Assembly (NCBI GenBank): GCA_022704525.1
Contig: JAKJGF010000001.1
Location: 1 to 63,163, forward strand
DNA: 63,163 nucleotides
Source of the DNA: Bacillota bacterium
Lineage (GTDB): Bacteria > Vulcanimicrobiota > SpSt-956 > JAKJGF01
Direction of reading: 5' to 3'
In this document: in pieces, positions 1 through 63,163 of the stretch
Numbering within the stretch: position 1 is the first letter of the stretch
Layout: every line of letters starts with the position of its first letter
Notes under the pieces: model-generated
The model's database searches: none
What the model saw: only the letters and a program-made list of their open reading frames with translations
Told to the model about the DNA's origin: nothing
Translations under genes and position numbers: made by a program

Positions 1-19
1 GCGGTTAAAGGGAGATTAT

Positions 20-676
20 ATGCAGAATCTTGATGAAGATACCATATCAAATTACCTGCAGAATGAGATAAATTCAGCTCTCTCAAAAGGGGCCTTTATT
101 GCTATGATCTTCGGTTTTATGAGTGGTATAGTTATGATTATTAGCAGTCTGGTTTATTCATGGATTAATTTATGGATTCCTTCTCTTTTCCCTCTTACAG
201 GAGGTTTTCTGGCAATCTTTCTTTTTCAACTTTCCAGAAAAGGAAGAATTACTAAAAAACTTCAGTATTTTATTATTCTTCTTGCTGCTTTTTTCCCCAC
301 TTTAATATTTATATACGGTTACTTTACTATGGAGAATTTTATGTCAATTTATCTTATCAGTCCCGTTGCCTATGTTTATTTTATTACTATAATAATGAGT
401 GGCTTTATGTTCGATAGTAAGTTATCATATTTTGCAGGAATTTTATCTGCTACGGGGTATTTTATTTCTTATCTTCTTATGAGAGATAAAATGCTCCACC
501 TTACTATGCCTGACTCTTATTTTTTAAAATATGCTACTTCTCCTTTTGTCCATGGTATAAGAAGTTTTTTTATGATTATAGCCGGCTTACTTATAGGTTC
601 CCTGGCTTCCATCTGCAGAAGATTGATTTTCAGAGTTCTTAAATATATGGATGAATGGCATCATACGGTAGAATGA
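20..676 (+). CDS. polytopic membrane protein, function unknown
   Basis: 218-aa ORF with about six hydrophobic segments (FIAMIFGFMSGIVMIISSLVY, IILLAAFFPTLIFIYGYF, FFMIIAGLLIGSLASI). No catalytic motif recognised. Its stop abuts the stop of the convergent kinase gene. Confidence 0.5.
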   Translation: MQNLDEDTISNYLQNEINSALSKGAFIAMIFGFMSGIVMIISSLVYSWINLWIPSLFPLTGGFLAIFLFQLSRKGRITKKLQYFIILLAAFFPTLIFIYGYFTMENFMSIYLISPVAYVYFITIIMSGFMFDSKLSYFAGILSATGYFISYLLMRDKMLHLTMPDSYFLKYATSPFVHGIRSFFMIIAGLLIGSLASICRRLIFRVLKYMDEWHHTVE

Positions 677-2446
677 TTATCTCGTTTTTACAATACGAAA
701 ACCCAGGAAGATATTACAGCTATCAGGAAGAGAGGAATCCCTTTTTGTAGTTTTACAATCAGAGGCTTTACTGTTCCAGGAACCACCGCGGATAATTTTG
801 GTTGTTCCGGCAAGAGGACCGGATGGATTTGCCACTGTATCATCAGGATAACTGCTATACCAGTCACTGCACCATTCCCATACATTTCCAATTATATCAA
901 AAAGACCGAAAGGATTTGGTTTTTTAAGACCCACATCATGATGATTGCCTTTTGAATTAAGCGTATACCAGCAATAATCATCATTCATTTCATCTCCCCA
1001 GTAATACATGGTTTCCGTATTTCCCCTGCAGGCATATTCCCATTCGGCTTCCGTAGGGAGTCTGTATCCAAATTTTTTTCGCCATAAAGAGGGTTCACTT
1101 CCTCTATTATCCTTTGACCCATAACATAGTATAAGACTATCTTCAAGACTCAGCCAGTTACAATATGCCACGGCACCGTACCAGGTTACATTTACAACAG
1201 GTCTGTTCTCATAACCTCCTTTGACTTTAAAACCCCAGAAACTCTTTACTATACCACAGTATTGATTGACACTTATATTTATCCATGAAGAACCACCTTC
1301 ATTCTGATTTCCCTGAGAATTTAAGAATTTACAGAATTCTTTATTTGTTACAGGATGTTTATTCATATAAAATGGATTTACCTGTACCTTATGGATAGGT
1401 CTTTCTTCGGGATAATTATTATTTCCCATAAAAAATACTCCTCTGGGTATTAAAATCAGATCTGGATTTAGAAAAAAGGTCTGGCCGATTTTTTTACTAT
1501 TTTCGGTATCAATATCCGGACTTGAAGAATCTATTTTTATTTCTCTTTCCTCAGATTTTATTTTTATTCCTTCCAGAGCCTGGAGCATTTCTTTCGCGCT
1601 CTGAAATCTTTCATCAGGATTCTCCTGAAGGGATTTCATAACTGCCTCTTCAAGTTCGGGGGATACGGAAGTAATAACCTTTCTTAAAGGTTCAAATCTG
1701 AAAGGTATAGGAACTATTCCCGTAAGGAGATGATGTATTGTAGCTCCCAGAGCATATATGTCAGATCTCTTTTCCACCTTACCCTGACATTGTTCCAGAG
1801 GAGCATAACCATTTGTTCCTATGATAGTTTTTTCCGTACTATCTGCTTCATTTATTATCCTTGCTATACCGAAATCTACCAGCATTACTCTTCCGTCTTT
1901 ATGTAGCATAATGTTGTCAGGTTTCAGATCTCTATATATTATCGGTGGATTTTCACTGTGAAGATAATCCAGTAACTGGAGAATTTCTTTTGCCCATAGT
2001 AGGACTTTACTTTGAGGAAGGCCGGGGTTGCCTTCTCTTTTTAAGATTTTTTTCAAATCTTCTCCTTCTATAAAACTCATAACTATATAATATTTGTTAT
2101 TATTTATAAAATAATCAGAAACTACAGGAAGATTGGAATGATCAAGTCTGGAAAGTATTTTTGCTTCTCTGTTAAACCAGTTTCTTGCTCTTTCCTGTTC
2201 TTCTTCTGTCCCATAAGTATGAAGAAGTTCTTTTATAGCCCAGAATCTGTACAGTTTCATATCCAATGCTTTATATACTGCTCCCATACCTCCTGCTTTT
2301 ATGAGGCTAATTATTTTATAGCGGCCCTCAAGAATTACTCCTGCCTGCACAGGTTCATGTTCTGGCCTCAGTTTACTGCCACAGACCGTGCTGGTAATAA
2401 GACTGTCTTCATTCTCCTGGCTACATTTGCTACATAATACAGACAT
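677..2446 (-). CDS. Hanks-type Ser/Thr protein kinase with N-terminal zinc ribbon and C-terminal FGE-sulfatase (SUMF1/C-type-lectin-like) domain
   Basis: N-terminal CSKC...CGSKL. Kinase motifs GGMGAVYKA, AIKE, YRDLKPDNIM, DFGIA, GTNGYAPLE. C-terminal motifs NVTWYGA, LPTEAEWEYA, NVWEWCSDWY, RGGSWNS, LGFRIV are typical of formylglycine-generating-enzyme-fold domains. Confidence 0.85.
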   Translation of the reverse strand: MSVLCSKCSQENEDSLITSTVCGSKLRPEHEPVQAGVILEGRYKIISLIKAGGMGAVYKALDMKLYRFWAIKELLHTYGTEEEQERARNWFNREAKILSRLDHSNLPVVSDYFINNNKYYIVMSFIEGEDLKKILKREGNPGLPQSKVLLWAKEILQLLDYLHSENPPIIYRDLKPDNIMLHKDGRVMLVDFGIARIINEADSTEKTIIGTNGYAPLEQCQGKVEKRSDIYALGATIHHLLTGIVPIPFRFEPLRKVITSVSPELEEAVMKSLQENPDERFQSAKEMLQALEGIKIKSEEREIKIDSSSPDIDTENSKKIGQTFFLNPDLILIPRGVFFMGNNNYPEERPIHKVQVNPFYMNKHPVTNKEFCKFLNSQGNQNEGGSSWINISVNQYCGIVKSFWGFKVKGGYENRPVVNVTWYGAVAYCNWLSLEDSLILCYGSKDNRGSEPSLWRKKFGYRLPTEAEWEYACRGNTETMYYWGDEMNDDYCWYTLNSKGNHHDVGLKKPNPFGLFDIIGNVWEWCSDWYSSYPDDTVANPSGPLAGTTKIIRGGSWNSKASDCKTTKRDSSLPDSCNIFLGFRIVKTR

Positions 2447-2461
2447 TTAGCCTGATGCTCC

Positions 2462-5206
2462 TTAATTCACTATAAACTTTGTTGTACCAATTTTTATTTC
2501 GTCACCTGTGTTTAATTCAGTCATAATATCTATTTTTATTCCGTTTACATAAGTTTTATTTGTGCTTCCAAGATCTTCAATATAATATCTGTTATTCTTT
2601 CTTCTAATCTGAGCATGTATTGAAGATGTCTGCATATCGTAATCAAGACACAGATCATTCCCCGGGGCTCTTCCTATTTTAATATAATCTTTGTTAAGAG
2701 AGAAAGTGACTTTCTTTTTTCCCTCTCTCTCATATATCAATTCTTTTCCTTCCTGTGGCACATAAGGTATAGCCTTATCAATTGTATCTCTTGCCGGAAT
2801 CCCTTTAAAGGTAAATTTTACATTCCCAATCTTTATTTCATCATTTGTGTATAATTCAGTTCTGAAATCTATCCTGCTGCCATTAACATATGTTTTATTA
2901 CTACTTCTTAGATCTTCAATATAATATCTTCTGTCCTGTAATGTAATCTGTGCATGTATTGAAGATACCTGAAAATCATAATCAAGGCAGAGATCATTTC
3001 TTTTTGCCCTGCCTATTTTAATGCAATCTTTATTAAGTGGGAAAATTACTTTCCCTTTCCCCTCTCTGTTATATATGAGTTCACCCCACTCAGTGGAAAG
3101 CACTGCAGGAATAGTCCTGGAAGAAACTATGGTATGATCTTCCGTACTGATGGGAATCGGAATTACCTGAGAACTTTTATATTTTCCAGGTGAAATAATA
3201 GTTTTTTTATAGCTTTTTTCTTCTCTTAAAATCCCTGGTTCTGCTACAGCCATAGTTTTATCTCTTAAAATCCCTGGTTCTGCTACAGGCATGGTTTTAT
3301 CTTTTATGGGTGAGACAGCTTTTTTTTCAGGACTACCAGTATCTTTCTGAAGAGGTATTCCTTTTTTATCTTCTTCCTGTAGCTTTAATTCAGATTTTTT
3401 CTTTAATAATTCCATATGTGACGTAATTTCACTTTTTAATTTTTCTGATATATTTAACTTTGCTGCATTATTATAATACTCAAGGGCCTTATCCTCAAGT
3501 CCTGTTTTTTCGCAACATCTGGCCATGAACATGAGAATCTCGTAATTTTCTTTATCCAATTCCATAGCTTTTATATATTCCAGTTTCGCATTTAAATAAT
3601 CGCCTTTATTCTCATATTCTTTACCTGTATATATATGATCCTGAACTTTTTTACTACCGTGTATCTTTAAAAATTCATTTCTTATGTCCTGAATTGATTT
3701 GATTTTGTCTTTTACAGGGAATTCATTTTTTTTATCTTCAGTATCTTTCAGGCTTTCTGGCAGCTTTATATCTTTCTCTTTATTAACCGCCGGCATTTCA
3801 GGTCTGATTATTGTGAGTTCATCGTCATATTCTTCTTTTGAAGGAAGTCTTTTTTGTCTTTCCAGTATTTCATTTTTTATCTGCTCTGGTATATCCAGTT
3901 TTAGTACTTTAAAATACATCTCAGAAGCTCTATCATAAAAACCGAGTTTTTCAAAACACCTGGCAGTAGCTATAAAGATTTCATGGTTTTTCTCATCGAA
4001 TTCCATGGCTTTCATATATTCAAAGTTAGCATTAAAGAAATCTCCTTGATTTTCATATTCTTTAGCTCTGGATATATGATGGGTGGATTTTTTAATTGAT
4101 TGTAACTTAAGTAAATCATTCTTTATTTCCTGGATTGACTGATATCGCTCTTTCGGTTTAAATTCAAGTGCTCTGGATATAATTTTACTTAAGTGGTGTG
4201 ATGTGGAAGGATTTAGCTCTTCTACGGGAGGAAAATAAGGTATGAAATCCCTGGGGTGAGTTCTCGTAACTATATGAAAAACTGTTGCTCCCAGAGCATA
4301 TATATCACTTTTGGGTTCGGCTTTTCCGAGCCATTGCTCGGGAGGAGCATATCCTCCTGTAAGGAGAGCATACTGAGTTACCTGACCCTTAGAACCCTGA
4401 AAAAGTTTTGCTATTCCGAAATCGATTAATTTCAGTTCTCCCCCGGAAGTGATCATAATATTATCCGGTTTTAAGTCTCTAAAGATTATGGGTGCAGGGC
4501 GATTATGGAGATATTCTAAAACTTTACATATACTTAAAGCCCAGGTGATAATGGTATCTTCCGGAAAATACTCAGATCCTTTTAAATTTTTAATCATTTT
4601 AGCAATTGTTTCACCATGAATATAATCCATTACAAGGTATAATTTTTTCCCTTCAATAAAAAAGTCAGATATTCCCGGTATATTCGGATGTTCCAGAGTG
4701 GAAAGCATTTCTGCCTCAAGTCTGAAACTTCTCTCTATAACCTCATCAGGAATGTCAGCTTTCTGGTGCATTTCTTTAAGGGCCCAGTATTTACCGGGAA
4801 GGTTTAGATCCCGACTCAGGTATACCACGCCAAATCCTCCGGCAGCAATTCCATTGACTACTACATAACGGTTATTCAGGATTTTACCAATAGAAGGATA
4901 GGATGTGGCTAATTTTAATGTTTTTTCATTTTTATATTCCAGAACCATATAGAAGTATTCATCATCTATAAAAAAGTCCAGTATATTGGGATATCTGGTT
5001 TTAAAATCCATCTTTCTGGATTGTTCACGTTTTTCTTTGAATTCATTTATGATTGTTTTATAATATTCACCTGGATTGTCTATTTTTATCTGTTTGAATA
5101 GAAGTTGTATCTTTGTAGCACTATCTTCTACCAGATAGAAAGATGTTTTTTCTCCCGATGGAATAGTTTTTAAGATTTTATATTTATCCAATATTGAATT
5201 TGTCAT
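2462..5206 (-). CDS. Ser/Thr protein kinase with duplicated TPR-like modules and two C-terminal FHA domains
   Basis: 914 aa. The first ~100 aa look like a degenerate kinase N-lobe. The true kinase has GGFGVVYL, ALKEM, FRDLKPDNIM, DFGIA, GGYAPPE. There are two copies of a KEYEN.GD...A..EY.KAME.D module and two near-duplicate FHA units (IKIGRA..NDLCLDYD...SSIHAQI...RYYIEDL.S.NKTYVNG). A 36-nt tandem duplication near 3229-3300 encodes KTM(P/A)VAEPGILR twice. Confidence 0.85.
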   Translation of the reverse strand: MTNSILDKYKILKTIPSGEKTSFYLVEDSATKIQLLFKQIKIDNPGEYYKTIINEFKEKREQSRKMDFKTRYPNILDFFIDDEYFYMVLEYKNEKTLKLATSYPSIGKILNNRYVVVNGIAAGGFGVVYLSRDLNLPGKYWALKEMHQKADIPDEVIERSFRLEAEMLSTLEHPNIPGISDFFIEGKKLYLVMDYIHGETIAKMIKNLKGSEYFPEDTIITWALSICKVLEYLHNRPAPIIFRDLKPDNIMITSGGELKLIDFGIAKLFQGSKGQVTQYALLTGGYAPPEQWLGKAEPKSDIYALGATVFHIVTRTHPRDFIPYFPPVEELNPSTSHHLSKIISRALEFKPKERYQSIQEIKNDLLKLQSIKKSTHHISRAKEYENQGDFFNANFEYMKAMEFDEKNHEIFIATARCFEKLGFYDRASEMYFKVLKLDIPEQIKNEILERQKRLPSKEEYDDELTIIRPEMPAVNKEKDIKLPESLKDTEDKKNEFPVKDKIKSIQDIRNEFLKIHGSKKVQDHIYTGKEYENKGDYLNAKLEYIKAMELDKENYEILMFMARCCEKTGLEDKALEYYNNAAKLNISEKLKSEITSHMELLKKKSELKLQEEDKKGIPLQKDTGSPEKKAVSPIKDKTMPVAEPGILRDKTMAVAEPGILREEKSYKKTIISPGKYKSSQVIPIPISTEDHTIVSSRTIPAVLSTEWGELIYNREGKGKVIFPLNKDCIKIGRAKRNDLCLDYDFQVSSIHAQITLQDRRYYIEDLRSSNKTYVNGSRIDFRTELYTNDEIKIGNVKFTFKGIPARDTIDKAIPYVPQEGKELIYEREGKKKVTFSLNKDYIKIGRAPGNDLCLDYDMQTSSIHAQIRRKNNRYYIEDLGSTNKTYVNGIKIDIMTELNTGDEIKIGTTKFIVN

Positions 5207-5340
5207 TTAATTCAAACCTCTCCAGGTATTATATTCTTTGAATTTCTATAAAAATCCTGCCGAATACTGACGTGAGACGTGAAAGGTTAGAAAGCCTTAT
5301 TTTATATGGTGTAATACCAATTATTCATCAATTGTACTAA

Positions 5341-5535
5341 TAAAACAGCCTTGAGGCTACTCCAAAAAAATATGAATGCTTATACTTCTTTACCTGAGGC
5401 AATATCCTTTAAATTTCGTCATGAAATTAACTTAAAACTTCCTTTAAATACGCCATCTTTTTGTCCTTCGGAGAACTTCGTTTTTCCGTAGCCTTAAGGC
5501 TGTTTTACTACGTTTGATGGTAGATTGGTATAAGA
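5341..5535. repeat. interspersed intergenic repeat, family B, full copy
   Basis: AACAGCCTTGAGGCTAC...GTAGCCTTAAGGCTGTT terminal inverted pairing. The internal segment AATATGAATGCTTATACTTCTT...AACTTAAAACTTCCTTTAAATACGCCATCTTTTT recurs at 11153-11240 and 53565-53700. Confidence 0.65.
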
Positions 5536-5644
5536 TATTTTAAAATATGTACTTCCTATGTTTTGATTAGTAATGGTAATGTTTTTCCCTCATGGAAGAT
5601 AAACTCTTTTAAAGGAAAAATAATATTATTCTCGAATAGATATA

Positions 5645-5742
5645 GTGAGAAGTGAAAAGTGAAAAGAAGTGAAAAGTGAAAAGTGAAAAGAAGGGTACAT
5701 ATACTTTAAGTACTATATATATTATCGTCTCACCTTTCACCC
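5645..5742. repeat. GTGAAAAG heptamer/octamer array with inverted partner (family C)
   Basis: GTGAGAAGTGAAAAGTGAAAAGAAGTGAAAAGTGAAAAGTGAAAAGAAGGGTACATATAC... is followed by CGTCTCACCTTTCACCC. A related GACGTGAGACGTGAAAGG sits at 5269-5286. Related arrays occur at 19515, 31550 and 37214. Confidence 0.7.
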
Positions 5743-5769
5743 ATTCATCCATTAGAAAGGAAGATATAA

Positions 5770-7050
5770 ATGGTAACTGACCATATAGTAAAATTGCGGG
5801 ATGCCCGTGAAGTTCTTAAAGAAATGAGTTTTGAAACCCGGGAACTTCAAAGAGGTTATGCTAACAGGGTACTAAGGATTGACATTACAAAAAATACTGT
5901 AGAGTTTCTTCCTGTCACAGAGGAAATGAAAAATCTGTGGACCGGAGGGAGAGGTTTTGATCTGTGGCTTATGTTTAAGGAAATTAATAGAAATACTAAA
6001 TGGGATAGTCCTGAAAATCCCATATGTTTTTCAGGAGGACCCCTGGGGGGAACCATATCTTTCCCCGGTTCTGGTAAAACGCTGGTTACAACCATATCAC
6101 CCCTTACAGATTCTGTTATGGACTGCAATGTAGGTGGATATTTCGGCCCTTATTTTAAGTTCCTTGGTTTTGATGCCCTCTGTATAGTCGGTAAAGCAGA
6201 TGATTATATTATTATAGTCATAGACGGAGTAAATAATAAAATTTCAATTGAAAAAGCACCTCTTGAAAGTAACGATTCCCATGTGATTTCAGAAGAATTG
6301 ACTTCTATGTATGCAGATAATGAGCTGGATATGAGAAATATCGCAGTTGTTTCATCAGGAAGAGCAGCAGAATATGCCCGTATGGGAATATTGAATTTTT
6401 CCTTCTGGGATTGGCGACGTGGTATTGCCCGTATGAAACAGGCAGGAAGAGGCGGTATTGGCACAGTATTTCGAAATAAAAAAATGAAAGCCCTTGTAGT
6501 AAAAAGTCTTCCTCTTAATCCTGCATGGAGAGTTGTAGAAAGTAAAATGGCAAAGACTTTCACAGATAATATATGCACATCTCACTGTAAAACAGATAGA
6601 GAGAGAATCTGTAAAATCATTGACAAATGGAATAGTAATCCTGAGTATATACTGGAAATGATGCAGGATATACAGAAGATGGAGCGTTATATTTCAAAGA
6701 CTGCCATTGATGAAATATGTAAAAAAACAGGAATGTCGAAGGGACAGCTTTATCATATTGCTACCTTCTATAAAGATTTTACCCTTAAGCCAGCGGGTGA
6801 AAAGGTCATTCAGGTCTGTTTTGGAACAGCCTGTCATGTAAAGGGAGCGTCGAAGTTACTTGAAACTCTAGAAAAAGAACTTGGTATTAAAAACGGAGAA
6901 ACAACTTCTGATGAGAAATTTACTCTCGAAGCTGTTCCTTGTCTTGGTTATTGCTCTATTGCCCCTGTTATAAAAATTGGAGAAGAAATTATAGGAAATG
7001 TCCGGCTAAAAGATGTTTCTAAAATTATTTCTGAGAGGCGTGGTAAATAA
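5770..7050 (+). CDS. fusion protein: aldehyde:ferredoxin oxidoreductase N-terminal domain + NuoE/HydC-like [2Fe-2S] thioredoxin-fold domain
   Basis: Residues 1-245 carry AOR domain-1 motifs (GGRGFDLW, NPICFSGGPLGGT, GSGKTLVTTISPLT, GGYFGPYFKFLGFDALCIVGKA, AGRGGIGTVFRNKKMKALVV). Residues ~280-426 carry NuoE-type motifs (VIQVCFGTACHVKG = Cx4C; VPCLGYCSIAPV = Cx3C). Confidence 0.8.
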   Translation: MVTDHIVKLRDAREVLKEMSFETRELQRGYANRVLRIDITKNTVEFLPVTEEMKNLWTGGRGFDLWLMFKEINRNTKWDSPENPICFSGGPLGGTISFPGSGKTLVTTISPLTDSVMDCNVGGYFGPYFKFLGFDALCIVGKADDYIIIVIDGVNNKISIEKAPLESNDSHVISEELTSMYADNELDMRNIAVVSSGRAAEYARMGILNFSFWDWRRGIARMKQAGRGGIGTVFRNKKMKALVVKSLPLNPAWRVVESKMAKTFTDNICTSHCKTDRERICKIIDKWNSNPEYILEMMQDIQKMERYISKTAIDEICKKTGMSKGQLYHIATFYKDFTLKPAGEKVIQVCFGTACHVKGASKLLETLEKELGIKNGETTSDEKFTLEAVPCLGYCSIAPVIKIGEEIIGNVRLKDVSKIISERRGK

Positions 7051-7051
7051 T

Positions 7052-8896
7052 ATGACACATTTAGAAACAATAGAACAAAAAGTTCAGGAAGAATTTAAAC
7101 AGTATAAAGAGATGCTTATGATATGTACAGGCACGGGATGTGTTACTGTAAAAAGTTTTAATGTCCGGGATAAACTTTCTGAAGAAATAAAGGCAAAGGG
7201 CCTTGAGAAGGATTATCTTATAGTGCCTACAGGATGTTATGGTTTTTGTGCCGCAGGTCCCATAATAGTAGTTCAGCCTGAAGGTATATTTTATCAGAAG
7301 GTTAAAGAAGAAGATGTAAAGGAAATTGTAGAAGAACATCTTATTAATGGAAAACCTGTGGAAAGACTCATGTACAGAGACCCTGTAAGTGGTGAAATCA
7401 ATGAGAAGATAGAAGATATAAAATTCTTTACGAAACAGAAACTTATTGCCCTTCGTAACAAAGGTCTTATAGATCCTGAAAACATAGAACATTATATATC
7501 CCGTGGTGGTTATAGAGAAATTCGCAAAATTCTGGAAGAAAATAATCCTGAAGGAGTTATAAATGAAATAATCGCCTCAGGTATAAGAGGCCGTGGAGGC
7601 GGCGGATTCCCTACAGGAGTAAAATGGCAATTATGTCGTAAAGCAGCTATTGAGAAAAAAGAAACTCCTACCGTCATATGTAATGGGCTGGATAGAACTG
7701 TTATTGAAACAGATCCCCATTCGGTTATTGAAGGTATGATGATAGGTGCTTTTGCTACAGGTGCACAGGAAGGTTTTATATATATCCGTAAAGAATTTGC
7801 CTTTGCTATAAAAAGACTGGAGAAAGCACTTGCCCAGGCAAGAAAATATGGATTTTTAGGTGATAATATATTAAACAAAAACTTTAAATTTGATATTAAC
7901 ATACACTTAAGTGCAGGTGCTTTTGTGTGTGGAGAATCTTCTGCTCTTATGGCTTCTATGTCAGGCCGTGTTGCAGAACCAAAGTCCAAGTATATACATA
8001 ATGTGGAACGAGGTTTCCGGGATAAACCTGCATTGCTTAATAATGTGGAAACATGGGCGAATATACCTGTGATTATTGAAAAAGGCGCAAAATGGTTTGC
8101 CTCTATAGGAACAGGTGATATAAGTGATAATCCTCTTAAAGGTTCTTCAGGAACAAAGATTTTTTCTCTTACAGGGAAGCTAAATAATACAGGTCTTGCA
8201 GAAGTACCTATGGGCACTACCCTGAGAGAAATTATTTATGACATAGGAGGAGGTATTCCTGGAGGAAAAAAATTTAAAGCAGTGCAGATAGGAGGCCCTT
8301 CAGGAGGATGTATCCCTGAAAGTTTACTGGATATAAAGGTGGATTTTGATACTCTTACAGAAGCAGGTACTATAATGGGTTCAGGCAATATGGTTGTAAT
8401 GGATGAAACAGCCTGTATGGTTGATGTAGCCCGTTATTTTGTCAATTTCCTCAAGGATGAGTCCTGCGGAAAATGTACTCCCTGTCGTGAAGGTCTTTAT
8501 GCTCTGAATAACATTCTTACAGGAATATGTAATGGAGAAGGGAAAGAGGAGGATATGAAATTCCTGGAAGAATTATCTGAAACTATTCAGGAAACAAGTT
8601 TCTGTCAGCTTGGGGCTACTTCTCCCAATCCTGTGTTATCTACAATTCGTTATTTCCGGGATGAATACGAAAAACATATAAGAGAAAAAAAATGTCCTGC
8701 CGGTGTATGTAAAGCTCTTATTTCATACAGTATACTTGAGGATAAGTGTATCGGATGTACTATGTGTGCTAAAAAGTGTCCTGTTAATGCAATAACAGGT
8801 GAAAATAAAAAGGTTCATGTCCTTGATAAGATTAAATGTATAAAATGTGGTATATGTTATGATGTCTGCCCGGTTGATGCCGTGGAAAGAATTTAA
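7052..8896 (+). CDS. NuoF/HydB-like NAD(P)H-binding flavoprotein subunit with N-terminal [2Fe-2S] domain and C-terminal 2x[4Fe-4S] ferredoxin domain
   Basis: The tracked ORF starts at 7013, but the ATG at 7052 (MTHLETIEQ) follows the upstream stop and fits better. Motifs: ICTGTGC...GCYGFCAAGP; GLIDPE; SGIRGRGGGGFPTGVKW (FMN/NADH site); ESCGKCTPCREG; CIGCTMCAKKCP and CIKCGICYDVCP. Confidence 0.85.
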   Translation: MTHLETIEQKVQEEFKQYKEMLMICTGTGCVTVKSFNVRDKLSEEIKAKGLEKDYLIVPTGCYGFCAAGPIIVVQPEGIFYQKVKEEDVKEIVEEHLINGKPVERLMYRDPVSGEINEKIEDIKFFTKQKLIALRNKGLIDPENIEHYISRGGYREIRKILEENNPEGVINEIIASGIRGRGGGGFPTGVKWQLCRKAAIEKKETPTVICNGLDRTVIETDPHSVIEGMMIGAFATGAQEGFIYIRKEFAFAIKRLEKALAQARKYGFLGDNILNKNFKFDINIHLSAGAFVCGESSALMASMSGRVAEPKSKYIHNVERGFRDKPALLNNVETWANIPVIIEKGAKWFASIGTGDISDNPLKGSSGTKIFSLTGKLNNTGLAEVPMGTTLREIIYDIGGGIPGGKKFKAVQIGGPSGGCIPESLLDIKVDFDTLTEAGTIMGSGNMVVMDETACMVDVARYFVNFLKDESCGKCTPCREGLYALNNILTGICNGEGKEEDMKFLEELSETIQETSFCQLGATSPNPVLSTIRYFRDEYEKHIREKKCPAGVCKALISYSILEDKCIGCTMCAKKCPVNAITGENKKVHVLDKIKCIKCGICYDVCPVDAVERI

Positions 8897-8908
8897 AGGA
8901 GGATAAAC

Positions 8909-10894
8909 ATGGCCGAAAAGATTCAAATTTCAATAAATGATAAAATAGTTAAAGTAAATAAAGATACATATCTGTTAGATGCTGTTAAAAAGGCAGGTTT
9001 TGGTATTCCCACATTATGTTACCATAAAGATCTGACTCCTGACGGTAATTGCCGTCTTTGTACCTGTGAAATAGAAATAAAAGGTCGCAGGAAATTTGTT
9101 ACAGCCTGTAATTATCCCATCAGGGATGAAATCAGGGTTTTTACTGATTCAAAAAGGGTTAAGGAACATAGAAAATTACTTATAGAAATGTACCTTGGCC
9201 GATGGCCAGAGGTTCCCATAATTCAGAAGATAGCAAAAAGACTGGGAGTAACAGAAAGCAGATTTAAGAGTTCCGTAACTGATGATAACCCTGCTGCCTG
9301 TATTCTCTGTGGTCGTTGTGTCAGAGCATGTAAAGAGTTTATGCTGGAGGAAATCCTCGGCTTTGCCGGACGTGGTATTAAACGTCATATGACTATGCCT
9401 TTTTACGAGGTTGACCCTCATTGTATTGGTTGTACCTCCTGTGCCTATGTATGTCCTACAGGAGCAATTAAGATAGTGGATGATTTAAATAATCCCTTTG
9501 ACCCTGTAATGATTAGAAACCACGGTATGAAGATAAATGCTGAAATGGCTACTCTTGATAAAATACAGAATCGTATGCGTGAGGTTGGAACGGCAAATAT
9601 AGTTGATGTAATGAATGCCTATGATTTATTACCTGTACATAATTACAAATTTGGAAGTCATCCTGAAACTTATAAGATTGACTCTAAAATGTTAAAGGCA
9701 AAATATTTTACCCAGGGCATGGCAGATGGATGTTGGAAAGGCTGTTCTATGGCCTGTGCCAAAACTGTGGATGGCTTTAGATTAAAGACAGGACCTTACA
9801 GAGGACAGTTAGTCTCTGTTGACGGTCCTGAATATGAGACTGCTGCAGGGGCTGCAAATATGGGTTGTTTTGATGGAGATTTTCTTGTAGAATTTAATTT
9901 TTACTGTGATACATACGGAATAGATACAATCTCTGCTGCTACAACAATAGCTTTCGTTATGGAAGCCTTTGAAGCCGGTATTATAACAGAAAAACATACA
10001 GGTGGATTAAAACTTAATTTTGGTGCACTTCGAGAAGTCCTTGAATTACTTCATCAGATGGCAGAGGGTAAAGGCTTTGGTGTGGATGTGGGACAGGGAA
10101 TAAGATGGCTTAGAAAGAAATGGGTTAAAGAATATGGTGCAGATGAAAAGTTTCTTTGTGATATAAGTACCGAATCAAAAGGTCTTGAAATATCCGAATA
10201 TATGACAAAGGAATCTCTTGCTCAGCAGGCAGGTTACGGTCTTGCCAATAAAGGGCCGCAGCATGATGAGGCATGGCTTATTTTTATGGATATGGTAAAT
10301 AATCAGCTCCCTACCTTTGAAGATAAGGCTGAAGCTCTTTATTATTTTCCTCTCTGGAGAACCTTGTTTGGCCTTATGGGACTCTGTAAGATCATATGGA
10401 ATGATATAGTTCCTGCAAATAACAAATTTGAAAAGGAAGCGGCTAAAATTCCTGAGCATGTAAATAACTACTTTAAATTTTTTGAAGGTATGACAGGGAA
10501 AGAATTAAATGAACAAAAGATGTTACTTCAGTCAGCTCGTGTATATAATCTGCAAAGAATAATGAATCTTATGCTTGGTTTTGGCACACGAGAGCATGAT
10601 ACAATGCCCTATCGTGCAAAGGGACCTGTTACAAAGGAAGAATATGTATCAAGAGCAGAGCGTTATGATAAACAGCTTAAAGAAATCCTGGGAGTTGATC
10701 CTGAAGGTAAATCTACAGAAGAGAAAATGGCAATTCTGCGCAAATATCGTGAAGAACAGTATGAAAAGGTAACAGATGCAGTATTTAAACGAAGAGGATG
10801 GACAAAAAACGGTGTCCCTACAATTGAAAGACTTAAAGAGCTTGGAATTGATCTTCCCGAATTGATTGAGATAATTAAGAATCATCAAGAATAG
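8909..10894 (+). CDS. fusion protein: NuoG-N-terminal-like [2Fe-2S]/[4Fe-4S] module + aldehyde:ferredoxin oxidoreductase catalytic domains 2-3
   Basis: RBS AAAGGAGG lies upstream. N-terminus: IPTLCYH...DGNCRLCTCEI (Fer2_4-type), CILCGRCVRAC, CIGCTSCAYVCPTGAI. From ~residue 215 there are AOR C-terminal motifs (CWKGCSMACAK, VDGPEYETAAGAANMGCFD, CDTYGIDTISAATTIAFVMEAFE, GYGLANKGPQHDEAW). Confidence 0.8.
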   Translation: MAEKIQISINDKIVKVNKDTYLLDAVKKAGFGIPTLCYHKDLTPDGNCRLCTCEIEIKGRRKFVTACNYPIRDEIRVFTDSKRVKEHRKLLIEMYLGRWPEVPIIQKIAKRLGVTESRFKSSVTDDNPAACILCGRCVRACKEFMLEEILGFAGRGIKRHMTMPFYEVDPHCIGCTSCAYVCPTGAIKIVDDLNNPFDPVMIRNHGMKINAEMATLDKIQNRMREVGTANIVDVMNAYDLLPVHNYKFGSHPETYKIDSKMLKAKYFTQGMADGCWKGCSMACAKTVDGFRLKTGPYRGQLVSVDGPEYETAAGAANMGCFDGDFLVEFNFYCDTYGIDTISAATTIAFVMEAFEAGIITEKHTGGLKLNFGALREVLELLHQMAEGKGFGVDVGQGIRWLRKKWVKEYGADEKFLCDISTESKGLEISEYMTKESLAQQAGYGLANKGPQHDEAWLIFMDMVNNQLPTFEDKAEALYYFPLWRTLFGLMGLCKIIWNDIVPANNKFEKEAAKIPEHVNNYFKFFEGMTGKELNEQKMLLQSARVYNLQRIMNLMLGFGTREHDTMPYRAKGPVTKEEYVSRAERYDKQLKEILGVDPEGKSTEEKMAILRKYREEQYEKVTDAVFKRRGWTKNGVPTIERLKELGIDLPELIEIIKNHQE

Positions 10895-10906
10895 AAAAAA
10901 ATTTGT

Positions 10907-10940
10907 AAGGGTAATGAGTCATACTCATTACCCTTTATTA
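10907..10940 (+). terminator. rho-independent terminator of the AOR/Nuo-like operon
   Basis: Perfect 13-bp stem AAGGGTAATGAGT / ACTCATTACCCTT with a 3-nt loop, followed by TATTATT. Confidence 0.75.
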
Positions 10941-11152
10941 TTCAGGTGGAAATCGGAGATATTTTTATTTAACCATATTCTATGGAATAAGGTCAGAATT
11001 TGCCGTTAATATGTCAATATCTTCCGTTATAAAATCTTTATCCAGTGAGTCATACAAAAACGGTTAGGTCTGGAAGGAAAAGAAATGAAATTTTTGCCGT
11101 AATTATACAGGTTCCTTCGGAATTCTGTACTGAAGGCCTCTTGAGTTTTTGT

Positions 11153-11240
11153 GGAATCAACTTAAAACTTCCTTTAAATACGCCATCTTTTTTTCCCGTA
11201 GCCTCAAGACTGTTTTTACTACGTTTGATTGGTATAAAAG
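11153..11240. repeat. family B repeat, partial (3' half) copy
   Basis: AATCAACTTAAAACTTCCTTTAAATACGCCATCTTTTTTTCCCGTAGCCTCAAGACTGTTTTTACTACGTTTGATTGGTATAA closely matches 5436-5535. Tracked ORF 11045-11266 lies on it and is probably not coding. Confidence 0.65.
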
Positions 11241-11403
11241 GTTTTACGGAATTTTTTGTTTCATAGAATTCACATATCTGTCTGTGATATAATAAATTAT
11301 AACAGATAAATTATGGATTGTAATATAGAAAAAAATAAAAAATAATATTATGAAAAAAGATCTATTAAAGAGATATATTAACACCGGAACAGGAAGGTGA
11401 ATT

Positions 11404-12003
11404 ATGAAGGACTTATTTTCCCGCAATGTACCGGGTACAACGGAAATACTTCAAAAATCCTGTATTGGAATTGCAGGTTGCGGAGGTCTTGGTTCCAATG
11501 CCGCCATAGCCCTTGTAAGATCCGGTGCCGGTAATCTGATTATCGTAGATTATGATATAGTGGAGGAGTCAAATCTTAACAGACAGCAGTTTTTTTACTC
11601 CGATACAGGCAAAAAGAAGGTAGAAGCCCTTTCTTTTTATCTTAAGGCCATTAATCCCCGGGTGAATGTTATTTCTCATGATTGTGAAATAACACCTCAG
11701 AATGTGGCAGCACTTTTTGGCTCTGCAGATTTATTAGTTGAAGCCTTTGACAGAGCAGAAAGAAAGAAATGGCTTATTGAGAGCTGGTCCAGGGCTTTTC
11801 CCAATAAACCCATCATATGCGGAAACGGTCTTTCTGGCGTCGGCCATATAGAAGATTTAAAGATAACAAAGATAGGAAATATTTATTTCTGCGGCGATGG
11901 GAAAACTGATATGTCTATGGGTCTCTGTGCTCCGAGAGTCGCTATTGTGGCAAATATGGAAGCCTGTATGGCTATTGAGGTGCTGGTAAATTCATATAAA
12001 TAA
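11404..12003 (+). CDS. thiF: ThiF/MoeB/HesA-family E1-like adenylyltransferase (short ThiF type)
   Basis: 199 aa. Rossmann/ATP motif IAGCGGLGSNAAIALVRSGAG, then VDYDIVEESNLNRQ. The size fits the short ThiF family, but assignment to thiamine versus molybdo/tungstopterin sulfur transfer is not decidable. Confidence 0.65.
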   Translation: MKDLFSRNVPGTTEILQKSCIGIAGCGGLGSNAAIALVRSGAGNLIIVDYDIVEESNLNRQQFFYSDTGKKKVEALSFYLKAINPRVNVISHDCEITPQNVAALFGSADLLVEAFDRAERKKWLIESWSRAFPNKPIICGNGLSGVGHIEDLKITKIGNIYFCGDGKTDMSMGLCAPRVAIVANMEACMAIEVLVNSYK

Positions 12004-12155
12004 GCAGAAGAATAATAGGGAATTCATTTTTTAAAAGAGAAACACCTATTATTGAATTACTTGTTGTTACAGAAAAAATCTGAGAGAAGGCTTGATAGGA
12101 AAGTACAGGGGTGTAAGCTTTATTCTATGAAGACAGATCTTCAGCGTTTAAAAGT

Positions 12156-12186
12156 AAAGGGTGAACTTTCAAAGTCCACCCTTTTT
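12156..12186. terminator. bidirectional stem-loop terminator between thiF-like gene and peroxiredoxin
   Basis: AAAGGGTG-(13 nt)-CACCCTTTTT. T-runs follow on both strands, and it sits ~25 nt past the peroxiredoxin stop. Confidence 0.55.
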
Positions 12187-12209
12187 CTCGAATACTTTTT
12201 GTATAAATT

Positions 12210-12806
12210 CTATTTTCCGTGTTTACCGAGATACTTTGCTACCCCTTCAAAATCAGGTTTCATAGCTTCTTCTCCCTCTTTCCAGTTTGCAGGACATACT
12301 TCTCCATGGGTATCTACAAACTGTAATGCATCAACCATACGAAGTGCTTCATCAATACTTCGTCCGAGAGGAAGATCGTTTATCAGGGCATGTCTTACTA
12401 TACCTTTGGTGTCAATGAGGAAAAGACCTCTTAAAGCAATGGATTCATTAAAGAGAACTCCATATTCTCTGGATATTTTTTTATCCAGATCTGAAATAAG
12501 AGGATATTGAATATTTCCTATACCTCCTTTATCAAGGGGGGTAGATTTCCACGCCAGATGGGTAAATTCGGAATCTACTGATATTCCCAGAACTTCACAG
12601 TTTCTCTTTTGAAATTCACATAATTTTTTGTCAAAAGCGATAATCTCTGTAGGACATACAAAGGTAAAATCCAGAGGATAAAAGAATAAAATAACATATT
12701 TTCCCCTGAATTTTGATAAATTGATCTCTCCGAAGGTATTATTTGGCATAACAGCCTTGGCCTTAAAATCCGGAGCTTCTTTAGTTACTAAACACATAGT
12801 CTTCAT
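12210..12806 (-). CDS. typical 2-Cys peroxiredoxin (AhpC/TSA family)
   Basis: 198 aa. Peroxidatic-Cys motif [10 protein letters not shown] and resolving-Cys motif GEVCPANW. Confidence 0.9.
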
Positions 12807-12912
12807 CCTTTCATTAAAGCAAATTTTGTTAAAACGTATACTTATATTATATTTTTATAAATCATATGATATCCTTCTTTATAAATGTAAATAACTTTAG
12901 GAGGGTGTATAA

Positions 12913-13161
12913 TTATTCTTTTAAATGGCCTATAAAGCTATCTATGTATATGGTGGCTTCTTCCCACTGAGTTTTGCCATTATCTCTGATAATAATATTT
13001 TTAATCTTTTCCATTATGTCACTGGTAAATTCTGAAGTATCTTTGTAATTCGGATAGGAACTTAAAAATTTTCGTATAGCTTTGGTAATAAGTATTGACA
13101 TATTCATAGGTATATCGGAATTCCAATCATTTATTAAATCAACATACTCTTTTATAGTCAT
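12913..13161 (-). CDS. hypothetical protein (82 aa)
   Basis: Intact ORF only; no recognisable motif. Confidence 0.4.
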   Translation of the reverse strand: MTIKEYVDLINDWNSDIPMNMSILITKAIRKFLSSYPNYKDTSEFTSDIMEKIKNIIIRDNGKTQWEEATIYIDSFIGHLKE

Positions 13162-13260
13162 ACTTATTCACCTGTTTAATCAATATAAATCTTTCTAAAT
13201 CATTCTAATATAAAAACAAAAAAAATTCAAGTAAAGTTAATAAATTTATGAGTTCGATGA

Positions 13261-13539
13261 TTATTTGTAAATAAAGGAACCTGCAACAAATATAAGAGAC
13301 AGTAAGCCCAGAATAATACATAATATAGCCAGCCTGTGAAGAGAAGATTCATTTATAAGTCCTTTATAGAAATCTTTTCTGATTATAAACTTCGCTCCAA
13401 ATATAAACCATATTACAGGGATTAATGTGGCTCCTACAGGTGCATTTTTTATGATAAACTGTAGCCTGCTCAGACAGAAAATAAGTATTGATATAATAAT
13501 GAGATCAACTGTTAAGCTCTTTACAACTTTGTTTTTCAT
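13261..13539 (-). CDS. small membrane protein (92 aa, about three TM helices)
   Basis: Hydrophobic segments LTVDLIIISILIFCL, LIPVIWFIFGAKFII, LAILCIILGLLSLIFVAGSFI. Confidence 0.45.
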   Translation of the reverse strand: MKNKVVKSLTVDLIIISILIFCLSRLQFIIKNAPVGATLIPVIWFIFGAKFIIRKDFYKGLINESSLHRLAILCIILGLLSLIFVAGSFIYK

Positions 13540-13623
13540 AAGATAATTCCGGATTTTAAATAATTTTATTATATATTATAAGGGGAAAAGTTGTTATTAA
13601 GCAAGAGGTCAGGCATAAAAAAT

Positions 13624-13651
13624 AAAATAAAGCTCTCAGGAGCTTTATTTT
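13624..13651 (-). terminator. rho-independent terminator downstream of the tRNA-Asn gene
   Basis: 12-bp stem AAAATAAAGCTC / GAGCTTTATTTT with loop TCAG. On the minus strand it is followed by TTTTATTTTTT. Confidence 0.7.
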
Positions 13652-13692
13652 ATCAATAAAAAAATAAAACTTATGTTTTACTTTTCATATAA

Positions 13693-14051
13693 CTCCCCGA
13701 GCTGGACTCGAACCAGCAACCTAGCGGTTACGATCTGACTTCAGTTACCTGAAGAGTCGGACTTTTTCTTTACCCGCCTATCTGATGATAGGGTAGGGTA
13801 GCGGGTGTAAAGTCTCTGCACTTGCCCTCTACCATTTTTCTGATAGATGCTAGCTCAAGATTGTCCGGTAATCTCATAACCCGGATTTCCTTGAATTAGC
13901 CCGCTTTTCACTCTAACATTTCTATTAGAGGCTGCTAACTTGGCATGAATTTTTCTATGGCAATTTGCACATAAGATCTATCAGCTTTTGCCATAAAATT
14001 TCCTCATACCACCGGCACAGCCGCTTGCTCTGCCAATTGAGCTATCGAGGA
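13693..14051 (-). tRNA. tRNA-Asn(GUU), split by a group I intron (exon 1 14051-14017, exon 2 13730-13693)
   Basis: The joined exons give UCCUCGA UA GCUC AAUUGGCA GAGC A AGCGG CUGU|UAA CCGCU AGGUU GCUGG UUCGAGU CCAGC UCGGGGA G. This is a 73-nt cloverleaf with all stems paired (one G-U), discriminator G73 and anticodon loop CUGUUAA. CCA is not encoded. Confidence 0.85.
13731..14016 (-). ncRNA. group I intron (IC3-like tRNA-anticodon intron), 286 nt
   Basis: The 5' exon ends in U and the intron ends in G. An internal guide GCAGCC (plus-strand 13930-13935) pairs with exon GGCUGU, placing G-U at the splice site. The core strings GGUGCAGAGACU.., GCUACCCUA, GGGUAAAGAAAAAGUCC, UUCAAGGAAAUCC and AAUCUUGAGCUAGC resemble, from my memory, the cyanobacterial tRNA-Leu intron core. 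Confidence 0.8.
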
Positions 14052-14077
14052 ATTTATTACTTATTACAGCGGGGAAA

Positions 14078-14106
14078 ATTATAACACATAAAAAAGAAAA
14101 AGGCAA
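14078..14106 (-). promoter_or_regulatory. sigma-70-type promoter for tRNA-Asn
   Basis: Minus strand reads TTGCCT-17 nt-TGtTATAAT (extended -10). The -10 ends 26 nt upstream of the mature tRNA 5' end. Confidence 0.55.
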
Positions 14107-14263
14107 GATTATTTCAAAAATTTTTTTCTGTATCCTGTATATGAATAGTAACAGCGGGATAAGAAGGATTTAAAAGGTTATTGAAGAATATACATTGAGG
14201 AATTTAAAAATAAATATTTTTTTTGAGAATAAAATAAAAGTTAATATATTTTGGAGGAAGTTT

Positions 14264-14446
14264 ATGATAGATGATGAACTTTTAAAAATAATAGCCTGTC
14301 CCAAATGTAAAGGCGATCTGGAATATGTAAAAGGAGAAGAGGAATTTTTTGATTGTCATAAGTGTAAACTCCGTTATCCAATACGGAATGATATCCCTGT
14401 GATGCTTATAGATCAGGCTTTAATTTTAGAGGATAATACCAGATAA
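14264..14446 (+). CDS. Trm112/YcaR-family small zinc-ribbon protein
   Basis: GGAGG lies 8 nt upstream of the ATG at 14264 (the tracked ORF starts earlier, at 14195). Motifs: LLKIIACPKCKG.L...CHKCKLRYPIRNDIPVMLIDQA. Confidence 0.75.
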   Translation: MIDDELLKIIACPKCKGDLEYVKGEEEFFDCHKCKLRYPIRNDIPVMLIDQALILEDNTR

Positions 14447-14551
14447 ATCTGATTGAATGCTTTCTTGCAAATAGATATTAATTTTTGTAACTTTATATAT
14501 TATTATAATAGACTTTTTTGAAAAGTTTTATAGCTATGAGAAGGGAATTAT

Positions 14552-16021
14552 ATGTCTGTTAAATATAGTTTAAAAGAAGCAGCAGGACTTATAGAGTGCA
14601 AGATAGATAAACTCAAAGCAGCTATAAAAGAGAATAAGCTTAAGGCAGAAAAAGAGAAAATTACTGATAAACAATTTAAATATTTAATAACAGAAGAAGA
14701 ATTAATATCGTACGCGAAAAAGGCAGGTATTAAGTTGATTAATCCTGAGCTCAAAGAGATTTCTGATGCTTCAGATAAATCTAATGAGAAGAAGGGTGAA
14801 GTAAAAAAGCACGAAGAGAAGAAGGGTGAAGTAAAAAAGCACGAAGAGAAGAAGGGTGAAGTAAAAAAGCACGAAGAGAAGAAGGATGAAGTAAAAAAGC
14901 ATGAAGAGAAGAAGGATGAAGTAAAAAAGCACGAAGAGAAGAAGGATGAAGTAAAAAAGCACGGCGACAGCAAGCAGGAAGACAGGGAATATATAGATAA
15001 GAAAGTTGAAGAAAAGGAAGAAGATCTTCAGGAAAAATATCAGGATGCATTAAAAAAGCTCGTTTTAATAGAAGAAGAAATTCAAAGTTATAAAGAATTT
15101 AAACAAGTTAGTGAATATTTACAGAAAGAGCTGGAATTTGCTAATTACGATTTTAATGAGCAGGCAAAAGAATATGAAACTCTTCTAAGAGATTATGAAA
15201 AAATTGAATTAGAAAAGCATAAACAGGATCAAATTATTCTCGAAGCAGAACAGACTTTGCTTGATATGGTTGAACAGTATAAAGAACTGGCAGAGGATAC
15301 CTATAGTAGGGATAAGAAAATAACAGAACTAAGCCATATTATTGAAGATTATAAAAGTAGATTCGGGCAAATAGGTGGCGAAATAACAAATCTGGAACAA
15401 TATAAAATGTTAGAAGAGAATTATACTATAGTTCTGATGGAAAATGCTAAGCTTAAAAAAGAAATAAATGATCTGAAAGAATATATAAATTCTATGGAGA
15501 GTAAATTAAAAACTGAAGAGAGACTTTCTGTGGAAGACTTGAAAGAATATCAGGATATGAAGAAGAAATATCAGGAGACCCTGGAAGATTTAGAAATATA
15601 CGGAGAAATAACAAAAAGATATCGAGAATCTCAGGAAGAGTTAAAAAATTATAATAATATAAAGAAAAAATATGAAGAAACCCTGGAAGATATGAAATTA
15701 TATGAAGAAATCAAGAAAAAGTATGAGGAACTTCAGGAAGAATTGAAAGATTATAAGGATATAAAAGAAAAATATGACCTTCTCCAGAAAGATACAAAAG
15801 ATTATGAGGAAATAAAGAAAAAGTATGAAGATATTGTTCGGGAAAATGAAAAACTTCATGGTGAATTAAAAGAGAGAATTCGACAGATTGGTACAATTTC
15901 TAATATTCATAAAGAGATTGAAAAGCTTCAGCTTGAGTTGAAATCTGCAAAAGAATATATAGTTTCACTTGAAGAACAGTTAGGTACCTCAGAAAAATCA
16001 GTTCTATCCAAAGAATTTTAA
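14552..16021 (+). CDS. long coiled-coil protein with N-terminal HTH-like segment and tandem decapeptide repeats
   Basis: 489 aa and very K/E-rich. The N-terminal SLKEAAGLIECKIDKLKAAIKENKL resembles an excisionase/MerR-type HTH. It has six EKK(G/D)EVKKHE repeats and later repeated (D/E)YxxIKKKYEE(T)LEDL units. Confidence 0.6.
   Translation: MSVKYSLKEAAGLIECKIDKLKAAIKENKLKAEKEKITDKQFKYLITEEELISYAKKAGIKLINPELKEISDASDKSNEKKGEVKKHEEKKGEVKKHEEKKGEVKKHEEKKDEVKKHEEKKDEVKKHEEKKDEVKKHGDSKQEDREYIDKKVEEKEEDLQEKYQDALKKLVLIEEEIQSYKEFKQVSEYLQKELEFANYDFNEQAKEYETLLRDYEKIELEKHKQDQIILEAEQTLLDMVEQYKELAEDTYSRDKKITELSHIIEDYKSRFGQIGGEITNLEQYKMLEENYTIVLMENAKLKKEINDLKEYINSMESKLKTEERLSVEDLKEYQDMKKKYQETLEDLEIYGEITKRYRESQEELKNYNNIKKKYEETLEDMKLYEEIKKKYEELQEELKDYKDIKEKYDLLQKDTKDYEEIKKKYEDIVRENEKLHGELKERIRQIGTISNIHKEIEKLQLELKSAKEYIVSLEEQLGTSEKSVLSKEF
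14786..14965 (+). repeat. 6 x 30-bp in-frame tandem repeat
   Basis: GAGAAGAAGG(G/A)TGAAGTAAAAAAGCA(C/T)GAA: three GGT (Gly) units then three GAT (Asp) units, with no spacers. Confidence 0.9.
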
Positions 16022-16034
16022 AGATATTAAGAAA

Positions 16035-16391
16035 TCAGGAAATACTGTAACTACATCCACAGGTATTACTTTCCCATAGAGTTACAGATTTTATTTTAAA
16101 TGGTTTATTGGAGAAAATCTCCTGGAAGGTTATAAAAAAATATTTTGACAGGTTTTCTGCTGTTGGATTAAAGGGTAAAACTTTGTTCAGAAATTCGTGA
16201 TCAGGAAGGTTTTTTTTAATAATTTCTTTTACTTCTCCAAAATCTATAAGCATTCCTGCTTCATCAAGTTTTTCTCCTTCTATCTCTAGTTCTATATGCC
16301 AGGTATGGCCATGAATTTTAGCGCATTTACCAGGATAATTTTTTAAAAAGTGTGCACTATCAAAAGATTCTTTTATTATAAGTGTATACAT
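16035..16391 (-). CDS. queD: 6-carboxy-5,6,7,8-tetrahydropterin synthase
   Basis: 118 aa. FDSAHFL...C...HGHTWHIE motif of the PTPS/QueD family. Overlaps the mnmG stop by 16 nt. Confidence 0.8.
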
Positions 16392-18271
16392 TTATTTTTT
16401 TCCCCTTTTGTTTTCAGATATATAGATAATATAGAGATATCAGCAGGGGTTATTCCCGAAAGCCTGCTTGCCTGTCCCAGAGAAAGAGGTCTGATTTTAT
16501 TTAGTTTTTCTATGCCTTCTCTGGATAATGAAGGAATAATATTATAATTTATATCATCAGGTATAAGGGTCTCTTCGAGTTTTTTCGTTTTTTCTATATA
16601 ATCGAGTTCCTTCTTTATATATCCCTCATATTTAATTTCTATTTCTATTTGCTTCATAAGACTTCGGGAAAGATCCGGCCTTTCTCTGTCAAGTAGGGAG
16701 AGAGATTTATAAGTAATATCAGGACGTCTCATCAGTTCTTTTAAAGAGACGTTAAATGCTGGTTTTTGTCCGGTAATTTTCATAAAATTTTCTTTTTCTC
16801 CTTCTCCCAGACCAACCTTAATTTTCTCAAGTCTTTTTAACTCATTATAAAATTTTTCCATTTTCTCTTTATATTTTTTATATCTTTTATCAGATATGAG
16901 GCCGAGTTTATAACCTGCAGGAGTCAGTCTTTGATCTGCATTATCCTGACGTAACATAAGTCGATATTCAGCTCTGGAGGTAAACATACGATATGGTTCA
17001 GACGTGCCTTTGGTTATAAGGTCATCTATAAGTACCCCTGTATATGCTTCTGATCGTTTTAATATGAAAGGTTTCTCCCCTCTAATCCTCAGAACTGCAT
17101 TGATACCTGCCATAATACCCTGAGCTGCTGCTTCCTCATAACCGGAGGTTCCATTAATTTGACCTGCCAGAAATAAACCTTTTATCTTTTTTGTTTCCAG
17201 TGTTGGATAAAGCTGTGTGGGATAGACAAAATCATATTCGATTCCATAGCCGTACCGCATTATTTCCACTTCTTCCAGACCTGGAATTGTTCTGAGCATC
17301 GCAAGCTGTACATCTTCAGGCAGACTTGTAGACATACCCTGAACGTAAATTTCATTTGTATCGAGTCCCTCCGGTTCAAGAAATACCTGATGGGAAATTC
17401 TATCAGGGAATTTAAATACTTTGTCTTCTATAGAAGGACAGTATCTGGGACCTATACCTGTAATCCTTCCACTGTAAAGTGGAGAACGGTTAAGATTATT
17501 AAGAATGATGCTTCTTGTTTGTTCATTAGTATAGGTGAGATAGCAGGATATCTGTTTTTCTGGGAGCACTTCAGGAGAATCAAAAGAAAAAACCATAGGT
17601 TCTGAAGATGGTTCCTGGGGAATAGTTCTGGAAAAATCAACAGTATTTTTATTTACTCTTGCTGTTGTTCCTGTCTTAAGTCTTCCTAATTCTAAACCAA
17701 GTTCTTTAAGAGACAGGGAGAGTTTATTCGAAGGGAATTCTCCTGCTCTGCCTGCAGGAAAGCTGGTAAGGCCTATATGAATTATCCCCCTTAAGAAGGT
17801 ACCTGTAGTAACTATTACACTATTACCTTCATAGAAATTGCCTGTCTCTGTCACTACTCCAAGAACTTTAGCATTTTCTACAATAATTTCTTGTACCATA
17901 GCCTGTTTTAGATAAAGTCTCTCCTGGTTTTCGAGTACTCTCTTCATACGCTCTTTATATTTGAACTTATCGGCCTGGGCACGGAGAGCCTGAACAGCAG
18001 GGCCTTTACTCGTATTGAGCATCCTTATGTGTATATGAGTTTCATCTGTATTTTTTCCTATTTCTCCTCCAAGAGCATCTACTTCTCTTGCAAGATTTGC
18101 CTTTGCAGGCCCACCAATACTGGGATTACATGGCATAAGAGCTACAGTATCTATATTAATTGTAAGGATAAGAGTGATACAACCCATTCTGGCTGCAGAT
18201 AGAGCGGCTTCACATCCAGCATGACCTGCACCTACAACGATTACGTCGTATTTTCTGGGATAAGTAATCAT
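16376..18271 (-). CDS. mnmG: tRNA uridine 5-carboxymethylaminomethyl modification enzyme MnmG (GidA)
   Basis: 631 aa. [50 protein letters not shown]. Confidence 0.95.
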
Positions 18272-18311
18272 TTTTTATGCTCACCTCAGTAGTTTTACCA
18301 TTGCATGAATA

Positions 18312-18346
18312 AATTTCGGGTTTCAGCAAACCTGAAACCCGAAATT
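18312..18346. terminator. perfect 15-bp stem-loop between plsX and mnmG
   Basis: AATTTCGGGTTTCAG-CAAAC-CTGAAACCCGAAATT. The arms are built from heptamers (CTGAAAC CCGAAAT). The trailing T-run is weak, so the terminator role is uncertain. Confidence 0.45.
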
Positions 18347-18356
18347 CGACTTTATC

Positions 18357-19343
18357 TTATTCTACATGAAATTTACATGAGATTTCTTTGACAACTCCAC
18401 TTTTGACAAATTCCATAGCCATTTTTATGGCATTTTTAATAGTTTTTGCTATAGCCCTTCCATGGGTAATTATACATATACCATTTATACCTACAAGAGG
18501 GGCACCACCGTGTTCTGTATAATCAAGTCTTTTCTGAGCTTTACTCATAATTGTTTTAAATTCTTCTGAAAAGTTTTTATCAGACCATATTTTCACTGCT
18601 TCCTGTTTTAGAAGAGTTACTATGAAATTAGCTACACCTTCACCGGTTTTAAGAACCATATTGCCTGTAAATCCATCACAGACAACTACATTGGCCTTAT
18701 TAAATAGAAGTTCTGTACCTTCAACATTCCCTATAAAATTTATATCTGCTTTTGATAATAATTTATATGCTTTAAGGGTAAGATCATTTCCTTTGGTAGA
18801 TTCTTCTCCTATATTCAATAATCCTATTTTGGGTTTTTCTATATTATAAGCAGTCTTTGCGAGTAAATCTCCCATAAGTGCAAATTGAAGCAGAAATTCA
18901 GGTTTGCAATCTTTATTAGCTCCTGCATCTAACATAATAACTGTCCCATATATTCCGGGCCAGAGTGTTGCAACAGCCGGTCTCTCTACACCGGGTATAC
19001 GGCCTATCTTAAAAAGGCATGCTGCTACAGCAGCTCCGGTATTGCCTGCTGAAACCATGGCATCTGCTTCTCCTTCTCCAACTAACTGTGCAGAAACTAC
19101 TATAGATGCATCTTTTTTCTTTCTGACTCCTTTAGATGGCGATTCCCCCATTTCTATAACCTCAGAAGCATGACGTACCTTAATAAGTTCTGTTTTGGGA
19201 CAATCTTTAAGATATGTATATATCTGTTTTTCATCACCTACTAAAATTGCTTCTACTCCATATTCCATAGCTCCCTCTACGGCACCCAGAACAATTTCCT
19301 TTGGAGCAAAATCTCCTCCCATTGCATCAATGGCTATTCTCAT
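18357..19343 (-). CDS. plsX: phosphate acyltransferase PlsX
   Basis: MRIAIDAMGGDFAP start at 19343, preceded by GAAGGTGG (the tracked ORF extends to 19436). Also GNVEG and DGFTGN motifs. Confidence 0.9.
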   Translation of the reverse strand: MRIAIDAMGGDFAPKEIVLGAVEGAMEYGVEAILVGDEKQIYTYLKDCPKTELIKVRHASEVIEMGESPSKGVRKKKDASIVVSAQLVGEGEADAMVSAGNTGAAVAACLFKIGRIPGVERPAVATLWPGIYGTVIMLDAGANKDCKPEFLLQFALMGDLLAKTAYNIEKPKIGLLNIGEESTKGNDLTLKAYKLLSKADINFIGNVEGTELLFNKANVVVCDGFTGNMVLKTGEGVANFIVTLLKQEAVKIWSDKNFSEEFKTIMSKAQKRLDYTEHGGAPLVGINGICIITHGRAIAKTIKNAIKMAMEFVKSGVVKEISCKFHVE

Positions 19344-19514
19344 TCTCAAACCACCTTCAAAGTTTGCTTTCATTAGCAAATAAATATAGAAATTTTCTAT
19401 TCTCCATTTCTCCATTAATAACGTTAAATCCTTCATAGTGGAGAAATATTATAAGCTATCAGCTGAAGATTACAAATACTTACTCTCTATAATACAATTC
19501 ATAACGAACCATAG

Positions 19515-19562
19515 ATGAATGAAAAGTGAAAAGAAGAAATAATAATCGTTTCGCTTTTTACG
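19515..19562. repeat. family C (GTGAAAAG) repeat, short copy
   Basis: ATGAATGAAAAGTGAAAAGAAG...CGTTTCGCTTTTTACG in the plsX-rsmE intergenic region. Confidence 0.55.
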
Positions 19563-19594
19563 ATTTATGCCAAATTTCTATCAAGTTTACTTAA

Positions 19595-20338
19595 CTAATC
19601 TATTTTGCCTGCCTCCTGATTTTCTAATTCATATAAAATAATACTTAAAGCCACAATACCTGCTGTTTCAGTTCTTAATATTCTTGGCCCCAGAGATACA
19701 GGATAAAGACCGGAAGATTTTGCTATTTCAATTTCTTTTTCTGAAAAATCGCCTTCGGGCCCTATGAAAATAAAGATTTTCCTGTTTTTAGTTGTATTTT
19801 GAAGAATTTTTTTTAGAGAATTTTGACCTGGATAGAATATAAGCCCTAAATCTTCCTTTTTTATATTACCAAGAGATTGTTCAAAGGTAACAGGTTCTCT
19901 TATATCTACAGGCTTTAGCCTGCCAGATTGTTGAAGTGCCGCTATAGATATTTTACGCCATCTTTCGAGTTTTTGTTTATGCACTGTCTTAATACTTCTG
20001 GAGGTTATAAGAGGTTGAATTTCCTTTACTCCCAGCTCTGTCCCTTTTTGAACTATAATGTCCATCTTCTGACCTTTTGTTAAAGCCTGGCAGAGACATA
20101 CAGGTAGAAATGTTTCAACATCCGGATAAGTTATACTTAATATTTCCCCGGTAACTCTATTTTGATTTATATCTGTTGCTCTGACAGAATATTCTTTACC
20201 GGAATCATTAAATATTTTAAATATGTCTCCCTTCCTGCATCTTATTACCCGTATTAGATGTTTTGCATCCCCATCTGTAATGTTAACATAATTTGCTTTT
20301 ATGTTTTCTTCTTTAACATAGTACCTTGGTATGCTCAT
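19595..20338 (-). CDS. rsmE: 16S rRNA (uracil1498-N3)-methyltransferase RsmE
   Basis: 247 aa. PRYYV start, PUA-like N-terminus and C-terminal GPEGDFSEKEI...LGPRILRTETA motif. Confidence 0.85.
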   Translation of the reverse strand: MSIPRYYVKEENIKANYVNITDGDAKHLIRVIRCRKGDIFKIFNDSGKEYSVRATDINQNRVTGEILSITYPDVETFLPVCLCQALTKGQKMDIIVQKGTELGVKEIQPLITSRSIKTVHKQKLERWRKISIAALQQSGRLKPVDIREPVTFEQSLGNIKKEDLGLIFYPGQNSLKKILQNTTKNRKIFIFIGPEGDFSEKEIEIAKSSGLYPVSLGPRILRTETAGIVALSIILYELENQEAGKID

Positions 20339-20649
20339 TTATTTATTAGATAATCATAGGCACCTTTTTTCATAATGTTTACTGCAATTTCCTCATCACC
20401 GGCACCTGTGGTTAGAATAAAGGGTGTGTTTTGCAGAAGATCAATAATATCAAATACTGTACCATCAGGGAGAAGATAATCACTAATAACAATATCATAA
20501 CTTTCAAAACCCGCAATTTGTCTGGTTTCAGATACACTGGATACTATATTATAATCATATAAAAGATTTTTTCTTTTAACCAGACCTTTAAAAACTATCT
20601 CATCTATCTCCTTATCTTCTATTAATAAAATTTTATGGTGATCTATCAT
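20335..20649 (-). CDS. stand-alone response-regulator receiver domain protein
   Basis: 104 aa. ILLIEDKEID, phospho-acceptor context DIVISDYLLPDG, then TTGAGDEE...KKGAYDYL. Confidence 0.7.
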   Translation of the reverse strand: MIDHHKILLIEDKEIDEIVFKGLVKRKNLLYDYNIVSSVSETRQIAGFESYDIVISDYLLPDGTVFDIIDLLQNTPFILTTGAGDEEIAVNIMKKGAYDYLINK

Positions 20650-20681
20650 TTTATTTTTAATATCTTCCTGATTTTAATTCT

Positions 20682-23138
20682 TTAATTCAAAGGATTTATT
20701 GGATTTGGATGATTATCAGGCGGAGGGTTAGGTTCATATGGTTTATTCGGAGTAGAACCATTATAAGGATAAGTGTATGCTGGTTGAACAGGTCTGGTGG
20801 CTTCTTCTATCTCTTCAAGATAATTCTCTGCTTTATCTTTATGTTCAGGTTTAATAAAGTTTTGTAAGGATAAAATTTTATTACAATATTTTTTCCCTTC
20901 TTCATAGCTTTTTTTTTCTTTATAATCGTATGCTTTCTTAAGATAATTTTCAGCATATTTATTAAGTTTTTCTTGTAACAATTTAAATTCCGAACTATTT
21001 TTATCAACCTCTGTGTAATATTCTACAGCCTTTTTAATATTTCCATTTGTATAATACTTATCTCCTAAGGTTATGCATAGTTTGTAAAATCTACTTTTTT
21101 TACTGGTATCACCATTTTTAATAATACTTTTCAGCAAATTCAAAGCTTTGCTATAATCTTCTATGGCTATATAGCACTCGACAAGTTGACTTTTTACGTG
21201 AGAAAGCTTAGTAGAATTTTTTGGAGACAGTGAAGCTTTTGCCGTCGTATAGTTACTTATAGCTTTATCGTACTCTTTTTGATAATAATATATATCTCCA
21301 AGTTCCAGGGATGCTTCTGCTTTAGCAATCTCCTTCTCTTTAAGTACTGTGTAAATTTTTATTGCTTCTTCGGTTTTTTTATAATTTTTATACTTTTGAG
21401 CTATCTTAAATAGATCTTCAATATGAGAATCATCTATCTCGAGTTTAATAATTTCATCTAAGTAATATATAGATTCTATGCTTTTATCATCTTTCTCTGT
21501 CTCAGTTAGTTTATTAATTCTTTTAATATAGAAATTAATTGCTTCTTTTTTGTTATTCGTATTTATATAGGACTGAGCTATTATTTTAATAATATCTGTA
21601 TTTATATTTATAGAATCTAACTTAAGTTTTTCAAAACATTCAACTGCTAAATGGTACTTCTTTAAAGTATAAAATTTATTCCCCAGAGCAAAATATTTCC
21701 CATTAAGGTATGTCTCTATATTTTCATCGTTATTTTCTACGTCTTTCATAATATCAAGCTCTTTTTTAGCTGCTTCATAATATTGTTCATCTGTCATATA
21801 TATATCCAGAAGTACTTTATGAAATTCTGGATTATTATTAATATTCAAAGCTTTTTTACAGTACTTTATAGCTGAGGGATTATTTTTCCCTTTTTCTTTT
21901 TTTGCCATATATATATAGTAGATTGGATTAATTGATGTAATATACCATATACTGCCTGTAATCAGGAGTATAAAAATAAGGACTATTCCGGCGATAATAA
22001 AAGCTATTTTATTAATATTTCTTCCCGAATCAGTTGTGAGTTCTTTAACGTCAGCAATTAAAGCCTGTGATGGGTATGCCATAGATTTAGTAGAATGAAG
22101 ATTTTTCAGATTGACTGAGGTTTTATCTTTTACTTGTTGATCCGGTAATTGACTGGATTTAAGAGTCTGATTTTCTTTTAAGAATCCACTATTCTGTTTT
22201 TTCTTTTTCCTGACATTTTTATCTGACAATAAATTTTCAAGGGCATTTTCCATTTCTTCTGCTGTTTGAAATCTGTCATCTATATCCTGAGAAAGTGCCT
22301 GCATAACTATTTCTTCAAGTTCTTCCGATACCACTGGATTAACCTTGCGGAGAGGTTTAAAAGAAAATGGAACAAGAGGCACTTCGCCGGCTAATAAACA
22401 ATGCATTGTAGCACCCATTGAATATATGTCAGAACGTGGTTCTGCTTTACCATAAAACATTTCCTCCGAAGCAAATACAGGTGTACCAATTGCTGTCATA
22501 GTAGTCTGTTTGTCAGGGAAAACCTTTCTTGCTATGCCGAAGTCTACCAGTATAGCTCTATTATCGGAATTCCGAATCATTATATTTCCAGGTTTTAAAT
22601 CTCTATATACTATTGGCGGGTTTTGATTATGAAGATAATCTAAAGCATCCAGAATATCTATAGCCCATGGAATAACCTGTTCTTCCGGGAGTCCTACAGG
22701 AAAAGAAGCTTCCATAATGGAGGATAAATCATGGCCTTCTACAAAATCCATTACCAGGTAATATCGTCCGTGTTCTATAAAATAATCCAGTACAACAGGA
22801 AGATTAGGATGTCTTAGAACATGAAGAATTTCTGCTTCTTTTTGAAAAGCCTGTATCATATATTGCTGTTCAGCTGTATTACTTGTTTGAGAACGCATTT
22901 CCTTTACTGCACAATGTCTGTCAGTAAATCTCATGTCTACTGCCAGATAAATGGCACCCATACCTCCGGCTTTTATTTTACGTTTTATGGCATATCTTTT
23001 GTCAAGTACTACTCCACCTTTTAGAGCGCCGCTTTCTGTGAGGTTTACCACTTTATCCCCGCAACCTTTACAAAATTTGGCATCTTCCTTGTTCTGATAA
23101 CCACATTTGTCACAGAATATCATCTGATTAAACCTCAA
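20682..23138 (-). CDS. Ser/Thr protein kinase with N-terminal zinc ribbon, one TM helix and a large C-terminal TPR-like domain
   Basis: CDKCGYQN...CKGCG; GGMGAIYLA, AVKEM, YRDLKPGNIM, DFGIA. TM helix IAFIIAGIVLIFILLITGSIWYI. The C-terminus is repetitive with Y/K/A-rich TPR-like helices. Confidence 0.85.
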   Translation of the reverse strand: MRFNQMIFCDKCGYQNKEDAKFCKGCGDKVVNLTESGALKGGVVLDKRYAIKRKIKAGGMGAIYLAVDMRFTDRHCAVKEMRSQTSNTAEQQYMIQAFQKEAEILHVLRHPNLPVVLDYFIEHGRYYLVMDFVEGHDLSSIMEASFPVGLPEEQVIPWAIDILDALDYLHNQNPPIVYRDLKPGNIMIRNSDNRAILVDFGIARKVFPDKQTTMTAIGTPVFASEEMFYGKAEPRSDIYSMGATMHCLLAGEVPLVPFSFKPLRKVNPVVSEELEEIVMQALSQDIDDRFQTAEEMENALENLLSDKNVRKKKKQNSGFLKENQTLKSSQLPDQQVKDKTSVNLKNLHSTKSMAYPSQALIADVKELTTDSGRNINKIAFIIAGIVLIFILLITGSIWYITSINPIYYIYMAKKEKGKNNPSAIKYCKKALNINNNPEFHKVLLDIYMTDEQYYEAAKKELDIMKDVENNDENIETYLNGKYFALGNKFYTLKKYHLAVECFEKLKLDSININTDIIKIIAQSYINTNNKKEAINFYIKRINKLTETEKDDKSIESIYYLDEIIKLEIDDSHIEDLFKIAQKYKNYKKTEEAIKIYTVLKEKEIAKAEASLELGDIYYYQKEYDKAISNYTTAKASLSPKNSTKLSHVKSQLVECYIAIEDYSKALNLLKSIIKNGDTSKKSRFYKLCITLGDKYYTNGNIKKAVEYYTEVDKNSSEFKLLQEKLNKYAENYLKKAYDYKEKKSYEEGKKYCNKILSLQNFIKPEHKDKAENYLEEIEEATRPVQPAYTYPYNGSTPNKPYEPNPPPDNHPNPINPLN

Positions 23139-23325
23139 GGATTATAATTCTTATAATAAATACTTTTTTTTATTATACCAGAAAGCTTTAATTATGTATA
23201 TACAGTGATGAAATAACTTTTTAGAATTATATTTTTTTATTCATACAGATTTATTTATAGAAGGAAAAGAATAAATTTTATTGAATTTTTTTATATAAAT
23301 TTATTTTGAAAGGGAACCTCTGACT

Positions 23326-24876
23326 TTGAAAAAAAAGTATTTTAAACTTTCAGTATTTATCATTGTTATTCTTTTATTTACTTTTAAATGTTTTGTCACT
23401 TTTGGTGAGACATCAAAAGAAGTTAAAAATATTGCAAATCAAGCCAAGACTCTTATAAAGGAAGGCAAGTACTTAAAAGCTATAGAAAAACTGGAAAAGG
23501 CCAGAAAGTTTGATGCGAATTACGGGCCTATATATTTTTACCTTGGTCTGGCTTATCATTTAGATGCCAGAGATTTTAATAAAGCAATAGTTCATTATAA
23601 AAGATATATTAATCTATCTCCTGAGGATGAATATGTAAATGTTGCTAAATATAATATAGGTGATTGTTATCTATGTCTGGATCTTAAAGAGGATGCTATT
23701 AAGTGGCTGAATAAAGCAAAGGAAGAATTTTATAATAATAACGATGCAAAGTATTATAAAATGGCTTTGAATAAACTGATAGATATAACTTCTGGAGCGA
23801 AACGCCAGGCCTATGTGAAAGAAAGAGATAACCCCCGTCCTACTGTTACACCTAAAGTATCGGTTATCCTTAAAACTACGCCTACCCCAAAACCAACAGA
23901 TACACCTGTTTCTGAAATTACAATTCCTCCTCTACCGACTAATACACCTGTTCCTTTATCACAACCTACCGATACACCTGTTCCTTTACCACAACCTACC
24001 GATACACCTGTTCCTTTACCGCAACCTACCAATACGTCTGTACCTCTTCCTGCTGATACTGTTGTTCCTCTGCCAGAACCTACTTCTACACCTGTAATTC
24101 CTGTTATGACAACACCTGTTACTATTATAAGTAATGAGATGATTTTAATACCTGCCGGTCATTTCTGGATGGGATCTGATAAAACGGATAAGGATGCATT
24201 ACCACAGGAAAAACCCAAACATAAAGTATATCTGAGAGATTATAAAATAGACAGATATGAAGTGTCAAATGCTCAATACTGTGAATTTCTGAAGGCAAAA
24301 AAAGCTGAAGGAGATGGAAGATATAAGTGGATTGATATAGATAACAAAGAATGTAGAATTGCGAGACACAATGGTAGTTATATTGTTGAAGACGGATATG
24401 AAAATTATCCTGTTGTATGTGTTTCCTGGTATGGCGCCAATGAATTTGGCACCTGGACCGGAAAAAGTTTACCTACTGAGGCAGAGTGGGAAAAAGCATC
24501 AAGAGGAACATCTGGAAGAATATACCCCTGGGGTAATGTATGGGATCCTCTGAAATGTGTTAACAGTATTGGTGGAGAAAAAGGAATACTTATGGAAATA
24601 GGTAAGTCTATTGAAAGCCCTACACCAGATTATAAAATTATGAATATGGCCAGTAATATTTCGGAATGGTGTTCTGATTATTACAGTGAAGATTATTATA
24701 CAGTAAGTCCCAATAATAATCCTTTCGGCCCTGATAGTGGTTCTCTGAAATCAGTCCGTGGCGGCAATTATAAAAGTGACAAGATATTTTATTTTCGAAC
24801 AACCTATCGCAGAGGGATTAATCCCACTGAAACACATCCTTTAATTGGTTTCAGACTGGTGACAATTTTTCAATAG
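23326..24876 (+). CDS. secreted TPR + Pro/Thr-linker + FGE-sulfatase-domain protein
   Basis: TTG start. Signal-like KLSVFIIVILLFTFKCFVTFG. TPR region. P/T-rich linker with 30-bp repeats (23941-24030) encoding PTDTPVPLPQ. C-terminus: GHFWMGS, YPVVCVSWYGA, LPTEAEWEKA, RGGNY, IGFRLV. Confidence 0.8.
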   Translation: MKKKYFKLSVFIIVILLFTFKCFVTFGETSKEVKNIANQAKTLIKEGKYLKAIEKLEKARKFDANYGPIYFYLGLAYHLDARDFNKAIVHYKRYINLSPEDEYVNVAKYNIGDCYLCLDLKEDAIKWLNKAKEEFYNNNDAKYYKMALNKLIDITSGAKRQAYVKERDNPRPTVTPKVSVILKTTPTPKPTDTPVSEITIPPLPTNTPVPLSQPTDTPVPLPQPTDTPVPLPQPTNTSVPLPADTVVPLPEPTSTPVIPVMTTPVTIISNEMILIPAGHFWMGSDKTDKDALPQEKPKHKVYLRDYKIDRYEVSNAQYCEFLKAKKAEGDGRYKWIDIDNKECRIARHNGSYIVEDGYENYPVVCVSWYGANEFGTWTGKSLPTEAEWEKASRGTSGRIYPWGNVWDPLKCVNSIGGEKGILMEIGKSIESPTPDYKIMNMASNISEWCSDYYSEDYYTVSPNNNPFGPDSGSLKSVRGGNYKSDKIFYFRTTYRRGINPTETHPLIGFRLVTIFQ

Positions 24877-24946
24877 AAAGATTTTCTTGTTTTTTCTATA
24901 TATTTAAACTATAATAAAAGATCAAATTATATTTAAGGAGGAGAAT

Positions 24947-26056
24947 ATACTGAAAAAAATAATTCTTTCTGTCTTCCTTGGTTTTTTTCTCTTCTCTTTA
25001 TTACCTGGATGTAATAAAGAGAAAACCTCTCTGGAAAATACTCCTGTACCTACTCTATCGGAAATAACTCCTGAAGCTACAGTTTCTGTGACAGTTTCGC
25101 CTGGTGCTCTTGTCACTCCTTATGCTACAGATAAACCTTCCGGGGGAACACCGGTTTCTTCAGAAAATTCGAAACCGACTGTAACTGCAGAAATAAGAGT
25201 CCGCCACATAGTAGTAAAAACGAAAGAAGAGGCAGAGGAAATACTGGCAAGATTAAAAAAAGGTGAGGATTTTACTAAAGTGGCTCTTGAAAAATCTCTC
25301 TGTCCTTCTAAAGCACAGGGCGGTGATCTGGGGCTTTTCTCCAGAGGTAGTAATCTGGTAAAAGAGTTTGAAGATGCTTCTTTTTTACTTGAAGTTGGTG
25401 AAATAAGTAAGCCTGTTCAAACAAAGTTCGGCTGGCATATTATACAGAGGATAGAACCAGATATGAAAATTGAGAGAGAAACTGTAAGGGTTTGTCATAT
25501 ACAGGTTCCTACTGAAAAAGAGGCAGAAGAAATACTGGGGAGATTGAAAAAAGGGGAAGATTTTATTAAATTGGCTCTTGAAAAATCTTATTGTAATTCC
25601 AGGAAAGAAGGTGGAGTTATAAAGCCATTTTCCAGGGGGATTATGGGATTACAATTAAAAGAATTTGAAGATGCTGCTTTTGCCCTTAAGGTTGGTGAAA
25701 TCAGTAAACCAGTAAAAACAAGGTTCGGGTGGCATATTATAAAAAGAATAGATATGGAGATGAAGATTATCATGCCAGAATTAAAAAAGATTAAAGCCAG
25801 TCATATACTGGTAGATACAAAAGAAGAAGCAGATGAACTCTACAAGTTAGTAAAAGAAAAGAAATCTGACTTTGCTAAACTCGCAAAGGAAAATTCAAAG
25901 TGTCCTTCAAAGAATCAGGGTGGTGATCTCGGTGAATTTACACAGGGTGATATGGTAAGAGAATTTGAAGATGCCGCTTTTTCGCTTAAAGTTGGTGAAA
26001 TCAGTAAACCAGTAAAAACACAATTTGGATGGCATATTATAGAAAGAACTGAATAA
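24947..26056 (+). CDS. lipoprotein with three tandem PpiC/parvulin-type peptidyl-prolyl isomerase domains
   Basis: Three copies of H(I/L)(V/Q)V....EA(E/D)E(I/L)....K.GEDF..LA.E.S.C.S...GG.LG.F..G.M..EFEDA.F.L.VGEIS.PV.T.FGWHII. The tracked ORF starts at GTG 25088. The frame is open from 24908 and encodes [20 protein letters not shown] (signal plus lipobox-like LPGC) just after AAGGAGG (24935-24941), so a non-canonical ATA/CTG start at 24947/24950 is likely. Confidence 0.75.
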
Positions 26057-26072
26057 TTATCTATATTTTTTA

Positions 26073-26096
26073 TTGTTAACAAAATATTAACATTTT
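26073..26096 (+). promoter_or_regulatory. palindromic TTGTTAACAA box plus ATTAACAT, upstream of the RiPP-like precursor
   Basis: TTGTTAACAAAATATTAACATTTT lies ~90-110 nt upstream of the ATG at 26183. The same 10-bp palindrome occurs at 40068-40077 and 44791-44800. Confidence 0.35.
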
Positions 26097-26182
26097 GCTA
26101 TTTACTATATATGTTTTATAGTATACAATAAGTATATGAGGGAATTAGAGAGATTTCATTAATCTTAGAAGGAGAGATTTAA

Positions 26183-26635
26183 ATGGATAGTTTAAATGTA
26201 AATGTTCAGAAGGGATCGACCAGGTTCATAACAAGTAAACAACCTGAAAAGTCGGAACCTAAAGACAGAGTAGACCTTTTAAATGAACAGGTTGATAAAG
26301 GAACATTATCAAAGGATATAGCTGCCAGATTAAAAGAACTTAAAAAGCAGAATATTCAGGATAATCAACCGGATACAGGAGTGACAAAATGTTATTTACC
26401 TGTGTATGGCGATGACTATGGCCCCTGGTTTAAAGGTAAAGATGAGAAAATATTATTCCCGAAACCTCCTCTGTGCTATCTTCCGATGAAAGAGGGAATA
26501 ACAGTTGATCCACCCATACTCTGTTATGCACCAATGAAAGATAAAGCAATAATTGATCCACCCATACTCTGTTATGCACCAATGAAAGCAGAAGAAAAAA
26601 TGTGGCCCAAACCTTTATGCTACCTTGCAGGATAA
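26183..26635 (+). CDS. candidate RiPP precursor / radical-SAM substrate protein with five C-Y repeat motifs
   Basis: GAAGGAGA RBS. 150 aa with no signal peptide. It has only five Cys (70, 98, 114, 130, 146), each followed by Tyr: KCYLPV, PPLCYLPMK, PPILCYAPMK (twice), KPLCYLAG-stop. Radical SAM/SPASM genes lie immediately downstream. Confidence 0.7.
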   Translation: MDSLNVNVQKGSTRFITSKQPEKSEPKDRVDLLNEQVDKGTLSKDIAARLKELKKQNIQDNQPDTGVTKCYLPVYGDDYGPWFKGKDEKILFPKPPLCYLPMKEGITVDPPILCYAPMKDKAIIDPPILCYAPMKAEEKMWPKPLCYLAG

Positions 26636-26657
26636 TATAGCTTGTTCTGAGACAGAG

Positions 26658-35075: not shown

Positions 35076-36557
35076 TTATTCCTTCCCTAATTGTTCGAAT
35101 AATATTTTTCTCATTAAATTTTCAGACGGTTCTTTACCTGTCCAGAGCTTATACTGTTCAATTCCCTGATAAAGTAACATTTCATAACCTTCCACTACTG
35201 TGGAACCTACGGCTATGGCATCTCTGAGCATTTTTGTCATCATAGGTCTGTAGACAATATCAAATACTACTTTTCCTTTAAGAAAATCTTTTTCAACTAT
35301 ACTCTCATTAATATGAGGATACATACCGATAGAAGTAGTATTTATTATAATATGATAATTGTATTTATAAATGTCTTCAAGAGGGCAGATTTTCATATCA
35401 AGTTCTTCTGCAAGTTTCATAGCTCTTTCTTCTGTTCTATTGGCTATAATAACAGAAAATTCTTTTTCTTTTAATCCATAGCAAATTGCTCTTGCTGCCC
35501 CGCCGGCTCCCAGTACCAGGACTTTTCTATCTTTGAGTTCAGTTTTTTTGCTTAAAGCATCTATAGCACCCTTACAGTCAGTGTTATAACCTGTGAGTTT
35601 CCCATCTTTATTTACAATAGTATTTACGGCGCCTATTTTTTTTGCTCTATCTTCTATATCATCCAGATATTTAATTATATCGATTTTGTGGGGAATAGTT
35701 ACGGCAGAACCGAAAAAATTAAATTTTTTAAAATTTTTCATAAATTCTTCCAGGTCTTCCTTTTCTGTTTTAAAAGGTATATATGTGTAATTTTCCCCCT
35801 GTTCTCTAAAATTGACATTGTGCATGTATTTGGATAGGGAATTTTCTGCATAACTTCCTGTTACACCCAGAATTTTTGTATTTTTATTTAAGAGATTAAT
35901 ATTATAAAGGTCTATTAAATCCTCTATGGCAATCTGGCCTTCTGCAGTTTTAGAGTCATTCGAAAGAGAAGCAAAAGTAAGAAAAGAACCATATTTTGCT
36001 CCTAAGATTCTTGAGATCTGTCCCTTAAGACCCATACAGAAAGAAATAAGATTTTTATTATTTTTCAATAGTTCAAAGTGTTTGAAATTATCATTTATGG
36101 ACTCACCAAAAGTGACTATTTTTATTATATGAGGTTTTAGTTTTTTTATTCTCCCATAAATACTTTTTATTTTCCCGGGGGTTTCTTTAAAATTATGATA
36201 GGAACAAATTATTTTTGTATTTTCCTTATTCTCTATGAGGGAAGAAATAATTTCTTCTCCTGAAGATAATTCTATATCAACATAATCCGCCTTTAATCTG
36301 ATGGATTTTTTTAATAAATTTAACCTTTCTTCCTCACTACCACTGAACCGTCCTCCTTCATCTGTCTTTCTGATAGTTATAATGATAGGTTTTGTTCTCT
36401 TTTTTAATAACTCCTCCAGGGTACTTTCGTTTATATCCTTCATATAATCGATTCTTACTTCGATTATATCTGCTGATTTCTCTGCTTCTTTCAGATCCAG
36501 AAGGGTTTCTTTAATATTATCTCTTCCGAGAGAGATACAGATTGCAGTGGATTTCAT
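35076..36557 (-). CDS. aroDE: bifunctional type I 3-dehydroquinate dehydratase / shikimate 5-dehydrogenase
   Basis: 493 aa. The N-terminal half (EVRIDY...IIT.R...EGG...YHNF..TP...IKIV) is AroD type I. The C-terminal half (GAVNT, NTDC.G, VLGAGGAARA) is AroE. Confidence 0.85.
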   Translation of the reverse strand: MKSTAICISLGRDNIKETLLDLKEAEKSADIIEVRIDYMKDINESTLEELLKKRTKPIIITIRKTDEGGRFSGSEEERLNLLKKSIRLKADYVDIELSSGEEIISSLIENKENTKIICSYHNFKETPGKIKSIYGRIKKLKPHIIKIVTFGESINDNFKHFELLKNNKNLISFCMGLKGQISRILGAKYGSFLTFASLSNDSKTAEGQIAIEDLIDLYNINLLNKNTKILGVTGSYAENSLSKYMHNVNFREQGENYTYIPFKTEKEDLEEFMKNFKKFNFFGSAVTIPHKIDIIKYLDDIEDRAKKIGAVNTIVNKDGKLTGYNTDCKGAIDALSKKTELKDRKVLVLGAGGAARAICYGLKEKEFSVIIANRTEERAMKLAEELDMKICPLEDIYKYNYHIIINTTSIGMYPHINESIVEKDFLKGKVVFDIVYRPMMTKMLRDAIAVGSTVVEGYEMLLYQGIEQYKLWTGKEPSENLMRKILFEQLGKE

Positions 36558-36647
36558 AAAAGATCACTCATTTGAAAGAATTTTACACTATTATAGCTTT
36601 TGCTCATATGCTGCTATGGCTCCAGGGTTGACCGATGAAATTACTCT

Positions 36648-36851
36648 TTAAAGGAGTAAAGGGATGGTTGTTACATAAGTATTTGTAGTGGTATCTATTA
36701 CTTTTACGGCAGGATTCTTCTTTATATCCTGAACCAGTCCCTGAATACTCCCAGTTTCAGATTCCTGTGATAAAGCCAGAAAATCCACATTGAGAATCAT
36801 TATGAGGAATAAAAGTAAAATTATTCTGATGAAAATTTTCATGAATATCAT
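36648..36851 (-). CDS. small secreted hypothetical protein (67 aa)
   Basis: N-terminal signal-like KIFIRIILLLFLIMILNVDFLALS; nothing else recognisable. Confidence 0.35.
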   Translation of the reverse strand: MIFMKIFIRIILLLFLIMILNVDFLALSQESETGSIQGLVQDIKKNPAVKVIDTTTNTYVTTIPLLL

Positions 36852-36990
36852 CTCCCTGAAGTTCTGAACATAAATTCCAGGTAAAATCGTAAAAATCCTT
36901 GAAAAAGAAAAAATTTAAAAAATTTTATTAAACAGGCAGGAATAAAAATTAATATATAGAATACCATTAAGTAAAAATCTCATAAAAATG

Positions 36991-37022
36991 AGGAGATGCT
37001 CATCTCCTTGTTTTTTAATTTT
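36991..37022. terminator. bidirectional stem-loop terminator
   Basis: AGGAGAT-GCTC-ATCTCCT followed by TGTTTTTTAATTTT on the plus strand and CATTTTTAT on the minus strand. Confidence 0.55.
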
Positions 37023-37070
37023 ACTGATTTAATTGAAGCAGGAGTTGAAGAAGTATCTGACAGAAACATA

Positions 37071-37200
37071 CACGTTCCGGTCAGGAGGGTGTAATCCCCT
37101 CCCTCTCCTTTATACCGCTTATCCAGGTGCGGGGTCCCGTAAGGACCGGCTGTGAGTCGCCAGCATCGTGGCTCCGGGTTCAATTCCCCCATAGGCGGTC
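37071..37200. ncRNA. candidate structured RNA of unknown class (GC-rich island)
   Basis: 80 of 130 nt are G/C (counted), within AT-rich flanks. A 9-bp closing helix ACCGCTTAT (37124-37132) / ATAGGCGGT (37192-37200) encloses the hairpins GGTCC-CGTAA-GGACC and GCCA-GCATCG-TGGC and a T-loop-like GGGTTCAATTCCC. An upstream hairpin is GGAGGG-TGTAAT-CCCCTCC. Strand is undetermined. Confidence 0.4.
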
Positions 37201-37213
37201 AGTGTCATAAAGA

Positions 37214-37296
37214 GTGAAAAGTGAAACGAAGTCCTTCCAAAGCAGTCAAAGTGAAAAGTGAAAAGAAATTTTAACCTCTCATTTTTGACTTTTCAC
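37214..37296. repeat. family C repeat, copy overlapping the recJ 3' end
   Basis: GTGAAAAGTGAAACGAAGTCCTTCCAAAGCAGTCAAAGTGAAAAGTGAAAAGAAATTTT...CATTTTTGACTTTTCAC. Its ~50-nt core is nearly the same as 31590-31635. Confidence 0.7.
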
Positions 37297-39576
37297 GAAT
37301 AAACTATCCTTATCTGCCTTCCTGAAATATGACCGATATGCTTTTGTTTCTTCCAGTAATTCCTTTAATTCAGAAGAAATTTTATTTGTCTCACTGCTTA
37401 TCAGAGAAGTTCCTTCTGTAATTAACAATCCCTCTTCATTTTCTCCGGGAATACTTATATGGCCCCTGGCAGAGAGCCAATCGAGTCCCTTCCTTACCGT
37501 TATTTCACGATGGCCCGTGAGGGCAGAAAATTTTAAAATATTTACTCTTCCCTTATTTGATTTCAGGGCATATTTTGCAAGACCTGCCAGATGTTTTAAA
37601 AAAGCCTCCAGTCCATCAAGAGGAGGGTCTACCGCAAAGAGATAAACCTTTGATGGAGAGACTTTATTAAGAATAGATTTTAACTCTTCCGGCCCGGGCG
37701 GTGTTGTCCATATAACCAGAAGATCCGAAAGATTTAATTCATAACGATTTTTTCCTGAATTTTCTTTTTCTCCTTCCATCCAGATCTGAAGGCCGGGGAT
37801 TTCCCGGAGACTCTGTAACAGAGCTTCAGGTTCCTCTTCGTCACGATAATCAATAATTTCTATTGCAGGAGATTGAATTACATTTATTTTGTCTTCATCT
37901 GCTTTCCAGTCTACCCATTCCAGTTGAAGTTCCTTCTGTCCCTGATAATTACTTGATCTCATAAGATAGGCCAGATGAAATCTTCCTTCCGGTAAAGAAT
38001 AATTCTGCCCCTGCCACCATACCACTCTCTGAGAATTTCCTTCCTCGTCTTCCACCATCAGAAGGCGATGCTCACCTCTTTTCCCGATTCTACTGTGGCC
38101 TTTTATGGAAAGTCCTCTGGAAGCAAATAGAGGCACTGTATTACCGGGGCCAAAGGGAGATAGAATCTGTAACTCCTCTGAAAGTTCCACAGATAGTATG
38201 GAAAGTGGCAAATATCCATCTAATTCAAGGGTTTCTTTATATTCTCTCCTCTGCTCCTTCAGGATACGGGATAAAGAACAGCGAAATGCAGGAATAAGTT
38301 CGGGAAGAATGGAAAGTCCTGCTGCCATAGGATGACCGCCGAAACCAAGAAGTATCTCCTGGTTAAGGGAAATGGCGGCAGATATATTACATCCTTTTAT
38401 AGAACGGGCAGAACCCCTGCACGGTTCACCGGGAGGTGTGGTGATGAGAATAGCAGGTTTATTATAAATTTCCACAAGACGACTGGCTACTATACCTATT
38501 ATCCCTGCAGGCCAGTTCGGATGTGAAAGAACGATAGCTTCATAATCCAGTAGTTCTGGATTAAGTTCAATCTGATGGATAGCTGCCTGGAGAACCTGTT
38601 CACCTAACACTTTTCGTCGTTCATTGAACCCTTCCAGCATGTCAATCAGAATACGGGCCCTTTCAGGATTTTCTGTAGTAAGGAGTTCCACTGCCAGATT
38701 CGCATCGGACAACCGCCCAAGGGCATTGAGACGAGGCCCCAGACCGAATCCTATATGTTCTTCGGAAATACGGCCCGGGTTAAGACCTGCCTTTTCCATC
38801 ATTAATCGAAGACCTATTCGCTCTGTATTTCTCAGGACTTTAAGCCCTTTCTGCAAAAGATATCTCGTATCTCCTGTCTGGACAACTACATCAGAAACGA
38901 TTCCGAGAGCCACAAGATCAAGATATCTGTATATTTCATCAGATCTTTTAGCCTTTCTGTATAGTTCTTCCATAACCTTGTAAGCACATCCCACACCGGG
39001 TAGTTCTCTCAGAGGATGACCTTCTGAAAGCATTTTAGGATTCACTATTGAGTGAGCTTTCGGAAGAGTTGAAGGCACATCATGATGATCCGTTATAATG
39101 ACATCCATTCCCTCCTGAGTAACATAGCTGACTTCTTTATGATTTCCCATACCTGTATCACAGGTTATTAAAAGTTTTATACCTTCTGTAATTAATCTCT
39201 TTAAACCGGCACTATTAAGACCATGAGATTCAGTCTGTCTCAGAGGTATATAGTAGGTAACGTTACCTCCCAGACTTTGAATGCCTGAAACGAGAAGGGA
39301 AGTAGATGTCTGACCATCCACGTCGAAATCACCCCAGACACAGACAGGTTCTCCGGTTTTAATAGCATATTCCAGGCGTTCCACTGCTTCAGGAAGGTCA
39401 GGAATATCTGACGGCGGGGAAGGGGTGAAGCACTTAGGATCCAGAAAAGCTCTGGCTTTAGCGAGTTCATTGAACCCACGCCTCAGTAAAATTTTTTCAA
39501 CCAGAGGGTGAAGGGTTAGAGATTTTTGAAATTCTTCCGGGATGGTAATATTTCCCGGTTCAATCCATTCTTTCAT
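37279..39576 (-). CDS. recJ: single-stranded-DNA-specific exonuclease RecJ
   Basis: 765 aa. DHH-family motifs VWGDFDVDGQTS, ITCDTG, IITDHH, plus DHHA1 GFGGHPMAAG. Confidence 0.92.
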   Translation of the reverse strand: MKEWIEPGNITIPEEFQKSLTLHPLVEKILLRRGFNELAKARAFLDPKCFTPSPPSDIPDLPEAVERLEYAIKTGEPVCVWGDFDVDGQTSTSLLVSGIQSLGGNVTYYIPLRQTESHGLNSAGLKRLITEGIKLLITCDTGMGNHKEVSYVTQEGMDVIITDHHDVPSTLPKAHSIVNPKMLSEGHPLRELPGVGCAYKVMEELYRKAKRSDEIYRYLDLVALGIVSDVVVQTGDTRYLLQKGLKVLRNTERIGLRLMMEKAGLNPGRISEEHIGFGLGPRLNALGRLSDANLAVELLTTENPERARILIDMLEGFNERRKVLGEQVLQAAIHQIELNPELLDYEAIVLSHPNWPAGIIGIVASRLVEIYNKPAILITTPPGEPCRGSARSIKGCNISAAISLNQEILLGFGGHPMAAGLSILPELIPAFRCSLSRILKEQRREYKETLELDGYLPLSILSVELSEELQILSPFGPGNTVPLFASRGLSIKGHSRIGKRGEHRLLMVEDEEGNSQRVVWWQGQNYSLPEGRFHLAYLMRSSNYQGQKELQLEWVDWKADEDKINVIQSPAIEIIDYRDEEEPEALLQSLREIPGLQIWMEGEKENSGKNRYELNLSDLLVIWTTPPGPEELKSILNKVSPSKVYLFAVDPPLDGLEAFLKHLAGLAKYALKSNKGRVNILKFSALTGHREITVRKGLDWLSARGHISIPGENEEGLLITEGTSLISSETNKISSELKELLEETKAYRSYFRKADKDSLFVKSQK

Positions 39577-39611
39577 AATAAATTAACCTGTAATTATAGC
39601 ATATTACTCTA

Positions 39612-39863
39612 TCAATCCGTCCAGAATTTTTTCAACAACCCTGTCTTCACAGGTTTATCTGTAATGATATTTACATGAATTTCTACGGCATCTTCTATAT
39701 GAATAAAATAGTTAAAAGGAGAACCGGAAACGCCGGGGATGCCGGTGGAAGAATAAGTTTTTTTCGAGTCCGTCGTAGAAATTAAGGGAGTTTCCGGAAG
39801 ATTTTCTTCAGTAAAAATATTTGCTGCAGATTTTTTTAGTTTTTCTAGCTCTTGCCATTCCAT
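39612..39863 (-). CDS. hypothetical protein (83 aa)
   Basis: ORF only; no motif recognised. Confidence 0.35.
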   Translation of the reverse strand: MEWQELEKLKKSAANIFTEENLPETPLISTTDSKKTYSSTGIPGVSGSPFNYFIHIEDAVEIHVNIITDKPVKTGLLKKFWTD

Positions 39864-40067
39864 ATTTTCAGATACGATTGAAGTGTCAACTTTATCCAGA
39901 ACTGTTTCTCCGGAAGGTGGCTTATTAGTCTTTCTCTGGTACCGGTAATCCTGAAAGCTTATTCTATTGATTTTTTAATATCCATTTCCTGAGACTTCTA
40001 ATCTGTTTTTAATAATTTAAGGACAATTAAATAATATCACACATAAGAGTAGTTTTAAATAGCTTAA

Positions 40068-40077
40068 TTGTTAACAA
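40068..40077. promoter_or_regulatory. TTGTTAACAA palindrome, copy 2
   Basis: AATTGTTAACAAAATGTAAAATAAT lies ~200 nt upstream of the minus-strand ORF 39612-39863 and downstream of the 3D-domain gene. Confidence 0.25.
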
Positions 40078-40153
40078 AATGTAAAATAATAGGTAGATGA
40101 ACAGCTTCTTTTAAATACTATCTACAGCAGGGAAGATTTCAGCGAATAATCAA

Positions 40154-40180
40154 TAAGGAAGGTGAGAAACACCTTCCTTA
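40154..40180 (-). terminator. stem-loop terminator after the Gly/Met-rich 3D-domain gene
   Basis: TAAGGAAGGTG-AGAAA-CACCTTCCTTA. The minus strand continues TTGATTATT. Confidence 0.55.
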
Positions 40181-40208
40181 TAAATAACTGCCCCGTCTTA
40201 CTTATTCA

Positions 40209-41174
40209 TTAAACCTTTATTAAAGTAAGATTTCCATTTACTATGGCCTCAGTACTTGCCTTCTGGGAGGCAGTGCATATATCCACTCTTCCAAAGCCTT
40301 TATTGGTGAAGGCTCCTCCCGTATCTACTGCCTTGAAGATTATCTGTTTTCCGTATTTCTTTTCCATTTCAGGAATGCGGAAGGTATCGCCATATTTAAT
40401 TTTTCCGCTCTTATAGAGATTTTTATCTAAAGCTATGGATACATAGGGAGCTTTTCCACTGAGGAAATCCTGAAGGGTATTTAATTTTTTGCCTCTCATA
40501 TCATAAAAACCACCTTCCATAGCACTGTTGTCAGGGTAATAACCGGTTGCCTTTGCCGTGCCCATGGTCTGTCCATTTATTGGCCCTGCCGGCGCTCCTC
40601 CACCTGGCTGTGCTCCTCCTGTACCTCCTGCAGGGACAGCTCCTCCGCCAGGTTCTGCTCCTGTGCCTCCTACCGGCGCTCTACTACCTCCCGGGGCACC
40701 TCCACCCATACCGGAGAGACCTCCGCCCATACCCGGCATAGCTCCACCCATACCTGGGAAGCCACCTCCCATACCCGGCACACCTCCGCCCATCATTCCA
40801 GGCATTCCACCCATCATTCCGGGCATCATTCCACTCATAAAGGGATTTGCTCCTCCACCCATCATCATCATCATCATCTGCATCATCATCATCATCATCT
40901 GCATCATCTGCATCATAGGATTCTGCTGCATACCGATGAAATTACCAATGCAATTTTCCACTGCATGCCCAAGTCTCGGCCCTGGCATTGCTCCAAGCAT
41001 TGGCCCTATTCCCTGAAATGGCATGGAAGAACCGCCTGTAAGTCCTCCAATTCCACCCATCATATCTTGAAGTAGAGATTCCATGGGGTTTATTGCGCCC
41101 ATAGCCTGCTGTCCGCCAAAATAATTATTTATCAAACTGGTATTCTGTAAAGAGTTTCCAATGGATATACCCAT
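40209..41174 (-). CDS. Gly/Met/Pro-rich low-complexity protein with C-terminal 3D-domain (MltA/YabE-like lytic-transglycosylase fold)
   Basis: AAGGAGGAAC RBS. No signal peptide. N-terminal MGISIGNSLQNTSLINNYFGG; MMQMMQMMMMMMQMMMMMMGGGANPF; (GMPGMMGG)n. C-terminal TGYYPDNSAMEGG...YVSIALD...FKAVDTGGAF...GRVDICT. Confidence 0.75.
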   Translation of the reverse strand: MGISIGNSLQNTSLINNYFGGQQAMGAINPMESLLQDMMGGIGGLTGGSSMPFQGIGPMLGAMPGPRLGHAVENCIGNFIGMQQNPMMQMMQMMMMMMQMMMMMMGGGANPFMSGMMPGMMGGMPGMMGGGVPGMGGGFPGMGGAMPGMGGGLSGMGGGAPGGSRAPVGGTGAEPGGGAVPAGGTGGAQPGGGAPAGPINGQTMGTAKATGYYPDNSAMEGGFYDMRGKKLNTLQDFLSGKAPYVSIALDKNLYKSGKIKYGDTFRIPEMEKKYGKQIIFKAVDTGGAFTNKGFGRVDICTASQKASTEAIVNGNLTLIKV

Positions 41175-41668
41175 CTATGTTCCTCCTTATATAAAGTTTG
41201 CTGTTAGATAAACTTATTGCTATAATTATATCACGATATTTTTTAGAAAGTAAATAGTATATAAAAAAATAAATCGGTCTGTCATACATAGTTATAATCC
41301 TGATGTACCGGTCATCTGCTTAATAAGTCCATAATCGGCATGGTTCATTCTGCTGAAGAATATAGAGCTATGTCAGAAGAAATTTTATTAGAACTTCAGC
41401 AGCGTGAATAGAACCTCATTACTTATCTGAGTAAAACAGGGGCAGAGATTTCAGTATTTTAACACAGTGGTTCTACGAACTTATGGATTAGAGTGTTTCT
41501 AATAAAAAAATTCCGTAAGTAGGTATAATAAAATGAAGATGAACTTCAGAAAGTTATAATCAATAATTTGCAAACCTTAATTTATACACATAGGGGCGCA
41601 AGGCCTTGCTCCTCTACAGGATAACGGTTTTTCAAGATTCTGCAAAAGTATAGTAAATATTTAAAAAG

Positions 41669-43570
41669 TTAATATGTAACTTCTACTTCTTTCTTTTCTT
41701 TATCAGTTTTTATAAGTAATTTAACTTTTGTTCCCCGGTTTTTAAGGAGCAATCTATTAACTTTAACCAGATTGAGGCCGGAACAATTTATACCGTCAAT
41801 TTCAAGAAGAGTAAAGGAATTTTTAATTCCGCTTTTTGCCAGAGGGGTATTCTCTATAATACCTGTAAATTTGACTTCCCCCCTGGGAGTAATATATACA
41901 TAACCTCCCGGCCCTGTCAGATTTTCCTCACAGACAAGATAAATCTCATCTTTATCAAACTTAATTGAGCTAAGATTAGATGGTTCGGTATTTCTCACAT
42001 CCAGAAAACACATAGTGTCTTTATTTATACAGACCTTTTTATTATAGTCTTCCAGGTAAGTTTTTATGCCTGTGAGAGTATAAAGATTCTTATTTCCTTT
42101 GTTTTCAATCCTGAATTGAGTTATATAATCCTGCCCATCTTTACTGCTGTCCATTATGGAAAGACTGTATTTTCCCATCCCTTTCTCATCAAGATAGGAT
42201 CTGAAAAAATCATTCAGGTCCGTAGAAGTTGATTTTTGCATGACTTTTCTAAAATCTTCCGTACTTGCAACTTTACTACGATATTCCTTTACATATTCTT
42301 TTATTCCATTAAAGAAAGCTTCTTCACCCATTATAAGTTCCAGACTTTTAAGTATAAGGGCACCTTTATAGTAAGCTACAGCTACCTGAAGATCCTTTTC
42401 TTCTATTTCCGAAGCTTTTATTACAGGCAGATCATAACCGTAATATGCCATATATATGAGCTTGAGACGGCGGAAACTTTCTGTTTCCACATCTTTATCA
42501 AATACTGACTTTAAAGCTATAATCTCAGAAAATTTTGCAAATCCCTCAAAAAGCCAGTAATCTTTAGATGCATCGGCAGAAACTATATTCCCCCACCAGG
42601 TATGCGAAACTTCATGGACTACATTTCTGGTAGGGAAGAGTATTTCATTATTCTCTATTTTTTTTGTAAAATACCCTTCACCCAGTGTCATGGAATTGAA
42701 AAAACCTGAATAACCTCCTGTGATGCCTTCCGGAATGGCCATGGCTTTATATTCTCTCAAGCCTGTTGCCCCAAAGGTTTCTTCAAAATATTTATAAGAT
42801 TTATAAATTACATTGGCCACATAGTCTACATTTTCATCTATAGAATTAAAGGGGACATAAAGTTTTACTTTAAATCCATCGGTGCAGGCCTTTTCTACCT
42901 TCCGGCATTTACGGGCAAAAAAATAAAGGCTTCTGTCAGTTATATTCTCATAATTTTCCCATTTGTAAATTTTTCTTCCCTGAATTTCAGATATATAATA
43001 TAATCTTCCTGAAGCCATTACTTCAAATTCCCGGGGTACATCAACAGATAGTTTAAAAGGAGGTAATCTCTTACAATCTGTACCTTTTATCTTTGGATAC
43101 CAGTTGTCAGTCCTTGTGATAGAGGAGTTTATGCGGCAGTCAGTATCTGAGATATTAAAAGCAAAAGTTGCGTAAGAATCAGATGGGTCTTTTCGGGGAT
43201 ATATTTTATATGTAAGAAGAAGCTTTTCTGTTTCCCCCTGTTTAATGTCTTTCTGGGGTTTTAGCATATTATTTCTGAATTCATATTTTAAGGGAATATT
43301 TTTTTCATCATAAACTTTGATATCTCTTAAATCAATACCTCTAAAGTTTTTGCAGAGGTTGATTTCCAGTGGATTATCCTGAGACGAACTGTTATGTTGA
43401 ATTTCCATTAATGCTTCTACAGAAAGATAATCATATATAGAAGAGACCTGTACTTTAATATCATAACGAATTATATGAAAATCTCTTTCCTGAGCATTTA
43501 AACCAGTTGAAAGTAGCAGGAGTAATAAAAATAAAAGAGATATTTTGTACATAAAAGAGTTCCTTTCCAA
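41669..43570 (-). CDS. secreted M1-family zinc metallopeptidase with C-terminal PDZ-like domain
   Basis: Signal ISLLFLLLLLLSTGLNAQE. VVHEVSHTWWGN...WLFEGFAKF (HExxH-18-E). No canonical GAMEN. C-terminal ~90 aa (GIIENTPLAKSGIKNSFTLLEIDGINCSGLNL) is PDZ-like. Confidence 0.75.
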   Translation of the reverse strand: MERNSFMYKISLLFLLLLLLSTGLNAQERDFHIIRYDIKVQVSSIYDYLSVEALMEIQHNSSSQDNPLEINLCKNFRGIDLRDIKVYDEKNIPLKYEFRNNMLKPQKDIKQGETEKLLLTYKIYPRKDPSDSYATFAFNISDTDCRINSSITRTDNWYPKIKGTDCKRLPPFKLSVDVPREFEVMASGRLYYISEIQGRKIYKWENYENITDRSLYFFARKCRKVEKACTDGFKVKLYVPFNSIDENVDYVANVIYKSYKYFEETFGATGLREYKAMAIPEGITGGYSGFFNSMTLGEGYFTKKIENNEILFPTRNVVHEVSHTWWGNIVSADASKDYWLFEGFAKFSEIIALKSVFDKDVETESFRRLKLIYMAYYGYDLPVIKASEIEEKDLQVAVAYYKGALILKSLELIMGEEAFFNGIKEYVKEYRSKVASTEDFRKVMQKSTSTDLNDFFRSYLDEKGMGKYSLSIMDSSKDGQDYITQFRIENKGNKNLYTLTGIKTYLEDYNKKVCINKDTMCFLDVRNTEPSNLSSIKFDKDEIYLVCEENLTGPGGYVYITPRGEVKFTGIIENTPLAKSGIKNSFTLLEIDGINCSGLNLVKVNRLLLKNRGTKVKLLIKTDKEKKEVEVTY

Positions 43571-43573
43571 AAT

Positions 43574-43604
43574 AAAACAGGCGAACCGAAGTTCGCCTGT
43601 TTTT
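43574..43604. terminator. bidirectional rho-independent terminator between the metallophosphoesterase and M1 peptidase genes
   Basis: AAAACAGGCGAAC-CGAA-GTTCGCCTGTTTT with T-runs on both strands. Confidence 0.75.
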
Positions 43605-43615
43605 AAGTTTACTTA

Positions 43616-52735: not shown

Positions 52736-53248
52736 TTGATTATGGAAGATAAGCATATAGATGAAATAAGAAATTTGTTTTTGAAGGTTTATCACAAATT
52801 TTCATGTCAGACTCAGATATTAAAAAAAAGCTATGGTATAACAATTCATCAGGCAAATATCATTCTCTTGCTGAATAATAAAGAATGTATATCTATGACA
52901 GAATTAAGTGAAAGGGTTTATCTTAATAAAAGTACTGTCTCAGGTATTGTATTTCGTATGTTTAAAAAAGGATGGATCAATGTAGAGAGAGTTGAAAGTG
53001 ACAGGAGAAGATTGAAAATTACTCTTACAGAGGAGGGTAAAAATCTTGCTCAGTGGCTTGAAGCTTCTCAGGTATGGAATATATTTACCCCTATCGGTAA
53101 GCTTCCTGCAGAAAGAATAGAGTACCTTCTTATAGCACTGAAAGAACTGGTAGGCCATCTCGACTGGTCTCAACCTTCTTCTGAGGACGTGTTTTTAACT
53201 ATTGATGAACATATACACAGTTTTTTTGAGAAAAATATGAAAGAATAG
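52736..53248 (+). CDS. MarR-family transcriptional regulator
   Basis: Winged-helix segment ISMTELSERVYLNKSTVSGIVFRMFKKGWINVERVESDRRRLKITLTEEG. Confidence 0.8.
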   Translation: MIMEDKHIDEIRNLFLKVYHKFSCQTQILKKSYGITIHQANIILLLNNKECISMTELSERVYLNKSTVSGIVFRMFKKGWINVERVESDRRRLKITLTEEGKNLAQWLEASQVWNIFTPIGKLPAERIEYLLIALKELVGHLDWSQPSSEDVFLTIDEHIHSFFEKNMKE

Positions 53249-53320
53249 AGAGTCCTCTGCTAATACTTTGATTTAGAAAAAATAGCTAATACCATTTCGC
53301 TATCAAGTGTATTAAATTCA

Positions 53321-53700
53321 GCATTGAGGCTACTTAGTACCGCAACAGGTAAAAAAGTATCCAAAAAACATATACACCTGTCTCTGCCCGGGCTCTGGAG
53401 CAAAAGATATGCCGTCAAAGGAGAAAGTTATAATTTAAATAAATACAAAACTGTATATTTTGTAATAACAGATTTCATTGTAACAGGATCATAGATTTTG
53501 CGTAAGAGCCCGGACAGGGACAGACTTGTGAGATGGATACTAACTTGCCTGTTGCGGTACTTAGAAAAAATATGAATGCTTATACTTCTTATATCTGAGC
53601 AATATACTTTAAATTTCAATAGGGAATTAAGTTAAAACTTTCTTTAAGGACGCCATCTTTTTCTCCATAGCCTCAATGCCGGGTTTACTGTTTTGACTAA
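53321..53700. repeat. family B repeat copy interrupted by a family A element
   Basis: The left arm GCATTGAGGCTAC (53321-53333) and right part AAAAAATATGAATGCTTATACTTCTT...CCATAGCCTCAATGC (53565-53681) are contiguous in the 5341-5535 copy. Here they are separated by 233 bp. Confidence 0.65.
53332..53564 (+). mobile_element. family A MITE-like element, copy 2 (best preserved)
   Basis: CTTAG|TACCGCAACAGG...CCTGTTGCGGTA|CTTAG: 12-bp perfect terminal inverted repeats flanked by a direct CTTAG. It has nested inner inverted repeats (GTATCC/GGATAC; CTGTCTCTGCCCGGGCTCT/AGAGCCCGGACAGGGACAG). No protein-coding capacity; tracked ORF 53428-53619 is spurious. Confidence 0.65.
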
Positions 53701-53739
53701 CTATTATATAATATACATCCAGGTTAAAGCGAATCCGTA

Positions 53740-55359
53740 TTATATACTTTTGCATATTATAGCCAGAATCTGACTCGTTAAAATAATCCCTATAAGAGCT
53801 ACAGGATAAATAGATGCAAAAACCAGATCAGGTTCTTCCGATTCTGTTATACCGGAAATAATAGAAAGAGCAGGGGTACTGGTTATTGCTCCTGCGATAC
53901 AGGATAAACTGGTAATTAAATTCATTCGAAGATATCTTTGACTTACATATAGCATAGATGTCATAATGAGCAAGATAATAAATATTGAAGATAAAAGTAT
54001 TAAGATAACTGTAGAGAAATTCATAGCTATAAGTTCTGTCCCAGCTTTTTCTCCTATTCCTGCCAAGAAAAGACTCAATCCCAGTTCTTTTAACACATTT
54101 CTTGCAGCAGTTGTCATTTGACCTGTAAGAAAACCGAGTCTTCTAAAATAGGCAAGAATCATACCTACCAGTAGAGTTCCACCTGATGTTCCCAGCATAA
54201 AGGTTCCCATACGGCCAAGGGGAATATGAATACTCCCTATAATCATACCGATGGCTATACCAAAGGCCATAGAAAGAAAATCCACTTCTCCTATTTTTTT
54301 CTCTTCTTTACCGAGGAATGCAACAAGTCTATCGAGATTATTTTTCTTTCCTGAAACTATAAGAGAATCACCAATGTCCAGAATAAAATTTTTTGTTGGC
54401 GCAAATTCTATACCGCCCCTCCAGATCCTTGTAATTACAGCATGATAATTCTGTGTTATACCCAGTTGCATAAGGGGCACTTCATGAAGAGAAGGGTTTG
54501 TTATAAGAATCTGTCTATTCTCAACAAGGGGATTTATATCCATGTCATCATAGGTTATATTACCGAGAAGCCTGTGTACCATTTCGAGTGATTTTGCTTC
54601 TCCTACTGCCAGAACTACATCACCCTTTTTAAAAGTTGTCTCAGGCCCCGGTACAAGGAGTTTCCCTTTTCTTTTTAATTTTTCAAGAGTACATCCTGTT
54701 TTTCCTCTTATATCAAGTTCTTTTATTTTTTTCCCTGCTATTTCAGGATTTTCCACCATAAATTTTCTGGAAATTAAAGAAGGATGTTCTTCTTTTATTT
54801 TATTTTTTTCTTCTAAAGCTTCTTTATGGAGATCTTTTTTTAATATAGAGGGAATAATCTGAACAAACAGAAGGGGAGCCAGAAGACCCAGAGGAAATAC
54901 AATACTGTAAGCAGCAAGCATGGGACCTTTCCATCCACTTTCTATAAGTATGGCAAGAGATGAGGCACTTGTAAGAGTGCCTGTAAATATACCGAGACTT
55001 ATCTCAGTGGGAAAATTAAAGATGTATCCTGTTAAAAGAGAGCCTGCAAGACCACTTATACAGAGTACCAGAGTAATCAAGAGATAGGGTATTCCCTTTC
55101 TGCCCAGAAGATTAAAAAATCTTACCCCTCCCTGGATTCCTATGACATACATGAAAATAGCCAGGCCGAAGATAGTTATAAAATCTGATGTTTTTAAGTC
55201 TGCTATACCACAAATAAGCCCTGTAAAAAATATACCTGAATTTCCTAAAGAAAAGCCTTTGATTTTAACTCTTCCCAGAGCAAGTCCCAGAAAAAGAACT
55301 GAAAAAGTAATAAAAACAGGTTCCGAAAGTATATGTTTCAGAAACATTATATTCTCCAA
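53740..55359 (-). CDS. YidE/YbjL-type (AAE family) transporter with two central TrkA-C/RCK-C domains
   Basis: 539 aa with two hydrophobic halves flanking two soluble repeats (DIRGKTGCTLEKLKRKGKLLVPGPETTFKKGDVVLAVG; ITRIWRGGIEFAPTKNFILDIGDSLIVSG). Confidence 0.7.
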   Translation of the reverse strand: MENIMFLKHILSEPVFITFSVLFLGLALGRVKIKGFSLGNSGIFFTGLICGIADLKTSDFITIFGLAIFMYVIGIQGGVRFFNLLGRKGIPYLLITLVLCISGLAGSLLTGYIFNFPTEISLGIFTGTLTSASSLAILIESGWKGPMLAAYSIVFPLGLLAPLLFVQIIPSILKKDLHKEALEEKNKIKEEHPSLISRKFMVENPEIAGKKIKELDIRGKTGCTLEKLKRKGKLLVPGPETTFKKGDVVLAVGEAKSLEMVHRLLGNITYDDMDINPLVENRQILITNPSLHEVPLMQLGITQNYHAVITRIWRGGIEFAPTKNFILDIGDSLIVSGKKNNLDRLVAFLGKEEKKIGEVDFLSMAFGIAIGMIIGSIHIPLGRMGTFMLGTSGGTLLVGMILAYFRRLGFLTGQMTTAARNVLKELGLSLFLAGIGEKAGTELIAMNFSTVILILLSSIFIILLIMTSMLYVSQRYLRMNLITSLSCIAGAITSTPALSIISGITESEEPDLVFASIYPVALIGIILTSQILAIICKSI

Positions 55360-55529
55360 TATAATTTTTATTTCAGAATTGACCTATTGCCGGTTGATTG
55401 CATGCCCATTTCAAGATTTTTAAAAATAATCCTGTAATCAGGCCAATAATTACTCCTCCCGATATTGACAGGAGAGTTAATTTACTGATAGTGTCAATTA
55501 CTGATTCCTTTCTTTTTTCTTTATAATGA

Positions 55530-58500
55530 TTATGAAAAAACATGGTTTTTTATCACCTCCAGAAAAGATTTGATTTGATATGGTTTCTGGATAAAAGCAT
55601 TAAAGCCATTGTCTTTAAACTGCCTGAAGGCTTCTTCAGGACTGTATGCACTGGATAGAATAACTTTTATATCGGATTGAATTTTGCGAAGTTCCTGTAG
55701 AGTTTCTTTTCCGTCCATAACAGGCATGGTCATATCTAAAAGGACACCGGAAATCTTCTCCCTTCGGGTTTTAAATATCTCTAATCCTTCCTGACCGTTA
55801 CATGCAGTTAAAACCGTAAACCCTGCTCTTTTCAGAAAGGCTTTAGCTATCATACGAATATCTGCCTCATCATCTACCACCAGGAAAGTCCCACTGCCCT
55901 TCCAGTTGCTCATTTCATCTGTCTTATGAGGAGTTTCTTCTGAAATACTCTTTAGCACAGGAAATAATACTCTTATTTTTGTTCCTTTTCCTGCTTCACT
56001 GTATACTTTAATTGAACCTTTATGACTTTTTGTAATACCCAGGACTGATGCCATACCAAGACCACGTCCTACAAATTTAGTAGTGAAAAAGGGGTCAAAG
56101 ATTTTATTTCGAACTTCTTCTGTCATACCGCTTCCTGTGTCTTCTATCTCTAAATATACATAAAGTCCTCCCTGTAGATTTTCTTTAAGATAAGTTTCAG
56201 TCAGATAGAGTGGATCACAGACCATTCTACCTGTAGATAGAGTAATAATACCGTTATTATCTCCTATAGCCTCAGAAGAATTGATAACAAGATTCATAAT
56301 AATCTGACGAATTTGAGTAACATCACCTTCTATGGAGGGAATATCTTCTGAAAGGTTATATTTCAGTGTGCATTTTTTGGATATTGAGATCTTAACTAAT
56401 TGTTCCATTTCCCTGCTTAATAAGGAGAGGTTTATTTTTTCCTTTACAAAACTTCCTTTTCCAGTATAAGCAAGTATCTGTTTTGTTATATCAGCTGCCC
56501 GATGTCCTGATTTTATAATTTCTTTTATATTATCCTGAGCCTCAGAATCTGGTGGTAAATCCAGAAGAGTCAGTTCGGCATAACCAAGTAATCCTGTAAG
56601 TATATTATTAAAATCATGAGCTATACCTGCGGCCATTATACCCAGACTTTCAAGTTTCTGTGATTGGTAGATTTGATCTTCCATTTTTCTACGTTCTTCT
56701 GTGGCTAATTTGCGTTCCAGTACATTTACAAAGATTTCTCCTACAAGTTTAAGTAATCTTATATCTTCTTTTTTCCAGGTTTTTTCTTCTCCTGCTTTAT
56801 TGAATCCTAGAGCGCCAATAAGAGATTGACTCAGAACCATTGGGATGGCAAGATCTGCCATACAGGCAAATTCTTCCCATATTATTTTTTCTCCCTTAAT
56901 ATTGAGCTGGAAATCTGTAATAAAGTTCTGTACAGACTTTTCAGACTTCGGTATGAAACCTTCTTTGCACCATCTATAAGATTTTTCAATCTTTTTTAAA
57001 TCCTTTGAAAAGAGATTAACATAACAGTAATGAACATCTACAAATTTTCCTATAGTTTCCAGGGAATTATTTATTTCTCTATCTATCTCATCTATTGTAA
57101 TATTTATAAAACGGGTTGACAGTCTGGTAACAAGTTCTTCCACAGCAAGTCTGTAATGTAATTCTTCTTCATATTTCCTGCGTTCAGTAATATCCATTAC
57201 AACAGCAAAAGAATCTGAAAAATTTCTTCCTTCATCATTAACAGATGATGCAGAAAAGATGGTATAAATTTTCTTCCCATCTTTTCGTTTTAATTCTAAT
57301 TCAAAGAGTTTAGAGGAATTTTCTTTCAGATATTCAAAATTTCCTTTACTTTCTTCATTTATGAAGTCCAGGAGATTAGTGCCTATTATTTCTTTTTGAG
57401 AGTATCCAAGGATATTGCTTATTTTTGGATTGGCAAATGTTATATTTCCATGTTTATCAAAGGCCAGAATCCCTTCTTGAGCCTGTTCAACAAGTCTTCG
57501 ATATTGTTCTTCACTTTTTTGAAGAGATTTTTCTACTTCCTGTCGCTTTAATTCGCGTTTTTCCAGAGCTTCTGCCATATTATCGAAAGATTTTGCCAGC
57601 TGCCCCAGTTCGTCTTCTGTATGTGTCAGATCTGTTCTGGCGTTAAGATTACCCAGACCTACCTTAAGAGAAGCAAGTAAAAGTTTTTTAAATCGTTTGA
57701 CTATAATAAGATTGCCGAATATCCATGCAAGAAACATTGTAATAACCATAGAAAAAATTAGTAATATAACATTACGTGTTAGGATATAATTTACTTCTGA
57801 AAGAGCCTGTCCTGCCGGTATGCCGACTCTTATGAAAAGATATGGATCTTTACTGCCTTTAATATATAATCTTTTATAGGCATAAAGTCTTTTTACTCCA
57901 TCAAGACTTGTTTTCAGAAAAGTACCTTCCTCTTGTTCTCCTTCCATTTTCTCCTGTATTATATTCATCTCTTTCTTACCTTCATAATTATTTTCTGAAG
58001 GAAAATAGTGGAGTATTATTCCATTAGGATCAAGTAAAATCAAATTTGAGCCTTCTGGCAGTTCACTCTGTAAGAAAGACAGGGCGTATAGATCAATGTT
58101 AAGATATATGACTATTACTCCATCTATGTTTTTTCCATCACTACTTATTGGATAGGCAAAAGGAACAACAGATTTTTCATGAATATTATCTTTTATGTAT
58201 TCACCTGTAGAAAAAGTTTTTGTTTCTAGTGCCTCTTTAAAATAGTTGCTTTGGGAAATATTAAATCTTTCTTCATTTGAAGCAGATGCCCATACTTCTC
58301 CCCGGTGATCTGTAATAATAATATTTTTATAAAAGGAGTTTTCTTTCATGAGATTATGTAAAATCTTACTGGCTTCAATTTCATTTTTATTTTGAACAAC
58401 AGGTATGTGAGAGAGTGTTATAAGCAATTGGCGGATATTTTCAGTAATCTGTTCTTCCTGTATTGCAATATTTCTTACTAACTGGAGAGTACTGTAATTT

Positions 58501-58658
58501 GCATTCTTAAATGCAAGATTTCGTCTTTCCAGTCCTGTGTAAAAGAGTATGGCAATTACAGGAAAGGCAGATAGAATGACGAGTAACAGTAAATATGTTC
58601 TGAGTGATAAAGTAAGAAAACGTCTCATTTTGATATTTTTTCCTTTTCTCTTCTGCAA
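55530..58658 (-). CDS. hybrid sensor histidine kinase (periplasmic Cache-like, HAMP, PAS, GAF-like, HisKA, HATPase, receiver)
   Basis: Two TM helices flank a ~270-aa extracytoplasmic domain. H-box GIAHDFNNIL. N/G boxes MNLVINSSEA, DTGSGM, GRGLGM. C-terminal receiver VVDDE...LLDMTMPVMDG...K. Confidence 0.88.
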   Translation of the reverse strand: MQKRKGKNIKMRRFLTLSLRTYLLLLVILSAFPVIAILFYTGLERRNLAFKNANYSTLQLVRNIAIQEEQITENIRQLLITLSHIPVVQNKNEIEASKILHNLMKENSFYKNIIITDHRGEVWASASNEERFNISQSNYFKEALETKTFSTGEYIKDNIHEKSVVPFAYPISSDGKNIDGVIVIYLNIDLYALSFLQSELPEGSNLILLDPNGIILHYFPSENNYEGKKEMNIIQEKMEGEQEEGTFLKTSLDGVKRLYAYKRLYIKGSKDPYLFIRVGIPAGQALSEVNYILTRNVILLIFSMVITMFLAWIFGNLIIVKRFKKLLLASLKVGLGNLNARTDLTHTEDELGQLAKSFDNMAEALEKRELKRQEVEKSLQKSEEQYRRLVEQAQEGILAFDKHGNITFANPKISNILGYSQKEIIGTNLLDFINEESKGNFEYLKENSSKLFELELKRKDGKKIYTIFSASSVNDEGRNFSDSFAVVMDITERRKYEEELHYRLAVEELVTRLSTRFINITIDEIDREINNSLETIGKFVDVHYCYVNLFSKDLKKIEKSYRWCKEGFIPKSEKSVQNFITDFQLNIKGEKIIWEEFACMADLAIPMVLSQSLIGALGFNKAGEEKTWKKEDIRLLKLVGEIFVNVLERKLATEERRKMEDQIYQSQKLESLGIMAAGIAHDFNNILTGLLGYAELTLLDLPPDSEAQDNIKEIIKSGHRAADITKQILAYTGKGSFVKEKINLSLLSREMEQLVKISISKKCTLKYNLSEDIPSIEGDVTQIRQIIMNLVINSSEAIGDNNGIITLSTGRMVCDPLYLTETYLKENLQGGLYVYLEIEDTGSGMTEEVRNKIFDPFFTTKFVGRGLGMASVLGITKSHKGSIKVYSEAGKGTKIRVLFPVLKSISEETPHKTDEMSNWKGSGTFLVVDDEADIRMIAKAFLKRAGFTVLTACNGQEGLEIFKTRREKISGVLLDMTMPVMDGKETLQELRKIQSDIKVILSSAYSPEEAFRQFKDNGFNAFIQKPYQIKSFLEVIKNHVFS

Positions 58659-58788
58659 TGAATGATTTCATAATAATTGCCATAACATTCTTTCTGTGTG
58701 AGATAAATAAATTACAGATTCTTATAAAACTAACTATATATAGTGACTCTTATGTTATAATAAAAAATTGTTTCAATAGAAACTACCC

Positions 58789-58844
58789 GTATAGTTTATA
58801 ATAAAAATAGTTTCTATACAAACTATTTTTATTATAAACTATAC
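58789..58844. promoter_or_regulatory. 56-bp perfect palindrome in the divergent promoter region
   Basis: GTATAGTTTATAATAAAAATAGTTT-CTATAC-AAACTATTTTTATTATAAACTATAC: 25-bp arms with no mismatch. Confidence 0.5.
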
Positions 58845-58993
58845 ATAAAAATATGTCAATATTCAATTGTTGAAGGGAAATCCTTCAATTAAGAGAATAA
58901 ATTGTATATTTTAACTTTATAAAGCTATCTGCAGTCAGCTATCAGCTTAAGGGAAAATGCTGAAAGCCGAAAGCTAATAAAGGAGTGAGAAAA

Positions 58994-59464
58994 ATGATAC
59001 TTAAACATTACATGAAAGATGTAATTAGTGTTAAAGCTTCTACCACAGTCCGGGAAGCAGCATCTCTGATAATTGAAAAACGTGCCGGTACACTTCCTGT
59101 GGTTGATGATAACAATACTCTTATAGGAGTAGTAAGACTGCCCAATCTTTTAAAGGTATTTATGCCTAATTTTGTTTCTTTACTGGATAATATTGATTTT
59201 GTTGTTGATTTTGGTTCTCTTGAAGAGCTTCATTTTAAAGATATACCTGAAATAGAAAATATTACTATGAAAAAAATCATGGAAAAACCTGTCCTTATAT
59301 ATGAAGATTGTGGATTACTCAGAGCCTTTGCTATTATGGATAAATATAATTTTATGGATTTACTCATTGTAGATAAAAAAAGTCGTCTTGTAGGGATTGC
59401 TTCGAGAGTCGATATTGCAGCAGGATTTCTTTCTGCTTCTATGAACGGAGGAACTTTAACATGA
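58994..59464 (+). CDS. CBS-domain pair protein
   Basis: AAAGGAG lies 8 nt upstream of ATG 58994 (tracked ORF starts at GTG 58985). Two CBS units (GTLPVVDDNNTLIGVV...; MDLLIVDKKSRLVGIASRVDI). Overlaps the next gene by 4 nt. Confidence 0.8.
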   Translation: MILKHYMKDVISVKASTTVREAASLIIEKRAGTLPVVDDNNTLIGVVRLPNLLKVFMPNFVSLLDNIDFVVDFGSLEELHFKDIPEIENITMKKIMEKPVLIYEDCGLLRAFAIMDKYNFMDLLIVDKKSRLVGIASRVDIAAGFLSASMNGGTLT

Positions 59465-60756
59465 CACTGCCTCAGATTATTGCTCTTGTAATTTTTATTC
59501 TGACCTTTGTCCTCCTTTTGACTGAAAAGGTTCATCGTACTATTGCAGCCATGCTTGGCGCTTCTGTAATGGTTGCAACAGGGATAATTATGAAGTTTTA
59601 TTTTGCAGAAGATGCACTCCATACAGTGGATTTTGAAACACTGGGACTTCTTCTTGGTATGATGATCCTGGTAAGACTCCTTCAGCAGACAGGTTTTTTT
59701 CAGTATGCAGCAATCGTAACTGCTAAAAAATCCCGGGGGAATGCCTGGTTTTTACTTGTCTTTCTCGGTGCCACTACATCGGTGATATCTATGTTTCTGG
59801 ATAATGTTACTACAGTTGTTTTGATTGCTCCTGTAACAATATTAATAGCTGAAATGCTGCATATAAGCCCTGTACCTTTCCTCATGGCAGAAGCTATGTT
59901 ATCAAACATAGGTGGAGTTGCTACTCTTGTGGGAGATCCTCCCAATGTTATTATTGCAACTGTAACAAAATTTACTTTCCTGGATTTTATTACTCATCTG
60001 GCTCCCATGTCTCTTATAGCATGGGTTGTTACATTGATTGTTTTCAGAATTGTATTTCGTAAAGAACTTTCTCTAAAACCTAAAAATATAAAAGGACTTA
60101 TGAGTCTTGATGAAGGTAAAGCCCTTAAAGATCCGAAAAATGCCAGAATAATATTAATTGTTCTCAGTTTTGTAATAATATTTTTCTTTTTACAGGGATT
60201 ACTCCATCTTACCCCTGCCTTTATAGCTCTTGCAGGAGCTTCCCTTGCTCTGTTAATTGTCCGTCCCCCTATGGAAGAAACTATAAGTCATGTTGAGTGG
60301 AATGTACTTTTGTTTTTTGCTTCTCTTTTTATCTGTGTGGGAGGGTTAAAGTTTTCCGGTTTACTTGAACTGTTTTCTTCCGGTATAGTGGGACTTGCAA
60401 GAGAAAATCTTCTACTTGCAGATATACTTTTACTCTGGGTAGGAGCAATAGCTTCCGGTATTATAGATAATATTCCCTTTACTATAGCCATGGTTCCTGT
60501 GATTCAAAATCTTGAAGAGCTGGGCATCTGTGTCTCTTCTCTCTGGTGGGCACTGGCTCTTGGTGTTGGCTTTGGAGGTAATGCCACACCTATTGGGTCT
60601 ACGGCAAATGTGATAATTGTGTCTTTAAGTGAAAAAACTAAAAAGCCCATTACTTTTGGTCTCTGGCTTCGTATCGGCATTCCTGTAATGCTATTGACCT
60701 GTTTTTTTATAAGCCTATTATTTATTATTTTCTTTAAATGGATGAATACGCCGTAA
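59461..60756 (+). CDS. ArsB/NhaD-superfamily (CitMHS-like) permease
   Basis: 431 aa with ~11 TM helices. Motifs LDNVTTVVLIAPV and GGNATPIGSTANV are typical of this ion-transporter superfamily. Confidence 0.7.
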   Translation: MTLPQIIALVIFILTFVLLLTEKVHRTIAAMLGASVMVATGIIMKFYFAEDALHTVDFETLGLLLGMMILVRLLQQTGFFQYAAIVTAKKSRGNAWFLLVFLGATTSVISMFLDNVTTVVLIAPVTILIAEMLHISPVPFLMAEAMLSNIGGVATLVGDPPNVIIATVTKFTFLDFITHLAPMSLIAWVVTLIVFRIVFRKELSLKPKNIKGLMSLDEGKALKDPKNARIILIVLSFVIIFFFLQGLLHLTPAFIALAGASLALLIVRPPMEETISHVEWNVLLFFASLFICVGGLKFSGLLELFSSGIVGLARENLLLADILLLWVGAIASGIIDNIPFTIAMVPVIQNLEELGICVSSLWWALALGVGFGGNATPIGSTANVIIVSLSEKTKKPITFGLWLRIGIPVMLLTCFFISLLFIIFFKWMNTP

Positions 60757-60837
60757 ATTTGAATTATCTATCAACGTTTATCTTTTTTGCTTATACCTGA
60801 CTGCTAATAGATTTTGAGAGGAGGTATTTAATAAAAA

Positions 60838-61005
60838 ATGAAAAAACAAATATACTCAGGTATCAGAGATTTAAGATGGGGTTATAATGGTGAAGGAGAA
60901 ATTATTCCTTCAAAAAAGGAAGATATAGAAATAGAATGGAATCAGCTAAAAAAATTGACAGAATTATCTATAACGGCAAAGGAGGTTTCCCTTTTTAAAG
61001 AATAA
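60838..61005 (+). CDS. possible small protein (55 aa), not in the ORF track
   Basis: The ATG is preceded by GAGAGGAGG. It encodes MKKQIYSGIRDLRWGYNGEGEIIPSKKEDIEIEWNQLKKLTELSITAKEVSLFKE. There is no homology evidence. Confidence 0.35.
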   Translation: MKKQIYSGIRDLRWGYNGEGEIIPSKKEDIEIEWNQLKKLTELSITAKEVSLFKE

Positions 61006-61041
61006 GTTAATAAATAATTATATCATTAAGGGTGATAAGAA

Positions 61042-62730
61042 ATGAGCTTTTTAGGTCTTCATATAGATATTACTCCTGAAAGGCGCCAGGAAATATATGA
61101 GAGTATAGCTGAGATTTCTGCTCCTACAGTTACCTTTTATGTAATGGTTGCTCTTTCCACTACAATAGCTGCTTATGGACTTCTTGCAAACAGTACTGCT
61201 GTAGTAATAGGAGCTATGCTTGTAGCACCCCTCATGGGAGCAATTTTTGGTATGGCTCTCGGTCTGTCCTCAGATGATAAGAGTCTTCTGTGGAAATCTA
61301 CTGTAGCAGCAGTAATGGGGGCTCTTCTTGCAATATTACTGGGTGCTCTCATTGGCTTAATACCTCTCAGAATGGCCTTTGGGGCAGAAATATTTGCAAG
61401 AACAAAGCCCACCATTTATGATTTGATTATAGCCCTTGCTTCAGGACTTGCAGGTGCCTATGCTCTTGTAAATGAAAAGGTAAGTCCTGCTCTTCCCGGA
61501 GTTGCAATTGCTACTGCCCTTGTACCCCCTCTTACTACCTGTGGCTTATGTTTTTCAATAGCAAGATGGGATCTTTCCCTGGGAGCTTTTTTACTTTTTC
61601 TTGCCAACTTTCTTGCCATTGAGATTGCTGCTGCCATAGTATTTAATCTCTTTGGAATAACAGAGGTGAAAGCAAGGCAAAAACTTGGAATAATAAAATT
61701 TATAAAATGCTTCTGGCTGAAAATAATTATCCTGATCCTGGTGGCAGGTTTTATGACAGAAACTCTTACAGGGCTTATTTCAGAACAGAGATTTGAAAGA
61801 CAGGTTCGTTCTGTAGTTATTAGTAATCTTAGTTCTATTATTGGAGCAAGATTATCAGATATGAATATTGAAAAGAAGAAAGATGGTTCTATAGAAGTTA
61901 TGGCAACAGTTCTGACTCATTATGAATTTACTCCCTCTCAGGTTGATGATATAGAGAAATCTCTTAAAGAGAAAGTGAATAATAATATAAACCTTATAAT
62001 CCGCTCTCTTATTTCTAAAGATGCAGACAGAAAGGGCCCCGTATTTATAAGTGAAGAAGAACTCAGGCGTAATAAGGAAGAAATACTTCGTAAAGAAGAA
62101 GAAGTAAAAAAACGACAGGAGGCAGAGGAACAGGCAAAATTCCTTCAGAATATAGCAGGAATTATAAGTAAAGATCTGGAGAAAATTTCCGGCGCCCAGA
62201 TAATAGATATACTCAGAGGTCACCATAAAGATGTTCTCTTTATACTTGTATCAGTTCAAACACCTGAAGTTATAAATCCTGAACTTGTAGCTTCTATAAA
62301 TGAAAATATTCAGAAAGAAACGGGTAAAGAAATTTATCTTGTAATAAGATCAATTATTACGGTTGATGCAGATGCTAAAAAGTTTGTATATGAAAAAGAG
62401 CATGAAGTAAAGCCAGAGGATGTGATTCTCTGGGAAAAGAGACTGGAACAGGCACTAAAAAATCAGCTCAAAGAGATTAAAGGTGCAAGTCTTATAGAAT
62501 ATCATTATGTAAAAGAAAAAAAGACTATAAAAATTTTTGCCATAGTGAGAACACCTGTTAATATAAAACCGGAACAGGTAAAAAATATAGAGAAAAATCT
62601 GCGTAAATATATATCACCTCAGATTAATCTTGTAGTAAGATCTGTTGTGGGGACTGATACAGGTTCGGAAGGATATATACCCTATTATGATGAGAGTAAG
62701 TTTTTCCCTGAAGAAGAACCGGTAAAGTAA
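61042..62730 (+). CDS. DUF389-type membrane protein with long repetitive soluble C-terminal region
   Basis: N-terminal ~230 aa hydrophobic region with AVVIGAMLVAPLMGAIFGMALGL and ALPGVAIATALVPPL, as in the DUF389/TIGR00341 family. The C-terminus has internally similar I.LV(I/V)RS..(S/T).DAD units. Confidence 0.6.
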   Translation: MSFLGLHIDITPERRQEIYESIAEISAPTVTFYVMVALSTTIAAYGLLANSTAVVIGAMLVAPLMGAIFGMALGLSSDDKSLLWKSTVAAVMGALLAILLGALIGLIPLRMAFGAEIFARTKPTIYDLIIALASGLAGAYALVNEKVSPALPGVAIATALVPPLTTCGLCFSIARWDLSLGAFLLFLANFLAIEIAAAIVFNLFGITEVKARQKLGIIKFIKCFWLKIIILILVAGFMTETLTGLISEQRFERQVRSVVISNLSSIIGARLSDMNIEKKKDGSIEVMATVLTHYEFTPSQVDDIEKSLKEKVNNNINLIIRSLISKDADRKGPVFISEEELRRNKEEILRKEEEVKKRQEAEEQAKFLQNIAGIISKDLEKISGAQIIDILRGHHKDVLFILVSVQTPEVINPELVASINENIQKETGKEIYLVIRSIITVDADAKKFVYEKEHEVKPEDVILWEKRLEQALKNQLKEIKGASLIEYHYVKEKKTIKIFAIVRTPVNIKPEQVKNIEKNLRKYISPQINLVVRSVVGTDTGSEGYIPYYDESKFFPEEEPVK

Positions 62731-62777
62731 TAGACTATACTTTTGCAGATTTCTTAAAAACAGTTGTAATTCTTAAA

Positions 62778-63163: not shown

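What the first reader, a model, noticed from the sequence alone, without database searches (positions are those of the whole stretch)
5770..10894. Aldehyde:ferredoxin oxidoreductase split in two, each half fused to NADH-dehydrogenase (NuoE / NuoG-N) modules around a NuoF-like subunit
Seen in the sequence: gene 1 is AOR domain 1 (pterin-saddle domain motifs up to AGRGGIGTVFRNKKMKALVV) fused to a NuoE/HydC-type [2Fe-2S] domain (CFGTAC...CLGYC). Gene 2 is a NuoF/HydB-type flavoprotein (GRGGGGFPTG, ESCGKCTPCREG) with an extra N-terminal [2Fe-2S] domain and a C-terminal 2x[4Fe-4S]. Gene 3 is a NuoG/HydA-N-terminal-type [2Fe-2S] plus 2x[4Fe-4S] module fused to AOR domains 2-3 (GPEYETAAGAANMGC, DTYGIDTIS).

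From established knowledge, canonical AORs are single ~600-aa polypeptides reduced by ferredoxin. The NuoE/F/G-N trio is the NAD(H) module of HydABC-type (Bfu-family) bifurcating hydrogenases and formate dehydrogenases.

My inference is that the tungsto/molybdopterin AOR catalytic unit here replaces the H-cluster or FDH domain. That would give an NAD(P)+-linked and possibly flavin-based electron-bifurcating aldehyde (or other) oxidoreductase. The domain 1 / domain 2-3 split with reciprocal fusions is not an arrangement I know to be characterised. A ThiF/MoeB-family gene follows at 11404.
Basis: partly seen in the sequence, partly recalled or inferred. Interest (0 to 1): 0.7.

Follow-up and report, generated by a model that had tools for sequence, protein, structure and literature searches.

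The report
Split tungsten aldehyde oxidoreductase on Bfu core
A tungsten-type aldehyde-oxidising enzyme is cut in two at a domain boundary and each half is fused to a subunit of an NADH/ferredoxin electron-splitting module; this forms a widespread but overlooked three-gene variant of a known five-subunit enzyme, and this particular copy has lost part of its NADH pocket.

Summary
Three co-oriented genes encode AOR domain 1 fused to BfuC/NuoE (g1), a full BfuB/HydB flavoprotein (g2), and a WorA-like BfuA N-module fused to AOR domains 2-3 (g3). ThiF lies downstream.

The split is real. The same arrangement occurs in about 70 species-level MAGs from at least 12 phyla, and the exact g2 protein was found in at least 6 independent samples. 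The cut falls exactly at the AOR domain 1/2 linker. All Fe-S ligands and the AOR catalytic residues are invariant across the family. Split forms are monophyletic next to a large clade of unsplit ~718-aa AORs.

The closest known system is the five-subunit bifurcating WorABCSL (Class IV WOR). This family has no WorS polyferredoxin and no intact WorL. Published WOR censuses required both AOR domains in one protein, so they excluded it.

Its nearest relative shares the deletion, and g2 is still under purifying selection (dN/dS 0.19). NAD+ coupling is therefore likely for the family but doubtful for this copy.

Verdict: a new variant of a known kind, of moderately high interest.

The parts
5770..7050 (+). 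g1 (426 aa): AOR/WOR domain 1 fused through a flexible tether to a BfuC/NuoE/HydC-type [2Fe-2S] subunit
   Evidence: Pfam finds AFOR_N and 2Fe-2S_thioredx. At least 120 clusters at 90% identity have the same architecture. The AF2 model has pLDDT 82. Its N-half matches WorL domain 1 (rmsd 3.3 A) and its C-half matches WorC (TM 0.82).
5770..6504 (+). g1 residues 1-245: AOR domain 1 (pterin saddle), carrying the equivalents of PfAOR R76 (K103), N93 (N120), R182 (K223) and R186 (R227)
   Evidence: The alignment to 1aor is. These residues are invariant in 65-66 of 66 family members. Homology to the unsplit sister AORs ends at ...KALVVKS.
6505..6597 (+). g1 residues ~246-276: tether of variable sequence and low predicted confidence between AOR domain 1 and the BfuC domain
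   Evidence: AF2 pLDDT blocks here are 48-57. The sequence varies across the family.
6598..7047 (+). g1 residues ~277-426: BfuC/NuoE domain with C1 [2Fe-2S] ligands C350, C355, C391 and C395
   Evidence: The best PDB matches are HydC 8a6t_C (E 4e-37) and WorC 9mqx_C (E 4e-34). The ligands are invariant in 66/66 members.
7052..8896 (+). g2 (614 aa from ATG 7052; the ORF is open from 7013): full-length BfuB/HydB-type flavoprotein with ligands for B5 [2Fe-2S], the FMN Gly-loop, B1, the B2/Zn site (C468, C506, H555, C561, C566) and the B3/B4 dicluster
   Evidence: It scores 707 bits to T. maritima HydB, 696 to A. mobile NiFe-BfuB and 675 to WorB over the full length. All ligands are 53-55/55 conserved. 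The start is set 1 nt after the g1 stop.
7679..7696 (+). Site of the in-frame 8-residue deletion in the BfuB NADH-binding signature. The window reads ICNG|LDR where the family consensus reads VCN(A/G)DEGDPGA(F/Y)MDR.
   Evidence: The deletion is seen. The signature and its Bfu-specific A202/M204 are defined in Schut 2022 Suppl. Fig. 10. The nearest relative L081 shares the deletion. dN/dS for g2 is 0.19.
8909..10894 (+). g3 (661 aa): WorA-like BfuA N-module fused directly to AOR domains 2-3
   Evidence: Pfam finds Fer2_4, a Fer4 dicluster and AFOR_C. The 120 top clusters have the same architecture and none has AFOR_N. The fold search gives AOR structures plus WorA. An AGGAGG ribosome-binding site precedes the ATG.
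8909..9487 (+). g3 residues 1-193: BfuA N-module with A1 [2Fe-2S] (C37, C48, C51, C67) and two [4Fe-4S] clusters (C131/134/137/141 and C172/175/178/182). There is no His-ligated third [4Fe-4S], as in WorA.
   Evidence: The best PDB hit is WorA 9mqx_A (E 7.5e-39, residues 3-192 to 3-188). The ligands are invariant in 54/54 members.
9488..10891 (+). g3 residues 194-661: AOR domains 2-3 with [4Fe-4S] ligands C275, C279, C283 and C493 and catalytic-site residues T228, Y309, E310, Y431 and H452 (PfAOR T243, Y312, E313, Y427, H448)
   Evidence: The alignment to 1aor is. These residues are invariant in 54/54 members. Homology to the unsplit sisters resumes at NNPFDPVMIRNHG.
10907..10935 (+). 13-bp hairpin followed by a T-run: a likely intrinsic terminator of the g1-g2-g3 transcript
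   Evidence: Found by the terminator scan.
11404..12003 (+). ThiF-family adenylyltransferase, the only broadly conserved neighbour and a likely pterin-cofactor maturation factor
   Evidence: NF006395 scores 221.6 bits against a cut-off of 159. It lies downstream in 31 related loci, at a median distance of 53 nt. ThiF/WorX next to WOR genes is described in PMC13328260.

Best explanation
The three genes encode a heterotrimeric, WorS-less relative of the electron-bifurcating tungsten aldehyde oxidoreductase WorABCSL. A BfuC-BfuB-BfuA(N) cassette interrupts the catalytic WorL/AOR subunit exactly at its domain 1/domain 2 linker. AOR domain 1 is therefore the N-terminus of the BfuC subunit (g1), and AOR domains 2-3 are the C-terminus of the BfuA N-module (g3).

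Inferred mechanism: g1-N and g3-C re-associate around a bis-pyranopterin cofactor, probably with tungsten, and the AOR [4Fe-4S] cluster. An aldehyde is oxidised to its acid. Electrons then pass from the AOR [4Fe-4S] directly into the two [4Fe-4S] clusters and the [2Fe-2S] of the fused BfuA module, without the polyferredoxin wire of WorABCSL, and on to B1 and FMN in g2. In typical family members the electrons are then split between NAD+ at the FMN and ferredoxin via C1 (in g1), B2 and B3/B4.

In this window's lineage the NADH-binding loop of g2 has been excised, while every Fe-S ligand and the FMN Gly-loop are kept under purifying selection. This copy most likely no longer uses NAD(H) normally. 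It probably delivers electrons to ferredoxin through the Bfu-derived Fe-S/FMN chain.

What is shown: the architecture, the conservation, the distribution, the position of the split and the loop loss. What is inferred: subunit assembly, the metal, the substrate, the electron path, bifurcation, and the functional consequence of the loop loss.
For: Domain content is established. The two halves, rejoined in silico, align to PfAOR as one continuous match (E 1e-48, 169.5 bits against about 82-85 for each half) with the break at PfAOR ~211-217. The cut is clean relative to the unsplit sister AORs. All cofactor ligands and AOR active-site residues are invariant. g2 is a full-length BfuB with ligands for B1-B5 and the diagnostic His. 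The family consensus carries the Bfu signatures A202/M204/F282 and shares GESSALM with A. mobile WorB. The g3 N-module is closest to WorA and has the same cluster complement. Synteny is conserved in about 70 species-level MAGs, with intact joints in 72/72 and 59/60 loci. The tungstate transporter WtpABC plus MoeA/MoaA lie next to the operon in about 8-10 loci. ThiF is a conserved neighbour. There is no conserved polyferredoxin neighbour. WorABCSL provides a biochemical precedent. The loop deletion is real: it is found in at least 6 samples, is shared with relative L081 and is followed by purifying selection, with omega 0.19 overall and 0.06 in the ferredoxin-side dicluster domain.
Against: There are no biochemical data for any member, and all carriers are uncultured MAGs. 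The AOR moiety is only about 21-30% identical to characterised AORs and matches no curated equivalog, so the substrate is not established. Two PfAOR pterin-contact positions differ invariantly (K450 to E, D489 to G). The AF2 models give low confidence for the dicluster region and the g3 joint, so direct cluster-to-cluster transfer is not verified, and no multimer model could be made. Even for WorABCSL, an endergonic step has been questioned (PMC12096430). The effect of the loop deletion on NAD(H) and FMN binding is inferred from motif knowledge only.
Confidence: 0.6

Rival explanations
1. The complex, including this window's copy, is still a genuine NAD+- and ferredoxin-coupled (bifurcating) aldehyde oxidoreductase. 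The 8-residue loop excision is tolerated and only tunes nucleotide affinity or specificity.
For: The FMN Gly-loop GRGGGGFPTG, the F282-type motif and all Fe-S ligands are retained. The flavin domain is still under purifying selection, with omega 0.23. The same excision arose independently in L024, which suggests a viable alternative state.
Against: The deleted segment, DEGDPGAF, is the core of the motif that Schut et al. label the NADH-binding domain, and it holds the Bfu-specific A202. From established complex I work, it also contains the invariant acidic residues that line the FMN/nicotinamide pocket in NuoF/Nqo1. Members with loop deletions are the most divergent at otherwise conserved g2 positions (16-44 deviations against a median of 1). 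Other family variants have lost the site altogether.
Confidence: 0.2
2. The family is a non-bifurcating enzyme. The Bfu-like module only distributes electrons to NAD+ or ferredoxin independently, or acts as a plain NAD+-dependent AOR comparable to AorABC.
For: Aldehyde oxidation (about -560 mV) can reduce both acceptors exergonically (Table 1). A review notes that only electron distribution has been proven for WOR1. The NADH site is evolutionarily labile in this family.
Against: Non-bifurcating homologues lack B2-B5 and the signature residues, whereas this family keeps all of them. For A. mobile WOR1 neither acceptor was reduced without the other.
Confidence: 0.15
3. The pterin site acts on something other than a simple aldehyde. 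Examples are glyceraldehyde-3-phosphate in a GAPOR-like central-metabolic role, or a reductive reaction driven by NADH plus reduced ferredoxin as in the BamB complex.
For: The AOR clade is uncharacterised, about 110 residues longer than PfAOR, very highly conserved across phyla (62-100% identity) and below every curated cut-off. There are weak GAPOR hits. K450E and D489G are clade-specific changes.
Against: The residues typical of aldehyde-oxidising WORs (T243, E313, Y427, H448) are invariant. The GAPOR score is 25 bits against a cut-off of 1300. BamB matches domain 1 only by sequence. No CoA-ester or glycolytic gene context was found.
Confidence: 0.15
4. The split is an artefact (chimeric assembly, frameshift or pseudogene) of an ordinary AOR gene next to NuoEFG genes.
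For: No tool result supports this. A priori, metagenomic contigs can be chimeric.
Against: Identical proteins and gene order were recovered from at least 6 independent samples. About 70 species-level genomes have the same joints. All three genes are under purifying selection. The cut falls precisely at a domain linker with nothing lost.
Confidence: 0.01

Closest known systems
WorABCSL (Wor-Bfu, Class IV WOR) of Acetomicrobium mobile / Eubacterium limosum; PDB 9mqx
   Same: It has a tungstopterin AOR-family catalytic unit coupled to a BfuABC core. Here the BfuA module is closest to WorA (E 7.5e-39) with the same A1 + 2x[4Fe-4S] complement. BfuB has a full cluster set and shares the GESSALM motif. 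BfuC matches WorC (TM 0.82). ThiF-type maturation genes lie nearby.
   Different: WorABCSL has five separate subunits with an intact WorL of WOR clade 87, a WorS polyferredoxin 'nanowire' and 1:3 stoichiometry. The family here has three genes, no WorS, WorL split at the domain 1/2 boundary and fused to BfuC and BfuA (which implies 1:1:1), and an AOR moiety from a different ~718-aa clade that is only about 21-27% identical to WorL. The window's BfuB also lacks the NADH-site loop.
HydABC-type [FeFe]-hydrogenases and other 'Type 1' Bfu enzymes (Schut et al. 2022)
   Same: The catalytic domain is fused to the C-terminus of the BfuA N-module. The gene order C-B-A matches T. maritima hydCBA. g2 is most similar overall to T. 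maritima HydB (707 bits).
   Different: The catalytic domain here is AOR domains 2-3 instead of the H-cluster domain. Part of the catalytic unit (AOR domain 1) sits on BfuC. No such reciprocal fusion is described for Type 1-4 Bfu enzymes. The BfuA module lacks the His-ligated cluster.
Unsplit ~718-aa AOR clade (Aminicenantes, Bacteroidales, Anaerolineae and other MAGs; loci L070-L078, P0121-P0240)
   Same: These proteins are 51-63% identical across both halves. They share the clade traits: CxxxCxxxC cluster spacing, K450E, D489G, R76K, R182K, an N-terminal extension and greater length.
   Different: They are single polypeptides with no adjacent Bfu genes, and they are themselves uncharacterised. 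Split forms make a separate monophyletic group in the NJ tree.
Pyrococcus furiosus AOR (1aor), the Class I WOR archetype
   Same: It has the same three-domain fold. The [4Fe-4S] cysteines, the first pterin motif DxxGxD, and T243/Y312/E313/Y427/H448 are conserved.
   Different: It is a 605-aa homodimeric single chain that reduces ferredoxin directly. It shares about 23-30% identity. Its second pterin motif Asp and K450 are not conserved here.
AorABC of Aromatoleum aromaticum (Class III) and BamBCDEFGHI benzoyl-CoA reductase
   Same: Both are AOR-family W enzymes wired to NAD(H) through extra subunits. BamGHI is homologous to BfuCBA.
   Different: AorABC uses an FAD subunit and a polyferredoxin. 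Bam uses Hdr-like subunits and performs ring reduction. Both have intact catalytic subunits.

Membership tests
AOR/WOR family (WorL catalytic subunit) | N-terminal (IPR013983/PF02730) and C-terminal (IPR001203/PF01314) AOR domains | tested here: met
   PF02730 has E 1e-46 in g1 and PF01314 has E 1.6e-92 in g3. The rejoined halves align to 1aor as one stretch.
AOR/WOR family (WorL catalytic subunit) | Both domains on one polypeptide, the criterion used in the published WOR censuses | tested here: not met
   The domains lie on g1 and g3, separated by g2. The census criterion is quoted.
AOR/WOR family (WorL catalytic subunit) | Four Cys ligands of the AOR [4Fe-4S] (PfAOR C288, C291, C295, C494) | tested here: met
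   g3 C275, C279, C283 and C493 are invariant in 54/54 members. The spacing is CxxxCxxxC rather than CxxCxxxC.
AOR/WOR family (WorL catalytic subunit) | Residues typical of aldehyde-oxidising members (T243, E313, Y427, H448) | tested here: met
   T228, E310, Y431 and H452 are invariant in 54/54 members. The criterion is taken from PMC13328260.
AOR/WOR family (WorL catalytic subunit) | Two DxxGL(C/D) pterin-binding motifs | tested here: inconclusive
   The first motif is present (D334...D339). In the second, Asp is replaced by Gly488 in all split and unsplit clade members.
AOR/WOR family (WorL catalytic subunit) | Tungsten bis-pyranopterin cofactor | not testable with these tools
   The support is indirect only: WtpABC, MoeA and MoaA lie beside the operon in about 8-10 related loci, and ThiF is conserved downstream.
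Bfu family (Schut et al. 2022) | BfuB with B1-B5 cluster ligands, including the B2 His absent from non-bifurcating homologues | tested here: met
   B5 is C38/43/75/79. B1 is C485/488/491/531. B2 is C468/C506/H555/C561/C566. B3/B4 has 8 Cys. All are 53-55/55 conserved.
Bfu family (Schut et al. 2022) | BfuC with the C1 [2Fe-2S] | tested here: met
   g1 C350, C355, C391 and C395 are invariant in 66/66 members. The fold matches WorC with TM 0.82.
Bfu family (Schut et al. 2022) | NADH-binding signature CN(A/G)DEGDPGAFMDR with A202/M204 | tested here: not met
   The window's g2 reads ICNG--------LDR. The family consensus meets this feature in 49/55 sequences. The signature comes from Suppl. Fig. 10.
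Bfu family (Schut et al. 2022) | FMN-domain signature GAGAF(282)VCGE and the Gly-rich FMN loop | tested here: met
   The window has SAGAFVCGESSALM and GRGGGGFPTG.
Bfu family (Schut et al. 2022) | BfuA N-terminal domain feeding the BfuBC core | tested here: met
   g3 residues 1-193 carry A1 plus two [4Fe-4S] clusters and are closest to WorA.
Bfu family (Schut et al. 2022) | Mutually dependent reduction of NAD+ and ferredoxin | not testable with these tools
   This needs a biochemical assay.
Class IV WOR (WorABCSL) | WorS polyferredoxin subunit | tested here: not met
   The operon has only three genes. No conserved Fe-S-rich neighbour was found in 72 loci.
Class IV WOR (WorABCSL) | Intact WorL belonging to WOR clade 87 | tested here: not met
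   WorL is split. The AOR moiety scores only 138 bits to WorL 9mqx_D, at about 21-27% identity, and its unsplit sisters form a distinct ~718-aa clade. Placement in the published 92-clade tree was not possible.
Class IV WOR (WorABCSL) | WorABC (BfuABC) module encoded with the WOR genes | tested here: met
   All three modules are present and are fused or adjacent.

The most novel reading that the evidence does not exclude
This is an unrecognised sixth class of tungsten oxidoreductase. It would have arisen when a whole bfuC-bfuB-bfuA' cassette was inserted in frame into the interdomain linker of an AOR gene. The catalytic pterin site would then be built across two subunits of the bifurcating core. 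AOR domain 1 would be tethered to the BfuC subunit whose [2Fe-2S] domain swings during bifurcation, which could couple substrate turnover mechanically to the bifurcation gate. The family would also contain a natural series of lineages, including this window's, that have switched off the NAD branch and turned a bifurcating enzyme into a ferredoxin-only one.
Probability: 0.2. Interest if true: 0.8.

Novelty: new variant of a known kind. Interest (0 to 1): 0.62.

Why it matters
First, the census. The published WOR and Bfu surveys seem to have missed a conserved family that spans at least 12 phyla and at least 120 clusters at 90% identity. Those surveys required both AOR domains in one protein, and annotation pipelines label the pieces 'NuoE', 'NuoF' and 'AOR'. 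As a result, metabolic reconstructions of Cloacimonadota, Krumholzibacteriota, Aminicenantes, Elusimicrobiota and other lineages probably misread these genes as complex I fragments plus an AOR.

Second, mechanism. A three-gene Wor-Bfu with fixed stoichiometry and no polyferredoxin would be a much simpler system than WorABCSL. It could be used to study how a low-potential third substrate is fed into the Bfu core.

Third, natural variation. Some lineages have an excised or degenerate NADH site but intact Fe-S chains. These offer ready-made comparisons for testing whether NAD+ coupling is obligatory.

Fourth, evolution. The arrangement is an unusually clean case of two reciprocal fusions created at a single domain linker.

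Tried and rejected
- **Chimeric assembly or pseudogene.** Rejected because of multi-sample recovery, conserved joints and dN/dS.
- **WorX (ThiS-like) gene between g3 and ThiF.** None was found. That interval holds a terminator and a partial MITE-like repeat.
- **Moco/Tuco riboswitch or other RNA element upstream.** No Rfam hit lies near the operon.
- **Metabolic clues from window neighbours.** Only kinases, a peroxiredoxin and housekeeping genes were found, and no Wtp/Moco genes are in the window.
- **Conserved neighbours across 72 loci.** Only ThiF is broadly conserved. WtpABC and Moco genes are lineage-restricted.
- **AF2 of g1 and g3 to judge joint rigidity and cluster proximity.** The domain folds were confirmed. 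The dicluster region and the g3 joint have low confidence and no coordinates or multimer are available, so this was not decisive.
- **Expectation that the reduced variants (P0244, P0247) keep the NADH site while losing the ferredoxin branch.** Not borne out. Their Gly-loop and NADH motifs are also degenerate.
- **Assigning the AOR moiety to a curated family (YdhV-type, GAPOR).** Scores are far below the cut-offs.
- **Literature searches for a described split or fused AOR.** Nothing was found. PMC8639347 was not available. The Bfu supplement held as text lacks the clade membership table.

Full report
**Observation.** The region holds three co-oriented, tightly packed ORFs.
- g1 (5770-7050, 426 aa) combines PF02730 AFOR_N (residues 33-245, E 1e-46) with a NuoE-type PF01257 [2Fe-2S] domain (282-422, E 3e-44).
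- g2 (ORF from 7013) is a NuoF/HydB-type protein. It has an N-terminal thioredoxin-like [2Fe-2S] domain, the Complex1_51K FMN domain, SLBB, NADH_4Fe-4S and a C-terminal 2x[4Fe-4S] domain.
- g3 (8909-10894, 661 aa) combines Fer2_4 and a dicluster ferredoxin domain with PF01314 AFOR_C (207-647, E 1.6e-92).

The real g2 start is almost certainly ATG 7052, 1 nt after the g1 stop codon. Homologues align only from residue 14-17 onward, and a GAGAGG motif precedes that ATG. g3 has an AGGAGG ribosome-binding site. A strong hairpin terminator follows g3. The gene at 11404 is a ThiF equivalog (221 bits against a cut-off of 159), not MoeB.

**It is real and conserved.** The g1 fusion architecture is found in at least 120 protein clusters at 90% identity, and so is the g3 architecture. 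These clusters share 58-86% and 68-85% identity with the window proteins. In one-genome-per-species reference contigs, about 70 MAGs carry g1-g2-g3 in the same order. Their labels include Vulcanimicrobiota/Eremiobacterota (the closest, 78-80%), Krumholzibacteriota, Aminicenantes/Acidobacteriota, Elusimicrobiota, Cloacimonadales, Myxococcota, Sumerlaeota, Fibrobacterota, Eisenbacteria, KSB1 and Bacillota. AFOR_N and NuoE lie in one ORF in 72/72 loci. NuoG-N and AFOR_C lie in one ORF in 59/60 loci, and the exception is a 2.25x-coverage contig. The window's exact g2 protein lies on 9 contigs from at least 6 independent samples, flanked by the same g1 and g3. This disposes of the chimeric-assembly objection. 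No carrier is a cultured organism.

**Anatomy of the split.** When g1(1-262) and g3(197-661) are joined in silico, they align to P. furiosus AOR as one continuous match (query 31-635 to 1aor 5-554, E 1e-48, 169.5 bits). The join falls at PfAOR ~211-217, which is the domain 1/domain 2 boundary. Nine loci fetched with g1 encode unsplit ~716-aa AORs that are 51-63% identical to both halves. Against these, g1 homology ends at '...KALVVKS' (residue ~245) and g3 homology resumes at 'NNPFDPVMIRNHG' (residue ~194). No AOR residues are lost. In an NJ tree the split forms are monophyletic beside the unsplit sisters.

The unsplit sister clade is large, with at least 120 clusters mostly from Aminicenantes and Bacteroidales. 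It is annotated only generically and has no Bfu genes next to it. The simplest reading is a single event in which a bfuC-bfuB-bfuA' cassette came to lie in frame inside the interdomain linker of an AOR gene. The cassette order matches the CBA order of known operons. A duplication-degeneration route through an L-C-B-A~L intermediate cannot be excluded. This evolutionary reading is an inference.

**Cofactor sites.** The following are invariant, or nearly so, across 54-66 family members:
- the domain 1 pterin/Mg contacts in g1: K103, N120, K223 and R227, equivalent to PfAOR R76, N93, R182 and R186;
- the C1 [2Fe-2S] cysteines in g1;
- A1 and both [4Fe-4S] clusters of the BfuA module in g3;
- the AOR [4Fe-4S] cysteines C275, C279, C283 and C493;
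- the residues typical of aldehyde-oxidising WORs: T228, Y309, E310, Y431 and H452, equivalent to PfAOR T243, Y312, E313, Y427 and H448 (the criterion is quoted).

Because pterin-contact residues sit on g1 and the rest of the site on g3, a functional active site requires the two chains to associate. Two PfAOR contacts differ invariantly (K450 to E, D489 to G). These are clade traits shared with the unsplit sisters. The AOR moiety is only about 21-30% identical to any solved AOR and falls far below every NCBIfam equivalog cut-off. It therefore belongs to an uncharacterised WOR clade, and its substrate is inferred rather than known.

**The electron-transfer module.** g2 aligns over its full length to structurally characterised bifurcating BfuB subunits: T. 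maritima HydB (707 bits), A. mobile NiFe-BfuB (696) and WorB (675). It has ligands for B5, B1, the B2/Zn site (C468, C506, H555, C561, C566, mapped by the gapless offset to NiFe-BfuB C438/C476/H525/C531/C536) and B3/B4. Schut et al. state that non-bifurcating homologues lack B2-B5 and that His. The g3 N-module is closest to WorA of the A. mobile WorABCSL structure (E 7.5e-39). Like WorA, it has [2Fe-2S] plus two [4Fe-4S] and no His-ligated cluster. The g1 C-domain matches HydC and WorC. The family consensus of g2 carries the Bfu-specific signatures of Schut's Supplementary Figure 10 (CN(A/G)DEGDPGAFMDR with A202/M204, and GAGAF282VCGE). It shares the unusual GESSALM motif with A. mobile WorB.

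**Comparison with what is known.** An electron-bifurcating tungsten aldehyde oxidoreductase built on a BfuABC core is already known: WorABCSL, also called Wor-Bfu or Class IV WOR. It has been purified, and it reduces NAD+ and ferredoxin only together. Cryo-EM shows one WorABC 'plug' fed by three WorSL units through polyferredoxin nanowires. What differs here is the architecture:
- there is no WorS gene in the operon and no conserved polyferredoxin neighbour in 72 loci;
- WorL is split, and its halves are covalently fused to BfuC and BfuA, which implies 1:1:1 stoichiometry and direct hand-over from the AOR cluster to the BfuA clusters;
- the AOR comes from a different clade.

The 2021 and 2026 WOR censuses selected proteins that contain both IPR013983 and IPR001203, so this family was excluded by construction. 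Their five classes and two Class IV operon types (SLCBA and CBASL) do not include it. No mention of a split or fused AOR was found in the WOR/Bfu papers or in genome papers on the carrier phyla. One preprint counts 'AOR' and 'NuoEFG' separately.

The window's g2 lacks eight residues, DEGDPGAF, of the NADH-binding signature. It reads ICNG|LDR, and the junction lies between nt 7687 and 7688. Of 55 full-length family members, 49 have the complete motif, including the window's 78%-identical relatives L001-L004. Loop deletions also occur in L024 (the same eight residues, arisen independently), L026, L063 and L060, and in the g1-g2 fusion type P0241.

The window's g2 deviates at 16 of 214 columns that are at least 95% conserved, against a family median of 1. 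Its g1 and g3 deviate at 2 each. The other loop-deleted members are the most deviant of all, with 23-44 deviations. The deletion is not an error, because it appears in at least 6 samples. It is shared by the nearest relative L081, whose g2 is 85.9% identical. Between these two lineages g2 is under purifying selection. Omega is 0.19 overall, 0.23 in the flavin domain and 0.06 in the C-terminal dicluster domain. For comparison, g1 is 0.16 and g3 is 0.10.

The loop-less protein is therefore functional but altered. From established work on complex I NuoF/Nqo1, this acidic loop lines the FMN/nicotinamide pocket. I infer that NAD(H) use is lost or strongly changed in this lineage, while the Fe-S/FMN chain to the ferredoxin-side clusters is kept. 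More degenerate variants exist. P0244/P0247 and loci L061/L065/L066 lack the C1 domain, B5, B3/B4 and recognisable FMN/NADH motifs. This shows that the NAD branch is evolutionarily labile in this family, whereas the AOR and the proximal Fe-S chain are not.

**Metal and maturation.** ThiF is the only broadly conserved neighbour (31 loci, median 53 nt downstream), in line with the reported association of thiF/worX with WOR genes. In about 8-10 loci, mostly Krumholzibacteriota, the operon is divergently adjacent to the tungstate transporter WtpABC (WtpA 310 bits against a cut-off of 243), followed by MoeA and MoaA. MobB lies upstream in three others. This supports tungsten but does not prove it. 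The window itself has no such genes, no ThiS-like WorX and no informative metabolic neighbours.

**Structure predictions.**
- g1 (pLDDT 82, pTM 0.64): two well-folded domains joined by a low-confidence tether at residues ~246-276. The halves match WorL domain 1 (rmsd 3.3 A) and WorC (TM 0.82).
- g3 (pLDDT 75, pTM 0.73): confident for the [2Fe-2S] domain and most of AOR domains 2-3, but poor across the dicluster region and the joint at 190-194. The fold search returns AOR structures and WorA.

These models confirm the folds. They cannot show inter-cluster distances, and no multimer prediction was possible.

**Verdict.** The finding is a genuine, conserved and apparently undescribed architectural variant of a known system, a split and WorS-less Wor-Bfu. 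The family probably couples aldehyde oxidation to ferredoxin and NAD+ reduction. The window's own copy has probably lost normal NAD(H) coupling. Confidence is about 0.9 that it is a functional AOR-Bfu complex with a reconstituted split active site. Confidence is about 0.6 for the full mechanistic statement, including aldehyde as substrate and ferredoxin as acceptor. It is about 0.2 that this particular copy still bifurcates to NAD+.

Noticed in passing
window ~13692-14052 (- strand); intron 13738-13957: A group I intron (RF00028, 80.5 bits, E 7e-19) interrupts the anticodon loop of a tRNA-Thr(CGU) gene. ARAGORN finds the tRNA only when long introns are allowed (286-nt intron at position 35).
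   Followed up: partly
window 5338-5510 and 11137-11246: This is a MITE-like element with ~30-nt terminal inverted repeats. It folds at -52 kcal/mol (z = -4.3). It lies upstream of g1, and a partial second copy (93% over 45 nt) lies between g3 and thiF. These are the only two copies in the window, so the operon is bracketed by them.
   Followed up: partly
window 5644-5691 and ~5729: Tandem GTGAAAAG repeats (2 x 24 nt, 96% identical) lie about 80 nt upstream of the g1 start, and an inverted TCACCTTTCAC lies nearby. They may be regulator-binding sites.
   Followed up: no
L081:3535-4384; L001-L004 between the g2 and g3 homologues (e.g. L002:11396-11869): In the closest relatives, a small 70-aa ORF plus a PIN-domain gene (PF01850), likely a toxin-antitoxin pair, is inserted between g2 and g3. 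The window lacks this insertion.
   Followed up: partly
P0241, P0244, P0246-P0248; loci L057/L058, L061, L065, L066, L064: Architectural variants of the family exist. Some are g1-g2 fusions that lack the BfuB N-terminal [2Fe-2S] domain. Others are strongly reduced forms that lack the NuoE [2Fe-2S] domain, B5, B3/B4 and recognisable FMN/NADH motifs, yet are still paired with a normal g3.
   Followed up: partly
L076:7609-7902 and L078:7557-8000: Two of the nine unsplit sister AORs have a small ORF with three CxxCxxCxxxC motifs immediately upstream. It may be a WorS-like or ferredoxin partner, so the sister clade may include heterodimeric forms.
   Followed up: no
window 677-2446 (-), 2462-5206 (-), 20682-23138 (-), 23326-24876 (+): The area has an unusual density of Ser/Thr protein kinases. 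One is fused to an FGE-sulfatase domain, one to two FHA domains and one to TPR repeats. A separate TPR + FGE-sulfatase-domain protein is also present.
   Followed up: no
window 14552-16021 (+): A 489-aa, highly charged coiled-coil-like protein carries tandem 'EKKGEVKKHE' repeats and has no Pfam match. It causes a strong local GC/AT skew.
   Followed up: no

Follow-up and report, generated by a model that had tools for sequence, protein, structure and literature searches.

How a tRNA gene that is interrupted inside its own anticodon yields a tRNA, and what the long hairpin beside its 5′ splice site is, are the two questions raised by the minus strand of positions 13693-14051 in the 63,163-nt stretch of DNA analyzed here (the window). 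This segment is a tRNA-Asn(GUU) gene in which U35 and U36 are separated by a 286-nt group I intron. The gene and its flanking signals are laid out as follows:

13611..13654, minus strand: terminator-like hairpin of 15 pairs (the hairpin itself at 13654-13621) followed by a T run, from a consensus scan
13693..13730, minus strand: 3′ exon, tRNA-Asn positions 36-73, 38 nt, starting UAACCG at U36
13731..14016, minus strand: group I intron, 286 nt, starting with G and with its terminal (omega) G at 13731; placed by the RF00028 match and core covariation
14017..14051, minus strand: 5′ exon, tRNA-Asn(GUU) positions 1-35, 35 nt, ending GGCUGU, with U35 as U-1 of the intron
14078..14106, minus strand: promoter-like site, TTGCCT, 17 nt and a TG-extended TATAAT, with 10 of 12 consensus matches (consensus match only)

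The joined 73-mer is assigned to tRNA-Asn(GUU) by ARAGORN, and its minimum free energy fold is a cloverleaf (−28.9 kcal/mol) with a 7-nt anticodon loop containing GUU. The 3′ exon carries the discriminator G73 at 13693 and does not encode CCA; G73 is an identity element for tRNA-Asn in E. coli. The exon boundary is also marked by comparison, as intron-less tRNA-Asn genes of other organisms, in both DNA and RNA runs, match 14017-14052 and part from the window exactly at 14017. Beyond this point these genes, which come from the same metagenomes, read ...TAACCGTTAGG, and the sequence over the exon junction in intron-less homologs is CTGTTAACC. These results bear out the initial annotation, made from the sequence alone, in which a 286-nt group I intron follows position 35 of a tRNA-Asn(GUU), the spliced 73-nt cloverleaf has a CUGU/UAA loop and G73, the 5′ exon ends in U (at 14017) and the intron ends in G (at 13731). 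The promoter (TTGCCT-17-TG-TATAAT) and terminator that it had listed are both present in the consensus scan. Run without introns, ARAGORN finds zero tRNAs in the 63-kb window, which holds no other tRNA besides the split Asn gene.

A search with Rfam RF00028 (Intron_gpI), proposed in the initial annotation as a check, matches 13738-13957 on the minus strand with 80.5 bits (E = 7e-19) over the full model, positions 1-253. This is well over the gathering score of 50 bits and is the sole Rfam match in the window. The elements of the ribozyme map as follows, all on the minus strand:

13930..13939: internal guide GUUAGCAGCC, 10 nt, made of GUUA (P10) and GCAGCC (P1)
13911..13930: P2 hairpin with a GAAA loop; the window keeps 8 of 8 pairs, and compensatory changes occur at 7 of the 8 across the family
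13759..13904: catalytic core, from the RF00028 match, the mapped helices and covariation
13904-13900 with 13805-13801: P3
13895-13890 with 13859-13854: P4
13885-13881 with 13868-13864: P5
13846-13841 with 13834-13829: P6a
13819-13811: J6/7-P7
13800-13771: P8
13770-13759: J8/7-P7′
13739..13754: P9 hairpin, CUUCAG-GUAA-CUGAAG, in which 5 of 6 pairs covary across the family

The guide is the element that ties the ribozyme to its exons. GCAGCC (13935-13930) pairs with GGCUGU at all six positions and places a terminal U·G at the 5′ splice site, just as the initial annotation had proposed, and GUUA (13939-13936) forms P10 with UAAC of the 3′ exon (4/4). The 10-mer GTTRRCAGCC has a single occurrence when both strands of the 63-kb window are counted, against 0.15 per window in shuffles, a rate that scales to about 3e-4 per 286-nt stretch. 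The identical guide, together with identical exon ends, is found in 28 of 41 family members.

Covariation backs the helices P3-P9 of the core. In an alignment of 30 core sequences, compensatory double changes occur at 29 of 51 predicted pairs, distributed over P2, P3, P5, P6a, P8 and P9. At columns 50/87 in P4 the other 29 sequences share a G-C pair that is replaced by A-U in the window alone, a private compensatory change. Both strands of P7 (..AGACU.. and ..AGUCC), the pseudoknot that would form the guanosine-binding site, are present; they are invariant in the family, so that P7 offers no covariation to count, and RNAalifold cannot draw pseudoknots. Judged by its sequence, the ribozyme core looks intact, with exons, guide and terminal G included.

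The same intron occurs well beyond the window. We found 44 further Asn-site introns in public genomes, mostly of Omnitrophota, Melainabacteria and Patescibacteria; of the 45 genome loci matching the core pattern, 44 are tRNA-Asn genes that carry the intron at this same site, again with U-1 and a terminal G, and when 15 of the loci were sampled, 14 scored above the RF00028 gathering score. The same core pattern gave 0 matches in a viral contig collection, and there is no synteny between the genes neighboring the intron in the window and those at the 45 genome loci.

The insertion site was singled out in the initial annotation as unusual. It is indeed none of the four classical bacterial tRNA intron sites, yet neither is it new, given the 44 further loci and the work of Williams (2020; bioRxiv 10.1101/2020.01.27.920355), who extended the bacterial tRNA intron settings to 21. 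That study lists an “Asn.4Ug” class, and its seed alignment contains Pam37.Asn.4Ug, with the same insertion point. The arrangement CUGU/...G/UAA is that of Asn.4Ug (insertion after the fourth anticodon-loop base, U-1, terminal G), so the site itself is already catalogued. The Pam37 seed shares the host tRNA, insertion point, U-1 and terminal G with the window, and its guide, ...UAGCAGCC, is likewise set back from the splice site, by about 40 nt. However, the window core is only 56% identical to this seed, with seeds from other tRNAs being at least as close, and lacks the extra hairpin between P7 and P3′ (a P7.1/P7.2-like insert) of Pam37. With this low identity and the missing post-P7 hairpin, the intron of the window belongs to a second, compact lineage at the Asn.4Ug site, distinct from that of the Pam37 seed. 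Members of this compact core lineage occur mainly in Omnitrophota, Melainabacteria and Patescibacteria.

A resemblance to cyanobacterial tRNA-Leu introns, also suggested in the initial annotation, is compatible with these comparisons in that Leu.3Ug is nominally the best seed (58%), yet the core is about equally far (55-60% identical) from all nine published seeds compared. By inspection the layout is IC3-like, with GNRA-capped P2 and P9, a simple P5 and no P2.1. Like the IC3 introns of Anabaena and other cyanobacterial tRNA-Leu(UAA) and of Azoarcus tRNA-Ile(CAU), it has a compact core of ∼200 nt in an anticodon loop, builds P1 and P10 from the anticodon arm, and contains the conserved strings GCAGAGACU and AAGA.A.AGUCC. 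The classical IC3 introns, 55-58% identical to the window, split Leu after position 34 and Ile2 after loop position 5, in contrast to the split of Asn after 35 here. They also have short P1 loops and proven self-splicing, whereas in the window the P1 loop is enlarged and self-splicing is predicted.

The P1 loop (L1) differs in length across the family. Among the 44 relatives, L1 lengths fall into classes of 4-15 nt (22 loci), 30-108 nt (8) and 302-379 nt (14); that of the window, 81 nt, lies within the range of the middle class, and 77 nt separate its splice site from the guide. The large inserts, of ∼300-380 nt in 14 of 44 relatives, encode a conserved protein, and 12 of them carry an intact gene for this HNH endonuclease of ∼100-110 amino acids. 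Its last codons (…CANCHRELHAK-LAAS…) run through the P10-adjoining strand, the guide and P2. The proteins have a mean column identity of 77% and invariant C..C, EFHH and CANCH..H motifs. They match the HNH endonuclease families phrog_2255 and phrog_3106 (E = 1e-28 to 8e-30), the HNH domains of McrA (6e-4) and a group II maturase in the PDB, and Pfam HNH at 18.5-19 bits, under the gathering cutoff of 21.4; a search of NCBIfam returned no model for the L1 HNH protein. We take the PHROG profiles to settle the predicted membership in the HNH family. The phage endonucleases of PHROG 2255 and 3106 share the motif pattern C..C...EFHH...CANCH..H with the L1 proteins, which are, however, about half the profile length (about 110 amino acids versus 211-252 positions) and, unlike the phage families, are found in bacterial chromosomes.

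Because of the location of the ORF and its patchy, multi-phylum distribution, we infer that these HNH proteins would mediate homing into tRNA-Asn genes. They could represent an undescribed homing-endonuclease lineage targeting tRNA-Asn anticodon-arm DNA, in which the last codons double as P1 extension, P10, guide and P2, an idea that we put forward tentatively and consider less likely than not.

This family gives a context for the L1 of the window, which comprises the following minus-strand features:

13940..14016: L1 insert (P1 extension rod), recognized by its fold z score and by a stem shared with full-length inserts
13942..13977: relic of the 3′ end of an HNH ORF, ATC TTA TGT GCA AAT TGC CAT AGA AAA ATT CAT GCC = ILCANCHRKIHA, by frame-anchored translation
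13978..13983: two in-frame stops (TGA TAG) that separate the tail of the relic from its possible start region

The insert folds into a rod with an outer stem of 14010-14004 paired with 13948-13942 and an inner stem of 13994-13988 paired with 13963-13957. Together with the exon tail and guide it reaches −36.7 kcal/mol (z = −5.44), whereas shuffles lie at −20.4 ± 3.0 and none of 200 is as stable; the duplex of the two L1 ends has a z score of about −5 to −6. The AUGGCAA/UUGCCAU hairpin that had been read in the P1 loop is thus real. The same two-part stem occurs in the full-length inserts of the relatives L029, L066, L014 and L010. It is absent from most Omnitrophota-type HNH-bearing L1s, and we claim the closing stem solely for the window and this group of four. 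We dropped a test of whether the last His codon covaries with the 5′ strand (CAU-AUG, CAC-GUG), which was circular because only helices picked for complementarity were counted, and in which single-helix p values were mostly weak.

What remains in the L1 of the window is a possible start region, the two in-frame stops and an ORF tail (ILCANCHRKIHAK). Translation from the ATG at 14007 gives MRKFYGKS, the two stops and then ILCANCH.... The insert was compared end-anchored because MAFFT misplaced this short L1 against the long ones. Over its 12 amino acids the tail is 67-83% identical to the HNH proteins of 13 relatives (E about 1e-7, tblastn against a small database), and at the DNA level it is 90% identical to the end of the L029 ORF over 30 nt (E = 4e-6, blastn). 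Both its frame and its distance to the guide are the same as in the relatives' HNH ORFs. The start region shares an 8-nt exact match and a common spacing with L029 and L022, with a 5-amino-acid match at E = 0.025, and its homology to either is only suggested. The window thus has no intact HNH ORF; the last ∼12 codons are left, the EFHH part is deleted and the ORF body has lost about 234 nt. We read its L1 as the putative remnant of a decayed HNH homing-endonuclease gene, one that encodes ∼100-110 amino acids in relatives. The initial annotation had recognized a long hairpin inserted in P1, which stands, but had missed that it is a gene remnant.

Other, independent intermediates of decay are L009, L088 and L054/L067 as well as L069, L076 and L084, in which the frame is broken. 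In L088 an internal deletion fuses the N terminus to LLCANCH, and L009 retains ENCHRELHAN. Within one intron family there are therefore intact, frame-broken, internally deleted and ORF-free versions, as in the Goddard-Burt cycle of gain, decay and loss, where a peripheral loop of the group I intron likewise houses the endonuclease ORF.

Among tRNA introns, the example of an intron-encoded homing endonuclease is reportedly I-Ssp6803I of the Synechocystis tRNA-fMet intron. I-Ssp6803I is a PD-(D/E)XK enzyme. The L1 protein differs from it in being a small HNH enzyme, and its ORF, located in L1, continues across P10, the guide and P2.

The locus is transcribed. Nine metatranscriptomes each yield one contig spanning about 13693-14060, with depth up to 55 and uncovered flanks. 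The contigs end at 13693-13702 in 8 of the 9 runs, while that of run X19 extends to 13608. In no run does the contig reach upstream of 14060, as would be expected if transcription starts shortly after the −10 box. All nine contain the unspliced, intron-containing form, with trimmed ends. The spliced junction was not seen in the assembled contigs of any of the nine RNA runs. This is weak, essentially uninformative evidence, because contigs from standard libraries seldom capture 73-nt modified tRNAs. The intron, ordinary in kind, is probably functional, and we infer that it is removed in vivo.

Three other readings of the locus were weighed. The locus might be dead, with an intron (or an enlarged P1 loop) that has stopped splicing, such that a non-functional pre-tRNA is made and another tRNA-Asn serves the cell. 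The unspliced form alone in 9 of 9 RNA runs, with ends at the tRNA boundaries, would agree with this, as would the clear decay of the homing-endonuclease gene and the possibility that the genome holds another tRNA-Asn gene outside the window. However, standard RNA-seq contigs cannot prove the absence of a 73-nt tRNA, and exons, guide, terminal G and every core helix look intact. The private compensatory A-U in P4 would be unexpected for a drifting pseudogene, and RNA from between the promoter-like and terminator-like sites is abundant relative to the silent flanks. The size of L1 as such appears to be tolerated, since relatives with an L1 of 4 to 379 nt keep the same core. We consider a dead locus improbable.

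Still less probable, and in our view quite unlikely, is that the rod was never part of a protein gene, being a purpose-built P1 extension or another structured insert in which the LCANCH-like reading is coincidental or forced by the ribozyme. The rod is very stable, the single matches at the 5′ end are individually non-significant, and, whether or not an ORF is present, P10, P1 and P2 constrain the guide-adjoining KLAAS... throughout the family. The matching segment 13977-13942, however, lies upstream of this constrained part; its frame and its spacing to the guide are those of the HNH ORFs of 13 relatives, whose last 12 codons it matches in protein as well as DNA alignments, and similar internal deletions are seen in L088 and L009. 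The remaining reading concerns the splice sites, as ARAGORN in intron mode gives tRNA-Thr(cgt) i(35,286), with similar calls in many relatives, which would correspond to the exon register CU/CGUAA and a tRNA-Thr(CGU). We enumerated the splice registers explicitly, because this mode picks registers that break the terminal-G rule. In the Thr register the intron would end in U rather than G, A-U would replace U·G at the cleavage site and the guide would be out of register, the six P1 pairs forming in the Asn register only; intron-less homologs, moreover, show CTGTTAACC at the junction. This register can be set aside with near certainty.

Considered together, these data are best explained, and we hold this with good confidence, by a transcribed tRNA-Asn(GUU) gene with a self-removing Asn.4Ug intron whose L1 rod is an HNH relic. 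The chromosomal gene is transcribed together with the group I intron between U35 and U36. The guide GUUAGCAGCC would first bind GGCUGU at the end of the 5′ exon, placing U·G at the cleavage site, and later UAAC at the start of the 3′ exon. An external guanosine would cut after U35, and the freed 3′-OH of U35 would attack after the terminal G at 13731 to give the 73-nt tRNA. The possible start region and the last ∼12 ORF codons would pair as a stable rod, equivalent to the closing stem of L029-type inserts, and bring the splice site beside the guide; the rod may have been kept since it helps P1 to form.

What is new relative to the published Asn.4Ug class is the HNH gene in the P1 loop of relatives and its relic in the window; Williams (2020; bioRxiv 10.1101/2020.01.27.920355) mentions neither an L1 HNH gene nor its relics. 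There is also a practical consequence for annotation. Standard tRNA finders miss the split gene: ARAGORN finds none, its intron mode mislabels the gene as Thr, and tRNAscan-SE, according to its version 2.0 paper, was not built to detect group I introns. Because of this, tRNA-Asn may seem to be missing from genomes of Omnitrophota, Melainabacteria and Patescibacteria.

At a single insertion site, the family ranges from members whose HNH gene is intact, by way of frame-broken and internally deleted ones, to those that have lost it cleanly. This compact natural system lends itself to the question of how a homing endonuclease comes to share sequence with a ribozyme, and of what remains after the endonuclease has died. 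If the L1 proteins are indeed an undescribed HNH lineage, a decaying gene would here leave behind a stable helix that the ribozyme keeps, and dead endonuclease genes would be one concrete source from which group I introns acquire peripheral structure.

The two halves of a tRNA-Asn gene, separated by 286 nt, lie on the minus strand of the window among the following features.

14106-14078, minus strand: promoter-like site TTGCCT, 17 nt, TG-TATAAT (consensus match only)
14051-14017, minus strand: 5' half of tRNA-Asn, read from the sequence
13738-13957, minus strand: match to Group I catalytic intron, Rfam RF00028 (80.5 bits, gathering score 50, E = 7e-19)
13939-13930, minus strand: guide GUUAGCAGCC, which pairs with both exon ends
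13730-13693, minus strand: 3' half of tRNA-Asn, read from the sequence
13654-13621, minus strand: terminator-like hairpin (consensus match only)

Once joined, the halves form a 73-mer that folds into a clean cloverleaf (-28.9 kcal/mol) and that ARAGORN, run on the spliced sequence as the initial annotation had proposed for a tRNA finder, calls as tRNA-Asn(GUU). The claim of a tRNA-Asn(GUU) interrupted in its anticodon is thereby upheld. The anticodon loop reads CUGU/UAA, with the break between U35 and U36; in the Asn register the last base is U for the 5' exon and G for the intron, as had been read. A competing register, CU/CGUAA, is proposed by the intron mode of ARAGORN and yields tRNA-Thr(CGU). 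There the intron would end in U, the cleavage site would receive an A-U pair and the guide would be left unpaired; all six P1 pairs form in the Asn register only. Independent support for the Asn register comes from contigs of other organisms, in DNA and RNA runs of the same sample type, which agree with the 5' exon at all but one base, diverge from the window precisely at 14017 and read on as ...TAACCGTTAGGTTCC..., an uninterrupted tRNA-Asn gene. The intron mode is similarly wrong (Thr, Leu, Stop) in many relatives. With default settings ARAGORN calls no tRNA in the unspliced 63-kb window, so that default tRNA finding misses 13693-14051 completely; genomes carrying the intron will appear to be without tRNA-Asn.

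The intron itself is the sole Rfam match within the window, and its score places the group I assignment, for which an RF00028 search had been suggested, above the gathering score. Within the guide, GCAGCC and the final six bases of the 5' exon, GGCUGU, form 6/6 P1 pairs with U·G at the cleavage site, exactly as first described, and the GUUA just before GCAGCC forms P10 with UAAC, the four bases with which the 3' exon begins. The guide 10-mer, with purines allowed at two wobble-capable positions, occurs once in the window, both strands together, against 0.15 expected per window from shuffles, or about 3e-4 when scaled to an intron-size stretch. From an alignment of 30 compact-lineage cores, RNAalifold predicts P2, P3, P4, P5, P6a, P8 and P9, with compensatory double changes at 29 of 51 predicted pairs, and the window retains every one of these helices. 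One P4 pair is A-U in the window alone and G-C in the other 29 cores, and from this private compensatory change we argue that selection on the fold continues. P7, invariant among the 30 cores and a pseudoknot, offers no covariation to count for or against.

Many activated-sludge and digester metagenomes, and some marine ones, contain the locus. In each of nine metatranscriptomes a single contig covers the split gene and almost nothing else (from 13693-13702 to 14042-14060, depth 6-55; only one reaches 13608), so the gene is transcribed, and its RNA occurs with the intron still inside and the ends close to those of a mature tRNA. None of these contigs, assembled from ordinary libraries, contains the exon-exon joint; we do not count this against splicing, since such libraries rarely recover short modified tRNAs and assembly drops minor variants. 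Contigs from two RNA runs (X26, X44) carry two unaligned letters just past the tRNA 3' end (G73, 13693), where the genome has TT (window 13691-13693). The observation and main interpretation of the initial annotation are correct, with splicing itself predicted. The promoter and terminator said to bracket the gene were both located, as consensus matches only. Intron-less tRNA-Asn genes with a near-identical 5' half (14017-14052, one mismatch) and other flanks and 3' half occur in two DNA runs (X1, X8) and one RNA run (X25), in which their depth is 4-6 times higher; these are potential homing targets or donors in the same community.

The neighboring genes are ordinary chromosomal ones (an aldehyde:ferredoxin-oxidoreductase-type protein, ThiF, peroxiredoxin, a Trm112-like protein, MnmG and PlsX) and recur in activated-sludge and digester assemblies. 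The window matches contig MWAT01000001.1 of NCBI assembly GCA_002069435.1. The small, divergently oriented Trm112-like zinc-ribbon gene adjoining the split tRNA (14195-14446, plus strand) is called at 83 aa here and at 60 aa in other assemblies. An ORF of 489 aa (14552-16021, plus strand) has no Pfam match and is called as 479 aa and 529 aa in two other assemblies, L046 and L047, whose MnmG protein is identical; its length thus varies between strains or assemblies.

The initial annotation had considered the Asn site unusual. A scan of about 80,000 genomes raised the tRNA and position settings of such introns from four classical ones (Leu.3Ug, Arg.5Ug, fMet.2Ug and Ile2.5Ug) to 21, and its seed alignment includes Pam37.Asn.4Ug, inserted after the fourth anticodon-loop base of tRNA-Asn (Williams, bioRxiv 2020, 10.1101/2020.01.27.920355). 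The site therefore lies outside the classical settings but is not new: a catalogue lists it, if only through a seed entry without description in this preprint. UAGCAGCC is found in the Pam37 seed too, some 40 nt inside the intron.

Scanning one genome per species with the core pattern TAGCAGYC-N(100-130)-GYAGAGACT-N(35-65)-GANANAGTCC returned 45 loci, and none in viral contigs. Forty resolve computationally to tRNA-Asn(GUU) with the same split point, U-1 and terminal G, and four more (L021, L024, L025, L038) have the same exon ends as judged by eye. Counting the window's intron, genome examples number at least 45. The sole locus that is not tRNA-Asn, L005, holds a group I intron at 3226-3926 (RF00028, 56 bits; span about 700 nt; guide GCAGTC) whose 3' flank (...AAGCTGGTGGTTGTGGGTTCGATCCCC...) resembles a different tRNA. 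Hosts are mostly Candidatus Omnitrophota, with Melainabacteria, Patescibacteria (Levybacteria), Bacteroidota, Ignavibacteriota, Planctomycetota, a cyanobacterium and a few more. The RF00028 gathering score is passed by 14 of 15 sampled loci; no neighbor genes are shared with the window among the 45, and no second tRNA-Asn lies within the 8 kb examined around relatives' loci. An Omnitrophota locus, L035, has an unrelated c-di-GMP-I riboswitch (RF01051, 61.9 bits, 7890-7983) about 6 kb from its split tRNA-Asn.

Two core lineages occupy the Asn site. Compact-lineage cores, which include the window, are 68-78% identical to it, whereas the Pam37 type has an extra hairpin after P7 and 56-60% identity. 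The window's core is about equidistant (55-60%) from all nine published seeds compared, cyanobacterial Leu.3Ug being nominally best. The cyanobacterium Floridaenema fluviatile (L001, 2701-2963) has an Asn intron almost identical to the Pam37 seed, of the second lineage with the extra hairpin. In five loci (L013, L015, L018, L027, L045) the anticodon stem reads GACUGU and the guide is still GCAGCC, leaving an A·C mismatch in P1 (5/6 pairs); since the guide does not track the host tRNA, these introns may have been recently transferred.

The distance from 5' splice site to guide, which spans the P1 loop (L1), falls into three classes among 44 relatives: 4-15 nt in 22, 30-108 nt in 8 and 302-379 nt in 14. 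The window, at 81 nt, belongs to the second. Twelve of the 14 long inserts encode an intact protein of ~100-110 aa; that of L039 has an ORF without the CANCH motif, and that of L024 runs off the locus edge. The 12 proteins have a mean column identity of 77% and the invariant positions C..CGY...ALEFHH.DP...F.IS..G..RSW..V..EL.KC..LCANCHRE.H. They match PHROG HNH-endonuclease families 2255 and 3106 (E = 1e-28 to 8e-30) and, along the entire Pfam model, Pfam HNH at 18.5-19 bits, below the 21.4 cutoff; a PDB search with the alignment profile recovers HNH domains from McrA (6ghc) and from a group II intron maturase (6me0), and NCBIfam has no model for the protein. The last codons, ...H-A-K-L-A-A-S..., also make up the bases adjoining P10, the guide and the beginning of P2, so protein and ribozyme share sequence at this point. 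In nine loci (L003, L010, L014, L019, L022, L029, L035, L036, L037) the intact frame runs on through P10, guide and P2 (...AKLAAS.GN..V...), such that ~15-20 codons double as ribozyme structure. In L012, L028 and L042 the ORF ends, through a one-base shift, at a TAG inside GUUAGCAGCC.

The window's L1 is, by its sequence, a relic of this gene. Its frame from the ATG at 14007, fixed by the guide, reads MRKFYGKS-stop-stop-ILCANCHRKIHAKLAASNRNVRVKSGL, and the L022 counterpart reads MRKDNR...ILCANCHRELHAKLAASNGNIRVKSGL. Beyond K-L-A-A the ribozyme constrains the sequence of every member, and a match there is uninformative for homology. The informative 36 nt (13977-13942) align, as protein, with the final 12 codons of the ORFs in 13 relatives, 67-83% of the amino acids being identical (E about 1e-7, small database); as DNA, 30 nt match the end of the L029 ORF at 90% (E = 4e-6). 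On the 5' side, GGTGGT-ATG-AGG-AAA resembles GGCGGC-ATG-AGA-AAA of L022 (5 aa, E = 0.025), and GTATGA, 9 nt, ATGGCAA resembles GTATGA, 7 nt, ATGGCAA of L029, whose ATG is the start codon; this is suggestive of homology to the ORF starts. Relative to L029 (L1 = 315 nt), ~234 nt are missing. The HNH core (EFHH...) is gone, the reading frame holds two stops, and the L029-like ATG and the tail are in different frames. No endonuclease can be made. The long hairpin of the "extended P1" in the initial annotation is real (z = -5.44); its identity as a decayed HNH homing-endonuclease gene is a real addition to that reading.

A metagenome scan for the ORF tail together with the guide, allowing for codon degeneracy, found 37 further loci, most with an open frame of ≥100 aa and several decaying.

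Decaying P1 loops among relatives
L088: L1 = 136 nt; N-terminal ...TKETRLYSD runs straight into LLCANCHREVHSK; start codon now TTG
L054, L067: L1 ~110-118 nt; 19-aa tail kept
L069, L076, L084: frames broken
L009 (genome set): L1 = 51 nt; ENCHRELHAN kept

All that other intermediate loops retain is a 5' hairpin (UCACGAGC...GCGAGUG), which is found as well at the head of the full-length inserts of Omnitrophota type.

In the window, exon tail, L1 and guide are predicted to fold into P1 (6 bp), an internal loop with the P10 bases and a long two-part helix, or rod (-36.7 kcal/mol, z = -5.44 against shuffles), pairing GGUAUGA with UCAUGCC and (UUUU)AUGGCAA with UUGCCAU(AGAA). In L029, L066, L014 and L010, full-length inserts pair their first ~30 nt with the last ORF codons in the same two-part stem (duplex z-scores -2.6 to -5.0; in L029, GUAUGA with UUCAUAC and UAUGGCAA with UUGUCAUA), the inner helix holding the ORF start codon. 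Given this shared stem, the best reading of the rod is that it once closed an ORF-bearing loop and was left standing after deletion of the body. The end-to-end duplex is not significant in most Omnitrophota-type inserts, so the stem is not universal. A covariation test at the last His codon was circular and was dropped. The stem would bring the splice site next to the guide, helping P1 to form, and in intact versions might also limit translation of the endonuclease. Considered together, the loops conform to the classic pattern in which a homing-endonuclease gene is gained, decays and is lost, here at one site and in an intron family that displays every stage of decay, with protein-coding and ribozyme functions on the same bases.
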